From assembly GCA_023247445.1 (NCBI GenBank), contig JAHFGL010000008.1, positions 13,774 through 77,773 on the forward strand: DNA of 64,000 bases, in the 5' to 3' direction. The stretch's first letter is position 1; each line of letters opens with the position of its first letter. Origin of the DNA: Candidatus Omnitrophota bacterium. GTDB taxonomy: Bacteria; Omnitrophota; Gorgyraeia; Zapsychrales; Zapsychraceae. This document shows, in pieces, positions 1 to 64,000 of the stretch. The notes under the pieces are model-generated. The model was not told where the DNA came from and searched no databases. It saw nothing but the letters and a program-made list of their open reading frames with translations. The position numbers and the translations under genes were made by a program.

Positions 1-412
1 TGATTTCCTTGACAATAAATTCGATCTTGTTCATTCAAGTGGGATTCTCCATCTTAATTCCCGTTACCGGGATATTGTCAAAGAAATGTACAGAGTCTCT
101 GCAAAATATGTTTTATGCGACTTTCGGCTTACCGAAGGTTCTGATGTAATTGGTGAAATGGATGTAAATTTAGTCGGGCAAGAGAAATCTGTAGGAGCCC
201 TGCCTTATATTGTGCTCAATATAGAGCGCCATCTGGAATTTCTTAAGGCATTGCGACCTGCTGCTCTTTCAATTCAAGTCAGAGGATACGCGCACCCTCC
301 TTCAAAATTGGCGCGGATTAAAGTGGGCCGCATCTATATGGCTTTTTTTCTTATAACAAAAGAGAATTCGGCGAATCCTGCCACAAAAGTTGAAATAAAT
401 TTAAATGAGTGA
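1..412 (+). CDS. SAM-dependent methyltransferase, C-terminal fragment (5' end cut by the window edge)
   Basis: Open frame from nt 2 with no stop (DFLDNKFDLVHSSGILHL...), resembling the end of a class I methyltransferase fold. Ends TGA at 412, overlapping the next start. Confidence 0.35.
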   Translation, partial: DFLDNKFDLVHSSGILHLNSRYRDIVKEMYRVSAKYVLCDFRLTEGSDVIGEMDVNLVGQEKSVGALPYIVLNIERHLEFLKALRPAALSIQVRGYAHPPSKLARIKVGRIYMAFFLITKENSANPATKVEINLNE

Positions 413-1503
413 TTTTTATGATTGAACCCAAGGCACTTTTAAAAAAAATATCCCGAGTCTCTGGACATGGTGAGGCACGTATTGGCCGGGCTATGCGTTT
501 GGATCGCAACGAACGGACAACGCCATTAGCTAAGGATATTGTTGAAGCCGTATGGTCCCAAATTTCTCCGGAAGAAATTGTCGCTTATCCCGAACTGGAG
601 CCGCTTTATCAAAAACTGGCGCGATTTTTGAATGTTCTTCGCCAGAATATTCTTCTGTGCAGCGGTTCTGATACGGGTATTAAGAGTGTCTTTGAAACAT
701 ATGTGCAGCAAGGCGATGAAGTGGTCATTTTGACACCGAGTTATGGAATGTTTTCTGTCTATTGCGATATGTTTGGAGCCACGAAGATTCTTATGCACTA
801 CGATGAGGATTTTTTTCTGCCTGTAAAACGAATAACTGAGAAAATTAATCCCAAAACAAAGCTTGTCATATTAGCTAATCCTAACCATACCGGAACGGTT
901 ATCCAAGAGAAAGATATCCATTCCATCATCGAATACGCGGCCCAGTACAACACCCTCGTTCTGGTCGATGAGGCTTATCACCATTTTTATCCAGAGACCA
1001 TTATTTCTTATATCGGCCAATATGATAACTTAATTGTGGTCCGTAGCTTTTCTAAGGCTTTTGGCATTGCGGCGTTACGTGTAGGATATCTTATAAGTCA
1101 GACACAAAATATTCAAAATTTAGATAAAGTGCGATTGACGCACGAAATTACCAGTGTTTCGGCGAAGTTCGCGGCGTATCTTATTGATCATCCAGAAATT
1201 TATCAGGCATATGTGAAGGATGTTGAAGAGGGAAAAAGTTATATTGCCAAAGAATGTCAGAAAATAGGAATTACGGTGCTGCCATCAACGACTAATTTCT
1301 GTTTTTTTCGTCTGCCTGATTTTTGGGACGCGAAAGAAATGGTTCTTAGCTTAAAAAAACGAGATGTCCATATTAAAGGGCCGTTTCAAGAGGTTCCTCT
1401 TAATGGTCTTATACGGATTACCCTTGGTCCCGAAAAGCAGATGCGGGAATTTATGAATATTTTTAAAGAAATTTTAAAGGAGTGTCAAATTGAAGCGAAA
1501 TAA
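409..1503 (+). CDS. Class I/II PLP-dependent aminotransferase, histidinol-phosphate aminotransferase (HisC)/CobD-like
   Basis: Contains the SFSKAFGIAALRVGYLIS motif with the PLP lysine typical of HisC and threonine-phosphate decarboxylase. 364 aa. ATGA overlap with the upstream gene. Confidence 0.75.
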   Translation: MIFMIEPKALLKKISRVSGHGEARIGRAMRLDRNERTTPLAKDIVEAVWSQISPEEIVAYPELEPLYQKLARFLNVLRQNILLCSGSDTGIKSVFETYVQQGDEVVILTPSYGMFSVYCDMFGATKILMHYDEDFFLPVKRITEKINPKTKLVILANPNHTGTVIQEKDIHSIIEYAAQYNTLVLVDEAYHHFYPETIISYIGQYDNLIVVRSFSKAFGIAALRVGYLISQTQNIQNLDKVRLTHEITSVSAKFAAYLIDHPEIYQAYVKDVEEGKSYIAKECQKIGITVLPSTTNFCFFRLPDFWDAKEMVLSLKKRDVHIKGPFQEVPLNGLIRITLGPEKQMREFMNIFKEILKECQIEAK

Positions 1504-2287
1504 TTCTACCATCAAAAAAAGAACAAAAAGAATTCCAGTCCTTGGGGCTATCCCCGCCAGAATGGGTTCCAGCCGTTTTCCCGGGAAACCTCTAAAACTT
1601 ATCGCTGGAAAATCCATGATATGGCATGTTTGGCAGCGGGCTTTGTTAAGTGGTGTTCTGGATGACTTAGTAATTGCCACTTGTGATGAGGAGATTAAAA
1701 CAGCCGCTGAGGAGTTCGGGGCGAAAGTTGTAATGACCTCCGACAAACACACGCGGGCTAACGATCGGGTCGCTGAGGTCGCCAGTAAAATTCCCTGCGA
1801 AATTATTTTAAATATTCAGGGGGATGAACCATGCTTGAATCCACAATTAATCCGCGATGTGGTTAACCATATTCGTAAAAATCCGCATGTGCAATGTTCG
1901 AATCCCGTGGCGGTTATTGAAACAAAGGAAGAAAGAGAAACCCCCCATGATATTAAGGTTTGTTTTGATTTAAATGGAAGAATTGTTTATTTTTCCCGCT
2001 GTCCGGTTCCCTCAGATTCGGTCGTTGAGAGAAAATATCCTTGTTACCGGCAGATCCCTATCTTGGCATTCCGGAGTGAATTTTGTCAAAAATTGGCTAA
2101 GCTTAAACCGGGGCCCCTAGAGTTGCAGGAAGGCACCGATTTATTGCGGGCGGTTGAGCATAATTTACCGGTTCATATTTTAAAAACGAAATATCAAACC
2201 AAAGGCGTGGATATCCCTAGTGATATCCAAGAAGTGGAGAAACGCATGGAGAAAGATCCGATTTACAATCGGTATCGTTTCAAATAA
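1490..2287 (+). CDS. CMP-ulosonic acid synthetase family cytidylyltransferase (KdsB/NeuA-like, CTP_transf_3)
   Basis: N-terminus IPVLGAIPARMGSSRFPGKPL matches the KdsB/NeuA signature (IIPAR..S.RlPgKpL). 265 aa. Confidence 0.75.
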   Translation: MKRNNSTIKKRTKRIPVLGAIPARMGSSRFPGKPLKLIAGKSMIWHVWQRALLSGVLDDLVIATCDEEIKTAAEEFGAKVVMTSDKHTRANDRVAEVASKIPCEIILNIQGDEPCLNPQLIRDVVNHIRKNPHVQCSNPVAVIETKEERETPHDIKVCFDLNGRIVYFSRCPVPSDSVVERKYPCYRQIPILAFRSEFCQKLAKLKPGPLELQEGTDLLRAVEHNLPVHILKTKYQTKGVDIPSDIQEVEKRMEKDPIYNRYRFK

Positions 2288-2306
2288 CCATCAAGAGAGA
2301 TTACAA

Positions 2307-3407
2307 ATGAAAAAGAATATTAAAGTGGCGATTATTGGGTGCGGGCGGGTTTCTTTCCATCATGCAGAGATGCTGCGTGATGTATCCGAGGTTAAAGTAG
2401 TGGCCTGCTGCGATTTAATTAAAGAAAAAGTCGAGAAATTAGCTGGTGAACTTAACTGCCGGGCTTATCTTAATTATCATGAGATGTTGCAGGAAGAGGA
2501 AGTTGATCTTGTGACATTAGCCACACCCACTGGCGTCCATTTTGAGCATGTTCAAGATATATTAAACCATTATAAAGTGAATATCCTTTTGGAAAAACCG
2601 ATGGTTCTTAAAGTCTCGGATGGACTTGAATTAAAACGTTTAGCTGTTCAAAAAGAAGTACGGATATTTCCTGTCTATCAAAATCGTTTAAATAAGTCGG
2701 TTCAAAGAGTTAAAAGTGCCCTTTTGAATGGAGAACTGGGGGATATTGTATTGGGAACAGTAAGGGTTAGATGGTGCCGGCCCCAAAGGTATTATGATCT
2801 GGCCGCTTGGCGGGGAACGTATTCGATGGACGGCGGAGCGTATGTCAATCAGGGAATCCATTTTATTGATATTTTGAGATATTTGGCTGGAGAAATTCAA
2901 GCAGTGAACTCTTGTTTCGCTCGGCTTGGAGCTAAGCCTGAGGCTGAAGATACAGGGGTAAGTTTGCTTCGTTTTGAAAACGGCGCTTTAGGTCAATTAG
3001 AAATAACGATGGCCGCGCGTCCTCATGATTATGAAGCTTCTATTTCCATCGTTGGAAGTAAAGGATTGGCTGTTTTGGGAGGATGGTGCGCGAATAAGTT
3101 ATTGACGTTTTCTCCAAACCCGGAGGATGAACAGATTTTTAGTGAAGAAGTGCCCATGGCTTATGGATTTGGACACCGCGAGGTTTATCGTAGAGTCGCG
3201 AAGGTTTTATTAGAAGAAAATAATCCGCCAGTTGAATTTGAAGATGGGCTGAACACAATACGTTTACTGCACGCTCTTTACCGCAGTAACGAGGAACAAA
3301 AATGGATTAAGTTAGCCGATCAACTGGAATCGTTTCGTTTGGGGGAGCGCAATGAAAAGCTTTTAACCCCTTATCTAATCAAACCTCCACTGGTAAGTAC
3401 TAAATAG
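2307..3407 (+). CDS. Gfo/Idh/MocA family NAD(P)-dependent oxidoreductase
   Basis: N-terminal Rossmann KVAIIGCGRVSFHHAEML, a conserved EKP motif and ~365 aa. Start ATG 2307 with an AAGAGAG RBS. The track ORF extends upstream to 2220, inside the previous gene. Confidence 0.75.
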   Translation: MKKNIKVAIIGCGRVSFHHAEMLRDVSEVKVVACCDLIKEKVEKLAGELNCRAYLNYHEMLQEEEVDLVTLATPTGVHFEHVQDILNHYKVNILLEKPMVLKVSDGLELKRLAVQKEVRIFPVYQNRLNKSVQRVKSALLNGELGDIVLGTVRVRWCRPQRYYDLAAWRGTYSMDGGAYVNQGIHFIDILRYLAGEIQAVNSCFARLGAKPEAEDTGVSLLRFENGALGQLEITMAARPHDYEASISIVGSKGLAVLGGWCANKLLTFSPNPEDEQIFSEEVPMAYGFGHREVYRRVAKVLLEENNPPVEFEDGLNTIRLLHALYRSNEEQKWIKLADQLESFRLGERNEKLLTPYLIKPPLVSTK

Positions 3408-3413
3408 GAAAGC

Positions 3414-4472
3414 ATGGTATCCACAGATGAAAAATTAAAAGTCGGAATCGCCGGATATGGCGTTGTCGGTAAAAGAAGAAGACAATTTATCGATCAAAAT
3501 CTCCATATGAAGACTATCGCGGTATGCGATAAAACGCTGCGTAAATCAGATCTTTTTATCAATGGCGTTAAATGTTGTCGTCATTATAAAGAGCTTCTTA
3601 AAACTCCCTTGGATGTTTTATTTGTGTGTCTGCCTAATTATTTAGCCGCGGAGGTGACGATGGCGGGGTTAGAGAAGGGACTGCATGTCTTTTGTGAAAA
3701 GCCACCGGGACGAAGTGTTGCGGATATCGAAAAAGTTATTGAAGCCGAAAAAAAATATCCAAAGTTGAAATTGAAATACGGTTTTAATCATCGTTATCAT
3801 GATTCGGTGAAAGAAGCTTTAAGGATTATTCAGTCCAAAGAATTCGGCGAGATTATCAACATCAGGGGTGTTTATGGAAAAAGTAAAATCATTTCTTTTG
3901 CCAGTGGATGGCGCGCTAAACGCAAATACGCCGGCGGTGGGATACTCTTAGATCAAGGTATTCATATGGTGGATTTGATGCAGTTATTCTGTGGGAAATT
4001 TGTTGAGGTTAAAAGTTATGTTTCAAATAGCTATTGGCACCACGATGTCGAAGATAATGTTTACGCCATTTTGCGTGATAAGAACAATCGTATTGCTATG
4101 CTTCACTCGAGCGCCACACAATGGCAGCATCAGTTTTCTTTAGATATTACTTTAACCAAAGGATCTCTAAGGCTGCAAGGGATTCTTTCCGGCTCTAAAA
4201 GCTATGGACAAGAACAGCTCGTTAAGGTCCGCCGCAGTGAGGCGGATATCGGCACGCAAAGTGAAGAGGTCATTAATTATCTAAACGACAATTCCTGGCG
4301 GGATGAAGTCAATGAATTTGCCGATAGCATCGTTAATGATAAGCCTACCTATGCGGGAACAATCTTTGATGCCCTTTCCACTATGCAGTTAGTGTACAAA
4401 ATCTATAGCGCCGATGCCGAGTGGAAAGAGAAATTTCTCAAAGAAGATTCCGCTAAGATTTTAACAGTTTAG
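3414..4472 (+). CDS. Gfo/Idh/MocA family oxidoreductase
   Basis: KVGIAGYGVVGKRR Rossmann, CEKP motif, 352 aa. Confidence 0.7.
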   Translation: MVSTDEKLKVGIAGYGVVGKRRRQFIDQNLHMKTIAVCDKTLRKSDLFINGVKCCRHYKELLKTPLDVLFVCLPNYLAAEVTMAGLEKGLHVFCEKPPGRSVADIEKVIEAEKKYPKLKLKYGFNHRYHDSVKEALRIIQSKEFGEIINIRGVYGKSKIISFASGWRAKRKYAGGGILLDQGIHMVDLMQLFCGKFVEVKSYVSNSYWHHDVEDNVYAILRDKNNRIAMLHSSATQWQHQFSLDITLTKGSLRLQGILSGSKSYGQEQLVKVRRSEADIGTQSEEVINYLNDNSWRDEVNEFADSIVNDKPTYAGTIFDALSTMQLVYKIYSADAEWKEKFLKEDSAKILTV

Positions 4473-4486
4473 AAATAGGAGACACT

Positions 4487-5107
4487 ATGAATACATTAGA
4501 AGAAATTTTTAGAGAGAGCAGTCTGCAGACAGATTATTTCAAACGGTATTGTCATTATCTGCAAAAATTGATTTCTGAGATTGATGTTGAATCGGTTAAA
4601 AAAGTTGTGGATTGTTTTCTGGAAGCTCGATGTAATAACAAAACAATTTATTTCGCTGGTAATGGCGGCAGCGCGGCAACGGCCTCGCATTTTGCTCAGG
4701 ACATGGGGGAGATTGGAAGAAAAATCCGCGGCAAAGGCTTCCGAACGCAGAGTATCAATGATAATGTCGCCGCGCTAACGGCTATCAGCAATGACTACAG
4801 CTACGATAGTATTTTCTCTATGCAGATCCAATACAACTTTGACGAAAAGGACATTTTAGTTGTTATTTCAGCCAGCGGCAACAGTCCGAATGTCATTAAT
4901 GCCGTCAATCTGGCTAAAGCTAAAGGCGGAATAACAGTTTGTTTGGTGGGATTTGATGGTGGTCGTTTAGCCCAAATTTGCGACCAGGTCATTCATATCC
5001 AAAGCAAAAAAGGAGAATACGGTCCCGTGGAAGATATTCACCTTATTTTAAACCATATGATTGTTTCCTACTTGATGATGGAATTAAAAAAAGAGAGTGT
5101 GTCTTGA
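4487..5107 (+). CDS. gmhA: SIS-domain sedoheptulose-7-phosphate isomerase (GmhA family)
   Basis: GNGGSAATASHFAQD, ISASGNSPNVINA and VGFDGGRLA align motif-by-motif with E. coli GmhA. 206 aa. Confidence 0.75.
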   Translation: MNTLEEIFRESSLQTDYFKRYCHYLQKLISEIDVESVKKVVDCFLEARCNNKTIYFAGNGGSAATASHFAQDMGEIGRKIRGKGFRTQSINDNVAALTAISNDYSYDSIFSMQIQYNFDEKDILVVISASGNSPNVINAVNLAKAKGGITVCLVGFDGGRLAQICDQVIHIQSKKGEYGPVEDIHLILNHMIVSYLMMELKKESVS

Positions 5108-6030
5108 AACACAAAGTTCTTATATCGACATCAACTTTTGGAGTATCCGATGACACGCCTTTAAAACGGCTTGCCCAAGCGGGATTGGAGGCCAACATTA
5201 ATCCCTACAAGCGTAAACTTTCTAAAGAAGAATTGCTAAATTTGTTGCCTGAGGTGACAGGATTAATCGCGGGCCTGGAAACATTAGATGAGGAAGTAAT
5301 GTCCCGGTCGGATTTAAAAGTTATCTCGCGTTGCGGGTCAGGATTGTCCAATATTGACATGCGGGCCGCAGAGAGATTAGGCATTAAAGTATGTAGCACA
5401 CCGCGGGCGCCGACGCAAGCGGTAGCGGAATTAACAATCGCCTGTCTGTTAAATTTATTGCGAGGAGTTTCCACCATGGATCAGGATTTACATCAAGGCC
5501 GTTGGAATAAACAGACCGGATTGCAATTAGAGGGCAAGACTATTTTGATCGTAGGCTGGGGCAGGATCGGACGGCGTGTGGCTGAATTGTTAAGACCGTT
5601 TCATGTGCGGATTATCGTTGTGGATCCATTTGTGCAAAACATTACCAAGCAGTTTGAATTTTTAACGCTGGCTCAGGGTTTACCTTTAGCGGATGTTATT
5701 ACCCTGCACTGCAGCGGTGAAGATTGTTTTTTTTCCGCTGGCGAGTTTGCTTTGATGAAAAAAGGAGCGTTTCTTTTGAACGCGGCCCGGGGAGGATTAA
5801 TTGACGAAAAAGCGTTAATAAAAGCCATTGATGAAAGACTTGTTGCCGGAGCTTGGTTGGATACTTTTGAACAAGAACCTTATGTGGGAGAATTAATGCG
5901 TTATCATCAGGTCCTTTTGACGCCTCATGTAGGATCTTACACCGAAGAATGCCGAAGGCAAATGGAGTTAGAGGCGGTTGAGAATCTTATTTTTGCTTTT
6001 GAAGAAATAGAAAGTCGATGTCAGATATAG
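5104..6030 (+). CDS. D-isomer-specific 2-hydroxyacid dehydrogenase (phosphoglycerate/erythronate-4-P dehydrogenase-like)
   Basis: NAD-binding motif GKTILIVGWGRIGRRVAELL plus a catalytic-domain R/E/H pattern. Probable TTG start at 5104 after an AAAAAGAGAG RBS. The track ORF start at 4978 overlaps gmhA. Confidence 0.7.
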   Translation: MKHKVLISTSTFGVSDDTPLKRLAQAGLEANINPYKRKLSKEELLNLLPEVTGLIAGLETLDEEVMSRSDLKVISRCGSGLSNIDMRAAERLGIKVCSTPRAPTQAVAELTIACLLNLLRGVSTMDQDLHQGRWNKQTGLQLEGKTILIVGWGRIGRRVAELLRPFHVRIIVVDPFVQNITKQFEFLTLAQGLPLADVITLHCSGEDCFFSAGEFALMKKGAFLLNAARGGLIDEKALIKAIDERLVAGAWLDTFEQEPYVGELMRYHQVLLTPHVGSYTEECRRQMELEAVENLIFAFEEIESRCQI

Positions 6031-6764
6031 ATCTGCTGGAAAATTTAGATATCGCTAAAGTAGCGGCTAAGACAGCTGGACAATTTCTCATCAAGCAACA
6101 GCATTTGGCTCGACGTGTGTCTCAGGAACTCTTTCATGATGTGAAAATCAACGGAGACGTTGAGGCCGAGCAGATCATCCTGGAATATTTAAGGAGGCGC
6201 AGTAATTTTGCCATATTATCAGAAGAAACAGCTTCGCCAGATAAAGGGAATCAAGATTATCGTTGGATTGTTGATCCCATTGATGGGACTTTAAATTATT
6301 TTCAAAAGATTCCATTTTGTTGTGTTTCTATTGGTCTTTGGCAAGGGCAGAAGCCAATTTTAGGAGCCGTTTACGATTTTAATAGAGATGAACTATTCTC
6401 AGGAATCGCTGATGAGAAGGCATGGCTTAATGATGTTTTTGTGAAAGTGAGCAAAACCAAAACCAAAGAAAAAGCGGTTCTCTGTACAGGCTTTCCGGCT
6501 CTCACAGACTATTCTCAGGATGCTATACAAAATTTTGTCAAACAAATACAGAATTATAGAAAGATCCGTCTTTTGGGTTCCGCAGCTTTATCCATTGCGT
6601 ATGTCGCCTCAGGGAAGGTAGATGCTTATTGTGAGCGTGGTATTATGCTTTGGGATATCGCCGGTGGGATTCCTTTGTTGTTGGGCGCTGGTGGAAAAGT
6701 TCACATGGAAAAAGCAACCGAAGATAACAGTTTCAATGTTTATATCAGCAATGGATACATCTAA
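6018..6764 (+). CDS. Inositol monophosphatase family phosphatase (SuhB/CysQ/HisN-like)
   Basis: WIVDPIDGTLNY metal-binding motif. 248 aa. Confidence 0.7.
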   Translation: MSDIDLLENLDIAKVAAKTAGQFLIKQQHLARRVSQELFHDVKINGDVEAEQIILEYLRRRSNFAILSEETASPDKGNQDYRWIVDPIDGTLNYFQKIPFCCVSIGLWQGQKPILGAVYDFNRDELFSGIADEKAWLNDVFVKVSKTKTKEKAVLCTGFPALTDYSQDAIQNFVKQIQNYRKIRLLGSAALSIAYVASGKVDAYCERGIMLWDIAGGIPLLLGAGGKVHMEKATEDNSFNVYISNGYI

Positions 6765-6798
6765 TCCGATGTGAAGCAGAAAGTCATGGGTCATAACT

Positions 6799-7893
6799 AT
6801 GCCAGATTATTGTGAGTATTCTTTTTCTGCCGATTTTGTAAATCGGCTGCGTAAGTACGTAACATCAAGGGAATACCAAGATGTTGCAACTTATTCAAAA
6901 AGCGAATACTGGCAGCATTTTTCCGATGTTATTGACATTCGTTTCCTTGATAACAAGGTCATGTTAAAGGGGGAGTCAGGCTTTTATATCCCACAAAGAA
7001 AAGATGTGCAGAAGAGAGTCAAAAGAAATGTGACTAAGCTCATTCGGGAACCTTTGAGTTTAATACCATTTTTAAGAAGGAAAATTGGAATGCAGACATC
7101 AGAGATAAAATTATTAAATTATTTTGATGCTTTTGATAAAGTGATGGGCCACGATCGTGTTGCCAATATCGTCCTATCTCCCAATCGAATTAATTTCAAG
7201 GAATTGGCACAAAAACCGGGAATAATTTCTTCTGTTGATGATATGCGCCAGCAATTTTTTGCAAAAGACAAGTACAGTTTAAATGCTCAGATAGTTGAAG
7301 CTTATTATTATTACAACCTGTTGTCTGGTTTTCTAGACCCGACTTCAATTAAAACAGCATTGGAGATAGGTGGGGGAAACGGTAACCTGGCGTCATTATT
7401 TTATAGTTCAATGGATAATTGTACCATCATAAATGTAGATTTGCCCAAGACGCTTTGTCTGGCCATTGTGTTTATCGCAGATTTATTCCCGCAGGCAAAA
7501 ATGCTGTTGCCTCATGAAGAGCGTTCACAAGATTTGAATCATTACGATTTTATTTTTCTTACACCAAAGCAAATTTATATGATCGAGGATAACACCATTG
7601 ACTTGGCGATTAATACCGATTCATTTCAAGAAATGCCTCATCGGCAGATTAGTGAATATTTTAAGTTAATTCAAAGATGTTGTAAGAAGAATGCCTATTT
7701 CTTTACTTCTAATAGAGTAGAAAAGATTCCTTGTGGGCCCAATAATCAGCAAGAAACTTCTGAAACGCCCACCCGCTTTTCAGACTATCCATGGGATTCA
7801 GCCAATGAAGTGTTGGTTTACGAAATATGTAGACTAAAGAGGTTAGTTCAATTAGATGATGTGTTTATTCGTCTGGAGAGAGTAAAAAAATAA
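6799..7893 (+). CDS. Putative SAM-dependent (sugar O-)methyltransferase
   Basis: LEIGGGNGNLA looks like glycine-rich motif I of class I methyltransferases, followed by acidic INVDL. Otherwise unrecognised. 364 aa. Confidence 0.4.
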   Translation: MPDYCEYSFSADFVNRLRKYVTSREYQDVATYSKSEYWQHFSDVIDIRFLDNKVMLKGESGFYIPQRKDVQKRVKRNVTKLIREPLSLIPFLRRKIGMQTSEIKLLNYFDAFDKVMGHDRVANIVLSPNRINFKELAQKPGIISSVDDMRQQFFAKDKYSLNAQIVEAYYYYNLLSGFLDPTSIKTALEIGGGNGNLASLFYSSMDNCTIINVDLPKTLCLAIVFIADLFPQAKMLLPHEERSQDLNHYDFIFLTPKQIYMIEDNTIDLAINTDSFQEMPHRQISEYFKLIQRCCKKNAYFFTSNRVEKIPCGPNNQQETSETPTRFSDYPWDSANEVLVYEICRLKRLVQLDDVFIRLERVKK

Positions 7894-7935
7894 TTTTGTT
7901 GGATCTAGAACATCATATTGTAAAAGTTTACTTAT

Positions 7936-9891
7936 ATGTCTGTTGTGGAAAACAAAGGAGAACATAAAATTTTATGGGTATGCTGGGAGAAACCGGATAT
8001 TTCTCCAACGGCCGATATGGTGGCTTTAAGCTTTCTTAAACCCAGCGTTGAAGACGGGTTAAAGGGGCAATGGTCAGTTCCTTTGATTTCAGCGCGAGAA
8101 GTTGTTTCCGAGGTTAAAGAAAAAGCCTTAAATTTGTATATCGATATCATTGCCCAAATAGGCATCGTATCTTTAAATGGCATGACATTTCGCAAAGCTT
8201 TGTGTGGCAGTGATGAAGTGAGTTCTTGGTGGTTTCATAAAGCAGCCTGTAAGGATTGTGAAAGCGAACCGACATTTAATCAGATCATTCAGATTCTAAC
8301 TATTCAGCGGATTGCTCAGGAATATCAATGCACGGACATTATTCTTTGCGGCGGGCCATATGAAATCGCACAGGTTTTAAGCAATATGTTTCCCATAAAG
8401 ATTTTAAATTGTAAAAAGCAATCTTTATTATTTCTCTGCGGATTTTCACTGCTTCGCCGGTTTAAGTTCGTTCTGAAATTTTTATACGAGTGGATGTGTC
8501 TTAAGCGCTGTGTTTGTATTCCCGAGAATAGTATAGATATATTATTTTCCGGTTTCTGGGATTGGAGTGTCAAGGAAAATCCTTTAACGGCTAAACTCGA
8601 AGATCGGTATTTTCGGGCCGTCCCGGAAAAATTGCATAACCAGGGTATGCGGCTTGGTTGGTTAACATGGTTTTATAATAATTATGAAACGAATAAACCG
8701 CGACGATCCATTTTTAAGGTTATCGAACCTTTGGCGAAACATTCCCGCATTATCATCGCCCAATGTTTCTTAAGCATAGGGGAGATTTTTCGATCGGTGA
8801 CGCGGTTTAAGCCGTTCTTTACTTTTCTAAGGTATCAGCACCAGGAAGCGTTCAAAAATATTTTTAAACGGAACGGTTTAAATTTTTATCCGCTCCTCAA
8901 GAAATGGCTGTATGCCGGGTTTTTAGATGGGACACTTCCTTATCATGAATTAATTTGTTTGGCTCATAGAAAGGCAGTTCAAAAATATCAGCCTAAGGCC
9001 GTTGTGAGTTTTCTTAATTTTTTCCCGTATGCCCGTGCGTTGTGTGCCGGTGTCAAAAAAGGGTGTCCTTCATGTGCGGTGTATGATATGCAGCACGCGA
9101 GCTATGCATGGGAAGATACTATTGGAAGGCTCGATAGCCGTTGGGAATTCGATGGCATCCCGGATGGATGCTCAATACCGCATGCGGATTACATGTTTGT
9201 GATGGGGGAATTAGGCAGGGATATTTTTATGAAAAGCGGGTTTTCGGACAAACAAATACTATTGACAGGGTCATCCCGTTATGACGAGGCATCTTCGGTG
9301 GATGTGAATAATGGCCGAGACCGCAAATTTGGGAAAAATATTCTTATCGTGGCCGCGCTCAATAAGGAATTGGAGTTGGAGATGGTCGATTGTGTCTATA
9401 TGGTATTTTCTCAATTTCCCGATGTGTCAATTCATCTGCGTTCCCATCCTTTTTCTGATATCCGCTCAGCCATTCAGGCTCAACGATACGGGGACAAAAT
9501 TCATGTTACTTCTGGCACGGCACTCCATGAAGATTTGTCCCATGCCGATATCGTTATTTTTTCATATTCCACGGTTGCGGAAGAAGCTTTTATTCAAGGT
9601 GTTCCGGTTTGGCAGTGGATTTCCACGGGATATAATGCCTCGGCCTTTAGAGATATTAAAGTAGCTCCTGTTTTTTCTTCCGTTAAAGGACTTATTCAGT
9701 TGTATAAACAGTTTTTAAAAGATCCTCAACAGTTTATTCCGACTGTTGAACAGCGACAATTGGTCAAGAAAAAGTGTTTTTATATTAGAGAGGATGGTCT
9801 TCCTTCGGATAATATTGTAGAAGCCTTGGTTTTACAGTGTGGAATAGGAAAGGATCGCAATATTCCCGAACAAAAGGTGACGGTGGGATGA
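7936..9891 (+). CDS. Hypothetical protein with a TagF/KpsS-like GT-B C-terminal domain (possible CDP-alditol or CMP-sugar transferase)
   Basis: 651 aa. The C-terminal HADIVIFSYSTVAEEAFIQGVPVW parallels the TagF 'ADILITDYSSVFFDF...KPIIFY' motif. Confidence 0.35.
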   Translation: MSVVENKGEHKILWVCWEKPDISPTADMVALSFLKPSVEDGLKGQWSVPLISAREVVSEVKEKALNLYIDIIAQIGIVSLNGMTFRKALCGSDEVSSWWFHKAACKDCESEPTFNQIIQILTIQRIAQEYQCTDIILCGGPYEIAQVLSNMFPIKILNCKKQSLLFLCGFSLLRRFKFVLKFLYEWMCLKRCVCIPENSIDILFSGFWDWSVKENPLTAKLEDRYFRAVPEKLHNQGMRLGWLTWFYNNYETNKPRRSIFKVIEPLAKHSRIIIAQCFLSIGEIFRSVTRFKPFFTFLRYQHQEAFKNIFKRNGLNFYPLLKKWLYAGFLDGTLPYHELICLAHRKAVQKYQPKAVVSFLNFFPYARALCAGVKKGCPSCAVYDMQHASYAWEDTIGRLDSRWEFDGIPDGCSIPHADYMFVMGELGRDIFMKSGFSDKQILLTGSSRYDEASSVDVNNGRDRKFGKNILIVAALNKELELEMVDCVYMVFSQFPDVSIHLRSHPFSDIRSAIQAQRYGDKIHVTSGTALHEDLSHADIVIFSYSTVAEEAFIQGVPVWQWISTGYNASAFRDIKVAPVFSSVKGLIQLYKQFLKDPQQFIPTVEQRQLVKKKCFYIREDGLPSDNIVEALVLQCGIGKDRNIPEQKVTVG

Positions 9892-10985
9892 TGCAGAAAG
9901 CAAATGTTCTCATAACCGGTGGTGCAGGATTTATTGCCAGTCATTTGGTTGATCTTTTGGTTTCCCAGGGTCATACGGTTAGCATCATCGATAATTTTTC
10001 GACCGGAAGAAGAGAGAATCTCCTTCACCAAGAAGGTCAAGTGCATATCCTTGAAGCGGACATTACTGATTTCAATGCGATTTTCTCTTATTTTGCCGGT
10101 AAAGATATCGTTTTTCATCTGGCGGCTTTAGCCGATATTGTGCCATCTATCGTCAATCCGCGAGGGTATTATGCCTCGAATGTCATGGGAACGATGAATG
10201 TTGTTGAGGCGGCGCGGTTATGTGGTATTAAAAAAGTTGTATATGCGGCTTCATCATCCTGTTATGGTATCCCTACGGAAGAATTTTATCCCACTTCGGA
10301 AAAGGCGCCGAGTAGTCCGCAGTATCCCTATGCGTTGACGAAATATCTGGGTGAAAAAACTCTTCTTCATTGGGGAAAGGTTTATGATTTGGCGGTTATT
10401 TCTCTTCGGTTATTTAATGTGTATGGACCAAGATCAAGGACTTCAGGAACTTATGGTGCGGTTTTTGGCGTTTTTCTGGCGCAAAAATTGGATGGTAAGC
10501 CTTATACAGTTGTCGGCGATGGCAATCAGACCAGAGATTTTGTTTATGTTACGGATGTTGCCGAAGCATTTACCGTGGCCGCTTTTTCGAACGTCAAAAA
10601 TGAAATTTTCAACGTTGGAACGGGTGATCCGCAAAGTATTAATAAATTAGTCGCTCTTTTGGGAGGCAAAAAGGTTAATATTCCCAAACGTCCCGGAGAG
10701 CCCGACTGCACCTGGGCCGATATTCATAAAATTAAATCCATGTTAGGATGGCAGCCAAAGGTTTCTTTTGAAGAAGGCGTTGGAAAAATTTTGGAGCACA
10801 TTGATTATTGGAAGGAAGCTCCCGTTTGGACACCGGAAACAATTGAAAAGGCCACCGAAGAGTGGTTTAAATATTTGAATGGCCGGGAATTATCGACCAT
10901 TCATCCCGAGAAGCGAAGCGATGAGGGATCTACGCTTCGCGATCCTTTGCCATCCGGGCTTCAGGATGAACGCTTGGGTAAGTAA
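9888..10985 (+). CDS. NAD-dependent sugar-nucleotide epimerase/dehydratase (extended SDR)
   Basis: VLITGGAGFIASHLV Rossmann and YxxxK region. ATGATG start with ATGA overlap onto the upstream stop. Confidence 0.8.
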   Translation: MMQKANVLITGGAGFIASHLVDLLVSQGHTVSIIDNFSTGRRENLLHQEGQVHILEADITDFNAIFSYFAGKDIVFHLAALADIVPSIVNPRGYYASNVMGTMNVVEAARLCGIKKVVYAASSSCYGIPTEEFYPTSEKAPSSPQYPYALTKYLGEKTLLHWGKVYDLAVISLRLFNVYGPRSRTSGTYGAVFGVFLAQKLDGKPYTVVGDGNQTRDFVYVTDVAEAFTVAAFSNVKNEIFNVGTGDPQSINKLVALLGGKKVNIPKRPGEPDCTWADIHKIKSMLGWQPKVSFEEGVGKILEHIDYWKEAPVWTPETIEKATEEWFKYLNGRELSTIHPEKRSDEGSTLRDPLPSGLQDERLGK

Positions 10986-11014
10986 GTCTAATCCCGAGTG
11001 TTCAAAGGACTAAA

Positions 11015-12547
11015 ATGAATAACGGAATTCTAAAAAAAATACAATCACCAGAGAGATTGGCTAAAATCGTTGATGACCTCAAGAAAAAAGGGAAAAAGAT
11101 TGTTCTCTGTCATGGTGTGTTTGACATCGTTCATTTAGGACACATACGACATTTTAATCAAGCCAAACAAAACGGAGACATTCTTATCACCTCATTGACT
11201 AAGGATAAGTATGTCAAACGCGGGCCAGGACGTCCGTTCTTTAATGAGCGTCTGCGGGCTGAGACCTTGGCTTCGCTCGCTATGACCGATTATGTATCCA
11301 TGGTGGATTCACCGACCGCTGTGGATTTTATCAAAAAGGTTAAGCCTAATGTTTATGCCAAAGGCCCTGATTACAAAGCAAAGAATAAAGACGTCACGGG
11401 TAAAATATTTGATGAAGAAGATGCTATTGAAGCGGTGGGAGGAAGGCTTGTCTTTACCGATGATATCACATTCAGTTCCTCAAAACTCTTAAATGATTAT
11501 CTGGATGCGTATCCCGCGCGCACCGTTAAATACTTAAAGGCCATAAATAAGCGTTACACAATTGGCCAGATCGTTGAATCAATCGAGGCGTTAAAAAAAA
11601 TAAAAGTATTGGTGATTGGAGATGCCATCATCGACGAATATCATTACTGTTTCCCATTAGGCAAGTCATCCAAGGAGCATTTGGTTGTTAACCGTTACGA
11701 ATCGAAGGAAATGTTTGCCGGCGGTAGTTTGGCAACGGCTAATAACGCGGCGAGTGTCTGTGGTCAGGTAGATTTAGTGACGGTCCTGGGAAAAAAGAAA
11801 TCCTGCCAGGGCTTTATTGAAAATCATTTGAGTCTGAACGTCAGACCTAAATTTTTTTACCGCTTGGATACAGGAACAATCGTAAAAAGAAGATATGTCA
11901 GTAAGATACAAAATAGGAAGCTTTTTGAAATATGTTATATTAAAGATACGGATATTATTCAGAGCGAAGAAGATAAAATCATTGACCATCTTAAAAAAGT
12001 AATCAAAAATTATGACGTTGTGATCGTTTCCGATTATGGACATGGGTTTCTAACCAAGCGCATACGGGATTTAATTTGCTCCAAGGCCAGATATCTCGCC
12101 TTGAATGTTCAGACTAACAGCGCCAACATTGGATTTAATCTAGTGACAAAATACCCCAGGGCGGATTGCGTGTGCATTGATGAGTTAGAGTTGCGTTATG
12201 CCACTCACGAACGTTTTAGTGATCTGCGGGCGCATGCTAAGAAAGTGTATCAGCAGCTTAGATGCGAACATATCATCGCCACGCGCGGTTCATACGGGTC
12301 TTTGTGTTATTCGGTAAAAAATGGTTTTCATGAAACACCGGCCTTCTCCAGTCGTGTGGTAGACCCTATTGGGGCGGGGGATGCTTTTTTTGCTTTTATC
12401 GCCCCGTGTTTTGCCACCGGGATGCCGCAGGAATTGGTATCCTTTATCGGCAACGCCGTCGGTTCGCTGGCGGTGCAGATTGTTTGCAACCGCGAACCCG
12501 TAAAATCAGTGGATCTTATAAAGTTTATTACAAGATTATTAAAATGA
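11015..12547 (+). CDS. Bifunctional heptose-phosphate kinase/heptose-1-P nucleotidyltransferase, HldE(RfaE)-like with reversed domain order
   Basis: N-terminus LCHGVFDIVHLGHIRHF matches the HIGH-motif nucleotidyltransferase domain II of HldE. The C-terminal 330 aa is a PfkB-family carbohydrate kinase (VLVIGDAIIDEY...DPIGAGDAF). 510 aa. Confidence 0.7.
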   Translation: MNNGILKKIQSPERLAKIVDDLKKKGKKIVLCHGVFDIVHLGHIRHFNQAKQNGDILITSLTKDKYVKRGPGRPFFNERLRAETLASLAMTDYVSMVDSPTAVDFIKKVKPNVYAKGPDYKAKNKDVTGKIFDEEDAIEAVGGRLVFTDDITFSSSKLLNDYLDAYPARTVKYLKAINKRYTIGQIVESIEALKKIKVLVIGDAIIDEYHYCFPLGKSSKEHLVVNRYESKEMFAGGSLATANNAASVCGQVDLVTVLGKKKSCQGFIENHLSLNVRPKFFYRLDTGTIVKRRYVSKIQNRKLFEICYIKDTDIIQSEEDKIIDHLKKVIKNYDVVIVSDYGHGFLTKRIRDLICSKARYLALNVQTNSANIGFNLVTKYPRADCVCIDELELRYATHERFSDLRAHAKKVYQQLRCEHIIATRGSYGSLCYSVKNGFHETPAFSSRVVDPIGAGDAFFAFIAPCFATGMPQELVSFIGNAVGSLAVQIVCNREPVKSVDLIKFITRLLK

Positions 12548-12560
12548 AAGGTATCTCCCT

Positions 12561-13586
12561 ATGCGTAAATTGAATTCTGTTTTTGTGACCGGTGGGGCGG
12601 GATATGTCGGCGCCGTGCTGGTCCCGAAGTTATTAAAGAAAGGATACAAGGTTAAAGTTTTGGATTTATACACGTATGGGCTGGATGTCTTTGACGGTAT
12701 CGAGGATAAATCCAATCTTGAGGAAATTAAGGGGGATATTTGCGATGTAGATTTGTTGCAAAAAAGCCTGCGCGGTTGTGATAGTGTCATTCATTTGGCT
12801 TGTATTTCCAATGATCCGAGTTTTGAACTGAATCCCACGTTAAGCCGTAAAGTAAATTATGAAGCCTTTGAGCCGCTGGTACGTATCAGTAAAGAAAGCG
12901 GCGTGCGGCGTTTTATCTACGCTTCCACATGTAGTGTATACGGATTAAGTGATGCGGAAAATGTCACTGAGGATCATCCGCTGGTTCCTATCACGGATTA
13001 CAATAAATACAAAGGGTTATGTGAGCCTATCCTTTTTAAATACCAATCGCCGGAATTTACCGCTGTGACTATCCGGCCGGCCACTGTCTGCGGTTATTCT
13101 CCGCGGCAGCGATTTGACCTCACGGTCAACATTTTAACAAACCATGCGTATAACAACAATCATATCCTTGTCTTCGGCGGCAGTCAGGAGCGCCCGAATC
13201 TGCATATTGAAGATATGACGGATCTTTATGGCCTACTTCTGGAATTACCCGATGAAAAAATCGCCGGCAAGACCTACAACGCGGGTTATCAAAACCGCTC
13301 CGTTGCCGATATCGCTGAGATCGTTCGGCGTGTCATGGCCGAAGAATTGCCCGAGCGGCCCAAGATTACAGTTGAAACAAGACCTTCAGATGATATCCGC
13401 TCTTACCGCATTTCTTCAGAGAAGATAAAACGTGAATTAAATTTTGTCCCGCGGCACACAATTGAAGACGCGGTGCGGGATCTGATTAAAGCATTTAAGG
13501 CCGGTAAGTTTCAAGATTCCCTAAACAATATCCGGTATTTTAATATTAAAACGCTCAAATCAACGGAACCCCAATGCGCTGTCTAA
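12561..13586 (+). CDS. NAD-dependent epimerase/dehydratase (SDR)
   Basis: VFVTGGAGYVGAVLV. 341 aa. Confidence 0.75.
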   Translation: MRKLNSVFVTGGAGYVGAVLVPKLLKKGYKVKVLDLYTYGLDVFDGIEDKSNLEEIKGDICDVDLLQKSLRGCDSVIHLACISNDPSFELNPTLSRKVNYEAFEPLVRISKESGVRRFIYASTCSVYGLSDAENVTEDHPLVPITDYNKYKGLCEPILFKYQSPEFTAVTIRPATVCGYSPRQRFDLTVNILTNHAYNNNHILVFGGSQERPNLHIEDMTDLYGLLLELPDEKIAGKTYNAGYQNRSVADIAEIVRRVMAEELPERPKITVETRPSDDIRSYRISSEKIKRELNFVPRHTIEDAVRDLIKAFKAGKFQDSLNNIRYFNIKTLKSTEPQCAV

Positions 13587-14689
13587 TGAATATTCCTTAC
13601 GTGGATTTGGCCGAACAGCATACTTCCATTAAAGACGAATTACTAAACGCTGTGGCCAAAGTTTTAGATCATGGAAAATTTATTTTAGGAGAAGAGGTCG
13701 CCGAATTTGAAGAGCGTTTTGCTCAATTATGCGGCGTACAATATGCGGTGGGACTTAATTCGGGGACAGATGCGCTCATTTTAGCTTTACGGGCGCTTGG
13801 CATCGGTTCCGGGGATGAGGTCATTACGGCGGCCAATTCGTTTGTTTCTTCGGCAAGTTGCATTGTGTGTGCGGGTGCCAAGCCCATTTTTGTGGATGTC
13901 GGTGAAGATTATTTGATGGATCCCGCCTTAATTGAAAAAACGATCACGTCCAAGACAAAAGCGTTGTTGCCAGTCCATTGGACAGGTCGTCCGGGGGATA
14001 TGGAGGCTATTAAGACAATTGCTAAAAAATATAAATTAGCCGTCATTGAAGATTGTGCGCAGGCGGTAAATGCCGAGTATCAGGGACAAAAGGTTGGTTC
14101 ATTCGGCGATGCGGGCTGTTTTAGTCTGCATCCCCTTAAGACACTTAATGCCTGCGGCGATGGGGGAGTGCTTACAACTAACCGCCATGATCTTTATGAG
14201 AAAATATTGACGCTGCGGGATAATGGATTTTACCGGCGCAATGAGTGTGTTTCTTGGAGCAATAATTCCCGTCTTGATACAATTCAGGCGGCGATGTTAC
14301 TTGTCAAATTAAATTATCTGGAAAAATGGACGGAGCAACGGCGAAAGAATGCCCGCTTTTATCAACAGCATCTCAAGGATATATCCGGAATACAGTTGCC
14401 GCCTGAAGAAAAAGATATGCGCGCTGTTTATCATACGCTTATCATTCAGGCCGACCGCCGGGATGAATTACAGGCATTTCTCACCGAGCAGGGGATTGGG
14501 ACTAAGGTTCACTACGCTGTACCGATTCATCTGCAGCCGGTGGCTAAAGAATTGGGATATAAAGTGGGAAGCCTGCCAGTGACTGAGCGTCAGGCGGCCA
14601 GGGTTTTGAGTCTGCCGGTTTCTCAATCGTTGCAGCCGGAAATGCTGGAATATGTTGTTAATGCCATACGAGAATTCTACAAAAAATAA
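13574..14689 (+). CDS. DegT/DnrJ/EryC1/StrS family PLP-dependent sugar aminotransferase
   Basis: Typical family architecture with conserved Lys region (SFGDAGCFSLHPLKTL). 371 aa. Confidence 0.8.
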   Translation: MRCLMNIPYVDLAEQHTSIKDELLNAVAKVLDHGKFILGEEVAEFEERFAQLCGVQYAVGLNSGTDALILALRALGIGSGDEVITAANSFVSSASCIVCAGAKPIFVDVGEDYLMDPALIEKTITSKTKALLPVHWTGRPGDMEAIKTIAKKYKLAVIEDCAQAVNAEYQGQKVGSFGDAGCFSLHPLKTLNACGDGGVLTTNRHDLYEKILTLRDNGFYRRNECVSWSNNSRLDTIQAAMLLVKLNYLEKWTEQRRKNARFYQQHLKDISGIQLPPEEKDMRAVYHTLIIQADRRDELQAFLTEQGIGTKVHYAVPIHLQPVAKELGYKVGSLPVTERQAARVLSLPVSQSLQPEMLEYVVNAIREFYKK

Positions 14690-14697
14690 GGGAAATT

Positions 14698-15846
14698 ATG
14701 AACGTACCCTACTCTTATCTTGATGAACAGTTTGCTCAAATTGACGATTACCTTCAGGATGTCCGTAGATTGGTGCAAAGCGGCGATTTTACCTTGGGTC
14801 AAGCGGTGATGGAGTTTGAAGAACGTTTCGCCAAATTGTGCGGTTTGCCATATGCTATTGGTGTCGGGTCCGGTACGGATGCGCTTATCCTCTCTTTAAA
14901 AATTTTAGGGATCGGGCCTGGGGATGAAGTGATTACAACACCCAATACGTTTATCTCAACGGTGGGCGCTATCGCGATGACCGGAGCCCGTCCGGTTTTT
15001 GTCGATAACAATGACGAATACACCATTGATGTCAATCAAATTGAAAAGGCCATTACCTCGAAAACAAAGGCGATCTTGCCTGTGCATTTAACGGGCTGTC
15101 CAGCGGATATGCCGCGGATTATGGACACAGCCAAGAAGCATAAATTGCTTGTCGTGGAAGATGCCGCGCAGGCGATTCTTGCCAAAATCAACGGTAAACA
15201 CGTGGGTTCATGGGGTAAGACGGCCTGCTTTAGTCTGCACCCGCTAAAAAATTTAAATGTTTGGGGGGATGGCGGTGTCATCGTTACGCGTTCGGCTGAG
15301 CTGTGCCGGAAGTTAAAATTATTCCGTAACCATGGGATGACGACTCGCGATGAGATCGAGATGTTTTCACACAATTCTCGCCTGGATTCACTGCAGGCCG
15401 TGATTGGCAATCGGTTGATTAATGAGGTGGAGGATATCACTCAAAAACGCATCGCCAACGCCCGGCAATATGATGAAGCGTTCAAGGATATGAAAGAGTA
15501 CATCACTATTCCTCAACGGTATCCCAGCATTCAGCAGGTTTACCATACCTATGTGCTGCGGGTGAAGAACCGTGACGCGCTTTTGAATCATCTGATTGAA
15601 CGCGGAATTAAGGTCAAAATTCATTATCCCATTCCCGTGCATCTGCAGAAAGCGGCCTCGTATCTGGGTTATAAAAAAGGTGATTTCCCCGTTTGTGAGA
15701 AAGATTCTCAGGCGATTATTAGTTTGCCCGTACATCAGCATCTGACAGCTCAGCAAATAAATTATGTGATTGATTGCGCGCGGGAGTTTTACATTAAGCA
15801 CGACACTAGGAGAACCGCGGACAATGCGTTGTATACTCGGGGTTGA
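14698..15846 (+). CDS. DegT/DnrJ/EryC1/StrS family sugar aminotransferase (tandem paralogue)
   Basis: SWGKTACFSLHPLKNL. About 40% identical to the previous ORF by eye. 382 aa. Confidence 0.8.
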   Translation: MNVPYSYLDEQFAQIDDYLQDVRRLVQSGDFTLGQAVMEFEERFAKLCGLPYAIGVGSGTDALILSLKILGIGPGDEVITTPNTFISTVGAIAMTGARPVFVDNNDEYTIDVNQIEKAITSKTKAILPVHLTGCPADMPRIMDTAKKHKLLVVEDAAQAILAKINGKHVGSWGKTACFSLHPLKNLNVWGDGGVIVTRSAELCRKLKLFRNHGMTTRDEIEMFSHNSRLDSLQAVIGNRLINEVEDITQKRIANARQYDEAFKDMKEYITIPQRYPSIQQVYHTYVLRVKNRDALLNHLIERGIKVKIHYPIPVHLQKAASYLGYKKGDFPVCEKDSQAIISLPVHQHLTAQQINYVIDCAREFYIKHDTRRTADNALYTRG

Positions 15847-16474
15847 TTTTGATAATACCGTTGTTAATTACGACGATGTTCTGTTTAAAACAGCCATGCA
15901 TCTGGGTTTCATCGATTCTAGTGCGGCTAAGGGTAAGAAAAATATCCGTGATTGTATCCGTCAGTTACCAGGAGGGGAAATTAAATGGCAGAAATTACAG
16001 GCGTATGTCTATGGCAAAGCGATGGATGAGGCGATATTAATAGACGGGGTGCGAGAGTTTTTTAATTCTTGCCGGCGGGAGAGTGTCCGCGCTTACATCG
16101 TCAGTCATAAGACTGAATTTGCCGCTTTAGGTATCGAGAAGATCAATTTGAGGGAAACAGCGTTAAATTGGATGAGAAAAAATAATTTCTTCGAAGAGAA
16201 AGGATTGGGGATTTCTGCGGATATGGTGTATTTCGAAGCCAGCCGCTTAGCGAAGATTGAACGCGTTAAACAGTTAGGATGCACGCATTTTATTGATGAC
16301 CTAGAAGAGACGTTTGGTGAAGAGGCGTTCCCAGCGAATATTCATAAAATACTTTATTCTTCTCATCATCATCCTGACGTCGATGTTTGGTCGGCTGATG
16401 CTAAGCCCAATGGTGTAACCGTCATGCGTAATTGGAGGGAGATTTATGACTATTTCTTTAATAAAAGAAGATAG
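15824..16474 (+). CDS. HAD-superfamily hydrolase/phosphatase
   Basis: ILGVDFDNTVV DxD motif at the N-terminus. ATG 15824 preceded by AGGAGA. The track ORF starts at 15770. Confidence 0.5.
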   Translation: MRCILGVDFDNTVVNYDDVLFKTAMHLGFIDSSAAKGKKNIRDCIRQLPGGEIKWQKLQAYVYGKAMDEAILIDGVREFFNSCRRESVRAYIVSHKTEFAALGIEKINLRETALNWMRKNNFFEEKGLGISADMVYFEASRLAKIERVKQLGCTHFIDDLEETFGEEAFPANIHKILYSSHHHPDVDVWSADAKPNGVTVMRNWREIYDYFFNKRR

Positions 16475-17537
16475 CCGGACTATTTCAGAAATCCAAAATT
16501 TGGCGTCGCAGATGCTCAACAGCAGTGTTATTTTAGCCGAGCGTTTCGGTAACGGATCAAATAGCCGGGTATTCCGGCTTCTATGCACCGATTCCAAACA
16601 GTATGTGGCCAAATTTTATTTCCATCATCCGACTGATCCAAGAGACCGTTTAAATATCGAATATTCCAGCTTTTCTTTTTTAAAGGCTCAGGGTATCACG
16701 AATGTCCCTCATCCTATTATTTTGAATCAGGAGGAATCCTGCGCGATTTATGAATTTATTGAAGGGGAGAAAATCTCTTCCGAAAGTGTCACTGCCGAAA
16801 CGATCACCTCAGCCGTCGATTTTCTAGTAAAACTTAAAGAATTGAAAAAAAATCCGCAAAGCCAGAATTTACCACCGGCTTCGGAAGCGTGTTTTTCAAT
16901 TCAAGCGATTATTGACAACATTCTAGAACGGTTGAATCGATTATATAAATTGCCGGAAGAGACAGAAGGCTACGGTGAGTTTAAGTCTTTTCTTATAAGT
17001 GGCATTAGACCATTTCTAAATATCCTCCGGGAATGGGTGCATCGAAGAGCTGTCCAATTGCATATCCCTTTTAATACCGAGATACCATTCGGGCAAAGGA
17101 CATTAAGTCCATCGGACTTCGGATTTCATAATGCCGTTCGGGACAAAAATGGCCGTATCGTTTTTTTTGATTTTGAATATTTCGGCTGGGATGATCCGGC
17201 GAAACTGATTTGTGATTTTCTCCTTCATCCGGCTATGACATTAAGTGATGAGATAAAGAAGACATTTATTCTAGCTATGGCAGAAAGCTTTAAAGAAAAC
17301 GAACAGTTGATCAAGCGCGTGGCATTAATCTATCCTTTTTTGGGTATAAAATGGTGTTTGATATTTCTAAATGAATTTATTCCTGATGACTTTTCTCGGC
17401 GACTTTACGCCGCGGGCGGCCCCCTTGATCGCGCTAGTGTACGTCAAGAACAATTGTTAAAGGCAAGGAATTTGTATCGCAGGATTAAAGAAACGTATCA
17501 AGATTTTCCTTATCAAAAAGGACATAAATGGCTTTAG
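16446..17537 (+). CDS. Aminoglycoside-phosphotransferase/choline-kinase-fold small-molecule kinase
   Basis: HNAVRDKNGRIVFFDFEYFGWDDP is the catalytic-loop and DFG-like motif of the APH fold. 363 aa. Confidence 0.5.
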   Translation: MTISLIKEDSRTISEIQNLASQMLNSSVILAERFGNGSNSRVFRLLCTDSKQYVAKFYFHHPTDPRDRLNIEYSSFSFLKAQGITNVPHPIILNQEESCAIYEFIEGEKISSESVTAETITSAVDFLVKLKELKKNPQSQNLPPASEACFSIQAIIDNILERLNRLYKLPEETEGYGEFKSFLISGIRPFLNILREWVHRRAVQLHIPFNTEIPFGQRTLSPSDFGFHNAVRDKNGRIVFFDFEYFGWDDPAKLICDFLLHPAMTLSDEIKKTFILAMAESFKENEQLIKRVALIYPFLGIKWCLIFLNEFIPDDFSRRLYAAGGPLDRASVRQEQLLKARNLYRRIKETYQDFPYQKGHKWL

Positions 17538-18334
17538 ACCAAAGGTCAAAATATTTACGCCGAAGGATCATCGAAACACTCAATGCCGTGCGGCGCGGCC
17601 ATGTGGGAGCGGCTTTATCGCTTGTCGAGATTCTGCGCGTGCTTTACGATGATGTGCTGCATTACGATATTAATAATCCAAAATGGCCGCAGCGGGATCG
17701 CTGTATTTTAAGTAAAGGGCACGGTTGTTTGGCTCTTTATGTGGTTTTGGTGGATAAAGGATTCTTTGCCCAAGAAGAATTGTGGAAATTTTGCGAATCC
17801 GATGGGATTCTCGGTGGACACCCTGAAATTAAAGTGCCGGGAGTAGAGGCTTCCACGGGAAGTTTGGGTCATGGTTTTCCTATTGGTGTGGGATTTGCTT
17901 TAAACGCAAAATATGAGAAGGTAGATTATCGCACGTTTGTCGTTATAGGCGATGGCGAATGTAATGAAGGCTCGATATGGGAAGCGGCGATGTGTGCCAG
18001 TAAGCATAGATTGGATAATCTCATTGTTATTGTAGACCATAATCAATATCAGTCCTATGGACCCACATGTGGGGTCTTGAATTTGGAGCCTTTTGCGGAG
18101 AAATGGAAGGCCTTTGGGTTTGCCGTCGAAGAAGTGGATGGACATGATGTCGGTGCCATGCGCTCTGTTTTGGGGAGGGTTCCTCTTCAAGCAAATAAAC
18201 CAACAGTGATCATTTGTCATACACTTAAAGGCAAGGGGATACGTTGCACCGAAGGTAATTTAAAATGGCATCACAAAAGCGGGATCAGCGATGAAGAAAT
18301 TCAGCAGCTTTACGAAGCGCTGGAGGTGTCTTAA
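17528..18334 (+). CDS. Transketolase, N-terminal (ThDP-binding) subunit
   Basis: GHPEIKVPGVEASTGSLGHGFPIGVGFA and GDGECNEGSIWEA motifs. 268 aa, split form. Confidence 0.8.
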   Translation: MALDQRSKYLRRRIIETLNAVRRGHVGAALSLVEILRVLYDDVLHYDINNPKWPQRDRCILSKGHGCLALYVVLVDKGFFAQEELWKFCESDGILGGHPEIKVPGVEASTGSLGHGFPIGVGFALNAKYEKVDYRTFVVIGDGECNEGSIWEAAMCASKHRLDNLIVIVDHNQYQSYGPTCGVLNLEPFAEKWKAFGFAVEEVDGHDVGAMRSVLGRVPLQANKPTVIICHTLKGKGIRCTEGNLKWHHKSGISDEEIQQLYEALEVS

Positions 18335-19299
18335 TGCGTAAAATGTGTCTGGAAATGGTTTATGAATTGGCTCAAAAAGACGAGCGTGTTTTTTTTATCG
18401 GTTCGGATCTGGGTGTAGGAACGTTACAAAAATTTAAAAATGAAATGCCGGAGCGATTTTTTATGGAAGGAATTAGTGAAGCTAATATCATCGGTATGGC
18501 CGCCGGTTTGGCTATGGAAGGAAAAATTCCTTACGTAAATACAATTGCCACCTTTTTAACCCGACGCTGTTTCGAGCAAGTTGTGGTTGATTTGGGATTG
18601 CACAATTTGAATGTCCGTCTTTTAGGAAATGGCGGTGGGCTGGTATATGCACCTTTGGGACCAACCCATGAAGCGATCGATGACCTGGCTATTTTACGAA
18701 CGATTCCGAATATGACCGTTATTGCACCCTGTGATGCTAACGAAATGCACCGTGCTATGCTGCAAACGCTCGATTATCAAGGCCCGATCTATCTGCGCGT
18801 TGCCAAGGGCAATGATCCGATTGTCTCAAGAGACGATATTGCGTTTAAAATCGGCAAGGCACTTTTAATGAGTCCCGGATCGGATGCGCTTATTCTCACA
18901 ACAGGGACCACCTTAAGAATGGGTTTAGAGGCCTCGGCAATATTAAAAAAACGAGGATTAGAGGTGGGGGTTGTACATGTTCCAACCATCAAGCCATTGG
19001 ATAAGAGAACCCTCTTAGAATGTATGGAAAAAATACCGATTGTTGTTACCATTGAGGAGCATAGTGTTATCGGCGGGTTAGGGGGAGCTGTCGCTGAGAT
19101 TATGGCTGAAGCCAATTTTTCATCGGCAAAATATTTTAAACGCGTGGGGATTCCCGATGTTTTTCCTGACCAATATGGTTCTCAGGCGAGCTTGATGGAG
19201 TATTTCGGGATTACGACGGAGAATGTAGTTTCGATTATTCATCGATTCAATCAATCAGAAAAATCACAACAAATATTTGAACAGGAATTTGTTAAATAA
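18334..19299 (+). CDS. Transketolase, C-terminal (pyrimidine-binding) subunit
   Basis: EGISEANIIGMAAGLA. 321 aa. ATGA-type junction with the N-terminal subunit. Confidence 0.8.
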   Translation: MRKMCLEMVYELAQKDERVFFIGSDLGVGTLQKFKNEMPERFFMEGISEANIIGMAAGLAMEGKIPYVNTIATFLTRRCFEQVVVDLGLHNLNVRLLGNGGGLVYAPLGPTHEAIDDLAILRTIPNMTVIAPCDANEMHRAMLQTLDYQGPIYLRVAKGNDPIVSRDDIAFKIGKALLMSPGSDALILTTGTTLRMGLEASAILKKRGLEVGVVHVPTIKPLDKRTLLECMEKIPIVVTIEEHSVIGGLGGAVAEIMAEANFSSAKYFKRVGIPDVFPDQYGSQASLMEYFGITTENVVSIIHRFNQSEKSQQIFEQEFVK

Positions 19300-19312
19300 C
19301 AAGGGGGGAACG

Positions 19313-20386
19313 ATGCAAGACAAATTTAACATGGATGGACATAAACTTCATTGGCATCTCGATCGGGTTAATGATTTTATGCAGGGCAAAAGGATCGCGC
19401 CGCTTCACATCGATTTGGGAATCACCACTGGATGTAATATGGCCTGCACATATTGTTATGGCGTCATTCAAGGACGCACCGGTATGAGCACCCGTACCGA
19501 TATGCCGGCAGAAACGATTACCCGTTTTTTCAGAGATGCGAAAGAGGTAGGTGTTCGTTCAATTGCCATTATAGGGGAAGGGGAGAATACGGTTAACCCC
19601 GCTATTTGGGATGCCTTTGCCTGCGCTAAGGAGATTGGTTTGGACATCAGCCTTGCCACCAACGGCATGGTTGTTCCCAAAGATAAGATATATGACATGC
19701 TTTCAGCTTTGATGTGGATTAGAATCAATATCAGTGCCGCCGACCCGGAGGCATTTTACAAACTCCATAGGGTCAGACAATTTGAAAATGTTTGCAACAA
19801 TATTAAGGCGCTTGTGGCAGTCAAGAAGCAACATGGTTTGAAAACAACGATTGGAATGCAGATGGTTGTCATGGACAATAACATGGATCAAATTGTCCCT
19901 TTAGCCAAGTTAGGTAAGGAGCTAGGTGTTGACTATTTGGTCGTGAAAGCCTGTTCGGACACCAAAGAAAAAACTTTGGATTCACCCAGCGAAAAATATC
20001 TCGAAATTGAATCGACTTTAAAAGAAGCGGAGTCCTTAAGCGAAGGAGATTACCGCGTTATCATCAAGTGGCATAAGCTTCAGAATAAAGGAATTAAGGA
20101 TTATAAGGTCTGTTATGGAACAAATTTTATCCTCGCCATTAGCGGGAAGGGATGCGTGTATCCCTGCGGGCATTGGTTTGATATCCGATCGGATGAGTTT
20201 TTTATGGGTAATATCAATGAAACGTCTTTCAAGGACATCGTTGCCAGCGATCGCTACGCCGAGGTACAAAAGAGAATCCAAAAGGTCGATGTCAACTGTG
20301 AATGTGAGAGCAATTGCCGGCCGCACTATGTCAACCGATATTTGTGGCAATTAAAGAATCCGCCGGAACACGTCAATTTTGTTTAA
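19313..20386 (+). CDS. Radical SAM enzyme with a Cys-rich C-terminal (SPASM/twitch-like) region
   Basis: GCNMACTYCYG (CxxxCxxC), plus C-terminal CVYPCGHW and CECESNC. Start ATG 19313 after AAGGGGGG. The track ORF starts at 19277. Confidence 0.7.
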   Translation: MQDKFNMDGHKLHWHLDRVNDFMQGKRIAPLHIDLGITTGCNMACTYCYGVIQGRTGMSTRTDMPAETITRFFRDAKEVGVRSIAIIGEGENTVNPAIWDAFACAKEIGLDISLATNGMVVPKDKIYDMLSALMWIRINISAADPEAFYKLHRVRQFENVCNNIKALVAVKKQHGLKTTIGMQMVVMDNNMDQIVPLAKLGKELGVDYLVVKACSDTKEKTLDSPSEKYLEIESTLKEAESLSEGDYRVIIKWHKLQNKGIKDYKVCYGTNFILAISGKGCVYPCGHWFDIRSDEFFMGNINETSFKDIVASDRYAEVQKRIQKVDVNCECESNCRPHYVNRYLWQLKNPPEHVNFV

Positions 20387-20404
20387 TAGCAAAAAGGATT
20401 ATCT

Positions 20405-21271
20405 ATGAAAATTTTGGTTTTCGGTTCAACCGGGCTTATTGGCACGGCTCTTGAGATTGTGAGCCGTAAAAAAAACATCCAGTGTGTCGGTTTGGGACAT
20501 CACGATGTTGACGCAACGGATGAACAGGCTGTGCGTAAAGCAATCATTGAACACCGCCCAACGGTTGTGATTAATAGTGTCGTGATCATCGGCCCGCCGT
20601 GTGAAGAAGATCCATTAAAGGCATTTCAGGTAAATACATTAGCCGCTTATTACATGGCCAGGGTATGTGCTCAAGAAGATATCCTATTTATTCAACCAAG
20701 CACCCATGCTGTTTTTGACGGGACATTAGATGATTTCTACACGGAATCCGATGAGCCGCGGCCCATGAATATTTATAGCGGCAGTAAATACTTGGCAGAA
20801 ATTTTTGCAGCTAATTTATGTCCTAAACATTATATTGTACGTTTTCCGACGATGTTCGGCCCGCGCAGAAATCAGAAAGGAGGGTTCGTAGACAAGATGC
20901 TTGCTCGAATCAAAAGCGGACAGGAGTTAAGAGTAGTCGTTGATAAAATCGATTCTTTAAGTTATTCCATTGATATTGCCGGGCAGATACTCTTGATGCT
21001 AGACCGCCAGGTTCCTTATGGATTTTATCATCTGGCTAACGCGGGAAAGATTAGTTTTTATGAGTTCATCAGGAAAATGATGCAGTTGTTAGAGGTAAAA
21101 AATAACCTTGTACCGGCCAAGGCAGGCGATTTTTCGACGCAAGGTCATCAATCCTTAAAAACCGCCATGAAATCGGAAAAACTTCCTTCTTTGAGAAATT
21201 GGGAAGAGGCTTTATCCGAATACGTTTCCGTTTATTTAAAACCAGGAATTCATGAGGAGGTAAAAAAGTGA
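20405..21271 (+). CDS. RmlD-like (dTDP-4-dehydrorhamnose reductase family) SDR
   Basis: MKILVFGSTGLIGTAL. 288 aa, the length and N-terminus typical of RmlD. Confidence 0.55.
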   Translation: MKILVFGSTGLIGTALEIVSRKKNIQCVGLGHHDVDATDEQAVRKAIIEHRPTVVINSVVIIGPPCEEDPLKAFQVNTLAAYYMARVCAQEDILFIQPSTHAVFDGTLDDFYTESDEPRPMNIYSGSKYLAEIFAANLCPKHYIVRFPTMFGPRRNQKGGFVDKMLARIKSGQELRVVVDKIDSLSYSIDIAGQILLMLDRQVPYGFYHLANAGKISFYEFIRKMMQLLEVKNNLVPAKAGDFSTQGHQSLKTAMKSEKLPSLRNWEEALSEYVSVYLKPGIHEEVKK

Positions 21272-22497
21272 GCTTTTACGATGTTTCCATGGAAATTATT
21301 TCTCGAGAGATAAAAAATAGGGACAATTTGCAAAAGGTTATTAAAAAAATTGAGACCGCTTCTAAAAATGGAAAGAAAATCGCGTTTTATCCTTCTGGGG
21401 TATACAGCCGAGTTATGTTAAAAGAAATCCGTCAGTACGCGCCGGAGCTTCTCTCAAAGGTGCTCGGTTGCTTTGATCGCTCCTCTGAAGCCACGATGGA
21501 AGGTGATGTTAACGTCTATGAATTGGCGGAATTAAACAAACTTAAAGATAAAATTGGTCTATTGGTGGTTACATCCAATACCTTTCATGCCAAGGAAATG
21601 AGACATATCCAGGAATTGACCAGCTATAAAGGCCGGGTTTTAAACACCTCGCGTTTTGATATCACATTTCCCGAGAAAAATGATAAAGAAATTATTGCTG
21701 ATATTAAAAAAGTTTACGATCTGTTAGCGGATCAAAAATCAAAGATGGCCTATCTTATTACATGGTTGTCACGTTTGCTTAATGACGAAGATTTGACATA
21801 CATATTCGAAAGTGAAGATACCCGGGACGTCGATGTGAGTAATCCTATTTTGAAATATAAAAACTATATGATTGAAGGGTTAGATGATGTATGCAAACAA
21901 GAACTCAACGCTGAACTTTATGAGATGAAATATGTGAAATCTTTACCCGGGGATGTCGTTTTTGACGTCGGCGCTTATAAAGGCGATACCGCGGTCTATT
22001 TCGCCGATCGTGTCGGCAAAAAGGGAAAAGTTTATTCTTTTGAGCCGGTTAAAGCCAATTACAATACGCTCGTCAAAAATATCAAGAGAAATAAACTAGA
22101 AGATATCATCGTTCCCATCAATAAAGGCTGCGCGCCTAAAACGGGCTCTTTAAAAATTGTTTCTTCGAATTCTGGTGCGCCATGGTCTTTTGTGTCGGAA
22201 AACAAGGGCATTGAGAATGTGGAAATGATCGCCCTGGATGATTTTATCCGATCCAATAAAATTGATAAACTTGATTTTATCAAAATGGATGTCGAGGGAT
22301 TCGAAGAGAGCGCTCTTCTTGGCGCCCAAGAAACCATTAAACAGTTTAGGCCCAAATTGGCCATTTGTCTTTATCATCTATCCAGCGATATATTGCGTAT
22401 TCCGTTTATGATCCATAAGTTGGCGGATTACAAGCTGTATGTCCGCTGCCAAATGGAAGGGCCATACGGGATTAATCTATACGGAATTAAAAAATAA
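21268..22497 (+). CDS. FkbM-family methyltransferase with an N-terminal extension
   Basis: FDVGAYKGDTAVYFA and IDFIKMDVEGFEESAL motifs in the C-terminal half. The N-terminal ~200 aa are unassigned. GTGA start overlap. Confidence 0.6.
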   Translation: MSFYDVSMEIISREIKNRDNLQKVIKKIETASKNGKKIAFYPSGVYSRVMLKEIRQYAPELLSKVLGCFDRSSEATMEGDVNVYELAELNKLKDKIGLLVVTSNTFHAKEMRHIQELTSYKGRVLNTSRFDITFPEKNDKEIIADIKKVYDLLADQKSKMAYLITWLSRLLNDEDLTYIFESEDTRDVDVSNPILKYKNYMIEGLDDVCKQELNAELYEMKYVKSLPGDVVFDVGAYKGDTAVYFADRVGKKGKVYSFEPVKANYNTLVKNIKRNKLEDIIVPINKGCAPKTGSLKIVSSNSGAPWSFVSENKGIENVEMIALDDFIRSNKIDKLDFIKMDVEGFEESALLGAQETIKQFRPKLAICLYHLSSDILRIPFMIHKLADYKLYVRCQMEGPYGINLYGIKK

Positions 22498-23750
22498 TGC
22501 GTGAATTTTTAATTTGTCAAATAGAACAAGCGAAAAAAGACCCTTTTAGAGTTTTACCCAAAAAGATAGGCCGGTTTCTGTTACTGATATTGGTCCTGCC
22601 GATTATTGCGGTTATCCGCCTGATCAGTCCCTGGATACTTATTCGATTTGGTCAGTTGCCCAGTAGCCGCCTCGGACCTTTTTCCATGTGCCCGGAGCTG
22701 TATTTCTGCGAACGTGACCAAGGTCTTCAGCCCAAAAGCGTTGATTTTTTTTACTGCAACAATGAAAAGATTGCGAATTCCTATTTAAAGAAAATGTGGG
22801 GACGCTTGCTTCACGTATCTTCTTTGACAAAAACATTTATATCTGCCAGCAAGCTATTACCGGGCCATAAAAGACATGGAATTGAACTTCCCCATGAACA
22901 CGATTATCGCGCGCTACTGGCTACAACAGAGCGGACTCATATTTACTTTACTGATGAAGAAAAAGAAAAAGGAAAGCAGTTTTTGGTCCAAAGAGGAGTT
23001 TCAACGAATCAAAAATTTGTTTGTTTCGCATCCAGAGATTCGGTTTACCTTAATACGGTGCAGCCGCAAAACAATTGGGATTATCATAATTATCGTGATT
23101 TTAATATACACGATTGCCTTCCAGCAGCGGAAGAATTGACCAAAAGAGGCTACACGCTATTTCGTATGGGGGCAATCGTTCAGGAAACGCTTAAGACGGA
23201 TAATCCTCGGATTATTGACTACGCAACACAGTTTCGCAATGAGTTCTTAGATATTTTTTTGTTAGGCAGTTGCCGTTTTTATTTGGGTTCTTTAAGTGGG
23301 ATTAACAGCGTCTCTATGATATTCCGCCGTCCTAAAGCGGTTGTCAACGCCGTTCCCATGGAGACGGTTCATACATGGATGCCAAATGATTTATTTATCC
23401 CAAAAAAGATATGGCATCATCGGGAAGGTCGTTTTTTGACTTTCGAAGAGATGCTCGATTCTAATATTGGAGGTTTTCATCGCGGCGATCAATACGCACA
23501 ACACGATTTGGAAGTGGTTAATAATACGGCCGAAGAAATAATGTCGTTGGCTGTGGAAATGGATGAACGGTTAAACGGTATTTGGCAAACGGCCGAAGGA
23601 GATGAGGCCCTGCAGGAACAGTTTCGAGAAATTTTCAGGCGGAAAACATGCCATCGAAAAATTCTCGCGCGGATCGGCCGAAATTTTTTAAGACAAAACC
23701 GTTGGTTATTAGAGGGGGAAAAGAGTGAAATCGTTAGTATTCATTTGTGA
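22497..23750 (+). CDS. Hypothetical protein, possible GT-B-like transferase
   Basis: 417 aa, no recognised motif except DIFLLGSCRFYLGSLSGINSV, a GT-B-like nucleotide-binding stretch. TAATG coupling to the upstream gene. Confidence 0.3.
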   Translation: MREFLICQIEQAKKDPFRVLPKKIGRFLLLILVLPIIAVIRLISPWILIRFGQLPSSRLGPFSMCPELYFCERDQGLQPKSVDFFYCNNEKIANSYLKKMWGRLLHVSSLTKTFISASKLLPGHKRHGIELPHEHDYRALLATTERTHIYFTDEEKEKGKQFLVQRGVSTNQKFVCFASRDSVYLNTVQPQNNWDYHNYRDFNIHDCLPAAEELTKRGYTLFRMGAIVQETLKTDNPRIIDYATQFRNEFLDIFLLGSCRFYLGSLSGINSVSMIFRRPKAVVNAVPMETVHTWMPNDLFIPKKIWHHREGRFLTFEEMLDSNIGGFHRGDQYAQHDLEVVNNTAEEIMSLAVEMDERLNGIWQTAEGDEALQEQFREIFRRKTCHRKILARIGRNFLRQNRWLLEGEKSEIVSIHL

Positions 23751-25518
23751 AATTTTTAAGAAATTTCCGTTTTTGCTGACCGCCAATGTTCTTTTGTTCG
23801 TGGTGGTAGGCGTCTTGGGGGCATGTTCGCTGTTATCCGCCGGGCCTTTGGTTGATTTTTTTCTCGATCCGCAATTACACAACGCAAGTGCTCTGACGAA
23901 GAAGGCGGTAGCGTTTTTGGCATCTTGGGGAATTCCGGCAACGCTCGCCACTTGGACGATTGTCCTTATCGTTTTTGTTGCTTTGGTCAATGTGTTTCAG
24001 GTTTTAGCCAGGCATTCCATTCTTAAGACCAAATACGCCGTATTGCGGGATTTGATGCTTGGGACATTTGAAGATTTTTTCAATACACGCTGGTATTTTT
24101 TCAGCAGCGGCAGACAGGGAATGTTGCTTAATACCTTTACACGCGAAATTACCGTCATTGGAGATGCCTTTGGAGCCATGGCGCTTTTTTTTGCCAATAT
24201 ATTACAATTGGGTTTTGCTCTTGTTATTCCATTTTATCTGTCGTGGCAGGTTACGTTAATTAGCCTCAGCGCCGCCTTACTGTTCGCCCTGCCGTTTGCC
24301 TTATTTAGCAAATACAGTTATCGTTTGGGAAAGCTTAATACGGCAACGGCTAATGAGATGACTTCGGTCGTGCATGAGAATCTCGCCGCCGCTAAACTTT
24401 TATTGGGATTCGGCAACCAGAAAAAAGGCAATGACCGTTTCGCCGAGGCTTTTGACGCGCACCGTTGTGTGACGGTGAAGTCTCAAATCATCAACATAGC
24501 CATTCCAATTCTCTATCGTCCTTTTGCGATTATTACGGTTGTTATTGCTTTATTTGCGGCACAGCGGTTCCATGTGCCGTTTTCTGAGATAACTATATTG
24601 TTGTTTGCTCTTTTACAAGTGGCGATTTCACTCAGCAGTATTACGACCCAAAAAAACGCCTTGGAGAATTTTTTCCCAAGTTATGAACAAATTAAGCATC
24701 TGCGCGAGCGTGCGCGTGAAATGCGTCAACCGCTGGGCAAAAGAGAATTCAAAGGTTTTAAAGAGAATATTATGGTTGAGCATTTGTCTTTCTCTTATCC
24801 GGGCCATGCGCCTGTCTTAAAAGAAGTAAATATTCGTATTGCTAAAGGTAAAATGATTGCGCTCGTCGGAAAATCCGGCGCAGGTAAGTCAACCTTAATT
24901 GATATTCTCATGGGCTTTCATCAACAGACCGCAGGGCGCATTATGTTCGATGGAATCTCTTTTCAAGAGTATGATACCAATTCATATCGTTGCTGTATTG
25001 GCTATGTGCCGCAGGACAGTGTTTTATTTAACATGAGCATTCGTGACAATTTGTTATGGGCAAACCCGAAAGCATCACAAAAGCAATTAGAAGAGGCTTG
25101 TCGTTTGGCTTATGCCGATGAATTTATCAGCCGTTTGCCGGAAGGGGATAACACCGTTGTTGGAGACCGTGGGGTGCGGCTTTCAGGCGGACAAATCCAG
25201 AGGATGGCCTTAGCCAGGGCTTTTGTCCGCTGTCCGGAACTTTTGATTTTAGATGAAGCGACCAGTTCGCTGGATACGCATTCCGAGAGGTTTATTCAAA
25301 AAGCTATTGAAAATATCGCAACCCAGACGACTGTGGTTGTTGTCGCGCATCGTCTTTCAACTATTAAGAAAGCGGATTGTATTTATGTTATGGAAAACGG
25401 CCAGATCGCAGAAGAAGGGACGTATGCGGATCTTGTTGGCAGCGAGGGCCGTTTTAATTCCATGGTTAAGCTTCAGGAGCTGGAAGTTCTTTCTACGAAT
25501 AATATGATCAAAATATGA
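23725..25518 (+). CDS. ABC exporter, fused permease-ATPase (MsbA/type I exporter-like)
   Basis: About 6 TM helices at the N-terminus. Walker A GKSGAGKST, signature LSGGQIQR and Walker B ILDEATS. GTG start after AGAGGGGGAA. Confidence 0.85.
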   Translation: MKSLVFICEIFKKFPFLLTANVLLFVVVGVLGACSLLSAGPLVDFFLDPQLHNASALTKKAVAFLASWGIPATLATWTIVLIVFVALVNVFQVLARHSILKTKYAVLRDLMLGTFEDFFNTRWYFFSSGRQGMLLNTFTREITVIGDAFGAMALFFANILQLGFALVIPFYLSWQVTLISLSAALLFALPFALFSKYSYRLGKLNTATANEMTSVVHENLAAAKLLLGFGNQKKGNDRFAEAFDAHRCVTVKSQIINIAIPILYRPFAIITVVIALFAAQRFHVPFSEITILLFALLQVAISLSSITTQKNALENFFPSYEQIKHLRERAREMRQPLGKREFKGFKENIMVEHLSFSYPGHAPVLKEVNIRIAKGKMIALVGKSGAGKSTLIDILMGFHQQTAGRIMFDGISFQEYDTNSYRCCIGYVPQDSVLFNMSIRDNLLWANPKASQKQLEEACRLAYADEFISRLPEGDNTVVGDRGVRLSGGQIQRMALARAFVRCPELLILDEATSSLDTHSERFIQKAIENIATQTTVVVVAHRLSTIKKADCIYVMENGQIAEEGTYADLVGSEGRFNSMVKLQELEVLSTNNMIKI

Positions 25519-26630
25519 GTAAAAATCCTTATATAAAAATAGCCAATCGTTTAGTCGGCCAAGACTATCCACCTTTAGTGATCGCTGAAATCGGCATTAA
25601 CCATGAAGGGAGTCTTAAAAAAGCGCTTCAAATGGTCGATGACGCGAAAAAAGCCGAATGTGAGTGCGTTAAGTTTCAATGTCATGTCATTGAAGATGAA
25701 ATGATTCCGGCGGCTAAATCCGTTATTCCAGGAAATGCTAAAGAAAGTATTTGGAATATTATGGAAAGATGCGCCCTTAGCGAAAAAGAGGAGGCGCATT
25801 TAAAAAAATACGTTGAATCGAAAGGCATGATTTATCTTTCAACGCCGTTTTCGCGCTCGGCGGCGGAAAGGTTAGAAAAAATGAAAGTAATAGCGTATAA
25901 AATTGGTTCCGGCGAATGTAATAATTATCCTTTAATCGAGCATATAGCTTCCTACGGCAAGCTCGTCATTCTTAGCACGGGTATGAATGATCTCTCAACT
26001 ATAACGCCAGCGGTTAAAATCTTAAGAAAGATGAGAGTTCCCTTTGCTTTAATGCATTGTACGTCCATGTATCCCACTCCTTACGCGAAGGTACGCTTGG
26101 GCGCTGTTTCCGAATTGGCTAAAACCTTTCCGGATGCCGTTCTTGGCTTAAGCGATCATTCATTGGGAATTTATACATGTCTTGCCTCGGTGGTTTTGGG
26201 CGCTAGTATTCTTGAGAAACATTTCACCTCCGATAAGACTTGGTCTGGCCCGGATGTTCCTATTTCCATAGATCCATTGGAGCTTAAAGAATTAATCGAG
26301 GGATCAAAAGCTATTCACCAGGCTCTGGGCGGGCAAAAAGATATTTTAGCTCAGGAACAGCCGACGATTGATTTTGCCTATGCGTGTGTTGTCTCAACGC
26401 GAGACATCCGCCAAGCAGAAGCGTTAACGAGGGAAAATATTTGGGTAAAACGTCCTGGAACGGGAGAGATTAAGGCAAAAGACTTTAATAATCTTTTAGG
26501 AAAAAAAGTCAACGTTAGTATTAAAAAAAATGAACAGTTAAAGTGGAATCAAATAATCCATGGTAAATATAGTTTAAACTTTAAGGAGGAAGAGTCCAAT
26601 GCGAATTTATCTCGCGCAATTAACACATGA
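25515..26630 (+). CDS. N-acylneuraminate/nonulosonate synthase (NeuB family) with C-terminal SAF domain
   Basis: IAEIGINHEGS signature. 371 aa, consistent with a TIM barrel plus antifreeze-like domain. Confidence 0.8.
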   Translation: MSKNPYIKIANRLVGQDYPPLVIAEIGINHEGSLKKALQMVDDAKKAECECVKFQCHVIEDEMIPAAKSVIPGNAKESIWNIMERCALSEKEEAHLKKYVESKGMIYLSTPFSRSAAERLEKMKVIAYKIGSGECNNYPLIEHIASYGKLVILSTGMNDLSTITPAVKILRKMRVPFALMHCTSMYPTPYAKVRLGAVSELAKTFPDAVLGLSDHSLGIYTCLASVVLGASILEKHFTSDKTWSGPDVPISIDPLELKELIEGSKAIHQALGGQKDILAQEQPTIDFAYACVVSTRDIRQAEALTRENIWVKRPGTGEIKAKDFNNLLGKKVNVSIKKNEQLKWNQIIHGKYSLNFKEEESNANLSRAINT

Positions 26631-28644
26631 AAGAAATAGCGTGTTTCAAAATCATTGCTTTCCTCTCGCGGTTGGTTTTATCGGATCGTATCTTAAAAAA
26701 GAGTTTGGAGAACAGGTTGACATTGAACTCTTTAAATCGACTAAAGATTTAAACGAGGCCTTTGCTAGGGCAACCCCGGATGTGCTTATGTTAAGTAGTT
26801 ATATGTGGAACTATAATCTTACTCTTTCTTACACCGAAGAAGCCCGGGCGCAATGTAAAGATTTATTGATTATCGTTGGTGGTCCTCATATTAGTCTCGA
26901 TCCGGCAGAACGCCAAAGATTTTTAAGAGAACACCCAGCCATTGATGCGTATGTACTATTTGAAGGGGAGAGGGTAGCTAAAGAAATCATAACCACGTTT
27001 CTAAACACCAAAAGCAGGGAAGCTGTTAAAAGACTGGCCGTAACACAGTCGGCAATTATTGCTGTTAATGCCAATGAAGATGTCGCTAAGACTTCAGGCG
27101 ATGTTGACCGCTTCAGCCGGATAGGCCTTAAAGGCTCCTCGCTTTCTTTGAATGATATTCCTTCTCCGTATTTAAATGGTATGTTTGATAAGTTCTTTAA
27201 AGATGCCGAGATCCCTTTGATTGAAACCAACCGTGGGTGTCCCTTTACCTGCTCGTTTTGCCAGCAAGGCGGTGAGTATTATACCAAGGTCGTTCATTTT
27301 GACGTTGAGCGTGTACGTCAAGAGATCATGTATATAGCAGACAAAATTGATAAAGAAAAAATTGATGCCTACGTGTTGGAGGTTGCGGATCCGAACTTTG
27401 GGATGTTTGAACGCGACCGCGAGATATGCGCCGCCATTAGAGAAGCTCAGGAGAAAACAGGTTATCCTAAATATGTCGGGTGTTCAACTGGAAAGAATAA
27501 GGCCGATGTCATTATCGAGAACACTTCTTTACTGCAGTTAGGGACCATTCAATTAAGAAGCGCCATGCAATCTTTGCACACAGAAACCTTGGATGCCATT
27601 AAGCGTAAAAATATAAAAGTAGACGCCTATTATCAGATTCAGAAAGATATGGATGCTAAGGGACTCGAAAATAATACCGACATGATGCTCGGGTTGCCTT
27701 TGGAAACCAAGAGCTCGCATTTTAAAGGGATTTTTGATTTGATTGATGCTGGCATCAGAGAATTTTCCTGCGTGCAAACAATAGTTCTTCCAGGGATAGA
27801 AATGGAACTTAAATCCTACAAGGAAAAATATGGCATAAAGACAAAATACCGTTTTATTCCAGAAGGGATCGGCCAGTACAACATTCTCGGTAAAGAGAAA
27901 AATGTCGCTGAAATAGAAGAAATCATTGTTCAGACAAACACGATGTCTTACGAGGATTATTTTGAATGCCGAAAATTGCATTTATTGTTAATGATATTCC
28001 ATAACACGAGATTATTGTCGACTGTTTATAAATACCTGGAAGACTTAAATATTAAAAAATCCGAAATCGTAAAACGCCTGTACGAATATTATCCTCAAAA
28101 CCAAACGCTTAAGAGTTTGCTTGAGGTTTTTAAACAGGACACAGAGAGCGAATTGTTCAATCAGTTAAGTGATATCAATTTTGATTCTCCCAATAATGAG
28201 GCTGTTTCTTACAATAAGATATTTAAACACTTATCCATTGTCTGGTTTGAACATAAAGATATTATCCTCGAGACTTTGACAACCGTTTTGTTGGATATTT
28301 TAGGCCCAGAAAATGCTTCTGAAATAGATGAATTGGTCGAAATTATCAGAATCGGAATGGTTGATCCCTTCCAATATCTTGAAAGGCGAGTGATTCAAAT
28401 TCAATCCAAGAAGCTGCAACGTGTTTTATCATCGCAGCTTGAATATTATCCCTCAGATAGGCAATTAACGACGATACGGATCATTAATAATTTGTATAAA
28501 ACACCTGAGGATAGGATCAATAAAATGGTTTATAAGCTAAGGCCGGTTAATTTGATGCTAAAGATTAGCTTGACCAAAAGTGAAGAGAGCTCGAACTCGA
28601 TGGCAACCTCGATGGCAACAGAGACCTCCGAAGCAGCTTATTAA
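26599..28644 (+). CDS. B12-binding radical SAM enzyme (class B-like) with a long C-terminal extension
   Basis: N-terminal cobalamin-binding-like domain, RGCPFTCSFCQQG cluster motif. 681 aa. AAGGAGGA RBS. Confidence 0.7.
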   Translation: MRIYLAQLTHERNSVFQNHCFPLAVGFIGSYLKKEFGEQVDIELFKSTKDLNEAFARATPDVLMLSSYMWNYNLTLSYTEEARAQCKDLLIIVGGPHISLDPAERQRFLREHPAIDAYVLFEGERVAKEIITTFLNTKSREAVKRLAVTQSAIIAVNANEDVAKTSGDVDRFSRIGLKGSSLSLNDIPSPYLNGMFDKFFKDAEIPLIETNRGCPFTCSFCQQGGEYYTKVVHFDVERVRQEIMYIADKIDKEKIDAYVLEVADPNFGMFERDREICAAIREAQEKTGYPKYVGCSTGKNKADVIIENTSLLQLGTIQLRSAMQSLHTETLDAIKRKNIKVDAYYQIQKDMDAKGLENNTDMMLGLPLETKSSHFKGIFDLIDAGIREFSCVQTIVLPGIEMELKSYKEKYGIKTKYRFIPEGIGQYNILGKEKNVAEIEEIIVQTNTMSYEDYFECRKLHLLLMIFHNTRLLSTVYKYLEDLNIKKSEIVKRLYEYYPQNQTLKSLLEVFKQDTESELFNQLSDINFDSPNNEAVSYNKIFKHLSIVWFEHKDIILETLTTVLLDILGPENASEIDELVEIIRIGMVDPFQYLERRVIQIQSKKLQRVLSSQLEYYPSDRQLTTIRIINNLYKTPEDRINKMVYKLRPVNLMLKISLTKSEESSNSMATSMATETSEAAY

Positions 28645-29801
28645 TGGGAGAATTAGAAACGATGCCTAAAAAAATACTTTTTATTACGAGTACTCGCGCC
28701 GATTTTGGCAAACTGAAACCGCTGATGAGAAAAGTTGAACAATCATCCGCGTTTGAATGTTATATCTTTGTTACGGGGATGCACATGCTTTCTCGTTACG
28801 GCTCAACGATTAATGAAATCAAAAAAAGTAATTTTAAGAATATTTTTCCCTATATGAACCAGATGGACAATAACGGTTTTGATATGGATATCGTTTTAGC
28901 AAATACCATCCAAGGTATCGGTCATTATAGTCGAGAATATAAGCCGGATATGATTGTTGTTCATGGGGATCGTGTGGAGGCTCTCGCTGGTGCTATTGTG
29001 GGAACATTAAATAATATCCTTGTGGCGCATATTGAGGGAGGTGAGGTATCCGGTACGGTGGATGAACTGATCCGTCACGCGGTCAGTAAATTGGCTCATC
29101 TTCATTTTGTCGCTAATGATGAAGCGCGTATGCGCTTGATTCAGATGGGAGAGACCAAGGATTCGATTTTCGTGATAGGCTCACCGGATATCGACGTAAT
29201 GCTTTCCGAGAGCCTGCCTACTTTACAGGAAGTTAAACAAAGATATGATATCCCGTTTGAGGAATATTTTATTTTTTCCTATCATCCCGTGACAACAGCT
29301 CTCCATAAATTGATACAGGATATTGATGTTGTGGTAGACACGATAAAAGATTCCAGACTCAATTTTATCATCATTTATCCCAACAATGACCGTGGTTCGG
29401 ATATTATTCTGGAATCGTTGAAACGTTTAGAAAACAACATGCGTTTTAAGCTTTTTTCTTCTCTGCGCTTTGAATATTTTTTAACGCTTCTTAAACACGC
29501 TAAGGCTATCGTGGGCAACTCCAGTGCTGGAATAAGGGAAGCGCCGGTTTACGGAGTCCCAACCATCAATATAGGCAATAGACAAATCAATCGATACCAG
29601 TATCCATCCATCGTGGATGTCCGCGAGAATAAGAGTGATATCCTTGGCGCTTTAAGAAATCTTCCTACGGGGATAAAACCGTCTTTGCATTTTGGCGACG
29701 GTAATAGCGCTGAAGCTTTTTTACAATACTTGCAAGATCCTGGATTTTGGTCAAGATCGTGCCAAAAACAATTCCAAAATTTTTCTGATGTTGTTTTATA
29801 G
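28644..29801 (+). CDS. neuC: UDP-N-acetylglucosamine 2-epimerase, hydrolysing (NeuC family)
   Basis: KILFITSTRADFGKL, GDRVEALAGAIVG and HIEGGEVSGTVDE. 385 aa. Confidence 0.8.
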   Translation: MGELETMPKKILFITSTRADFGKLKPLMRKVEQSSAFECYIFVTGMHMLSRYGSTINEIKKSNFKNIFPYMNQMDNNGFDMDIVLANTIQGIGHYSREYKPDMIVVHGDRVEALAGAIVGTLNNILVAHIEGGEVSGTVDELIRHAVSKLAHLHFVANDEARMRLIQMGETKDSIFVIGSPDIDVMLSESLPTLQEVKQRYDIPFEEYFIFSYHPVTTALHKLIQDIDVVVDTIKDSRLNFIIIYPNNDRGSDIILESLKRLENNMRFKLFSSLRFEYFLTLLKHAKAIVGNSSAGIREAPVYGVPTINIGNRQINRYQYPSIVDVRENKSDILGALRNLPTGIKPSLHFGDGNSAEAFLQYLQDPGFWSRSCQKQFQNFSDVVL

Positions 29802-29811
29802 AAAAAGTTAA

Positions 29812-30312
29812 ATGACTGCTCTTAAACATAAAAGAAAACGATTAGAATTTAAGAATATTGATTTAATCGTTTATGATTTTGACGGAGTCATGACCGACAA
29901 CCGTGTTTTGGTTTTTGATGACGGCCAAGAGGCTGTCTGGTGTAACCGCGCTGATGGATTGGCGATCAGTTTAATTAAAAAGGCAGGGATTCCCCAGATT
30001 ATTCTTTCCATGGAAGAGAACCCGGTTGTTGAGATCAGGGCCCATAAGCTCGGAATTGATGTTTTTTACGCAATAGAGGATAAAAAGACGGTGTTAATGG
30101 ATTATTGCCGCAAGAGTAATTATGATTTAAAGAAGGTCGTTTATGTTGGCAACGACATTAATGATTTGGAGGCTATGAAATTAGTTGGCTACGCGTTTGC
30201 GCCGCAAGACGCTAATATCCAAGTCAAGAATATAGCCATGATAGTTACAGAGAAAAAAGGCGGAGATGGTGTTATAAAAGAAATTTATGATCAATTTTTG
30301 AACCTTTCATAG
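29812..30312 (+). CDS. KdsC-family HAD phosphatase (ulosonate-phosphate phosphatase)
   Basis: IDLIVYDFDGVMTDN and GNDINDL. 166 aa. Confidence 0.75.
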   Translation: MTALKHKRKRLEFKNIDLIVYDFDGVMTDNRVLVFDDGQEAVWCNRADGLAISLIKKAGIPQIILSMEENPVVEIRAHKLGIDVFYAIEDKKTVLMDYCRKSNYDLKKVVYVGNDINDLEAMKLVGYAFAPQDANIQVKNIAMIVTEKKGGDGVIKEIYDQFLNLS

Positions 30313-30321
30313 GAGGAGACC

Positions 30322-31170
30322 ATGAGTATTTTTGTCATTGCTGAAATAGGGATTAATCATAATGGCGATGTTAATATAGCCAGACAGCTTATTGATGTCG
30401 CTAAAGATGCTGGTGCCGATGCGGTTAAATTCCAGAAAAGAACGATTGATTTAGTTTATTCTAAAGAATTCTTGGATTCACCGCGCGAAAGTCCATGGGG
30501 AATAACTCAGCGTCATCAAAAGGAAGGTCTCGAATTTGGCAAAAAAGGATACGACCAAATTGACGCTTATTGCAAAGAAAAGGATATCATCTGGTTTGCT
30601 TCCACCTGGGATCTAGAAAGCCAGAAGTTTCTTAGGCAGTATAAGCTTGCTTATAATAAAATTGCTTCCGCTATGCTGACTTACCGTGAGTTGTTGGAAA
30701 TGGTCGCTGAGGAGAGAAAAGACACATTTATTTCAACGGGCATGAGCGGGGAAAAAGAGATTGAAACTGCCATCAAGATATTTAGAAACGCGGGATGCCC
30801 GTTCGAATTGATGCACTGTGTTTCGACGTATCCTATGAACGATGAGGACGCTAATTTAAACTGCATTAAAACATTGCAGGAACGATTTCAATGTAAGGTT
30901 GGATACAGCGGCCATGAAGTCGGTTTAGCCATCTCTTATGCGGCGGCTGCGTTAGGGATTACTTCGCTGGAACGCCATATCACCTTAAGCCGGGCAATGT
31001 ATGGTTCCGATCAGGCGGCATCGGTTGAGCCGGCTGGTTTCCGGCAGTTAGTTGGCGCGGTAAGAAAAATTGAGAAGGCTCTAGGAAATGGGGAAATTAG
31101 CATTCACGAGAAAGAAATTCCTATCGCCCAGAAGTTAAGGGCGCATATCCCTTTAATGGTTAGTAAATAA
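30322..31170 (+). CDS. NeuB-family synthase paralogue lacking the SAF domain
   Basis: IAEIGINHNGD signature. 282 aa, TIM barrel only. Confidence 0.7.
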   Translation: MSIFVIAEIGINHNGDVNIARQLIDVAKDAGADAVKFQKRTIDLVYSKEFLDSPRESPWGITQRHQKEGLEFGKKGYDQIDAYCKEKDIIWFASTWDLESQKFLRQYKLAYNKIASAMLTYRELLEMVAEERKDTFISTGMSGEKEIETAIKIFRNAGCPFELMHCVSTYPMNDEDANLNCIKTLQERFQCKVGYSGHEVGLAISYAAAALGITSLERHITLSRAMYGSDQAASVEPAGFRQLVGAVRKIEKALGNGEISIHEKEIPIAQKLRAHIPLMVSK

Positions 31171-31184
31171 CTTAGAGATTTAAG

Positions 31185-31874
31185 ATGATAGAGATCAATA
31201 AAAAAAGACATGTTGTGGTGATTCCCGCACGCAGAGGGAGCAAAGGGTTTCCATTTAAGAACCGTCTTTTATTTGATGAGACGGCTGATTTTATCGATCG
31301 ACACGGCTGGTTTGATCAGGTGATTGTTTCGACTGATGATGAAATCGTTGAAGAAAAGACCATGGCCAGAGGGTATGTAATCCATGCTCGTCCGCAAGAG
31401 CTTAGCGGCGATGCCGTTTCCATCAAAAGGGTAATGCAATCTGTTATCCATGACTTGAAATTATCAAAAGATACTATCATGTGGTTGTTTTATTTGTCTA
31501 TTGTGTATAAAAATATATCAGATTTTCTAAAGGCAAAACAGATTATAGAAGAAGGGAAAGTCTTGAGCATATGTGGTTTTGTTCCGGCTAAATCGCACCC
31601 CTTCACATGTTGGTCTTATGACCAGAGGAATGGTATATTAAAGCAGTATATTAATAACGATATCTACCGCCGGCAGGATCGTCCCCGGGCTTGGACGTAT
31701 CACCATTACATCAGCTGTTTTAAAACCGCAGAAATAGAGCACCTTAACAGCGAACTTATTAATAATAAGACGTATCCCTTTTTTCTACAAAAGCAGAGGA
31801 TAGATCAACTGCTGGAAATCGATACTCCCGAGGAATATGAACAATGGAAGTCATTAGCTCAAAAAATCGTTTAA
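31185..31874 (+). CDS. Acylneuraminate cytidylyltransferase family (NeuA-like CMP-nonulosonate synthetase)
   Basis: VVIPARRGSKGFPFKN. 229 aa. Confidence 0.75.
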   Translation: MIEINKKRHVVVIPARRGSKGFPFKNRLLFDETADFIDRHGWFDQVIVSTDDEIVEEKTMARGYVIHARPQELSGDAVSIKRVMQSVIHDLKLSKDTIMWLFYLSIVYKNISDFLKAKQIIEEGKVLSICGFVPAKSHPFTCWSYDQRNGILKQYINNDIYRRQDRPRAWTYHHYISCFKTAEIEHLNSELINNKTYPFFLQKQRIDQLLEIDTPEEYEQWKSLAQKIV

Positions 31875-32761
31875 GAAGACAGCCCATTCTCGATAAAACA
31901 GCCGCTATTTACCGCAGATTGGGTATTATTCAAGGCAGATTGTCACCGGCGGTTGACAATAAAATACAATCCTTTCCTAAAGGACAGTGGCAGAATGAAT
32001 TTTTGTTGTGTAAGGAATTAGGGATCAGTTGTATCGAATGGATTTTTGAGTATGATGGAGCAGGAAATAATCCATTGTGTTCAGATTCCGGTATCAGGGA
32101 AATGCTAAGGGTGCAGCAGCAATACGGCGTGGTGATTAATTCCGTATTGGCTGATTATTTTATGGTTAAAAAATTATTTAGTGAGGATAAAAAAGAGACT
32201 GAGGAAGCGATCAGCACTTTAAATTTTATCATTACTCAATGCCAACTGTGTCATATCCCTATAATTGAAATTCCCTTTGTGGATTCCTCTTCTTTAAACA
32301 CAGAAAAAGACAAAGAAAGAGCAGTGCATAATTTAAAACAACCGCTAAGGTATGCTCAGGAGTGCGGCATAAAAATCAGCATGGAAACCTCTTTGGCGCC
32401 AAAGGAGTTTAAAGGATTTATTCATGCCCTTGATTCATCGGCAGTAGGAGCCAATTACGATACGGGTAACAGCGCATCATTAGGTTATGATCCCTATGAG
32501 GAGATTGATGTTCTTGGTGAATATATTGTCAATGTGCATATCAAAGATAGACTAAAAGCTGCAGGAACGGTGCCTTTGGGTTGTGGTGACACAGACTTCT
32601 CTGCTGTTTTTAAAGCTTTAAAAGCTAAGAATTATAGGGGAGATTTTATGCTGCAAGGAGCACGTCAATATCTCGAAGGATTGGAAACAAAAAAAGATAT
32701 TAAAGAAACCATCTGTAGTTATATAAATTTTGTGAAGCCGTTTTTGAGGGAATTCGCATGA
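31844..32761 (+). CDS. Sugar-phosphate isomerase/epimerase (xylose-isomerase-like TIM barrel)
   Basis: IVNVHIKD motif. 305 aa. The true start may be TTG 31919. Confidence 0.6.
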   Translation: MEVISSKNRLRRQPILDKTAAIYRRLGIIQGRLSPAVDNKIQSFPKGQWQNEFLLCKELGISCIEWIFEYDGAGNNPLCSDSGIREMLRVQQQYGVVINSVLADYFMVKKLFSEDKKETEEAISTLNFIITQCQLCHIPIIEIPFVDSSSLNTEKDKERAVHNLKQPLRYAQECGIKISMETSLAPKEFKGFIHALDSSAVGANYDTGNSASLGYDPYEEIDVLGEYIVNVHIKDRLKAAGTVPLGCGDTDFSAVFKALKAKNYRGDFMLQGARQYLEGLETKKDIKETICSYINFVKPFLREFA

Positions 32762-33816
32762 ACGTACTATTTTTTGGTTTAGGCAGTGTTGGACAGCGGC
32801 ATTTGCGCAATTTGTTGAAAATAAATCCGGACGCCCGTATCGCCGCGATAAGAAAAAAGGGACGATTATTTGAAATCGGATATGATTTACAACCCGATTA
32901 TAATACTGATATTGTCAGGAAATATAAGATTGAGCTCTTTTCATCGCTGAAGGAGGCAAAAGCCTTTAACCCTGATTTTGCTATTGTGGCTAATCCAACA
33001 AGCCAGCATGTACCTACAGCGCTGGAATTGGCAGCCAATGATATCCCGATTTTTTTGGAAAAACCTATTTCGGAGAGTTTTGATCAGCTTCAAGACTTGG
33101 TACAGCTTGCTCAAGAACGAGACGTCCCCATCATGGTCGGATATATGATGAGATTTCATCCAGGCGCTATCAAAATGAAAGAATTGATTGACAATAAAAA
33201 AATCGGAAAAATTTATTCGGTTATTTTGATCGTCAATTCTTACATGCCCTCCTGGCATAAGTATGAGCAATACAATGAATCTTACGCCGGGAAAAAATCG
33301 TTGGGTGGTGGAGTGGTGGTTACCGAAATCCATGAACTCGATCTTTTAAACTGGTATTTTGGATCTCCCCAAAGGCTCTGGGCAGTGGGAGGTAAATTGA
33401 GCTCCCTTGATATTGATGTGGAAGATACCGTTGGTATTTTGTTTGAACAAGAGTTCGATAGAGAAAAATTCCCCATTGTGATTAATATGTCATTTGCCCA
33501 AAAGGCCATGTCACGTAAAATGCTGATCCATGGAGAACGCGGAAAAATTGAGTGGGATATTCTTGCCTCAAAAATAACGGTTGAAGATAAGGCGGATAAC
33601 CAACAGCAAGTGTATGACTATCCTGAGTTTCAGCGTAACGACATGTTTATCACCGAGCTTAAATATTTTATAGAATGTCTTAATAAAAAAACAGAGCCGT
33701 CGACTTCTTTGAATAAAGTTCTGGGGGGACATTCAACGGCATTGGCTATAAAGGATTCGCTGGATACCAAATCAATCGTCGAATACCCCGATGTACTAAG
33801 ACGGGTGACAGTGTAA
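32758..33816 (+). CDS. Gfo/Idh/MocA family oxidoreductase
   Basis: VLFFGLGSVGQRH Rossmann, EKP motif. ATGA overlap. Confidence 0.7.
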   Translation: MNVLFFGLGSVGQRHLRNLLKINPDARIAAIRKKGRLFEIGYDLQPDYNTDIVRKYKIELFSSLKEAKAFNPDFAIVANPTSQHVPTALELAANDIPIFLEKPISESFDQLQDLVQLAQERDVPIMVGYMMRFHPGAIKMKELIDNKKIGKIYSVILIVNSYMPSWHKYEQYNESYAGKKSLGGGVVVTEIHELDLLNWYFGSPQRLWAVGGKLSSLDIDVEDTVGILFEQEFDREKFPIVINMSFAQKAMSRKMLIHGERGKIEWDILASKITVEDKADNQQQVYDYPEFQRNDMFITELKYFIECLNKKTEPSTSLNKVLGGHSTALAIKDSLDTKSIVEYPDVLRRVTV

Positions 33817-33826
33817 GGATAGAAAA

Positions 33827-35650
33827 ATGGTCATTCTAGGACTTCATGACAATCATGGTGCAAGTGCCGCGCTTCTTGTGGATGGAAAAGTTGTCGCGGC
33901 CGTTGAAGAGGAGCGTTTCACTCGGCTTAAAATGGATTCTGGATTTCCAAAGATGGCCATAGACTATCTTCGCGGCCAATATAAAGAAGAATTCCGTAAT
34001 CTAGACTATGTCGCCATTGGATGTGTTTATCAATCCCTTAAAGATTTTGCCACTAAACGCTACCCGTTGTTTGGAATCAAAGATTTCTTAATTGAAGAAG
34101 AAAAATTTTGGATTCCGGTTCTTGAAGGAAAGAATCCAAATTACATGGATGTTATGAAAGAATATGTGAATTCCTCTCTCTGCCATTATCCTCTTGATAC
34201 AATTAAAAATCCTTCCAATCATAATGAAATTCGAAAGATACGCCAGACATTTATCGCCGAGTATTTAAACATACCCATCGAAAAAGTTGGATTTGTTGAC
34301 CATCATGCCTGCCACGCGCATCACGCTTATTTCTCGAGCCCATTACGTAAGGATGTCCTTATATTTACCATCGATGGATGGGGGGATTTTACCAATGCTA
34401 CCGTGCACTCTGTAGAAAAGAATGGTGAATTAAAATGTCTTTACCGCACAGAAAATTGCCACATTGGCCACGTTTATCGTTTTATTACGATGCTTTTAGG
34501 CATGAAACCCGCGGAACACGAATATAAGGTAATGGGGCTGGCTGCTTACGCCAAGGAACATTACATCCGTGAACCTTTAAAGGTCTTTGAACAAACATAT
34601 TATGTTGATGGACTTGAATTTAAAATCGGCACGCCAATTAAAAATCACTATCAATATTTTAAGAAGCGTTTGGAAGGATTCCGTTTTGATGCTATCGCCG
34701 GTGCCGTACAGCGTTATACGGAAAATATGCTTGTCCAATGGGTCAAGAATTGGGTGGAACATACCGGATTTTCCAATGTTGTGTTTAGCGGTGGATTAGC
34801 CTTAAATATCAAAGCATCCAAACGGATTTCAGAATTGCCGCAGATTAAAGACATGTTTGTGTGTATGGCCAGCGGAGACGAATCGTTATCCATAGGAGCG
34901 GCTCAGAAAAAGTGGGTGGATTTGGCCGGCGCCGCTGAACTGCAACCAATCACAGCACCTTATTTGGGGCCGGGGTTCGATGAAAAGGATATCAAAGAGG
35001 CCCTGACTCATCCATTTGTCCGTGATCATTACAAGATTATTGAGAAAATTTCTCTTGTGGATATTGCCAAGCTTCTTGTACGCGGGGAAATTGTGGCTTT
35101 TATGATGTCCAATATGGAATTTGGGCCGCGGGCACTAGGCCACAGATCCATTCTCGCAGATCCACGGGATGAAAAGATCGTGCGAGTGATTAATGAAGCG
35201 ATCAAAAACCGGGATTTTTGGATGCCATTTACACCGAGTATCCTAGAAGAGCGCGCCGAGGATTATTTAATAAATCCAAAAAAGCTTAAGGCCCCGTATA
35301 TGACGATGGCTTTTGACGCGACGCAGAAAGCTAAAGACGAACTTAAAGCGGCAATCCATCCTTATGATATGACATTGCGCCCCCAAGTTGTCATGAAAAA
35401 ATACTCTCCCCGTTACCATGCTTTGATCCGTGAGTTTGAATGTTTGACCGGCGTCGGTGGGTTGCTTAATACGTCTTTTAATATTCATGGGAAACCCATT
35501 GTGCGTAAACCCATTGATGCGATTCGTGAGGTGATATCTCATGAGCTAGTGGATTTAAAATATGTCGTTTTGGATGATGTTTTGCTGGAAAAAAATATGG
35601 CGCGCAAACAGAAAACAATTATTAAACAGGAACAGCTGGCAGAGTTATGA
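33827..35650 (+). CDS. Carbamoyltransferase (NodU/CmcH family)
   Basis: MVILGLHDNHGASAALLVDGKVVAAVEEERFTR is the canonical N-terminus. 607 aa. Confidence 0.8.
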   Translation: MVILGLHDNHGASAALLVDGKVVAAVEEERFTRLKMDSGFPKMAIDYLRGQYKEEFRNLDYVAIGCVYQSLKDFATKRYPLFGIKDFLIEEEKFWIPVLEGKNPNYMDVMKEYVNSSLCHYPLDTIKNPSNHNEIRKIRQTFIAEYLNIPIEKVGFVDHHACHAHHAYFSSPLRKDVLIFTIDGWGDFTNATVHSVEKNGELKCLYRTENCHIGHVYRFITMLLGMKPAEHEYKVMGLAAYAKEHYIREPLKVFEQTYYVDGLEFKIGTPIKNHYQYFKKRLEGFRFDAIAGAVQRYTENMLVQWVKNWVEHTGFSNVVFSGGLALNIKASKRISELPQIKDMFVCMASGDESLSIGAAQKKWVDLAGAAELQPITAPYLGPGFDEKDIKEALTHPFVRDHYKIIEKISLVDIAKLLVRGEIVAFMMSNMEFGPRALGHRSILADPRDEKIVRVINEAIKNRDFWMPFTPSILEERAEDYLINPKKLKAPYMTMAFDATQKAKDELKAAIHPYDMTLRPQVVMKKYSPRYHALIREFECLTGVGGLLNTSFNIHGKPIVRKPIDAIREVISHELVDLKYVVLDDVLLEKNMARKQKTIIKQEQLAEL

Positions 35651-36474
35651 ATACTTTAGGAAAATTTCGACTGGATGGAAAAATTGCCGTTATTACTGGC
35701 GGAGCCGGTCTTTTGGGCGTTAAACATGCAACAGTGATCGCCGAAGCTGGAGGCATTCCAGTTCTATGGGATGTTAATGAAAAAGCCATGCAAGATTGTG
35801 CTAAGAAAATGAAGCGTCAATATGATGCGGATTGCTTGGCTATAGATGTTGATATTACCAATCTCGGATCGATTCGCAATGGCCTCAAAAAAGTGTTAAA
35901 AAAGTTTAATAAAATTGACGTCCTTATTAACAATGCTGCCAATAATCCCAAAATGGATGGAAAAAGTAATCCAGCCTGGGGCCGCTTAGAGAATTTCGCT
36001 TTTGATTTATGGCAGAAGGATATTTCCGTTGGATTGACAGGCGCTTTTCTTTGCAGTCAAGTTATCGGATCACATATGGCTGAACATAACGGCGGGATTA
36101 TCCTCAATGTCGCTTCCGATCTTGGCGTTATTGCGCCTGATCAAAGGGTATATCAGAGAAAAGGATTGAGGGACTATGAACAACCAGTTAAACCAGTTAC
36201 GTATTCTGTTGTTAAACACGGTATCATCGGTTTGACGAAATATTTAGCGACCTATTGGGCGCATAAAAGTATCCGTGTGAATGCCATCTCCCCAGGAGGA
36301 ATTTACGCTGGTCAGTCAATAGAATTTGTTCGAAAATTAATTGATAGGATTCCCTTAGGGCGTATGGCTAATCAAGATGAGTATATGGCCGCTGTCCTTT
36401 TTTTGGTCTCGGATGCCTCGGCGTATATGACGGGGTCTAATCTTGTTATGGACGGCGGCAGGACATGTTGGTAG
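35647..36474 (+). CDS. Classical short-chain dehydrogenase/reductase
   Basis: KIAVITGGAGLLG, NNAA and YxxxK. 275 aa. Confidence 0.8.
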   Translation: MNTLGKFRLDGKIAVITGGAGLLGVKHATVIAEAGGIPVLWDVNEKAMQDCAKKMKRQYDADCLAIDVDITNLGSIRNGLKKVLKKFNKIDVLINNAANNPKMDGKSNPAWGRLENFAFDLWQKDISVGLTGAFLCSQVIGSHMAEHNGGIILNVASDLGVIAPDQRVYQRKGLRDYEQPVKPVTYSVVKHGIIGLTKYLATYWAHKSIRVNAISPGGIYAGQSIEFVRKLIDRIPLGRMANQDEYMAAVLFLVSDASAYMTGSNLVMDGGRTCW

Positions 36475-36511
36475 AGATAATGTTGCAGCAGACAGATTTT
36501 AAAGATATAAA

Positions 36512-37693
36512 ATGATTAAAAGAATAATTTTTTTAAGAGAAACTCATTTTAACTTCACGAGAAATCAGACCGCCTGTCTCGACCTTTTAAAAAAGAACGG
36601 TTTCCGAGTTGAAGTGTGGGATATGATGCCTGTGTTACATGCTGAATTTCTAAAAAGTTATACTTATCCGCATTCTTATAATTATGATGAGTTAACTGTG
36701 TTTCATGATAAGACACAAGCGTATCGTGTTTTATCGAATTTGTCGCAAAGTGATTTTGTCATTAATGATATTAGTTATTTATTCTGGAACTTAGGAATCT
36801 ATCAGGCACTAAGCAAATCAAAGGCACTGTACGCCGTTTTTTATGCTAACGCTGTGCCCATCTATAAAGACGGCCGAAAGCAGCTGCTTAAAAAAAGACT
36901 GAGACTCTTTTTGGGTTTTAAGCGCCCCCATTCAAAATTTTTAGTCCTATGGAAAAAATTATATATGCGGTTACCTTTTCGCTGGCTTGGGATTCGGCCA
37001 GCGAGTTTGATTCTCGCTGGCGGCGAACGGTGTTTTATTTACCGCTATCCGGTTGATAAAAATACCAAAGTTCTTCAAATCCATTCCTTAGATTATGATT
37101 TGTATTTAAGAGATAAAGAAAAGCCAACTACGGTAAAACCCACAGCTGTTTTTATAGATGAATTTCTCCCTTTTGCGCATGATAGTCTTTTTGACGGCAG
37201 GGGAATTCCCATCACTGCCGAAAAATATTATCCGTTGCTTAACCGTTTTTTTGATCGAGTCGAAGAGAAGACAGGTTTAAAGGTGATTATCGCGGCCGGT
37301 CCGCGGTCTTATTACGAAAGTTTGCCGGATTATTTTAATGGCCGCCAATGTATTAGAGGAAAAACAATTGATTTGATTAAAGAATCATCCTTGGTTTTAG
37401 CGCATCGCAGTACGGCTGTGAGTTTCTGTAATCTTTATAATAAACCGGTTATTTTCTTGACCTGTTCTGATTTGGAGAAACAATGTGATGGTGGTGAAAT
37501 TAAAGAAATGGCCGAATGGTTTGGCAAAAAACCCGTATTTGTGGAAGATGGCAACACAATTAATTGGCAGGAAGAATTAACTGTCAGTAAAGTTCATTAC
37601 GATCGTTATCGCCAGAGCTATATAAAAACAAAAGATTCCCCGGAATTACCTTTTTGGCAGGTCGTAGCCGATCAATTGAAAGAGAATTTCTAA
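36512..37693 (+). CDS. Hypothetical protein with a TagF/KpsS-like GT-B C-terminal motif
   Basis: 393 aa. ESSLVLAHRSTAVSFCNLYNKPVIFL resembles the TagF nucleotide-binding motif. Confidence 0.35.
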   Translation: MIKRIIFLRETHFNFTRNQTACLDLLKKNGFRVEVWDMMPVLHAEFLKSYTYPHSYNYDELTVFHDKTQAYRVLSNLSQSDFVINDISYLFWNLGIYQALSKSKALYAVFYANAVPIYKDGRKQLLKKRLRLFLGFKRPHSKFLVLWKKLYMRLPFRWLGIRPASLILAGGERCFIYRYPVDKNTKVLQIHSLDYDLYLRDKEKPTTVKPTAVFIDEFLPFAHDSLFDGRGIPITAEKYYPLLNRFFDRVEEKTGLKVIIAAGPRSYYESLPDYFNGRQCIRGKTIDLIKESSLVLAHRSTAVSFCNLYNKPVIFLTCSDLEKQCDGGEIKEMAEWFGKKPVFVEDGNTINWQEELTVSKVHYDRYRQSYIKTKDSPELPFWQVVADQLKENF

Positions 37694-37694
37694 A

Positions 37695-39578
37695 ATGGAT
37701 AAAAATATGGATTCAAATTTGAATAAAGAGTATATCATTATATGCGGGGAAAATAAATTTCAAGGCTTATGGCTTTTTTTGTGGTGCTGGATAAAGAAAT
37801 GCAAGGGTTTGATTATGGATAATGGAAAGAAATCTAGTTTTGCTAGAAATTTGTTGTGGTTTCCTCCTTTCAAGAAATATATCATGGAGCAGGTAAGAGA
37901 AAATCAGGTTGGGTTAGGCCAGTATAAAGGTTTATGGTATAAAGTCAATAAAGAAGCCATTGATCTTACCATAGAATTTTATAATCAGGAAATCGCATCC
38001 AAACCAGCATTCATCGGTTACTACAACAAAATTTTGCGTACCGTTAAATTTGAAGCCTATATTAAAAAAGAAATTTCTTTTCAAATATTTTCTGTGCTTA
38101 AGGAGCTGCACCTTGTAAGGTTACAATCCTTATGTGACACTTCGATTTTAATAGCCCAAACCCCTCTTAATGAGTTTATTGTTGAATACATGTTGAAAAA
38201 TTACGGGACGAAATACCGAGTGAAATATATACGTCCGAGAATCAATCTATTTATTTTATTTTTTTATTACGGTCAATTATTAAAAGAGTTTGTCCATAGA
38301 GGGATAGCCTTTGGAAAGACAAGAAGGAAGTATAAAATTTCCAAGGAGGCTACATGGAATTTTTTTCGGGGGACATTACGGGATGATATCTTGGTCGATG
38401 GCAATCAAATTACGCAGAAGGATGTATTGCTCTTGGAAATCGATTCTGATTCTCCTCAGAGAGCCAGGTCATTTCAGGAAGCAAGAGAGAAAGGATTTGA
38501 TACGGTTTCCTTGCACAAAATTAAAATAAATATTAATAAAGATATTTATCATATCTTATATTTTTATCTATTTGTTCCTTTGATTTTGTATGTTCAATTG
38601 TTTTGGGCGCGCAGAACATATCTTTTTAATTTTATTGTTTTGTTTCATTGGAGATGCTTCCCATGGGAGGTGTTTCTTAATGCTTTTGATGTCGATTATT
38701 ATATCTCTGTTCGAGATTGGGGCGACGTGGAGGAGACAATTATTCTTAACCGCTATGATGCCAAAAGTGTCTTTTTTCAGAGAAGCGATCTCTCTTTTCC
38801 TCACTCACATCTGCACGCTTTTATTGCTCATAATCTCTATTTTATCTGGGGAGATATACATTATGATTTTCATGCGAAGAATTATTTTGTAGATAAAAAG
38901 ATTGATATCGGATGCATCTATAAAAGGGCTTGCAATCAGGCTGTCGATAAAGCGGATAGCGTGCGAAACCGCATCCCATTGTTTAACAAACAGAAAAAAA
39001 CAGTCACTTTTTTTGATAATTCGTTTCAGGATACGATCCATATTACCACGGCTTTTTTCCTGGAATTTTTGGAAATGGTCAAGAAATTCTGCCAGACCCA
39101 TAAGGACGTGAATGTACTATTTAAACCTAAAAAAGATCAAGAGGATGTCTTGCGGATGTTGGATGGCTCGGCGCGGCAGTATAACTTAATTTGGGATGGA
39201 CTTAAAGAATGTGAAAATTTCATTTATTTGGATCCGTGGGAATGGAGCATAGAGAGTGTCATTGCCATTTCCAATGTGTGTGTTAACATGGGAATCACGA
39301 GTCCTTCGACGATTGCCTTAATATGCGGCAAAAATGCTCTTTATTACGATAGCACCGGTAATAGCGAAGAGCATATATTGTTTAGAAAACACGCAGGAAC
39401 AATTGTTTTTGATAATAAGGAGGATTTGTTTCGACAGATCGATAATATTTTGGAAGGCAGATTTAATTGCCTGGATGTTTTTAGCAAAAAAGAGCTTAGA
39501 GAATATGATATATTCGATGATGACAAAGCGCTGGAGAGATTAAATACTTATTTGTCTGATGGTTTAGCCAAAAATTAA
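37695..39578 (+). CDS. Hypothetical protein, possible GT-B-like transferase with a central TM segment
   Basis: 627 aa. Hydrophobic stretch LILYVQLFW. C-terminal ISNVCVNMGITSPSTIALICGKNALYY is GT-B-like. Confidence 0.3.
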   Translation: MDKNMDSNLNKEYIIICGENKFQGLWLFLWCWIKKCKGLIMDNGKKSSFARNLLWFPPFKKYIMEQVRENQVGLGQYKGLWYKVNKEAIDLTIEFYNQEIASKPAFIGYYNKILRTVKFEAYIKKEISFQIFSVLKELHLVRLQSLCDTSILIAQTPLNEFIVEYMLKNYGTKYRVKYIRPRINLFILFFYYGQLLKEFVHRGIAFGKTRRKYKISKEATWNFFRGTLRDDILVDGNQITQKDVLLLEIDSDSPQRARSFQEAREKGFDTVSLHKIKININKDIYHILYFYLFVPLILYVQLFWARRTYLFNFIVLFHWRCFPWEVFLNAFDVDYYISVRDWGDVEETIILNRYDAKSVFFQRSDLSFPHSHLHAFIAHNLYFIWGDIHYDFHAKNYFVDKKIDIGCIYKRACNQAVDKADSVRNRIPLFNKQKKTVTFFDNSFQDTIHITTAFFLEFLEMVKKFCQTHKDVNVLFKPKKDQEDVLRMLDGSARQYNLIWDGLKECENFIYLDPWEWSIESVIAISNVCVNMGITSPSTIALICGKNALYYDSTGNSEEHILFRKHAGTIVFDNKEDLFRQIDNILEGRFNCLDVFSKKELREYDIFDDDKALERLNTYLSDGLAKN

Positions 39579-39592
39579 TAATGGGGGTTGAT

Positions 39593-39769
39593 ATGGCAGA
39601 AGAGCTATTGAAAGGAAATTTTAAAGTTAAAAATCCCGTTAAGGTAGAGAAGCAAGCAAAAAGTGAGCCAGTTCACGAACAGCTTCGTAAAAGGGCGCTT
39701 GCTTCCCTTGGTGGGAGTATGGTTTACATGGAACGAAAAAATCTCACTTGGGACGGAGAAAAAGGTTAA
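39593..39769 (+). CDS. Small Lys-rich hypothetical protein (58 aa), translationally coupled
   Basis: GGGGGTTGAT RBS before ATG 39593. Its stop TAA overlaps the ATG of the next gene (TAATG). Confidence 0.3.
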   Translation: MAEELLKGNFKVKNPVKVEKQAKSEPVHEQLRKRALASLGGSMVYMERKNLTWDGEKG

Positions 39770-40791
39770 TGCTAGATACAGCCGTAAAAGAATTTGAAAA
39801 TATTGTCGAAAAGATCCCACAGATTGGGATAAAGGTTCATGGCCAGAGGATATTAGAGCATGCCCGGTTGAACTTGCCTGATATGACTAAAACGATTAAA
39901 GATTTGCCCGTGCTTGATTCCGTAAAGGCTCGTTCGGCCGTCATTATTAGTGCTGGTCCAAGCGTCCGGCGGCAGAATTCCATCCAGCGTATCGTAGAAT
40001 CAAAATATAAAGGAACAATTATCGTCACGGACGGTTCTTATGCGGCTTCTATTAAAGCAGGTTTATTTCCGGATTTTATGCTGACCCTTGATCCTCATCC
40101 TACCAGAATGGTCCGCTGGGTTGGGGATCATGACTTTGAAAAGCACACGGCTAACGATGATTATTTTACCCGGCAGGATTTAAATATCGAATTCCGCCAG
40201 AATTCCATTCAGCAAAATGAAGAACATATTATTCTTGTTAACAAGCATGGACATTTAACCAAAGCTATTGTGGCCTCTACCGCGCCGCGTAATCTTGTGG
40301 CGCGTTTAAAAGAAGCCAAGTTTGATATGTATTGGTGGCATCCTCTCGTGGATGATCCGTACGCGCCGCAGAGCTTGACGCGCAAACTGTATGCTATAAA
40401 AAAAATTCCTTGCATGAATACGGGGGGAACCGTTGGCGTAGCGGCTTGGGTGTTCGCTAATTCTATTTTAAAAATACCAACCATTGGCCTTGTGGGCATG
40501 GACTTTGGTTACCCTGCAGAAACGCCTATTGAAAAAACTCAGACGTATTATGAGCTTATTGAACATTTAGGCGGCAAAGAAGAGCTAGAACAATGTTTTA
40601 TCGAATATGAGTTTCCATTGACGAAAGAAAAATTTTATACCGATCCGACGTATTTTTGGTACAGAAAAAATTTTTTGGAACTGTTTGCGTATTCGACGAC
40701 GAAAGCCTATAATTGCACGGAAGGGGGGACGCTCATCGACGAGCGCATCCCTTGCGTTACGTTGGAAAAATTTATCAACCACACTAAGTAA
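39769..40791 (+). CDS. MptE-like/DUF115 protein (Maf-like putative nonulosonic-acid transferase)
   Basis: AVIISAGPSV...VTDGSYAASIKAGLFPDFMLTLDPH and GGTVGVAAWVFANSILKIPTIGLVGMDFG match the MptE/Maf fold pattern. The track ORF starts at 39748. Confidence 0.5.
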   Translation: MLDTAVKEFENIVEKIPQIGIKVHGQRILEHARLNLPDMTKTIKDLPVLDSVKARSAVIISAGPSVRRQNSIQRIVESKYKGTIIVTDGSYAASIKAGLFPDFMLTLDPHPTRMVRWVGDHDFEKHTANDDYFTRQDLNIEFRQNSIQQNEEHIILVNKHGHLTKAIVASTAPRNLVARLKEAKFDMYWWHPLVDDPYAPQSLTRKLYAIKKIPCMNTGGTVGVAAWVFANSILKIPTIGLVGMDFGYPAETPIEKTQTYYELIEHLGGKEELEQCFIEYEFPLTKEKFYTDPTYFWYRKNFLELFAYSTTKAYNCTEGGTLIDERIPCVTLEKFINHTK

Positions 40792-40811
40792 AAAGACCAA
40801 AGGGAGAGGAA

Positions 40812-42392
40812 ATGGCCAAAATTTTAATGATCAATCCAGTTATTCGGGAAGAAAGCGCCCCCCAGAATATTCCCTATGGGCTTACTCTCTTAGCTGGTAT
40901 CGCCTTAGAAAAAGGTCATCAAGTCCAATTTTATGATGAAAATGCTTGGCGTAAAGGGGATAAAGTCATCGCTGAGGTCTGTAAAGCTGACGATTGGGAT
41001 GTGATCGCTATCGGCGGTCTGACAACGACGTATGGATCGATAAAAAAGATTTTGAGGATTGTAAAAGAGGTCTCACCGAAATCATTTATTATTGCTGGCG
41101 GAGGTATTATCACCAGCATGCCCAAAGAGATTATGGCATGGTTAAAGGACATCGATCTGGGAATTATCGGTGAGGCTTTTGTTACCTGGCCGGAGGTTTT
41201 AGCTAAGATTGACGATAAAGATTTTGATTTTTCTAAAACCCTTGGTGTCTGTTATCGCGATAAAGAAGGAAATCCGATTCTAACAAACGTTCGTCCAAAT
41301 ATCAAAGATTTGGATGTCCTTCCGTATCCCGCTTGGGATTTGTTGCCGCTGGAAATTTATTTTAAAAATTCCCAGAACCTGTTAAGTGAAGCCGCTTTCA
41401 TGGCTAAAAGACGCATTGATGTCATGGGAAGTCTGGGATGCAGTCTCATCTGCAAATTCTGTTGGCATTTAGGAACAACAGGAGATATGCTTGTTGAGGA
41501 AAATGAGGCAGGCATTAAAGATGTCCGGTTTACCTATGGACGTAATATCCGTTATTTCAGTCCTCGATACATTGTCGACATGGTTAAAATTCTTGTGAAG
41601 AAGTACAATGTTGACCATGCTTATTTTGTTGATGAGAATTTTATGACCATGGATGTTGCCAGCGGCCGCACGTGGCTGAAGGAACTTAGTGATTTATGGA
41701 TCAAGGAGGGATTGCAGCCCACATCGCGCAGGGATGGTGTGCCTGATGACCAGAATAAGGGGGGTGTTTTTTGGTCAGGGACCAGTCATGCCAGTTTGGC
41801 CCAGAAAGAAACTTTGGATAAAATGTATCAGGCGGGTTGCTCGTCATTAGTCTACGGCATTGAGTCATTCGATCCAGTTATCCTCAAGAACCTAGGAAAG
41901 GGTGTCACCCAAAAACATAATCTAGAGGCGCCTAGAATATGTATGGAATCGGGTATTATCCCTGTTCCCAATATTATGATTGGTTTTCCGCAGGAGACAT
42001 TTTTCAGTATACGCACCACTATTGAATGCATGATAAAGCTAGGGATTCATGCCAAACCTCATTTCGCCACACCCTATCCGGGATCAGAATGGTACTATAC
42101 TTATAAAGACAGTATTCTTGAACAATATAATGGTGATCTTGAAGCTTTTATTGAAGATTTAGGGGACGCCTCGAAAATCACGGCTGTTATTTCCCATAAT
42201 TTTTCTCCAGCACAATTGTTAGGATTGCAGATGATTGTCATGCAGCGAAATTTACGCCTATTAGACCAAACAGAAAAACAATGGGCGGCAGCTAATGCGC
42301 TTATGAAACCGCTGGCTGTTCCAAAGGGATCATTTCATATGGTAAACAAGAAAATCCAAGCACCCATAGAAGAGGCCTCCAGGGCGCTATAA
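40812..42392 (+). CDS. B12-binding radical SAM enzyme
   Basis: N-terminal B12-binding-like domain, LGCSLICKFCWH cluster motif. 526 aa. Confidence 0.7.
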   Translation: MAKILMINPVIREESAPQNIPYGLTLLAGIALEKGHQVQFYDENAWRKGDKVIAEVCKADDWDVIAIGGLTTTYGSIKKILRIVKEVSPKSFIIAGGGIITSMPKEIMAWLKDIDLGIIGEAFVTWPEVLAKIDDKDFDFSKTLGVCYRDKEGNPILTNVRPNIKDLDVLPYPAWDLLPLEIYFKNSQNLLSEAAFMAKRRIDVMGSLGCSLICKFCWHLGTTGDMLVEENEAGIKDVRFTYGRNIRYFSPRYIVDMVKILVKKYNVDHAYFVDENFMTMDVASGRTWLKELSDLWIKEGLQPTSRRDGVPDDQNKGGVFWSGTSHASLAQKETLDKMYQAGCSSLVYGIESFDPVILKNLGKGVTQKHNLEAPRICMESGIIPVPNIMIGFPQETFFSIRTTIECMIKLGIHAKPHFATPYPGSEWYYTYKDSILEQYNGDLEAFIEDLGDASKITAVISHNFSPAQLLGLQMIVMQRNLRLLDQTEKQWAAANALMKPLAVPKGSFHMVNKKIQAPIEEASRAL

Positions 42393-42408
42393 TATTCATT
42401 TATTTGTT

Positions 42409-43131
42409 ATGTATGAATCTCTAAAAATTTTATCTTTTATCGGGGCCAGGGTCGGGTCTAAAGGACTGAAAAATAAAAATATTCTTGATCTTGCAGGTAA
42501 ACCCTTGATCGCGTGGACAATTGAAGCTTCCCGATGCTCAAAATATATCGACCGCACCATCGTCTCAACTGATGGCAAGCAGATTGCCGAGATCGCCAAG
42601 CAGGCGGGAGCGGATGTGCCATTTTTGCGTCCCACGGAATTAGCAACGGATGAATCTCTGCTTGATGAGGCGATGCAACATTGCGTCCAATGGCTGGCCA
42701 ACAACGAGCATCGTGTTTATGATTATATTTTGCTTCTTCAGCCGACTTCACCATTAAGAACGGCAGAACACATTGATCAAGCCGTGGAATATTATTTTAA
42801 AAATAAAAAGACACGACAGGATATTCTGATATCCGTTACAAGGGCCCCGAAAAAGGTGGGATGGTTAATGCAGCAGAATCAGTCTGGATATATCGGCTTT
42901 TGCTTTGATGACTCTCAACGAGGTTCGCGGCGCCAAGATTTGCCCGAGTATTATTTTCCTAACGGCGTTATTTATTTGGGGCTAACAACGGTAATGCAGC
43001 ATTTGAGCAAGAATGTTTCCCGCCTGCTGCCATTTATGATGGAAAGCGAAGTTTCCATAGACATTGACTCAAAAAAAGATTTGCAAGAAGCCATGAAAAT
43101 TTTGAGAAATCGGATTGGAATCAATGTATGA
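42409..43131 (+). CDS. Cytidylyltransferase, CTP_transf_3 family (NeuA/PseF/LegF-like)
   Basis: ILSFIGARVGSKGLKNKN. 240 aa. Confidence 0.7.
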   Translation: MYESLKILSFIGARVGSKGLKNKNILDLAGKPLIAWTIEASRCSKYIDRTIVSTDGKQIAEIAKQAGADVPFLRPTELATDESLLDEAMQHCVQWLANNEHRVYDYILLLQPTSPLRTAEHIDQAVEYYFKNKKTRQDILISVTRAPKKVGWLMQQNQSGYIGFCFDDSQRGSRRQDLPEYYFPNGVIYLGLTTVMQHLSKNVSRLLPFMMESEVSIDIDSKKDLQEAMKILRNRIGINV

Positions 43132-43940
43132 ATGTTCTCGGAGAAAAAACTATAACTTCGTATAATATCAGGAAAATAATTCTTGAACAATCAAAGCGTG
43201 CTAATGTTGGTCATATTGGCTCGGCTTTATCTATCGTAGATATTATAGCTGTTTTATATGAGAATATTCTTAGTATTGCTTATCCCGAGGATCTTGAACG
43301 AGATCGTTTTGTTTTATCTAAAGGCCATGCGGCTTTAGCCCTTTACGCGGCTTTTTTTTTAAAAGGATGGTTAACACAAAAAGAGCTGGATAGTTATTGC
43401 GCAGATGGTGGTTGTTTAGGAGTTCATCCAGAGCATTTTCTAAAAGGGGTTGATTTTTCTACCGGCTCCCTTGGGCAGGGTTTGTCGATGGGAGCCGGAG
43501 CCGCTTTAGCGGCCTCTATTAAAAAGAGTTCCTACCGCACGTTTGTCTTGATGAGTGATGCCGAATGCAATGAAGGATCTGTATGGGAGGCTATTATGTT
43601 CGCTGCACAACATAAATTATCTAATCTTATTGTTATCATCGATTACAATCGGCAACAGGCGTTTGGGTACACGAAAGATGTTCTAAATCTTGATCCTTTA
43701 AATAAACGCTGGGAGGCCTTTGGCTGGGATGTACGGCAGGTGGATGGGCATGATGTTTCTGAAATCATGCGAACGATACAAGGGCTCTCTTTGCAAAGTG
43801 GATCGCCCCATGTCATTATTGCTAATACAATTTTTGGTAAAGGGGTTTCCTATATGGAAAATAAAATTAAATGGCATTATTGGCCGATGTCTGATCAGGA
43901 GTATCAATTAGCTTTACAAGAGATCAAGGCTGTAAAATGA
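43128..43940 (+). CDS. Transketolase N-terminal subunit (second copy)
   Basis: FSTGSLGQGLSMGAGAA and DAECNEGSVWEA. 270 aa. Confidence 0.8.
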   Translation: MNVLGEKTITSYNIRKIILEQSKRANVGHIGSALSIVDIIAVLYENILSIAYPEDLERDRFVLSKGHAALALYAAFFLKGWLTQKELDSYCADGGCLGVHPEHFLKGVDFSTGSLGQGLSMGAGAALAASIKKSSYRTFVLMSDAECNEGSVWEAIMFAAQHKLSNLIVIIDYNRQQAFGYTKDVLNLDPLNKRWEAFGWDVRQVDGHDVSEIMRTIQGLSLQSGSPHVIIANTIFGKGVSYMENKIKWHYWPMSDQEYQLALQEIKAVK

Positions 43941-44899
43941 GAAACATATTTATTGAGACATTGATTAAATTGGCCGAAAAAGATAACCGTATTTTATTGT
44001 TAACCGCTGATTTAGGTTATACGGTTATTGAACCTTTCGCAGAGAAGTTCCCACAAAGGTTTTTCAATGTTGGGGTCGCTGAACAAAATATGGTTGGGAT
44101 GTCTACCGGCTTAGCGCAAGCAGGTTTTATTCCGTTTTTGTATTCTATCAATAATTTTGTTTCTATCCGGCCATATGAATTTATTCGTAACGGTCCTATT
44201 CTCCATCAGTTGCCGGTGCGCATCATTGGAGTAGGCGGAGGGTTTGATTACGGATCAGCAGGTGTTACTCATTATGGTTTGGAGGATATTGGTCTTATGC
44301 GTCTTCAAAAAGGCATCGGTGTCGTTGTCCCAGCTGACCGTAATCAGACACAGGCAGCACTTTTAAAAACATGGGATTTACCGGGACCGGTATATTATCG
44401 GCTTGGTAAAGGCAATAAAAATTCTATTGATGGTCTTAATGGAAGGTTTGATTTTGGGGGTCTTCAGCATATCCGCCAGGGAAATGATTTTGTTTTTATT
44501 TCTATAGGGAGTATCACGCAAGAAGTTGTCAGTGCAGCGGATCAACTAGAACAAAAAGGCATTTCGGCTTCGATCGTTGTTGTGTCCAGTTTTAATCCTT
44601 CGCCAACGACGGATTTGATTAAAATTCTTAAAAAATTTCCGTTAGCCATTACAGTAGAGGATCATTATGTGACTGGCGGAGTCGGCTCTTTTGTTGCCGA
44701 AGTAGTTGCCGAAAATAACATCTCTTGCCAGATTAAACGCTGTGCAGTCGATACGCTTATTCCCAATGTGACAGGCAGCAGGGAATTTATGAATAGTCAC
44801 TATGGTATCTCAGCAGCGAAATTGGTCGAAATAGCCTGGCATTGTTTAAGAAATGATAAATTCACATTAAGTAAGGCTGATCTTTTTTTAGAGAAATGA
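43937..44899 (+). CDS. Transketolase C-terminal subunit (second copy)
   Basis: VGVAEQNMVGMSTGLA. 320 aa. Confidence 0.8.
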   Translation: MRNIFIETLIKLAEKDNRILLLTADLGYTVIEPFAEKFPQRFFNVGVAEQNMVGMSTGLAQAGFIPFLYSINNFVSIRPYEFIRNGPILHQLPVRIIGVGGGFDYGSAGVTHYGLEDIGLMRLQKGIGVVVPADRNQTQAALLKTWDLPGPVYYRLGKGNKNSIDGLNGRFDFGGLQHIRQGNDFVFISIGSITQEVVSAADQLEQKGISASIVVVSSFNPSPTTDLIKILKKFPLAITVEDHYVTGGVGSFVAEVVAENNISCQIKRCAVDTLIPNVTGSREFMNSHYGISAAKLVEIAWHCLRNDKFTLSKADLFLEK

Positions 44900-45618
44900 A
44901 AGAATCTTTTGTCTCGATTATACTTCCAGTATATAATCAGGCTGACCACATAAGTGCCGTGATTGAGTGCTACAAAAATGCCCTCTCAAAAATCGCCGTA
45001 CCTAATGAAATGCTTTTGGTTGTTAACGGGTGTCGTGATAATTCCTTAGAGATTTGCCAAAATCTACAAAAAAAATATGACGCCTTAAAAGTTATTCATA
45101 GTGAGAAGGGTGGCTGGGGCCGTGCCATTAAATTAGGGTTAAAAGAGGCTCAAGGTGACTTTATTTGTTATACTAATTCGGCCCGCACATCGGCTGCAGA
45201 ACTTCGGCAGGCCATACTCTATGCCTTAGATAATCCTAATGGAGTGATCAAAGCTAACCGAAAAATCCGGTATAACCTTATGAGGATGCTCGGATCTTAT
45301 TTATTCAATTTTCAATGTCGTTTTCTGTTCGATTTAACCGTTTGGGATATAAACGGTACGCCAAAAGTTTTTCCCCGCAAGTTTGATTATTTGTGCAGAC
45401 TCTCCCGTAACGATGATTTGATAGACCTTGAATTTAATTTTATTTGTAAAATGAAAAATTATCCCATGCTGGAAGTACCCATTTTTTCTTCCAAGCGCCA
45501 TGATGGACGTTCCACAACAGGATGGCATTCTGCTTTAGGAATGTATATGGGGGCTCTAGTCATGTGGCGTGCTAGCCGAAAAGGTCTTAAAGAATATGAA
45601 AGGACACTTGACGAATAA
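44896..45618 (+). CDS. Family 2 glycosyltransferase (GT-A)
   Basis: VSIILPVYNQADHI. 240 aa. Confidence 0.7.
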   Translation: MKESFVSIILPVYNQADHISAVIECYKNALSKIAVPNEMLLVVNGCRDNSLEICQNLQKKYDALKVIHSEKGGWGRAIKLGLKEAQGDFICYTNSARTSAAELRQAILYALDNPNGVIKANRKIRYNLMRMLGSYLFNFQCRFLFDLTVWDINGTPKVFPRKFDYLCRLSRNDDLIDLEFNFICKMKNYPMLEVPIFSSKRHDGRSTTGWHSALGMYMGALVMWRASRKGLKEYERTLDE

Positions 45619-46789
45619 AGAGCAAATGTGGGCTCAACATAACGAGGAATGGCGCGATCCTGCGCAGATTATCAGTCAATGGGAAGATGCCCATCAGTTA
45701 GATCGGAGGTTGCTGGATTATAACATCAAAGGTCAATGGTGGGCTATTTTAAATAGATTGAAGATATATCTTCTGGTCTCCCGCGAATATGAACATTTGA
45801 TGCTGGCAATAGGTGCTAAGGCGCATGGTCCAGAAATATCTTACATGCGCATACCACATCCTTCTGGCATTGTGGTTAATCACAGAAGAGATTTAATTTA
45901 TATTGCCAGCACACGCAACCCCAACCAAATTTTTGAGATGGGGTTAAGTAAGGGACTTGCTGATAGAAAAGATATTCTCAGAAAAAGGACACGGAAGCCA
46001 ATCGGATATAATGTCATGGTCCCTTTAAGGACTTTCTTTTATCCAGGAAGTTTATATATTCATGACCTTGCCATCATTGGGAATAATCTGTACGCTAACG
46101 CTGTTGGACACAATGCGGTTGTTCGGCTTTCTTTATCTTTCGATGGAAGATATGAATATGTGTGGTGGCCAGTATGTATGGAAAATGGAAAAGGCCCCAT
46201 TACTGAAGCGAATTATATTCAATTGAATTCTATTGCTGCGGGACAAACGATTCAAGATTCTTTTTTTTCGGCTTCGGCGGATTCTATCTCTCAGCGTAGA
46301 CCAGGGCATATAAATTTTCCCGTGAACAAGCGGGGTGTCGTATTTTCGGGAAAAACGCGTAAACCTATCTGTTATGGGCTGACTCGGCCGCATTCAGCGC
46401 GCTGCTATGACGGGAAAATATGGGTTGATAACAGCGGTTACGGAGAATTTGGATACATCGAAAAAGAAAAATTTGTGTCTATCGTATCACTTCCGGGTTG
46501 GACACGGGGTCTTTATATAGAGGGGGGAGTTGCCTTTGTCGGTGCCTCGAAAGTGATTCCGCGATTTTACCGCTATGCCCCGGGACTTGATATTGCCAGG
46601 AGTCGCTGTGGAATATATGCCATAGAGTTAAAGACAGGGAAGATTTTGGGGAGTATACAATGGCCGCATGGGAATCAAATCTTTGCTGTTGAAGGGATTT
46701 CAGATAGATTTTGCCATGGGTTCGTCCATCAGTATTTGTCCTGCAGATCTTCTGTGCAAATAAAAAATTTATTTTATGCGTTCAAATAA
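45596..46789 (+). CDS. Hypothetical protein, possibly beta-propeller-like
   Basis: 397 aa. Repeated G-x-hydrophobic strand-like segments. Start ATG 45596, in frame with the track GTG at 45569. Confidence 0.3.
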   Translation: MKGHLTNKEQMWAQHNEEWRDPAQIISQWEDAHQLDRRLLDYNIKGQWWAILNRLKIYLLVSREYEHLMLAIGAKAHGPEISYMRIPHPSGIVVNHRRDLIYIASTRNPNQIFEMGLSKGLADRKDILRKRTRKPIGYNVMVPLRTFFYPGSLYIHDLAIIGNNLYANAVGHNAVVRLSLSFDGRYEYVWWPVCMENGKGPITEANYIQLNSIAAGQTIQDSFFSASADSISQRRPGHINFPVNKRGVVFSGKTRKPICYGLTRPHSARCYDGKIWVDNSGYGEFGYIEKEKFVSIVSLPGWTRGLYIEGGVAFVGASKVIPRFYRYAPGLDIARSRCGIYAIELKTGKILGSIQWPHGNQIFAVEGISDRFCHGFVHQYLSCRSSVQIKNLFYAFK

Positions 46790-46800
46790 AGGAGTGATAG

Positions 46801-47727
46801 ATGACTGAAAAATTTAAACTTCTCATGTTAGGGGCTATGTACGAAAACGGAGGTAACACAACACATCGATTTTTGGATGGACATCCTGAAATGTTTGTTT
46901 ATCCATTCGAATCCCAGCTCGGGACGCGGTTTGTTATTGACAGTTTATCTTCTTTGTTTCCATTAAAATACCGCTGGCCAGTTTTTCCGCTGGAAGGGAG
47001 TCCCTATGAAGATTATAAGTTGATTATCGATGAAGAAGGAAAAGTCCGCACGCGCACTGCGCATGTGAGTAAATTCCGTCATATGCCATTCGAGTTATCT
47101 GATGATGAGCGCTGCTTGATATATCAAAAATATATCCAGCGTCTGGGACGCTCACGCGCGCACAATGTACAAGCATTTTTTCAAAGTATTTTTGATGCCT
47201 GGAAAAATTATAAACGGACCGGGAAAGAAAAATTTTATGTTGGGTATAGTCCCATTTTAGTCGTTGACGCCGGGAAGATTCTGGAGGAATTGCCCGGAGC
47301 GCATTTTCTTCATGTCGTACGTAATCCCTGGTCAGCTTATGCCGATACCAAAAAAAGACCTGTTCCTTTGTCTTTAGAAAACTATATTTTCTGTTGGAAT
47401 ATAAATCAGTATTTCGCTTTACTCTGCCAAAAAAAATACCCTCGTCGCATGCATATCCTACGTTTGGAAGATATATTGCAAAATCCTTACAAAGAGCTGG
47501 GGACGTTATGTGAGAAATTAGGCCTCAAAAAAAGCAATTCTTTAGAAATTCCCAGTTGGAATGGCCAAGAATTAGAAGAAATTTATCCATGGGGAACCAT
47601 CCGTAAGGCGACGCCGAAAGCTAATAAGGAAACAGCGAGGGAGCTCTCTAAAGAAGAACAGCAAGAAATTCGGGAAAGGACATGGCAGTATCTTAAAGAA
47701 TACCGCTATGATAAATTTTTGGCCTAA
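46801..47727 (+). CDS. Putative sulfotransferase
   Basis: LGAMYENGGNTTH is a PAPS 5'-phosphate (PSB) loop-like motif, and HVVRNPWSAYAD is RNP-type 3'-PB-like. 308 aa. Confidence 0.4.
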   Translation: MTEKFKLLMLGAMYENGGNTTHRFLDGHPEMFVYPFESQLGTRFVIDSLSSLFPLKYRWPVFPLEGSPYEDYKLIIDEEGKVRTRTAHVSKFRHMPFELSDDERCLIYQKYIQRLGRSRAHNVQAFFQSIFDAWKNYKRTGKEKFYVGYSPILVVDAGKILEELPGAHFLHVVRNPWSAYADTKKRPVPLSLENYIFCWNINQYFALLCQKKYPRRMHILRLEDILQNPYKELGTLCEKLGLKKSNSLEIPSWNGQELEEIYPWGTIRKATPKANKETARELSKEEQQEIRERTWQYLKEYRYDKFLA

Positions 47728-47742
47728 AAATAAGGCTGACTT

Positions 47743-48726
47743 ATGAAAAAAATTGTGTTAACCGGCGGGACAGGATTCATCGGGGCTAATTTGGCACGAC
47801 GCCTTTTGCGTGATGGACATCAAGTCCATCTCTTTGTGCGTAAAGGATGCCAAAATTGGCGCATCGATGAAATTCGCAAGGATATTGTTTTATATGAATT
47901 GGACTTTAATGATCAAGTCCAGTTAGAGAAAACTCTCAAACAAGTCAGCCCGAATTGGATATTTCATTTAGCCGCTTACGGGGCCTATTCGGTGCAAGAT
48001 AATTTGCGCCAGATGATAAGTACGAATATCCTTGCAACGGTCAATTTAGTAGAAGCCGCTTTAAAAATTGGATTTCAAGCGTTCATCAATATCGGTTCAT
48101 CATCCGAATACGGCTGGAAAGATTATCCCCCAACGGAAACGGAATGGTTAGATCCCAATAGTCATTATGCATTAACCAAGGCTAGCTCGACGATGTTTTG
48201 CCGATACACAGCTATAGCTAGGAAGGCCAATATAATAACGCTTCGCCCCTATGCTGTATTTGGTCCTTATGAAGATTTTGGTCGATTTATGCCGACTCTT
48301 ATTGTTAAAGCTTTGGATGGTTATTTGCCGCATTTGGTAAATCCACGCGTCGCCCGTGATTTTCTTTATGTGGATGATTTTGTGGAAGCTTGTATCTTGG
48401 CCGCGACCCATATCAATCAAGAGCCCGGTTCTATTTATAATTGCGGCACAGGAATTCAAACAACTATTCAAGAGGTTGTTGAATTAGCCAAGCGCTTACT
48501 GCCTATTATCGATGAACCAAAGTGGGGATCTATGGAAAACAGAATTTGGGATACGCAAGTCTGGGTCAGCGACACTCAGCGAATACAAGAAGTTTTAGGT
48601 TGGCGCCCGCGTTATAATTTAGAGGAAGGATTTAAATGTATGATTTCTTGGTTTAGGGATAATCCATCATTTTTGAAGATTTATAAAAACATTATTAGCC
48701 CCGAAAGGATCCAGCAAGAAGCATGA
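47743..48726 (+). CDS. NAD-dependent epimerase/dehydratase (SDR)
   Basis: IVLTGGTGFIGANLARRLL. 327 aa. Confidence 0.8.
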   Translation: MKKIVLTGGTGFIGANLARRLLRDGHQVHLFVRKGCQNWRIDEIRKDIVLYELDFNDQVQLEKTLKQVSPNWIFHLAAYGAYSVQDNLRQMISTNILATVNLVEAALKIGFQAFINIGSSSEYGWKDYPPTETEWLDPNSHYALTKASSTMFCRYTAIARKANIITLRPYAVFGPYEDFGRFMPTLIVKALDGYLPHLVNPRVARDFLYVDDFVEACILAATHINQEPGSIYNCGTGIQTTIQEVVELAKRLLPIIDEPKWGSMENRIWDTQVWVSDTQRIQEVLGWRPRYNLEEGFKCMISWFRDNPSFLKIYKNIISPERIQQEA

Positions 48727-50948
48727 AAGATTTAAAGACATTTATTCGGCAAAAATTTTCGCCTTTAACATGGGTTGGTTTAATTATTATCGGCTATGCT
48801 GTCCTCTTTTTCCGCAATGTTATGCAACCGAATTGGGTATTTGTCGGTGACACGCTCAATAATTTTGGTGTCTATTATTATCAATATGCGGGATTTGCCA
48901 GGGGTGAATATCCGCTATGGAATCCACTGGTCAGATCCGGCCAGCCGGAGATCATCCATCAAGGTATGCAGTTGGCAAATCCCATTTCTAATATGGTGAT
49001 GCTTATTTCTGTTTTAAGTGGAATTCAAAGCATAATTTTTTCTTACGCCATCTGCATCTTTGTTTATATTGCACTCTATGTCTCAGGGGTTTATTTGCTG
49101 GTTTCCTGCTGGACGAATAACCGTTATGCCGGGGTTTTTGCGTCTTTTTTAGCGATAGGTTCTTCCACGGTTTTCTATGGTACGTACCACGTGTCCTTTA
49201 TTCTTATGGTTCATGCGGTCCCATGGATATTTTACTCTTTTATGATGTATTTTCGAACGTTTCGATTTAAATATTTACTTATTTTTATTTTAGCGAGCAT
49301 CTCGATGTTATATTCCTATGAATTTTTTCTGGGGGGCGCATATATTCTAATGCTTTCAGTCGCGCTAATGTTTTTTTATTATAAAAAACTACCAGGTGTT
49401 GTTGACACATTTAAAAAAATTCCACTTCGGCATATAGTGATTGCGGCGGGTATTTTGGTTATCGCCATACTTCCCAATTTAATTATATTTACGCAGCTAA
49501 GAGAGAAATTTCTGGTTTTTTCAAGGTTAAGCAATGTTAATCTAACGGAACAATACACCTTAACGTTCCAGAATTTGTTTCATGGCAGACATTTTTCATT
49601 CCCGATTATTTTCTCCGGATTTTGGGCGTCGCTATTTACCGGGGTCTTTAGAAATACTTTTGAATCTCTGCGGCATTACGTTGGGCCTTTAACTTTTCCT
49701 TTCATTCTTCTCGCGTTATTCTCTAAAAAAAAAATTGTCTGGTGCCTAGTCTTATCGGGGATTCTTATTGCGATGCTGGCCGGAAATATTTTTCCCGCTA
49801 ATCTTCTTCTAGAACTACCCATTTTTTCTCTTATAGGCAATGCCCATTTTTTGTTACAATTTTTTGTTCTCGTTTTAATTGTTATTGCTGGTTTTGGTTT
49901 TGATGTCCTGATTCAGGAAAAGGATAAAAAGGTATTTAACGCCGCTTCTATCTTGTTAATCCTTATATCATTTATAATACTCTTTTCACGATTTGTTTCT
50001 TCTCCTTATAATGATGGGATTTTATGGATAACAATTGTATCAATTTTAGGAAGTCTTTTGCTTGTCAATTTTTGTCCATCAAGATTTTTTATCCATTCTT
50101 TTTTTGCTTTAGCCTTTATAACTACTTTGCTATCGGTGTTTTGGATTTTTCATCTGCCGATGTCGGGCTATATAAGCCGTAACCCTTCAACGGCTATTGT
50201 TTCCAACCGTTCGGATTATTCTCTGCAATTCCAATACGAAAGACCGCGGGATATCGAAACGATTAAACTATCCAATGAATCCGCATCTTTTGGATACGAC
50301 GAATTTTCTTCTTATGTAACTTTAAAAGATAATTCGTATAAAACAGCAAAAGGAGTTGAGGGGGGGCTTTCCACTTACCCGGTCATGCAATCCTATTATT
50401 TGTTTTTATTTCTGCCATGGCATGAAGGAATCATGAGTAAAAAATTTTTCTTTTTCCCACGGTCCTATATCTCCGATAACCCAAAACAGATGATCGCATT
50501 CCGGGATGTCCGTGTTCTTTCTGCCATGCTTGCTCAAGGCATAGGAATCGTCGATAAACTTAAGAATACAGATATTTCTCTTGGGCCTTTTTATCCGGAA
50601 TCTGCTGCAGGTTTGGTCAATAAGACTTTTGAAAACAAGTGGGATGTTCATGTAACCGAATATAAGGCAAATAGTCTGCGGGCTAGTGTGTCTATAAAAC
50701 AGCCTGGTCTATTTATGTATACAGACCTTTGGGATAATGGGTGGAGAGTGCGTGTGGATGGAAAAGAAGCGCCTTTGAGAAAAGTCTTTCATACATTTAA
50801 GGGTGTTGAACTGCCGGTGGGAATTCATGAAATTTTATTTTATTACAACAATCAACTTTTCTTTTTTATTATGCTTATGAATGCCACTTTCATTTTGTGT
50901 GTTTTATTGCTAATCTTTAATAGAAGAGGGCTGGAAGCAATTTCTTAA
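48723..50948 (+). CDS. Polytopic membrane protein with a C-terminal extracytoplasmic domain (YfhO/GT-C-like)
   Basis: 741 aa. At least 12 hydrophobic helices in the first ~470 aa, then a soluble domain. GEYPLWNPLVRSGQPE near the N-terminus. Confidence 0.4.
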   Translation: MKDLKTFIRQKFSPLTWVGLIIIGYAVLFFRNVMQPNWVFVGDTLNNFGVYYYQYAGFARGEYPLWNPLVRSGQPEIIHQGMQLANPISNMVMLISVLSGIQSIIFSYAICIFVYIALYVSGVYLLVSCWTNNRYAGVFASFLAIGSSTVFYGTYHVSFILMVHAVPWIFYSFMMYFRTFRFKYLLIFILASISMLYSYEFFLGGAYILMLSVALMFFYYKKLPGVVDTFKKIPLRHIVIAAGILVIAILPNLIIFTQLREKFLVFSRLSNVNLTEQYTLTFQNLFHGRHFSFPIIFSGFWASLFTGVFRNTFESLRHYVGPLTFPFILLALFSKKKIVWCLVLSGILIAMLAGNIFPANLLLELPIFSLIGNAHFLLQFFVLVLIVIAGFGFDVLIQEKDKKVFNAASILLILISFIILFSRFVSSPYNDGILWITIVSILGSLLLVNFCPSRFFIHSFFALAFITTLLSVFWIFHLPMSGYISRNPSTAIVSNRSDYSLQFQYERPRDIETIKLSNESASFGYDEFSSYVTLKDNSYKTAKGVEGGLSTYPVMQSYYLFLFLPWHEGIMSKKFFFFPRSYISDNPKQMIAFRDVRVLSAMLAQGIGIVDKLKNTDISLGPFYPESAAGLVNKTFENKWDVHVTEYKANSLRASVSIKQPGLFMYTDLWDNGWRVRVDGKEAPLRKVFHTFKGVELPVGIHEILFYYNNQLFFFIMLMNATFILCVLLLIFNRRGLEAIS

Positions 50949-51064
50949 CGAAGCACAAATTTTATATGAAAAGAATATTAGTCGCTGGTGGTTGCAGATT
51001 TTAGGTTCAAGAAAGCCAGGGGTTAAAGGTCATTTAATATTTCCATTAATATTTCAATTATTCC

Positions 51065-51093
51065 TTGACAATACTTTTGGGCACGAGTATAGT
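51065..51093 (+). promoter_or_regulatory. Sigma70-like promoter: TTGACA, 17-nt spacer, TATAGT
   Basis: Consensus -35 at 51065-51070 and -10 at 51088-51093, in the only >150-nt intergenic gap, about 40 nt upstream of the AAGGAG RBS of the 51135 gene. Confidence 0.4.
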
Positions 51094-51134
51094 ACATCTT
51101 ATATTTAATAAAAAATTTTAAAAGATAAAGGAGA

Positions 51135-52769
51135 TTGATGTTACTAATTAATCCTTGTCAAGAAAAATTCGGCGGTTTTCTCTCTCGTTATATGCAAGTC
51201 GGCATCCCAGTTGCCATAGGTATTATATGCGCCTACATGGAAAAATATGGTGTTAAAACTAAGGTTTTTGATGAGGAAATTGCAGAACTTACTCCTTCTA
51301 TCTTGAATGATCTTGTCAAAGATATGGAAAAGCCTTATGTTTTCGGCTTTACCTGTATGACCGCCCATGTTGTACGTGGTTATCAATTGACTAAAATGTT
51401 AAAAACACTTTATCCGGATTGCTATGTGATTGCCGGAGGTCTCCAGGCAACCGCTTTACCGGAAGAACCATTATCTTACGGGGTCGATTTTGTTATCCGC
51501 GGCGAAGGTGAAGAGGTCTTATTGCAGCTGTACAGGGCTATACGCGGTGATAAAGATTACACTCAGATTAAGGGGATCACCTACATGCCGGATGGTAAAG
51601 TTGTCCATAATTGTGATGCCCCGCTTATTCCTGATCTTAATTCAATTCCCATATTTCCTTACCAATATTTTGAGCACCCTAAATATGACAGAGGATTTAT
51701 GGTTTCTTCACGAGGCTGTCCATACCGCTGTAATTACTGCAGTATCCGCATGATGAATGGAACAACATACCGTTTTCTTTCTCCCGAACGTATTGTTACC
51801 GAACTGGATATTTTGATTAACAAATATGGTCAGAAACAGGTCGTGTTTTATGATGATAATTTTTGTTTCAAAAAACGTCGTGTCAAGGAAGTCTGTGATG
51901 CGATCATTAAAGCAGACCTGCATAAAAAATGCGCCTTTTCAATCCAGACCCGCGCAGACAATTTCTATCCTGATGTTGTTCCCATGATGGCTGAAGCCGG
52001 ATTTAAACATGCGGGATTTGGGATGGAAACAGGTATTGACCGGTTGCATCATATTATTAACAAAGAAGAAACCGTCCAGCAGCACCGCGATGCCGTCAAT
52101 CTGGCTAAAAAATACGGCATGACAACTGCTCTTTTTATGATTTTCGGCTTGCCAACAGAAACTCACGAAGATCGTAGGGAATCATTTAAGATCGTTGACT
52201 CCATGGGAACAACGGAATCTAAATATAATAATTTGATTCCTTATCCAGGAACACCAATGTATAAAACTTTAAGCACTAACGATCGGATTCATATTCAACC
52301 GGCTTGGGCAAATTTTATCAGTACTCTCTCGATAACGCGCAGTATTTTTGATAAGACGCCGCTTCCTTATGTTCCTGATTCAGCTTCAGAATGGGAACTT
52401 AAACGAGATATTATTTTATTTAATTTAAAAACATATTTTACTCCGCGAGTTATGTTCAGCATAGTAACCGGTAAAAAGGGGATGGGATGGACGAAGTTGC
52501 CTGCTCGTTGGTACTTGAATCCCGTGGAGCTTTATCATCTAACGAAAACCGTTTTTGCATTAATGACCAATTTGATTATTGCCGTTTTGCCTTTGTGGAT
52601 AACCGAACCTATTATGTGTGCGTTTAATCCTGTTTTAAGAAGACGTCAACGCATTCCTAATGCGCCCAAAGAAGCAGAAATTGAAGGTTGGGACGCTGTT
52701 TCCGCAGTACGTTACCGTCCTGGTCCTGTTACTCAAGTCAAAGAAAAGTCTCAACCTGCCTTAACTTAG
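51135..52769 (+). CDS. B12-binding radical SAM enzyme
   Basis: B12-binding-like N-terminal domain, RGCPYRCNYCSI cluster motif. 544 aa. Confidence 0.7.
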   Translation: MMLLINPCQEKFGGFLSRYMQVGIPVAIGIICAYMEKYGVKTKVFDEEIAELTPSILNDLVKDMEKPYVFGFTCMTAHVVRGYQLTKMLKTLYPDCYVIAGGLQATALPEEPLSYGVDFVIRGEGEEVLLQLYRAIRGDKDYTQIKGITYMPDGKVVHNCDAPLIPDLNSIPIFPYQYFEHPKYDRGFMVSSRGCPYRCNYCSIRMMNGTTYRFLSPERIVTELDILINKYGQKQVVFYDDNFCFKKRRVKEVCDAIIKADLHKKCAFSIQTRADNFYPDVVPMMAEAGFKHAGFGMETGIDRLHHIINKEETVQQHRDAVNLAKKYGMTTALFMIFGLPTETHEDRRESFKIVDSMGTTESKYNNLIPYPGTPMYKTLSTNDRIHIQPAWANFISTLSITRSIFDKTPLPYVPDSASEWELKRDIILFNLKTYFTPRVMFSIVTGKKGMGWTKLPARWYLNPVELYHLTKTVFALMTNLIIAVLPLWITEPIMCAFNPVLRRRQRIPNAPKEAEIEGWDAVSAVRYRPGPVTQVKEKSQPALT

Positions 52770-52816
52770 TTAATTAGAATTCCGAAAAATATCTTATTAA
52801 ATGGAGGTCACCTTGT

Positions 52817-53590
52817 ATGAAAGTCGTTATTCTCTGCGGCGGGCAGGGTATGCGGTTAAGGGAAGAAACAGAAGTTAGACCTAAGCCAATGATCTCTATC
52901 GGGGGCATGCCTGTTTTATGGCACATCATGAAGACATATGCCTATTATGGATTTAAGGATTTCATTCTTTGTCTGGGGTATAAAGGAGAAGCCATTAAGG
53001 AATATTTTTATAACTATGAAATGTTATCCAATAATTTTACGATTGAACTTGGCACCAAAAATATTGAATTTTACCCAAAGCATGATGAAAATGGTTGGAG
53101 AGTAACTTTAGTGGACACGGGGCTTCAAGCGATGACAGGCGCCCGGGTTAAGAGAATAGAAAAATTCATCGATTCAGATATCTTTATGCTCACTTACGGC
53201 GATGGTGTCACAGACTTAAACATTAATACTTTGGTGAAATTTCATCAAGCGCATGGGAAAATTGGAACAGTGACGGGAGTATTCCCGCAATCGCGTTATG
53301 GTGAGCTTTCCATTCAGGACGATCATATCTTAGCCTTTGACGAGAAGCCAGTTAACCATAAAAATTTTATCAGCGGCGGCTACTTTGTCTTTAACAAAAG
53401 ATTTTTTAATTATCTCAAGGGTGATGATTCCTGTATCCTCGAACAGGAAGCAGTGCAAAAATTGGCTGCTGAGGGACAACTGAAAGTTTTTGCTCATAAC
53501 GGATTCTGGCAATGCATGGATACCTATCGGGATTATGTTTACTTACAGGACTTGTGGGAGAAAGGTAATCCTTCATGGAAAAAATGGTAA
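52817..53590 (+). CDS. rfbF: Glucose-1-phosphate cytidylyltransferase
   Basis: MKVVILCGGQGMRLREETEVRPKPMISIGGMPVLWHIM matches RfbF/DdhA. 257 aa. GGAGGT RBS. Confidence 0.85.
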   Translation: MKVVILCGGQGMRLREETEVRPKPMISIGGMPVLWHIMKTYAYYGFKDFILCLGYKGEAIKEYFYNYEMLSNNFTIELGTKNIEFYPKHDENGWRVTLVDTGLQAMTGARVKRIEKFIDSDIFMLTYGDGVTDLNINTLVKFHQAHGKIGTVTGVFPQSRYGELSIQDDHILAFDEKPVNHKNFISGGYFVFNKRFFNYLKGDDSCILEQEAVQKLAAEGQLKVFAHNGFWQCMDTYRDYVYLQDLWEKGNPSWKKW

Positions 53591-54708
53591 ATCATTCAGA
53601 ACATTTTCTGGGAGTTTATAGAAACAAAAGGGTCTTAGTCAGCGGTCATACAGGATTCAAGGGATCCTGGCTGAGCCTATGGCTTCTTAAACTGGGTGCC
53701 GATGTCGCCGGTTTTTCCAAATATCTTCCATCGCAGCCTTCTCATTTTGAAGTGACCCGGCTGCGCCAAAAAATGGTTCACTATGAAGGCGATATCTGTA
53801 ATATTAACGAGTTAAAAAGAGTGTTTAAAAAATTTCAGCCTCAGATCGTTTTTCATCTGGCGGCGCAGCCTATCGTCCGCACCGCGTACGATGCTCCTAA
53901 ATTGACCTTTGATACTAATTTGGGAGGGACCGTCAACATTTTGGAATGTATCAAAGAAAATCCCTGTGTGAAAGCAGGAGTTATCATTACAAGCGATAAG
54001 TGCTACCAAAACGTCGGCTGGGATTGGGGATATCGCGAGAGTGATCGGCTGGGAGGAGATGATCCGTATAGCGCCTCAAAGGCATGTGTGGAAATGGCGT
54101 GTCAGGCTTATTTCAAATCATTTTTTCATCAGAAAAATGCTTCTCAAATCGCCACAACGCGGGCCGGGAATGTGATCGGCGGCGGCGATTGGGCGAAAGA
54201 TAGAGTTGTTCCGGATTGCGTTAGGGCATGGAGTCGAAACAAAGTGCCTCTTATTCGTAAACCCAAGGCCACGCGGCCGTGGCAGCATGTTCTAGAGCCG
54301 GTGAGCGGTTATTTATGGTTAGGGGCCCGCCTGGTAAAGAAGCCGGAGGGATTGGCCGGCGAGGCATTCAATTTTGGGCCGGATGGAGAAATCGTCAAGT
54401 CTGTCGGAGAGCTGGTGGATACGTTTTTGCAATATTGGGGTAAAGGAAACTGGAAACACGATCCCTGGGACGGGCAAAAGAAAGAAGCTTCTTTATTAAA
54501 GTTGTCATGCGATAAGGCGTTGCGCAGACTGGCATGGCGGCCTCTTTTGAGTTTTGAGGAAACAGTCGAATTCACGGTTGAATGGTATAAAAATTATTAT
54601 CGTACTCCTAATGATGCTTACGGCTGTACAAATCGTCAAATCGATCGGTATATTTATAAAGCGATTAGTGAAAAGATGGCGTGGGCCGGTAACGGGAGCG
54701 GCCGATGA
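53575..54708 (+). CDS. rfbG: CDP-glucose 4,6-dehydratase
   Basis: YRNKRVLVSGHTGFKGSWLSLWL matches RfbG/DdhB. 377 aa. Confidence 0.85.
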   Translation: MEKMVNHSEHFLGVYRNKRVLVSGHTGFKGSWLSLWLLKLGADVAGFSKYLPSQPSHFEVTRLRQKMVHYEGDICNINELKRVFKKFQPQIVFHLAAQPIVRTAYDAPKLTFDTNLGGTVNILECIKENPCVKAGVIITSDKCYQNVGWDWGYRESDRLGGDDPYSASKACVEMACQAYFKSFFHQKNASQIATTRAGNVIGGGDWAKDRVVPDCVRAWSRNKVPLIRKPKATRPWQHVLEPVSGYLWLGARLVKKPEGLAGEAFNFGPDGEIVKSVGELVDTFLQYWGKGNWKHDPWDGQKKEASLLKLSCDKALRRLAWRPLLSFEETVEFTVEWYKNYYRTPNDAYGCTNRQIDRYIYKAISEKMAWAGNGSGR

Positions 54709-55154
54709 TCGAAGGTGTAAGAATCGAGCCCCGTAAAATATTACCTTACGAAAAGGGCGACGTGATGCAGATGTTGCGCGCTGATGAAAATTTTTTAAAA
54801 CAGTTTGGGGAGATATATTTCTCGTTTATTCATCCTGGCTTTGTCAAAGGATGGAAAAAGCATCAAAAACAGACCCAGCATTTTGTGGTGCCCGTTGGTA
54901 CAATCAAGCTGGTCTTGTACGATGATCGGCTTTTTTCGCGAACCAAAGGACAGTTGCAGGAAATAGAATTAGGAAGATCAAGATATCAATTAGTACGCAT
55001 ACCTCCCGAAGTGTGGTATGCCTTTCAGTCCATAGGTCAAGAAAGTGCCCTCATCGCTAATTGCACGGACATACCTCATGATCCCGCGGAAGCTGTAACA
55101 ATCGACCTTACTGATCAAACTGTTCCTTATACGTGGGATTTGGTAAAACGATGA
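54705..55154 (+). CDS. Cupin-fold NDP-4-keto-6-deoxyhexose epimerase/isomerase (RmlC/FdtA-like)
   Basis: 149 aa. GEIYFSFIHPGFVKGWKKHQ pattern. ATGA overlap with rfbG. Confidence 0.5.
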   Translation: MIEGVRIEPRKILPYEKGDVMQMLRADENFLKQFGEIYFSFIHPGFVKGWKKHQKQTQHFVVPVGTIKLVLYDDRLFSRTKGQLQEIELGRSRYQLVRIPPEVWYAFQSIGQESALIANCTDIPHDPAEAVTIDLTDQTVPYTWDLVKR

Positions 55155-56113
55155 GCATTTTGATCACAGGAGGGCTCGGATATATAGGCGGACGGTTAGC
55201 ATTTTTTTTAAAAGAAGAGACGAATGAAAAAATCTATCTGACCACAACAAGAGAGAAAGAACAATTACCGGTATGGGCTGAAAAATTCAATGTGTTGGCA
55301 ATGAATTTAGAGGATAAAGATTCGATTGGACACTGCCTTAAACAGGTCAGAGTGGATACGATCATTCATCTGGGAGCCATGAATCAAGCGCAGTGTCAAA
55401 AAAATCCTGAACCGGCTGTAGATGTGAATGTGAAAGGAACAGAACGATTATTGGAGGCTGCTCTTTTTAATGGACTAAAACGTTTTATCTATTTATCGAC
55501 ATTTCATGTTTATGGAAAATTTTCGGGCGAGATTACGGAGCAGACGTTAACTTCTCCAGGTAATCCATATTCGCTGAGCAAACGCGCTGCAGAAGATGTT
55601 ATAAGTGATTACCGAAATTCCCATAATCTTCAAACTCTCATTTTAAGATTGTCTAATGTCTATGGCTATCCGATGGATCGTAACGTCAACGCGTGGTCGC
55701 TTGCCTTTAATGCGTTTTGCCGTCAGGTGATGGCCGGTGGTCAGTTGGTCGTCCAATCCAACCCGTATCGGGATTTTATTCCCATGAGGGACGTTGTGAG
55801 AGCGGTTCATCATTTTCTTTTTATTGTCCCCGCTGAGGACTGGGCAGATGGTTTATTTAATTTAGGAGGGGATTGTTGTTTGTCTATTTCTCAAGTAGCC
55901 GACCACGTGGCTGCGGTTTACCAAAGAAAATATAATAAGGCGCTAATTTCCATCGAATATCCTACAAAAGGCGGCCAAAATCCGCAAGATCAACCCTTTC
56001 AATACAATGTCGATAAATTAAAGCGCACGGGATTTAAATGGGTTAACAACATGGAAGAGGAAATTACGAAGACCTTGGTGTTGTGTGAAGAATTTCAAAA
56101 TAAAAGAGCATAA
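55151..56113 (+). CDS. NAD(P)-dependent SDR reductase/epimerase, likely completing the CDP-6-deoxyhexose pathway
   Basis: ILITGGLGYIGGRL. ATGA overlap. The track ORF starts at 55133. Confidence 0.7.
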   Translation: MSILITGGLGYIGGRLAFFLKEETNEKIYLTTTREKEQLPVWAEKFNVLAMNLEDKDSIGHCLKQVRVDTIIHLGAMNQAQCQKNPEPAVDVNVKGTERLLEAALFNGLKRFIYLSTFHVYGKFSGEITEQTLTSPGNPYSLSKRAAEDVISDYRNSHNLQTLILRLSNVYGYPMDRNVNAWSLAFNAFCRQVMAGGQLVVQSNPYRDFIPMRDVVRAVHHFLFIVPAEDWADGLFNLGGDCCLSISQVADHVAAVYQRKYNKALISIEYPTKGGQNPQDQPFQYNVDKLKRTGFKWVNNMEEEITKTLVLCEEFQNKRA

Positions 56114-56114
56114 A

Positions 56115-57080
56115 ATGTCTAGCCCGTTTATATCTGTTATTATGCCAACGTATAATCAGGCCGAATTTATCGGCGAGGCTATCGAATCGGTTTTGAATCA
56201 AACTTATCAATCTCTTGAGCTTATCGTTGTTGATAATTATTCTCAAGATAAGACCCAGGGAATTGTAGAGGCATTCAACGACCAAAGGATAAAATATTAT
56301 AAATTTTCTAATCAAGGAATCATTGCCGCCTCGCGGAATTATGGTATTCGCCAGGCGAATGGTAAGTACATCGCTTTTATTGATTCGGATGATATTTGGT
56401 TTGCCGATAAGCTAAGATTACAAATCGATATGATGGAGAATGACGAGAGCTGTCAAATGGTATTCTGCCAGTTCCAAGCCGCCGATGCGAACGGGCGGAC
56501 TTTGGGTAAGATTTTTGGTCCCAAAGATATCAAGGTCGGTGGATATATTTATGATAAATTGATTCGATACAATTTTGTTGTTTCTTCCTCGGTCGTTGTA
56601 AGAAGAATGTTTTTAAATGAAAGCGGCGGTTTTGATGAAGCGGCGAACCTGCGATGTGTCGAGGATTTTGATCTATGGCTGCGCATCGCGCGCCGCCATA
56701 AAGCCCTATTTCTTCCGAAAGTTCTGGGGATGTCTCGGATACATTCTTGTAATACGAATGTCGGCAGCCAGCGCCTGCAAAAAGCTTTGAATGTTATCGA
56801 CAAACAGCTTGCGGATGGATTTGTATCGAAACCTAGGGCCGATCGGGCAAAGGCGAATTTTTATTTCCGGGAAGGGTGGTTTTCTATCAACAGAGATACT
56901 CAATTGGCACGGTCTTGTTTTTGGAAAGCATGCGAGTTAAACGCGTATAATCCTAAAATCATTTTTTTAAGCCTGCTAGGTGCGGGAATTTCATTTTTCC
57001 CATCCCTGTATAATCGTATTAGAAAAAATGAATTAGACAAAAAAATTGCCTGGTCATTTTTCAATTCACAGAACCTTTAA
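56115..57080 (+). CDS. Family 2 glycosyltransferase
   Basis: ISVIMPTYNQAEFIGEAIESVLNQTY and a DSDD motif. Start ATG 56115 immediately after the upstream TAA. Confidence 0.75.
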   Translation: MSSPFISVIMPTYNQAEFIGEAIESVLNQTYQSLELIVVDNYSQDKTQGIVEAFNDQRIKYYKFSNQGIIAASRNYGIRQANGKYIAFIDSDDIWFADKLRLQIDMMENDESCQMVFCQFQAADANGRTLGKIFGPKDIKVGGYIYDKLIRYNFVVSSSVVVRRMFLNESGGFDEAANLRCVEDFDLWLRIARRHKALFLPKVLGMSRIHSCNTNVGSQRLQKALNVIDKQLADGFVSKPRADRAKANFYFREGWFSINRDTQLARSCFWKACELNAYNPKIIFLSLLGAGISFFPSLYNRIRKNELDKKIAWSFFNSQNL

Positions 57081-57082
57081 AT

Positions 57083-58570
57083 ATGAATAAAACTACTAAG
57101 TTTCTTGATTTGTTTGGTTTAATAAGTATAGGGATATTCTCTCTAGGATATATCTGGCTCAATGTCCCATTGGCTGAACTTCATATCCAATTGTCTTTTT
57201 TGGACTTCCCAATATTTATTGGTGAAATATTACTGTTTATATGCCTAGTGATATTTATTTTTAGATGTGGAATCACGCCCCTCAAACTTAACCGATGGTA
57301 TTATGTGTTGATCCCTTATTTAATTTTTGTCATTACTAAAGCGCTCATAGGATACACACAATATGGCCCGTTGGCATTTCGAGACGCGGCCTTATTTTAT
57401 TATCCTCTCTTTATTCTTTTAGGTTATTGTTTTTATCAACGCGATTATTTTAGCAGCCCATGGATTTTCTTGATTTTCTTACCTATTGTATTAATTTTAT
57501 TTTCTATGGAAAGCACATTTACCGTTCATTGGGCACTGAGTTGTTCTATCCTAGGATTTGCCCTGCTCGTGGCATATCCGAATAAACTCTGGAGATACGC
57601 CCTGTTAGCTGTCCTAGTGGCAGTCACTCCGTATAAACTTTTTTTTCACACGTCTCGAATGATGCTGGTAAGCAATATTATCACGGGAATATATTTGATA
57701 ATTGTCTTCTATATTATTATACCGTTTAATAGAAAAATTAAGCTGATGTTTGTTATTTTAGGAATCCTTTTCTTTGGTGCTGGAACGTTTATGTTGTCAT
57801 ATACAGCTAGAGCAAAATCCATCATCAGTTTGAGAGAATTGATTATTTTGTACAATGAATACGATAAGGTTATTCAACAAAAGATGGATCATTATAAATT
57901 AATGAAGGTAAATAAAATTAGACTATTTAACGAGGAGAGTAAAGAAAACGATTTATATGCGTATTTTAAGATGGAAGAATTTAGGAAAAAAGAACTGCCG
58001 GATTCCCATACAGAAATATCAGACGCCGGTATGCCTAAGGATTTTAAGGGATATTCTACACCCATAGAGATAATACAGGTGGGAGAAAAAGTTGTTAAAC
58101 AATATGGAATCCCAATTGGGTATTATCATAATGCGCTTTTTCGTCTTTTTATTTGGAGAGATATGATAAATGAATTGAAGAAAGGTAAACCCATTTTCGG
58201 CTTTAGTTTTGGGAAGCCATTGCGTTCAATCAGCCTGGAAATTCTTAATTGGGGAACAGTCGAGTGGGAACGAGATGGCTGGATCGCCCCGCATAACTCA
58301 TATTTGCATATCATTTATCGATCAGGTCTTGTGGGAATTCTATTTATATTAACTATCCTTATTATGTTGTTTAGGATGATTATAATATTTATCCAAGCAA
58401 AATCAGTTATCGGCGTACTATTGTGCGGGATTATTATCAATTGGTTTGTAGCGGCGAATTTTTTATTGATATTCGAACTTCCCTACACGGCAATACCTAT
58501 TTGGAGTTTGTACGGGATAACATTGGCTTATTGTTATAAACCTCCTTTGGATAAAAAGAAAGATTCGTAA
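57083..58570 (+). CDS. O-antigen ligase/polymerase family membrane protein (Wzy_C domain)
   Basis: About 10 TM helices. WIAPHNSYLHIIYRSGLVGI matches the Wzy_C 'HNsyL..l.e.G..G' signature. 495 aa. Confidence 0.55.
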   Translation: MNKTTKFLDLFGLISIGIFSLGYIWLNVPLAELHIQLSFLDFPIFIGEILLFICLVIFIFRCGITPLKLNRWYYVLIPYLIFVITKALIGYTQYGPLAFRDAALFYYPLFILLGYCFYQRDYFSSPWIFLIFLPIVLILFSMESTFTVHWALSCSILGFALLVAYPNKLWRYALLAVLVAVTPYKLFFHTSRMMLVSNIITGIYLIIVFYIIIPFNRKIKLMFVILGILFFGAGTFMLSYTARAKSIISLRELIILYNEYDKVIQQKMDHYKLMKVNKIRLFNEESKENDLYAYFKMEEFRKKELPDSHTEISDAGMPKDFKGYSTPIEIIQVGEKVVKQYGIPIGYYHNALFRLFIWRDMINELKKGKPIFGFSFGKPLRSISLEILNWGTVEWERDGWIAPHNSYLHIIYRSGLVGILFILTILIMLFRMIIIFIQAKSVIGVLLCGIIINWFVAANFLLIFELPYTAIPIWSLYGITLAYCYKPPLDKKKDS

Positions 58571-58571
58571 T

Positions 58572-59564
58572 ATGTATTGGAGAAATAAAAAAGTTCTAGT
58601 GACAGGTGCCGATGGTTTTATCGGAAGCCATTTGGTTGAGGAGTTGTTGGCTCGCGGGGCTAAAGTAAAGGCTTTCGTGTATTATAACGCGTTCAATAGC
58701 TGGGGATGGCTGGATACCTTGCCCGAAGAGTTCATGAAGAAAGTTGAAGTGTTTACCGGTGATGTGCGGGATTCCAATGGGGTTTTAAAGGCGTTTGAAA
58801 AAGCAGATGTTGTTTTCCATTTGGCGGCATTGATTGGAATTCCCTTCAGCTATCACTCACCAGATAGCTATGTCGATACCAATATTAAAGGAACGCTTAA
58901 TATTTTACAGGCGGCTAAGAAAAGCCGCGTGGAAAAAGTGATACACACTTCGACGAGCGAGGTTTATGGAACAGCGCAATACACTCCTATCGATGAATCG
59001 CATCCGATTAACCCGCAGTCCCCTTACGCGGCGACAAAATCGGCTGCCGATGATCTGGTCTTGTCATTTTACCGATCCTTTGATGTTCCGGTGGCCATCT
59101 TGCGTCCTTTTAATACTTTCGGGCCGCGGCAGTCCGCGAGAGCGGTTATTCCCACTATTTTATCCCAAATATGCGCGGGCCATAAAGTGATTAGACTTGG
59201 TAATCTGAAAGCTACGCGGGATTTTAATTATGTTAGCGATACTGTTGAAGCTTTCTTGAAAGTCGCTGAAGCTAAACAAACACCGGGTCAAGTTTTTAAC
59301 GCCGGCAGTAATACCGAAATCTCCATTCAAGAACTAGTTGACGTCATTCAAAACATAGCCAAGAGAAAAATAAAAGTGATTACGCAGGACCAGCGTCTTC
59401 GGCCGGAAAAAAGTGAAGTACAGCGGCTGGTTTGTAACGCAGATAAAATCAAGTCGGTCTGCGGCTGGGAAAGTCAAGTTTCTCTTAAAGAAGGGTTAAA
59501 GTTAACCTTGACCTGGATGAAGAAGAATTTACAACGATACAAAACAGGTATTTATAATGTCTAA
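58572..59564 (+). CDS. NAD-dependent sugar-nucleotide 4,6-dehydratase/decarboxylase-type SDR
   Basis: VLVTGADGFIGSHLVEELL and YAATK. 330 aa. Confidence 0.8.
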   Translation: MYWRNKKVLVTGADGFIGSHLVEELLARGAKVKAFVYYNAFNSWGWLDTLPEEFMKKVEVFTGDVRDSNGVLKAFEKADVVFHLAALIGIPFSYHSPDSYVDTNIKGTLNILQAAKKSRVEKVIHTSTSEVYGTAQYTPIDESHPINPQSPYAATKSAADDLVLSFYRSFDVPVAILRPFNTFGPRQSARAVIPTILSQICAGHKVIRLGNLKATRDFNYVSDTVEAFLKVAEAKQTPGQVFNAGSNTEISIQELVDVIQNIAKRKIKVITQDQRLRPEKSEVQRLVCNADKIKSVCGWESQVSLKEGLKLTLTWMKKNLQRYKTGIYNV

Positions 59565-60273
59565 AATCCAAGCGGTTATACTCGCTGGAGGAAAAGGCTC
59601 ACGGCTAAGACCATATACGACCATCTTACCTAAACCTTTAATGCCGTTAGGGGGATTCCCCATCGCCGAGATAATCATCCGGCGGTTACGGCGGTTTGGT
59701 ATTACGAATATTGTTATCTCGACGGGTCATCTAGCTGAACTGATTGAGGCTTTTTTTGGCAGCGGGAAAAAGTGGGGTGTCAAAATTAGCTATATTCGTG
59801 AGGATACGCCTCGAGGAACGGCCGGGGCACTGCGGTTAGTGAAAAATCCGGAAAAAGATTTTCTGGTTATTAATGGAGACATATTGACGGACATATCTTT
59901 TAGCGAGTTACTTAAATTCCATAAAATTAAAGATAATATCGCGACCATTACCATTAAAGAACGCAAGGTTTTGACTGATTTCGGGGTTATTGAAACAAAC
60001 GCCCTCGGGGAGCTCACCGACTACATTGAGAAGCCGGAGCATAAGTCTTTTGTCAGCACCGGAATTTATATTTTCAATACAAGATGCCTGGAATACATCA
60101 GGCCAAACGAATCGGTTGGCATGCCCAAATTAATGTTAAGGATGAAAAACGCGGGTGAAACCATCAGCTGTTTTCCCACAAATTCGTTATGGCTTGATCT
60201 AGGAAGATTAGATGATTTCGAAGAGGCCCAGGCAATATTTACCAAGCACCAAAAGAGATTTCTCGTTGAATAA
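59557..60273 (+). CDS. Sugar-1-phosphate nucleotidyltransferase
   Basis: ILAGGKGSRLRPYTTILPKPLMP. 238 aa. Confidence 0.75.
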   Translation: MSKIQAVILAGGKGSRLRPYTTILPKPLMPLGGFPIAEIIIRRLRRFGITNIVISTGHLAELIEAFFGSGKKWGVKISYIREDTPRGTAGALRLVKNPEKDFLVINGDILTDISFSELLKFHKIKDNIATITIKERKVLTDFGVIETNALGELTDYIEKPEHKSFVSTGIYIFNTRCLEYIRPNESVGMPKLMLRMKNAGETISCFPTNSLWLDLGRLDDFEEAQAIFTKHQKRFLVE

Positions 60274-61198
60274 ATTGAAAGTTCTTATTACTGGGATCAG
60301 TGGTTTTTTAGGCTGCGCGCTATGGCGGTATTTTGAGCGCAGCAAATTTAATGTCCAAGTCTATGGACTGGATAAAGCGATCAAGAATGATACACGTAAG
60401 CTGTTCGGCTGTGACTTGGCGAAAAAAAGTAAACTCCGCCCCATTCTTCACTCTATTAAGCCAGATTTTATTTTTCATTTGGCTGGCGGCCGTATGCCCA
60501 ACTATAAAGCCTTATTTCAATCCAACTATTTGACAACCAAATGTTTACTGGAAACAATTATGGAAATCAGGCACTATAGTCCAAGAGTTGTCATCCCCGG
60601 TTCAGCGGTAGAATATGGACCTAGTCGCGGGAGCCGAAGAAGAATGAAGGAAACGGATATCCCTGCTCCAGAGACGACCTACGGGAGAATTAAACTTAAA
60701 CAGACTCATTTAGGACTGCGGTTTGCGAAGCAGGGAGCCGATGTAATAATTGCCAGAATTTTTAACGTAATGGGAGAGGGGACACCATCGGCTTTAGCCA
60801 TAGGCCAATTCGCCAAGCAGATTGTGATGATAGAACAGGGATGTAAAGAAAAGATAATATATACAAAAAATCTAGAAGGCAAAAGAGATTTTCTAGATGT
60901 TGATGATATCTCTGCGGCGCTTTGGGCTGTTGCGCGCTATGGTCAGTCAGGTGAGATTTATAATGTATGCTCCGGACGGCCATTTGAAATCAGAAAGGCA
61001 TTAAAGAAGCTTTTGTCTTTTTCGCGGGTAAAAAAGACCCTTGTTGTAGAAAATAAAAATAGTGGTTCATCAAGTTTTGATGTCATCGGGTCCAACGCGA
61101 AATTAAGGTCTATATCCGGATGGGTTCCCCAAGTTACTCTAGAACGCAGCTTGATCAACACCTTACACTGGTACCAAAATCAGAAAAATATCAATTAA
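60266..61198 (+). CDS. NAD-dependent epimerase/reductase (SDR)
   Basis: KVLITGISGFLGCAL. Start uncertain: TTG 60266 or 60275, or track ATG 60212. Confidence 0.65.
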   Translation: MNKLKVLITGISGFLGCALWRYFERSKFNVQVYGLDKAIKNDTRKLFGCDLAKKSKLRPILHSIKPDFIFHLAGGRMPNYKALFQSNYLTTKCLLETIMEIRHYSPRVVIPGSAVEYGPSRGSRRRMKETDIPAPETTYGRIKLKQTHLGLRFAKQGADVIIARIFNVMGEGTPSALAIGQFAKQIVMIEQGCKEKIIYTKNLEGKRDFLDVDDISAALWAVARYGQSGEIYNVCSGRPFEIRKALKKLLSFSRVKKTLVVENKNSGSSSFDVIGSNAKLRSISGWVPQVTLERSLINTLHWYQNQKNIN

Positions 61199-61202
61199 TA
61201 CA

Positions 61203-62429
61203 ATGCGAATATTAATCTGTCACAATTATTATAAAGTTCCGGGAGGGGAGGATAGTGTTGTTGAAGCGGAATATTCTCTTTTAAAGGATTTTGGCCACGA
61301 AGTTATTTTGTATAAACGCAGCAATACTGAATTGGATTCTTGTTCCCCAGCAGGTAAACTTAAGCATTTATTTAGCCTGGGATGGTCTTCCCAGACCCAC
61401 AAAGATATAAAGGCTTTGATTGAAAAGTTTAAGCCCGATGTAGCACATTTTCATAATATTTTTTATGTGATCACTCCGGCGGCGTATTTCGCCTGCAAAG
61501 AGCAAGGCGTCAGCGTTGTTCAAAGTCAGCATAATTTTAGGTTATCCTGTTCCAACGGCCTTTTTTACAGAAAAAATAGAGTTTGTGAGGATTGTTTAAA
61601 AAAATCGTTGTGGGAAGGGGTTTATCATGGTTGCTATAGAAATTCGTGTGTCCTAACTACTTTTATCGCTGGTATGCTGATGGACCACTGGAAAAAAGGG
61701 ACGTGGCAAAAAATGGTTGATGTTTATGTTACGGCTTCCCAGTTCGGCCGGCAGAAATTGGCTATGGCTGGTATTCCCGCGGATAAAATTGTTGTAAAAC
61801 CAAATTTTGTTTATCCAGATCCTGGAATGCGTGAAAGATTGCAGACCAAAGGGTATGCTCTTTATGTGGGTCGTTTGAGTCCAGAGAAGGGTGTTAAAGT
61901 CCTCATAGAAGCATGGCGATCTATACCTAATTTTACGCTTCGCGTCATCGGCGTCGGGCCGTTATCGGATTTTTTGAAGTCTTATGTTAAGCAGCATAAC
62001 ATTTCCAATGTGGAATTTCGTGGGTATGTTAATCACGAGGAATATGATAAGAGTATGCGGCAAGCCGCTTTTTTGATTGTGCCATCATTGGCCTACGAGA
62101 ATTTTCCCAGAGTGGTCGCTGAAGCCTTCGCTTATGGGGTTCCGGTCTTGGCAAGCCGTTTAGGGAGCTTGGAGGAAATTATTAAAGAAGAGGAGATGGG
62201 TTTATTGTCTGCACCTGGAGATATTTCGGAACTTAGCCAAAAAATTCATTGGATGATAACACATGAAGATGAATTATTGAAAATTTCTGCCAATGTCCGT
62301 CGGTTGTATGAAGAAAAATATACGGCAAAGAAGAATTATGAATGTTTGGTCAACATATATAACAAAGCTATGGGGCATCGGCAGAATAGCTGTGAGTCAT
62401 TAAGCTGCTTAGGAGGAGCGGATCAATGA
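61203..62429 (+). CDS. Family 4 (GT-B) glycosyltransferase
   Basis: MRILICHNYYKVPGGEDSVV, and the C-terminal EXFP-like region NFPRVVAEAFAYGVPV. Confidence 0.7.
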   Translation: MRILICHNYYKVPGGEDSVVEAEYSLLKDFGHEVILYKRSNTELDSCSPAGKLKHLFSLGWSSQTHKDIKALIEKFKPDVAHFHNIFYVITPAAYFACKEQGVSVVQSQHNFRLSCSNGLFYRKNRVCEDCLKKSLWEGVYHGCYRNSCVLTTFIAGMLMDHWKKGTWQKMVDVYVTASQFGRQKLAMAGIPADKIVVKPNFVYPDPGMRERLQTKGYALYVGRLSPEKGVKVLIEAWRSIPNFTLRVIGVGPLSDFLKSYVKQHNISNVEFRGYVNHEEYDKSMRQAAFLIVPSLAYENFPRVVAEAFAYGVPVLASRLGSLEEIIKEEEMGLLSAPGDISELSQKIHWMITHEDELLKISANVRRLYEEKYTAKKNYECLVNIYNKAMGHRQNSCESLSCLGGADQ

Positions 62430-63886
62430 AAAGAATAGTTCATTTTTTAAAATCACAAAAAGCCTTTATCATCATTTTTTTGTTGTGTTTTTCCTATTGG
62501 GGTTATCTTTTCGTTAATTCCCAAATGGAAATAAAGTATGACGCCGTGGATTACGAGTATCTCGGTACGGTCATTTATCAACATGGGTGGGGACAATTTT
62601 TCAAACAGGGGCCTAACCGCGAACCTCTCTATCCATGGCTGATTGCTTCTTCAATGAATATTGCTCATGGGCTTGATATTCCCTACCAGCAAGTACAGAA
62701 GTTTTTGCAGATTATAATTTTGTTTATAACACAGCTGATGCTTCTTGCGCTGTTAAAGAAGGCAAAAATCCATAACGCCATCATCGGGGCGACGATTTTG
62801 TATTTTGGTTTTTCTCCAGCCATTGTTAATTCCACCTTTAGTCTTTATTCGGAAATAGCAGCTTATCCGTTTGTTCTTGGTATGATTTATTTTGGATATC
62901 TTTCGTGGAGAGATATCCATGTCGGTACCCTCTCCAAAGTTATGTGGTGGGGGATATTAATTTCTTTATCATTTATGGGCGCGGCATTTGTTAAGGCAAT
63001 ATTCCAATACATTTTTTTAATTTACTTGATTCCTTATGGTTATGTCGTACTATATTCTTTGATTAAAAAGGATAAAGGGGTTTTTGTTAAGGCATTCATC
63101 TTCATTATTGTTTCTAGTTCCATGCTTGTGTCGTCCGTTATTTCTTATCGATTTTTGAATAAATATTATAACGGCACGTTTGATTTTACGAACCGCTATG
63201 ATGTAAATCTCTTCGGCACAATAGCCAAACGAGTGGATCATCTAAGTCCGCAGTTGATGATGGCGCATCTGGCTTCGGTGCCAGGAACGGGGGTCTGCCG
63301 TGCATTCTTTAGCGAGGAGAACTGTAAATATTGTGAGTTTTTTGGCATGGATCAATATAGGGCAGCTATCTTGCCAGAGCTTCTTAGAAACAGGAGTATT
63401 ACAGATGGGGAAGATAGAAAGAGGGCAACGCTGTCCTTTGCTTTTGAGAAAATCAGCGAGAATCCTTTGCAGTATTTTTTTCTCACCGCTATTGAGAGTC
63501 TCAAAATGGCCTTTTGGGAATCAACACAGATAGGGTTCGTCCTTTATCCGCATTTTTTAAAACAACTTTTTAATTCCATGCCGATTAAAAATGGGATTAG
63601 ACTTTTAGTGTCATTGTTAACATATTTTTCTTTATTTTATATTATTGGTCAATTATACCGTTGGAGATCAAAACTTCGCGATTTTAAATCGGATGAGGTT
63701 GCGGGAATTCAGATTGGATTTTTTGTTTTGTTGATCATTGTGCCATTTACGGGTTTTTATGCTTTGTTTCCTATATTAACCCGTTTTGCTTTGCCTATTG
63801 CCGCGCTTTATCTGTTTTGCATCGCTTTTACAGCGCAGGGTCTCACATTCGGGAAAAAATTGCATAAGAAACCCGCGCAGGTATAA
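62426..63886 (+). CDS. GT-C-like membrane glycosyltransferase (ArnT/PMT_2-like)
   Basis: About 11 TM helices. First-loop DAVDYEY...REPLYPWL resembles the PMT/ArnT acidic motif and PPL region. ATGA overlap. Confidence 0.45.
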   Translation: MKRIVHFLKSQKAFIIIFLLCFSYWGYLFVNSQMEIKYDAVDYEYLGTVIYQHGWGQFFKQGPNREPLYPWLIASSMNIAHGLDIPYQQVQKFLQIIILFITQLMLLALLKKAKIHNAIIGATILYFGFSPAIVNSTFSLYSEIAAYPFVLGMIYFGYLSWRDIHVGTLSKVMWWGILISLSFMGAAFVKAIFQYIFLIYLIPYGYVVLYSLIKKDKGVFVKAFIFIIVSSSMLVSSVISYRFLNKYYNGTFDFTNRYDVNLFGTIAKRVDHLSPQLMMAHLASVPGTGVCRAFFSEENCKYCEFFGMDQYRAAILPELLRNRSITDGEDRKRATLSFAFEKISENPLQYFFLTAIESLKMAFWESTQIGFVLYPHFLKQLFNSMPIKNGIRLLVSLLTYFSLFYIIGQLYRWRSKLRDFKSDEVAGIQIGFFVLLIIVPFTGFYALFPILTRFALPIAALYLFCIAFTAQGLTFGKKLHKKPAQV

Positions 63887-63928
63887 TCAGAAGATTTCCC
63901 CTAATAACAAAAGATTAAGGAGCTGAGA

Positions 63929-64000
63929 TTGATTAATATCGGAATTATTGGTTGCGGCCATTGGGGGCCCAATTATATACGCGTCTTTTCTCAATTACCA
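63929..64000 (+). CDS. Gfo/Idh/MocA oxidoreductase, N-terminal fragment (3' end cut by the window edge)
   Basis: TTG start after TAAGGAG. INIGIIGCGHWGPNY Rossmann. Confidence 0.45.
   Translation, partial: MINIGIIGCGHWGPNYIRVFSQLP

Follow-up and report, generated by a model that had tools for sequence, protein, structure and literature searches.

A noncanonical split transketolase pair in a surface glycan island as a candidate sugar-branching carboligase

What does a transketolase-like enzyme do among the genes of a cell-surface glycan island? The question is raised by the 64,000-nt stretch of DNA from an uncultured Candidatus Omnitrophota bacterium analyzed here (the window), which carries two split transketolase-like gene pairs, TK#1 (17528-19299) and TK#2 (43128-44899). 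The initial annotation had identified the second pair as TK-N (43128-43940, 270 aa) and TK-C (43937-44899, 320 aa), and Pfam domains confirm this. The pair is preceded by a cytidylyltransferase gene (42409-43131, 240 aa) and followed by a GT2-like gene (44896-45618, 240 aa), all on the plus strand, and the overlapping order proposed for the four genes also stands, each of the three junctions being a 4-nt ATGA overlap. These overlaps had been taken as the sign of one functional unit, a reading that does not hold, since overlaps are the rule across the island: of the window's 55 neighboring ORF pairs, 30 overlap (9 with an overlap of exactly 4 nt) and 47 have a gap of at most 20 nt, and in related islands the same cytidylyltransferase has a 4-nt overlap with another downstream gene, rfbF.

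Active site and relatives of the split enzyme

Together the two genes encode both subunits of a ThDP enzyme with the split-transketolase fold. TK-N#2 corresponds to the ThDP-diphosphate-binding (PP) subunit (Pfam Transketolase_N, 2e-43) and TK-C#2 to the pyrimidine-binding subunit with the C-terminal domain (Transket_pyr, 1.3e-27; Transketolase_C, 4.6e-19). The closest solved structures are the N-chain of the Carboxydothermus hydrogenoformans split transketolase for TK-N#2 (6YAK, E = 1.8e-59) and 6YAJ for TK-C#2 (E = 9.3e-51). The only Pfam families matched by the pair are Transketolase_N, DXP_synthase_N, E1_dh, Transket_pyr, and Transketolase_C; the Pfam search found none of the decarboxylase-superfamily domains TPP_enzyme_N/M/C.

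Residues of TK-C#2 were placed by alignment to 6YAJ together with the motif HDSIGLGEDGPTH, for which we used what we take to be the E. coli numbering. In TK-N#2, all 24 orthologs aligned from the TK#2-ortholog group (G2) share the ThDP/metal, catalytic, and donor residues H26, H66, H100, D155, N185, and H261 without exception. TK-C#2 keeps E411, H473, and R358, with H473 invariant and E411 present in 23 of the 24 aligned orthologs (one has a gap). On the acceptor side, H461G and R520K are found in 24/24 orthologs and D469A/N in 22/24, Q474 is replaced by Y or H, and S385 is replaced by T, leaving R358 as the sole residue retained among H461, D469, R520, R358, and S385; in TK-N#2, the 24 orthologs have A in place of I189 and L or F in place of D190. 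The C. hydrogenoformans enzyme is identical to TK#2 in its ThDP, metal, and donor residues but is canonical at H461, D469, Q474, R520, I189, and D190, where the residues of TK#2 are G, A, Y, K, A, and F. The donor-binding residues of transketolase are H66, H100, G114, and H473, and DXS has Phe at position 100 (PMC7661550). In another study, E. coli transketolase was moved away from phosphorylated acceptors by mutating S385, D469, and R520 (PMC5073344). TK#2 thus retains all cofactor-binding and donor-activating residues of a transketolase and has lost those that bind a sugar-phosphate acceptor. R358 is kept, however, and position 520 still has a Lys, so the acceptor might yet be phosphorylated or carry another negative charge.

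More than 7,900 homologs of TK-N#2 were found with E values of ≤1e-20, and the top 120 listed are 64 to 82% identical and come from several phyla. In a neighbor-joining tree without support values, canonical split transketolases are monophyletic (24 of 25 leaves) and the 21 G2 sequences group together in a clade of their own. We compared gene neighborhoods in locus samples drawn from up to 600 matches listed per homolog scan, with neighbors scored by probes from this window only. Among the loci listed, at least two glycan-enzyme neighbors were present in 38 of 63 loci with a noncanonical enzyme versus 0 of 18 with a canonical (H461/D469) split transketolase, and the leading glycan neighbors of the noncanonical enzymes were DegT (30), RfbG (18), and RfbF (17). 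Beside the transketolase pair, rfbF and/or rfbG are found in at least 22 loci. The order rfbF-rfbG-(DegT)-SDR-TKN-TKC prevails among them, with locus L151 as a contiguous five-gene case. A related SDR lies directly upstream of TK-N in 16/87 noncanonical versus 0/23 canonical loci among those listed. His100 is invariant in G2 and in group G1 and is kept in 83 of 87 other noncanonical sequences. TK#2 therefore belongs to a large, uncharacterized clade of noncanonical split transketolases found in glycan gene clusters.

The first pair in the window, TK#1 (17528-18334 and 18334-19299, plus strand, identified by Pfam), is a sister-clade paralog in a different module. It is 48% identical to TK#2 in TK-N and 32% in TK-C, shares H461G and R520K, and has D469 replaced by L. 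Its gene order (HldE-like, SIS, SDR, unk234, APH kinase, TKN1, TKC1) is conserved in six loci.

The inserted cassette and its recurrent partners

Comparison with related islands shows how TK#2 came to lie beside the cytidylyltransferase gene. By blastn, positions 2614-7662 of locus L167 match window positions 38013-43070 (74% identity) and positions 7724-12252 match 52815-57321 (71% identity), while window positions 43131-52815 have no blastn counterpart in L167. In both L167 and L168 the orthologous cytidylyltransferase gene is followed directly by rfbF-rfbG. Since the flanks are contiguous in these two loci, the transketolase genes sit in an insertion that separates the cytidylyltransferase gene from rfbF. 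This cassette of ~9.7 kb runs from 43128 to ~52800 in the window, and TK#2 is its first gene pair.

The cytidylyltransferase on the left flank (42409-43131, plus strand) is a NeuA-like CMP-nonulosonate synthetase with a CTP_transf_3 fold (Pfam, 3.6e-27) and full-length similarity to NeuA: it matches the CMP-NeuAc synthetase structure 6ifd over residues 6 to 232 (E = 1.7e-41) and scores 132 bits with the PseF model, below the cutoff of 205.7. The window also has two NeuB genes as well as NeuC-like and Maf-like genes. Orthologs in L167, L168, and L169 (72 to 73% and 60% identical) always come after MptE/Maf-like and B12-binding radical SAM genes, forming a conserved trio to which L169 adds NeuB and NeuC; the next gene downstream is rfbF or another gene, in no case a transketolase. 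The initial annotation had paired TK#2 functionally with this enzyme; that pairing falls away, with the adjacency having arisen by insertion and a homolog of the cytidylyltransferase found in 0 of the 30 TK#2-ortholog loci listed. Where a cytidylyltransferase does recur near such transketolases elsewhere, it is not a CMP-ulosonate synthetase but RfbF, from the CDP-hexose pathway. The gene at 42409 probably works with the island's nonulosonic-acid genes rather than in the TK#2 pathway.

The right flank (52817-54708, plus strand) encodes RfbF, a glucose-1-phosphate cytidylyltransferase (TIGR02623, 335.9 bits; cutoff, 300.25), and RfbG, a CDP-glucose 4,6-dehydratase (TIGR02622, 460.7 bits; cutoff, 278.45), which are 82 to 84% and 72 to 76% identical, respectively, to the products of the genes right after the cytidylyltransferase in L167/L168. 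They could supply a CDP-4-keto-6-deoxyhexose as acceptor. Their position beside TK#2 may, however, merely reflect where the cassette was inserted, since L167 and L168 have rfbF/rfbG without any transketolase. Most of the G2 loci listed lack rfbF/rfbG within 10 kb.

Different genes recur with TK#2 itself. Among the at least 30 TK#2-ortholog loci listed, many of which are short contigs, homologs of the SDR were present in 18/30, of the GT2-like gene in 12/30, of the DUF4915 gene in 9/30, and of the sulfotransferase in 8/30; the link to the downstream GT2-like gene in the initial annotation is thereby borne out. The cross-phylum core of the cassette consists of the TK-N and TK-C genes together with an NADPH-type SDR and a gene with the GT2 fold. 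The core is found in two variants: variant A, in which a 240-aa GT2 protein lacking DxD occurs with DUF4915 and a sulfotransferase, and variant B, in which a GtrB/ArnC-type polyprenyl-phosphate glycosyltransferase occurs with a methyltransferase. The variant-B GT2 of L003 matches GtrB (5ekp, 5.4e-69) and ArnC (1.5e-38) and has two C-terminal TM segments. No gene of the G2 cassette is evidently for an enzyme that forms a keto-sugar, and a nucleotidyltransferase and a dehydratase are absent from it.

The variant-A GT2-fold protein of the window (44896-45618, plus strand; Pfam Glycos_transf_2, 4.3e-15) has weak PDB matches (3bcv, 4e-8; ArnC, 4e-5 over residues 6 to 206), and its orthologs (54 to 59% identical) come after TK-C in L001, L005, L008, L091, L093, L095, and L105. 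No hydrophobic segment was found in its 240 residues, and both the C-terminal TM helices and the DxD of the GtrB/ArnC type are missing: in the alignment, its sequence YTNSART stands opposite LLDGDLQ, the DxD stretch of the GtrB-type GT2 of L003. Across ten orthologs this stretch has invariant N, A, R, and T, with c, y, t, and s present in at least 80%. Given the degenerate DxD, the protein may not be a glycosyltransferase.

Next come a DUF4915/TIGR03032 protein (45596-46789, plus strand; Pfam DUF4915, 1.5e-48) and a Sulfotransfer_3-family protein (46801-47727, plus strand; 2.4e-9). The former is a six-bladed beta-propeller (AF2 model pLDDT, 86.2; pTM, 0.88) for which Foldseek found only generic YWTD propellers in the PDB (TM, ~0.5). 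It has 2,905 homologs, orthologs 47 to 54% identical occur in variant-A cassettes, and a literature search for DUF4915/TIGR03032 gave nothing. The latter is a putative PAPS-dependent O-sulfotransferase with the PAPS-loop-like sequence GGNTT and the sequence VVRNPW; its orthologs in G2 cassettes are 56 to 72% identical, and homologs (38 to 46% identical) lie beside Rfb-linked transketolase operons in L017, L038, L109, and L126.

The partner found most regularly with TK#2 is an extended SDR (47743-48726, plus strand; Pfam Epimerase, 7.7e-48), 35 to 55% identical to its homologs in the G2 loci listed. It reaches no NCBIfam cutoff, and its best PDB match is the Thermotoga maritima 4-epimerase 4zrm (1e-36), followed by the GDP-6-deoxy-D-lyxo-4-hexulose reductase 2pk3 (6.6e-26). 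The motif G(S/T)SSEYG is conserved in its orthogroup, with SSEYG invariant. An Arg or Lys after strand beta2, as in NADP(H)-type enzymes, is present in 13 of 14 sequences of the orthogroup and in 12 of 16 transketolase-adjacent SDRs of other loci. We propose that the protein is a ketoreductase.

A polytopic membrane protein (48723-50948, plus strand) is probably encoded by the last gene of the transketolase transcription unit. It has 12 hydrophobic segments and a weak YfhO/GT-C-like match confined to the C-terminal 76 residues (Pfam YfhO, 1.1e-8; 34.4 bits versus a cutoff of 28.5). Its sequence is not conserved in other G2 loci; large membrane proteins found elsewhere are a Pfam YfhO protein in L005 and two 10-11 TM proteins in L003. 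After a 186-nt gap, in which the sigma70-like scan of the region had its best match (51065-51093), the inserted segment continues with a B12-binding radical SAM enzyme (51135-52769, plus strand; Radical_SAM, 8.7e-25; B12-binding, 8.5e-13), which is not a recurrent neighbor in other G2 loci and whose link to TK#2 is uncertain.

A proposed sugar-branching pathway and its alternatives

The reading we favor, plausible though short of probable, is that TK#2 is a ThDP carboligase that would add a hydroxyacetyl branch to a nucleotide-linked keto-sugar, with reduction by the SDR, transfer, and sulfation to follow. An alpha2-beta2 enzyme would use hydroxypyruvate or a ketose phosphate as its ketol donor; because His100 is kept, the unit transferred would be glycolaldehyde, not acetaldehyde. 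Joining this unit to the carbonyl of the keto-sugar would give a C-(hydroxyacetyl)-branched sugar, the simplest acceptor in the window being CDP-4-keto-6-deoxy-D-glucose from RfbF/RfbG just downstream. The SDR and NADPH could then convert the side-chain ketone into a 1,2-dihydroxyethyl branch, the GT2-fold protein could, with the large membrane protein, pass the branched sugar to a surface glycan, and the sulfotransferase could O-sulfate it.

Two characterized or proposed systems provide parallels. Transfer of a hydroxyacetyl unit onto a keto sugar has been proposed for the split-gene transketolases of miharamycin (Mih) and amipurimycin (Apm) biosynthesis; the 13 reported candidates are all from Streptomycetes, and in vitro proof of the chemistry is pending (PMC12247030). 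TK#2 is likened to them by gene setting and proposed chemistry: it too is a two-gene transketolase inside a sugar-tailoring cluster beside an oxidoreductase. As for a neighbor that forms the sugar ketone, the SDR is reductase-like, and rfbG lies just outside the insertion, being in the operon of at least 22 related loci but absent from most G2 loci. The Mih and Apm enzymes belong to nucleoside-antibiotic clusters, whereas TK#2 belongs to a surface glycan island, and its relatives span many phyla and have as partners a sulfotransferase, DUF4915, and a GtrB-type or DxD-less GT2. The second parallel is YerE and YerF, in which ThDP-dependent branching of CDP-4-keto-3,6-dideoxyglucose is followed by NAD(P)H-dependent reduction (PMC9306805). 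YerE/YerF (yersiniose A) and ErwE/ErwF (erwiniose) branch 4-keto CDP-deoxyhexoses in operons with rfbF/rfbG-type genes (PMC9306805), and the at least 22 rfbF/rfbG-linked loci similarly pair the transketolase with a putative side-chain reductase and CDP-hexose genes. This likeness is one of pathway logic, not of ancestry: YerE is a decarboxylase-superfamily enzyme using pyruvate or longer 2-keto acids, whereas TK#2 is split, has the transketolase fold, and carries a His100 pointing to a ketol donor.

An Arn-like lipid-carrier or chain-extension route, which we regard as unlikely, would have the SDR first make a keto or aldehyde sugar out of a common UDP-sugar or a polyprenyl-phosphate sugar, the transketolase extend or branch it, and a GtrB/ArnC-type GT2 with a GT-C protein deliver it outside. 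Variant-B cassettes resemble GtrB/ArnC plus GT-C (YfhO, ArnT) systems in having a bona fide GtrB/ArnC homolog followed by two large polytopic proteins (10-11 TM each), and the YfhO-like 12-TM protein of the window, the Ser-Glu pair of the SDR (SSSEYG; as in decarboxylases and dehydratases), and a cassette devoid of nucleotidyltransferase and dehydratase would fit as well. The SDR, however, has the basic residue of NADPH reductases and not the Asp of NAD+-retaining oxidizing SDRs, the GT2 of the window has neither TM helices nor DxD, and the relatives in at least 22 other loci lie in CDP-hexose operons with their own dehydratase. No flippase was identified, and we know of no Gtr or Arn system with a ThDP enzyme.

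That TK#2 is a housekeeping-type transketolase, acting on ordinary sugar phosphates (S7P, Xu5P, E4P) to supply precursors for the glycan island, seems improbable. With its GDG...N motif for ThDP and metal binding (D155, N185), the cofactor-activating Glu411, and catalytic and donor histidines, the pair has the full catalytic set of EC 2.2.1.1; it also keeps R358 and a basic residue at position 520, its best NCBIfam matches are transketolase models, and the island also makes heptose-type sugars. Yet the acceptor/phosphate residues H461, D469, and R520 are replaced, the first two in all or nearly all orthologs, and with NF004559, a fused 627-aa model, TK-N scores 252.6 bits and TK-C 180 bits, so that even their sum is below the equivalog cutoff of 488. 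Canonical split transketolases form the separate clade described above, without glycan neighbors in the 18 loci listed, and a TK#2 ortholog is present in the cyanobacterium Spirulina sp., which needs a standard transketolase for the Calvin cycle. The view that TK#2 is not an ordinary pentose-phosphate enzyme, implied at the outset, is thus upheld.

Equally doubtful is a pyruvate donor, with TK#2 acting like DXS or a PDH-E1 and attaching an acetyl or 1-hydroxyethyl branch of the yersiniose type. AviB1/AviB2 (avilamycin) and Plm8/Plm9 (paulomycin), which are PDH-E1 alpha/beta-like, reportedly branch a sugar with a two-carbon unit. These are heterotetrameric alpha/beta ThDP enzymes with pyruvate as the presumed donor; the beta subunit has Transket_pyr and Transketolase_C, and the alpha subunit is of the E1_dh family, whereas TK-N#2 is a Transketolase_N protein (2e-43) with a weak E1_dh match (3.4e-7). 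The characterized sugar-branching ThDP enzymes all use 2-keto acids, both TK#2 subunits match E1 components weakly, and TK-C#2 matches DXS strongly (TIGR00204, 1.8e-38; DXS structures, ~6e-25). Against this stands the invariant His100 of G2 and G1, a residue that had to be mutated for transketolase to use pyruvate (PMC7661550).

Least credible is the initial proposal that TK#2, the cytidylyltransferase, and the GT2 extend an ulosonic-acid precursor by two carbons ahead of CMP activation: the genes do lie side by side and overlap by 4 nt, the cytidylyltransferase is genuinely NeuA-like, and the island has two NeuB and a NeuC-like gene, but the adjacency stems from insertion, overlaps are common in the island (in L167/L168 the ortholog overlaps rfbF), and cytidylyltransferase orthologs travel with Maf-like and B12-binding radical SAM genes, with no transketolase beside them and no homolog in the 30 TK#2-ortholog loci listed.

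Returning to hydroxyacetyl branching, the same residue changes (H461G, D469A/N/L, R520K) recur across the clade, and we suggest, more tentatively than for TK#2 itself, that noncanonical split transketolases may be widespread, cross-phylum carboligases that branch nucleotide keto-sugars of surface glycans with a hydroxyacetyl or dihydroxyethyl side chain, the added side chain then being sulfated or methylated in the TK#2 cassette. If true, transketolase chemistry on ketone acceptors would for the first time extend beyond the secondary metabolism of Streptomyces, and it would imply an undescribed class of C2-branched, sulfated bacterial sugars.

Gene order and the insertion carrying the second transketolase pair

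The window is a single long same-strand series of glycan-biosynthesis genes. The initial annotation had placed a second split transketolase (TK) pair, here TK#2, between a cytidylyltransferase and a GT2, with all four genes overlapping, and the ORFs, Pfam matches and junctions confirmed this arrangement. On the forward strand lie a CTP_transf_3 cytidylyltransferase (42409-43131; Pfam 3.6e-27), TK-N#2 (43128-43940; Transketolase_N 2e-43), TK-C#2 (43937-44899; Transket_pyr 1.3e-27, Transketolase_C 4.6e-19) and a GT2-like gene (44896-45618; Glycos_transf_2 4.3e-15), with a 4-nt ATGA overlap at each junction. The overlaps had also been taken to suggest one functional unit. We rejected this reading because overlaps are usual in the window (30 of 55 adjacent pairs, exactly 4 nt in 9) and the cytidylyltransferase forms a similar junction with rfbF on two other contigs, L167 and L168. 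In such islands, 4-nt overlaps can arise at cassette junctions and are not to be taken as functional coupling.

The cytidylyltransferase is a NeuA-like CMP-nonulosonate synthetase, with 6ifd as its best solved relative (E = 1.7e-41) and a score of 132 bits, under the cut-off, against the PseF model. Its closest orthologs are in L167 and L168 (72-73% identity) and L169 (60%), and all three share the order MptE/Maf-like, B12-radical SAM, cytidylyltransferase. On the L167 and L168 contigs the gene that follows is rfbF, also with a 4-nt overlap. It is followed by rfbG, RmlC-like, SDR, GT2, Wzy-like, SDR and nucleotidyltransferase genes, a series that matches window 52817-60273. At the DNA level, window 38013-43070 aligned with L167 2614-7662 (74%) and window 52815-57321 with L167 7724-12252 (71%). 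Positions ~43128-52800 therefore constitute a 9.7-kb insertion relative to the L167/L168 islands, containing TK-N#2, TK-C#2, the GT2-like gene, DUF4915, a sulfotransferase, an SDR, a 12-TM YfhO-like gene and a B12-radical SAM gene.

The pairing of a transketolase with a CMP-sugar synthetase had been proposed to yield a 2-carbon-extended ulosonic acid precursor before CMP activation. The insertion places the two side by side, and no homolog of the cytidylyltransferase was found in any of the 30 loci carrying TK-N#2 orthologs (at least 53% identity). Judged from these alignments, the link is an accident of insertion, and the CMP-ulosonate model is improbable. The window adjacency of rfbF/rfbG may likewise be incidental, since these genes stand without any TK in L167/L168; rfbF/rfbG were not found within 10 kb of most TK#2 loci. 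Among the matches listed, the closest named relatives of both the cytidylyltransferase and TK-N are Omnitrophota, which is no more than suggestive.

Several other features of the island were recorded. The first split pair, TK#1 (17528-19299), is paralogous to TK#2 (48% identity in the N subunit, 32% in the C subunit). Its module (11015-19299, also 4487-5107) encodes an HldE-like kinase/nucleotidyltransferase, a GmhA-like SIS protein, an SDR, DegT aminotransferases, an unannotated 234-aa protein, an APH-type kinase, TKN1 and TKC1, in an order common to six unrelated loci (L021, L023, L041, L047, L114 and L118); it points to a heptose-derived pathway in which a non-canonical TK (H461G, D469L, R520K) likewise takes part. 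TK#1 and TK#2 modules occur together in the window and also on a metagenomic contig (L102:9965-17500), where the TK#2 module lies beside a convergent TK#1 module (APH, TKN1, TKC1).

The window also holds a full nonulosonic/ulosonic acid toolkit (25515-31874, 1490-2287 and 37695-40791), comprising NeuB with an SAF domain, a NeuC-like 2-epimerase, an HAD phosphatase, a second NeuB without SAF, a weak CTP_transf_3 match, a KdsB-like cytidylyltransferase, a PFTS-motif protein and a Maf/MptE-like protein; it is consistent with nonulosonate decoration of protein (flagellin-type) or polysaccharide. Three B12-binding radical SAM genes and one radical SAM/SPASM gene lie among the sugar genes (19277-20386, 26599-28644, 40812-42392 and 51135-52769) and hint at radical chemistry on the island sugars, such as C-methylation; the gene at 40812 is a conserved partner of the Maf-like and NeuA-like genes in L167-L169. 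A carbamoyltransferase (Carbam_trans_N/C; 33827-35650) suggests O-carbamoylated sugars. Scanning 39000-55500 for promoters and terminators gave chance-level counts (49 versus 43.3±7.1 and 19 versus 15.6±4.1, respectively). The top sigma-70-like match, TTGACA-17-TATAGT at 51065-51093, lies in the 186-nt gap (50949-51134) after the YfhO-like gene and may start a separate B12-radical SAM and rfbF/rfbG transcript, with promoter-like counts overall at chance level.

Active site and phylogeny of the split transketolases

Among solved structures, the nearest to TK#2 is that of the split TK from C. hydrogenoformans, a biochemically active enzyme. To it we aligned 24 orthologs of TK#2, 6 of TK#1 and a further 111 split TKs, with the HDSIGLGEDGPTH motif numbered as in E. 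coli. H26, H66, D155, N185, H261 and H473 were kept across the aligned set, as was E411 apart from a gap in one of the 24 TK#2 orthologs. H461 was replaced by Gly and R520 by Lys in every TK#2 ortholog (24/24 each) and D469 by Ala or Asn in 22/24; Q474Y/H, I189A and D190L/F were further replacements. In TK#1 the residues at 461, 469 and 520 are G, L and K, respectively. The donor-binding residues of TK are H66, H100, G114 and H473 (PMC7661550), and mutations at S385, D469 and R520 shifted the E. coli enzyme from phosphorylated acceptors (PMC5073344). We read this pattern as that of a probably active ThDP enzyme in which the ketol donor would be retained and the acceptor changed. Pyruvate was considered as a less likely donor: position 100 is Phe in DXS, pyruvate use by TK requires mutation of H100 (PMC7661550), and H100 was kept in all TK#2 and TK#1 orthologs and in 83 of 87 other non-canonical sequences.

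Of the further 111 split TKs, only ~25 had the canonical residues H461 and D469, and 24 of 25 such leaves formed one clade in a neighbor-joining tree of concatenated subunits without support values. With this tree, still without support values, rooted on the canonical clade, the TK#2 orthologs formed a pure clade of 21 whose sister includes the TK#1 clade. The orthogroup as first defined was not monophyletic at midpoint rooting; rooting on the canonical clade left one locus (L101) alone outside.

Genomic neighbors were scored within 8 kb of the TK genes with all window proteins as probes, in locus samples drawn from the best 600 matches of collection scans and annotated by window-derived probes only. 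No canonical locus had any glycan-probe match within 8 kb (0/18), and 38 of 63 non-canonical loci had at least two. The commonest neighbors of non-canonical TKs were DegT (30), CDP-glucose 4,6-dehydratase (18) and glucose-1-phosphate cytidylyltransferase (17). At 22 loci rfbF and/or rfbG stood beside the TK pair, usually in the order rfbF-rfbG-(DegT)-SDR-TKN-TKC; examples come from L151 (five contiguous genes), Bradyrhizobium diazoefficiens, Sphingobium agri and a Bacteroidales genome. By sequence and neighborhood, TK#2 belongs to a large and uncharacterised branch of split TKs that is linked to glycan genes and whose most likely role would be C2 branching of nucleotide keto-sugars. Supply of sugar phosphates was considered as a less likely function; on the same evidence, the pair appears to be different from an ordinary pentose-phosphate transketolase.

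Recurrent partners of TK#2

Homologs of TK-N#2 at E ≤ 1e-20 number >7,900; the best 120 listed (64-82% identity) are spread over Omnitrophota, Acidobacteriota, Cyanobacteria, Chloroflexota, Nitrospirota and other phyla. TK#2 orthologs occur in two architectures: variant A, the window type (TKN, TKC, 240-aa GT2, DUF4915, Sulfotransfer_3, SDR), and variant B (TKN, TKC, 322-aa GT2, methyltransferase, SDR, two 10-11 TM proteins). The steadiest partner is the SDR (18 of 30 loci, many of them short contigs). An SDR related to that of the window (47743) lies directly upstream of TK-N at 16 of 87 non-canonical versus 0 of 23 canonical loci. In SDRs, a basic residue (Arg or Lys) following strand beta2 usually distinguishes NADP(H) reductases from NAD+-retaining epimerases/dehydratases, and such a residue was found in 12 of the 16 TK-adjacent SDRs and 13 of 14 members of the 47743 orthogroup. 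We had considered this SDR as an acceptor-making 4,6-dehydratase or decarboxylase because of a Ser-Glu pair; its conserved NADP-type Arg led us to down-weight that role. No clear keto-sugar-forming enzyme was found within the TK#2 cassette, and membrane-protein sequences were not conserved among the cassettes.

Sulfotransferase orthologs share 56-72% identity across phyla. Homologs with 38-46% identity to the window sulfotransferase (46801) adjoin rfbF-rfbG-SDR-TKN-TKC operons at four loci (L017, L038, L109 and L126), and the sulfotransferase-TK link therefore reaches past the TK#2 orthogroup.

An Arn-like or lipid-linked chain-extension route was considered as a less likely alternative. In variant B the GT2 is clearly homologous to GtrB/ArnC (5.4e-69, 1.5e-38) and carries TM segments at its C terminus. 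The window GT2-like protein is atypical and has no TM helix; it carries YTNSART at the site of the GtrB-type DxD stretch (LLDGDLQ in L003). Its ten orthologs conserve YTNSART, and N, A, R and T are the same in all of them. It also has NG where an acidic DD/ND is usual. From these motifs, it may be no conventional nucleotide-sugar glycosyltransferase, and perhaps no transferase at all. A confident model (pLDDT 86) of the DUF4915/TIGR03032 protein (45596-46789; 2,905 homologs) shows a six-bladed propeller. The protein has many invariant polar motifs (REYEH, PHPSG, TRNPN, TRPHS, SGYG, WTRGL, YAPGL) and has the look of an enzyme. A fold search with the model returned generic YWTD/WD40 propellers alone, with no functional lead, and our literature search for this family found nothing.

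Proposed chemistry and precedents

To our knowledge, sugar branching by ThDP enzymes has been demonstrated for YerE-type lyases only. Branching of the transketolase type is a proposal for about a dozen Streptomyces clusters: in miharamycin/amipurimycin biosynthesis, split-gene TKs are proposed, without in vitro proof, to move hydroxyacetyl onto a keto sugar, and a 2025 review gives 13 further split-gene candidates, all from Streptomycetes (PMC12247030). The TK-type operons share the gene logic of yersiniose/erwiniose biosynthesis (rfbF, rfbG, ThDP enzyme, NAD(P)H reductase), where YerE/ErwE is followed by YerF/ErwF (PMC9306805), but they encode a transketolase-fold enzyme rather than a YerE-type lyase. 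Literature searches for TK with nonulosonic acid, polysaccharide, capsule or CDP-glucose found no characterised glycan-cluster TK; an Actinoplanes wps-2 paper merely lists TK domains, and a Cobetia paper concerns a metabolic TK only.

On the basis of the yersiniose-like gene logic and the miharamycin/amipurimycin proposal, we propose a branching sequence for TK#2. A ketol donor would supply glycolaldehyde, which TK#2 would add to an NDP-keto-sugar; the SDR would reduce the side-chain ketone, the GT2-fold protein and a membrane protein would transfer the sugar, and the sulfotransferase (in variant B, the methyltransferase) would decorate it. The data establish the fold, which residues are kept or altered, the cassette insertion and the recurrent partners. 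Donor, acceptor, step order and end product are inferred, and we hold the pathway tentatively, its chances falling a little short of even.

Glycan-linked split transketolases are numerous, occur in many phyla and can be told from metabolic ones by their residue signature. Concrete, testable substrate sets are offered by the rfbF-rfbG-SDR-TKN-TKC operons and by the TK#2 cassette, which is self-contained. If the proposed chemistry is true, it would add a new way of making tertiary-alcohol, C2-branched sugars, of interest to biocatalysis and to the reading of O-antigen and capsule clusters, whose genes of this kind are now labelled plain "transketolase."
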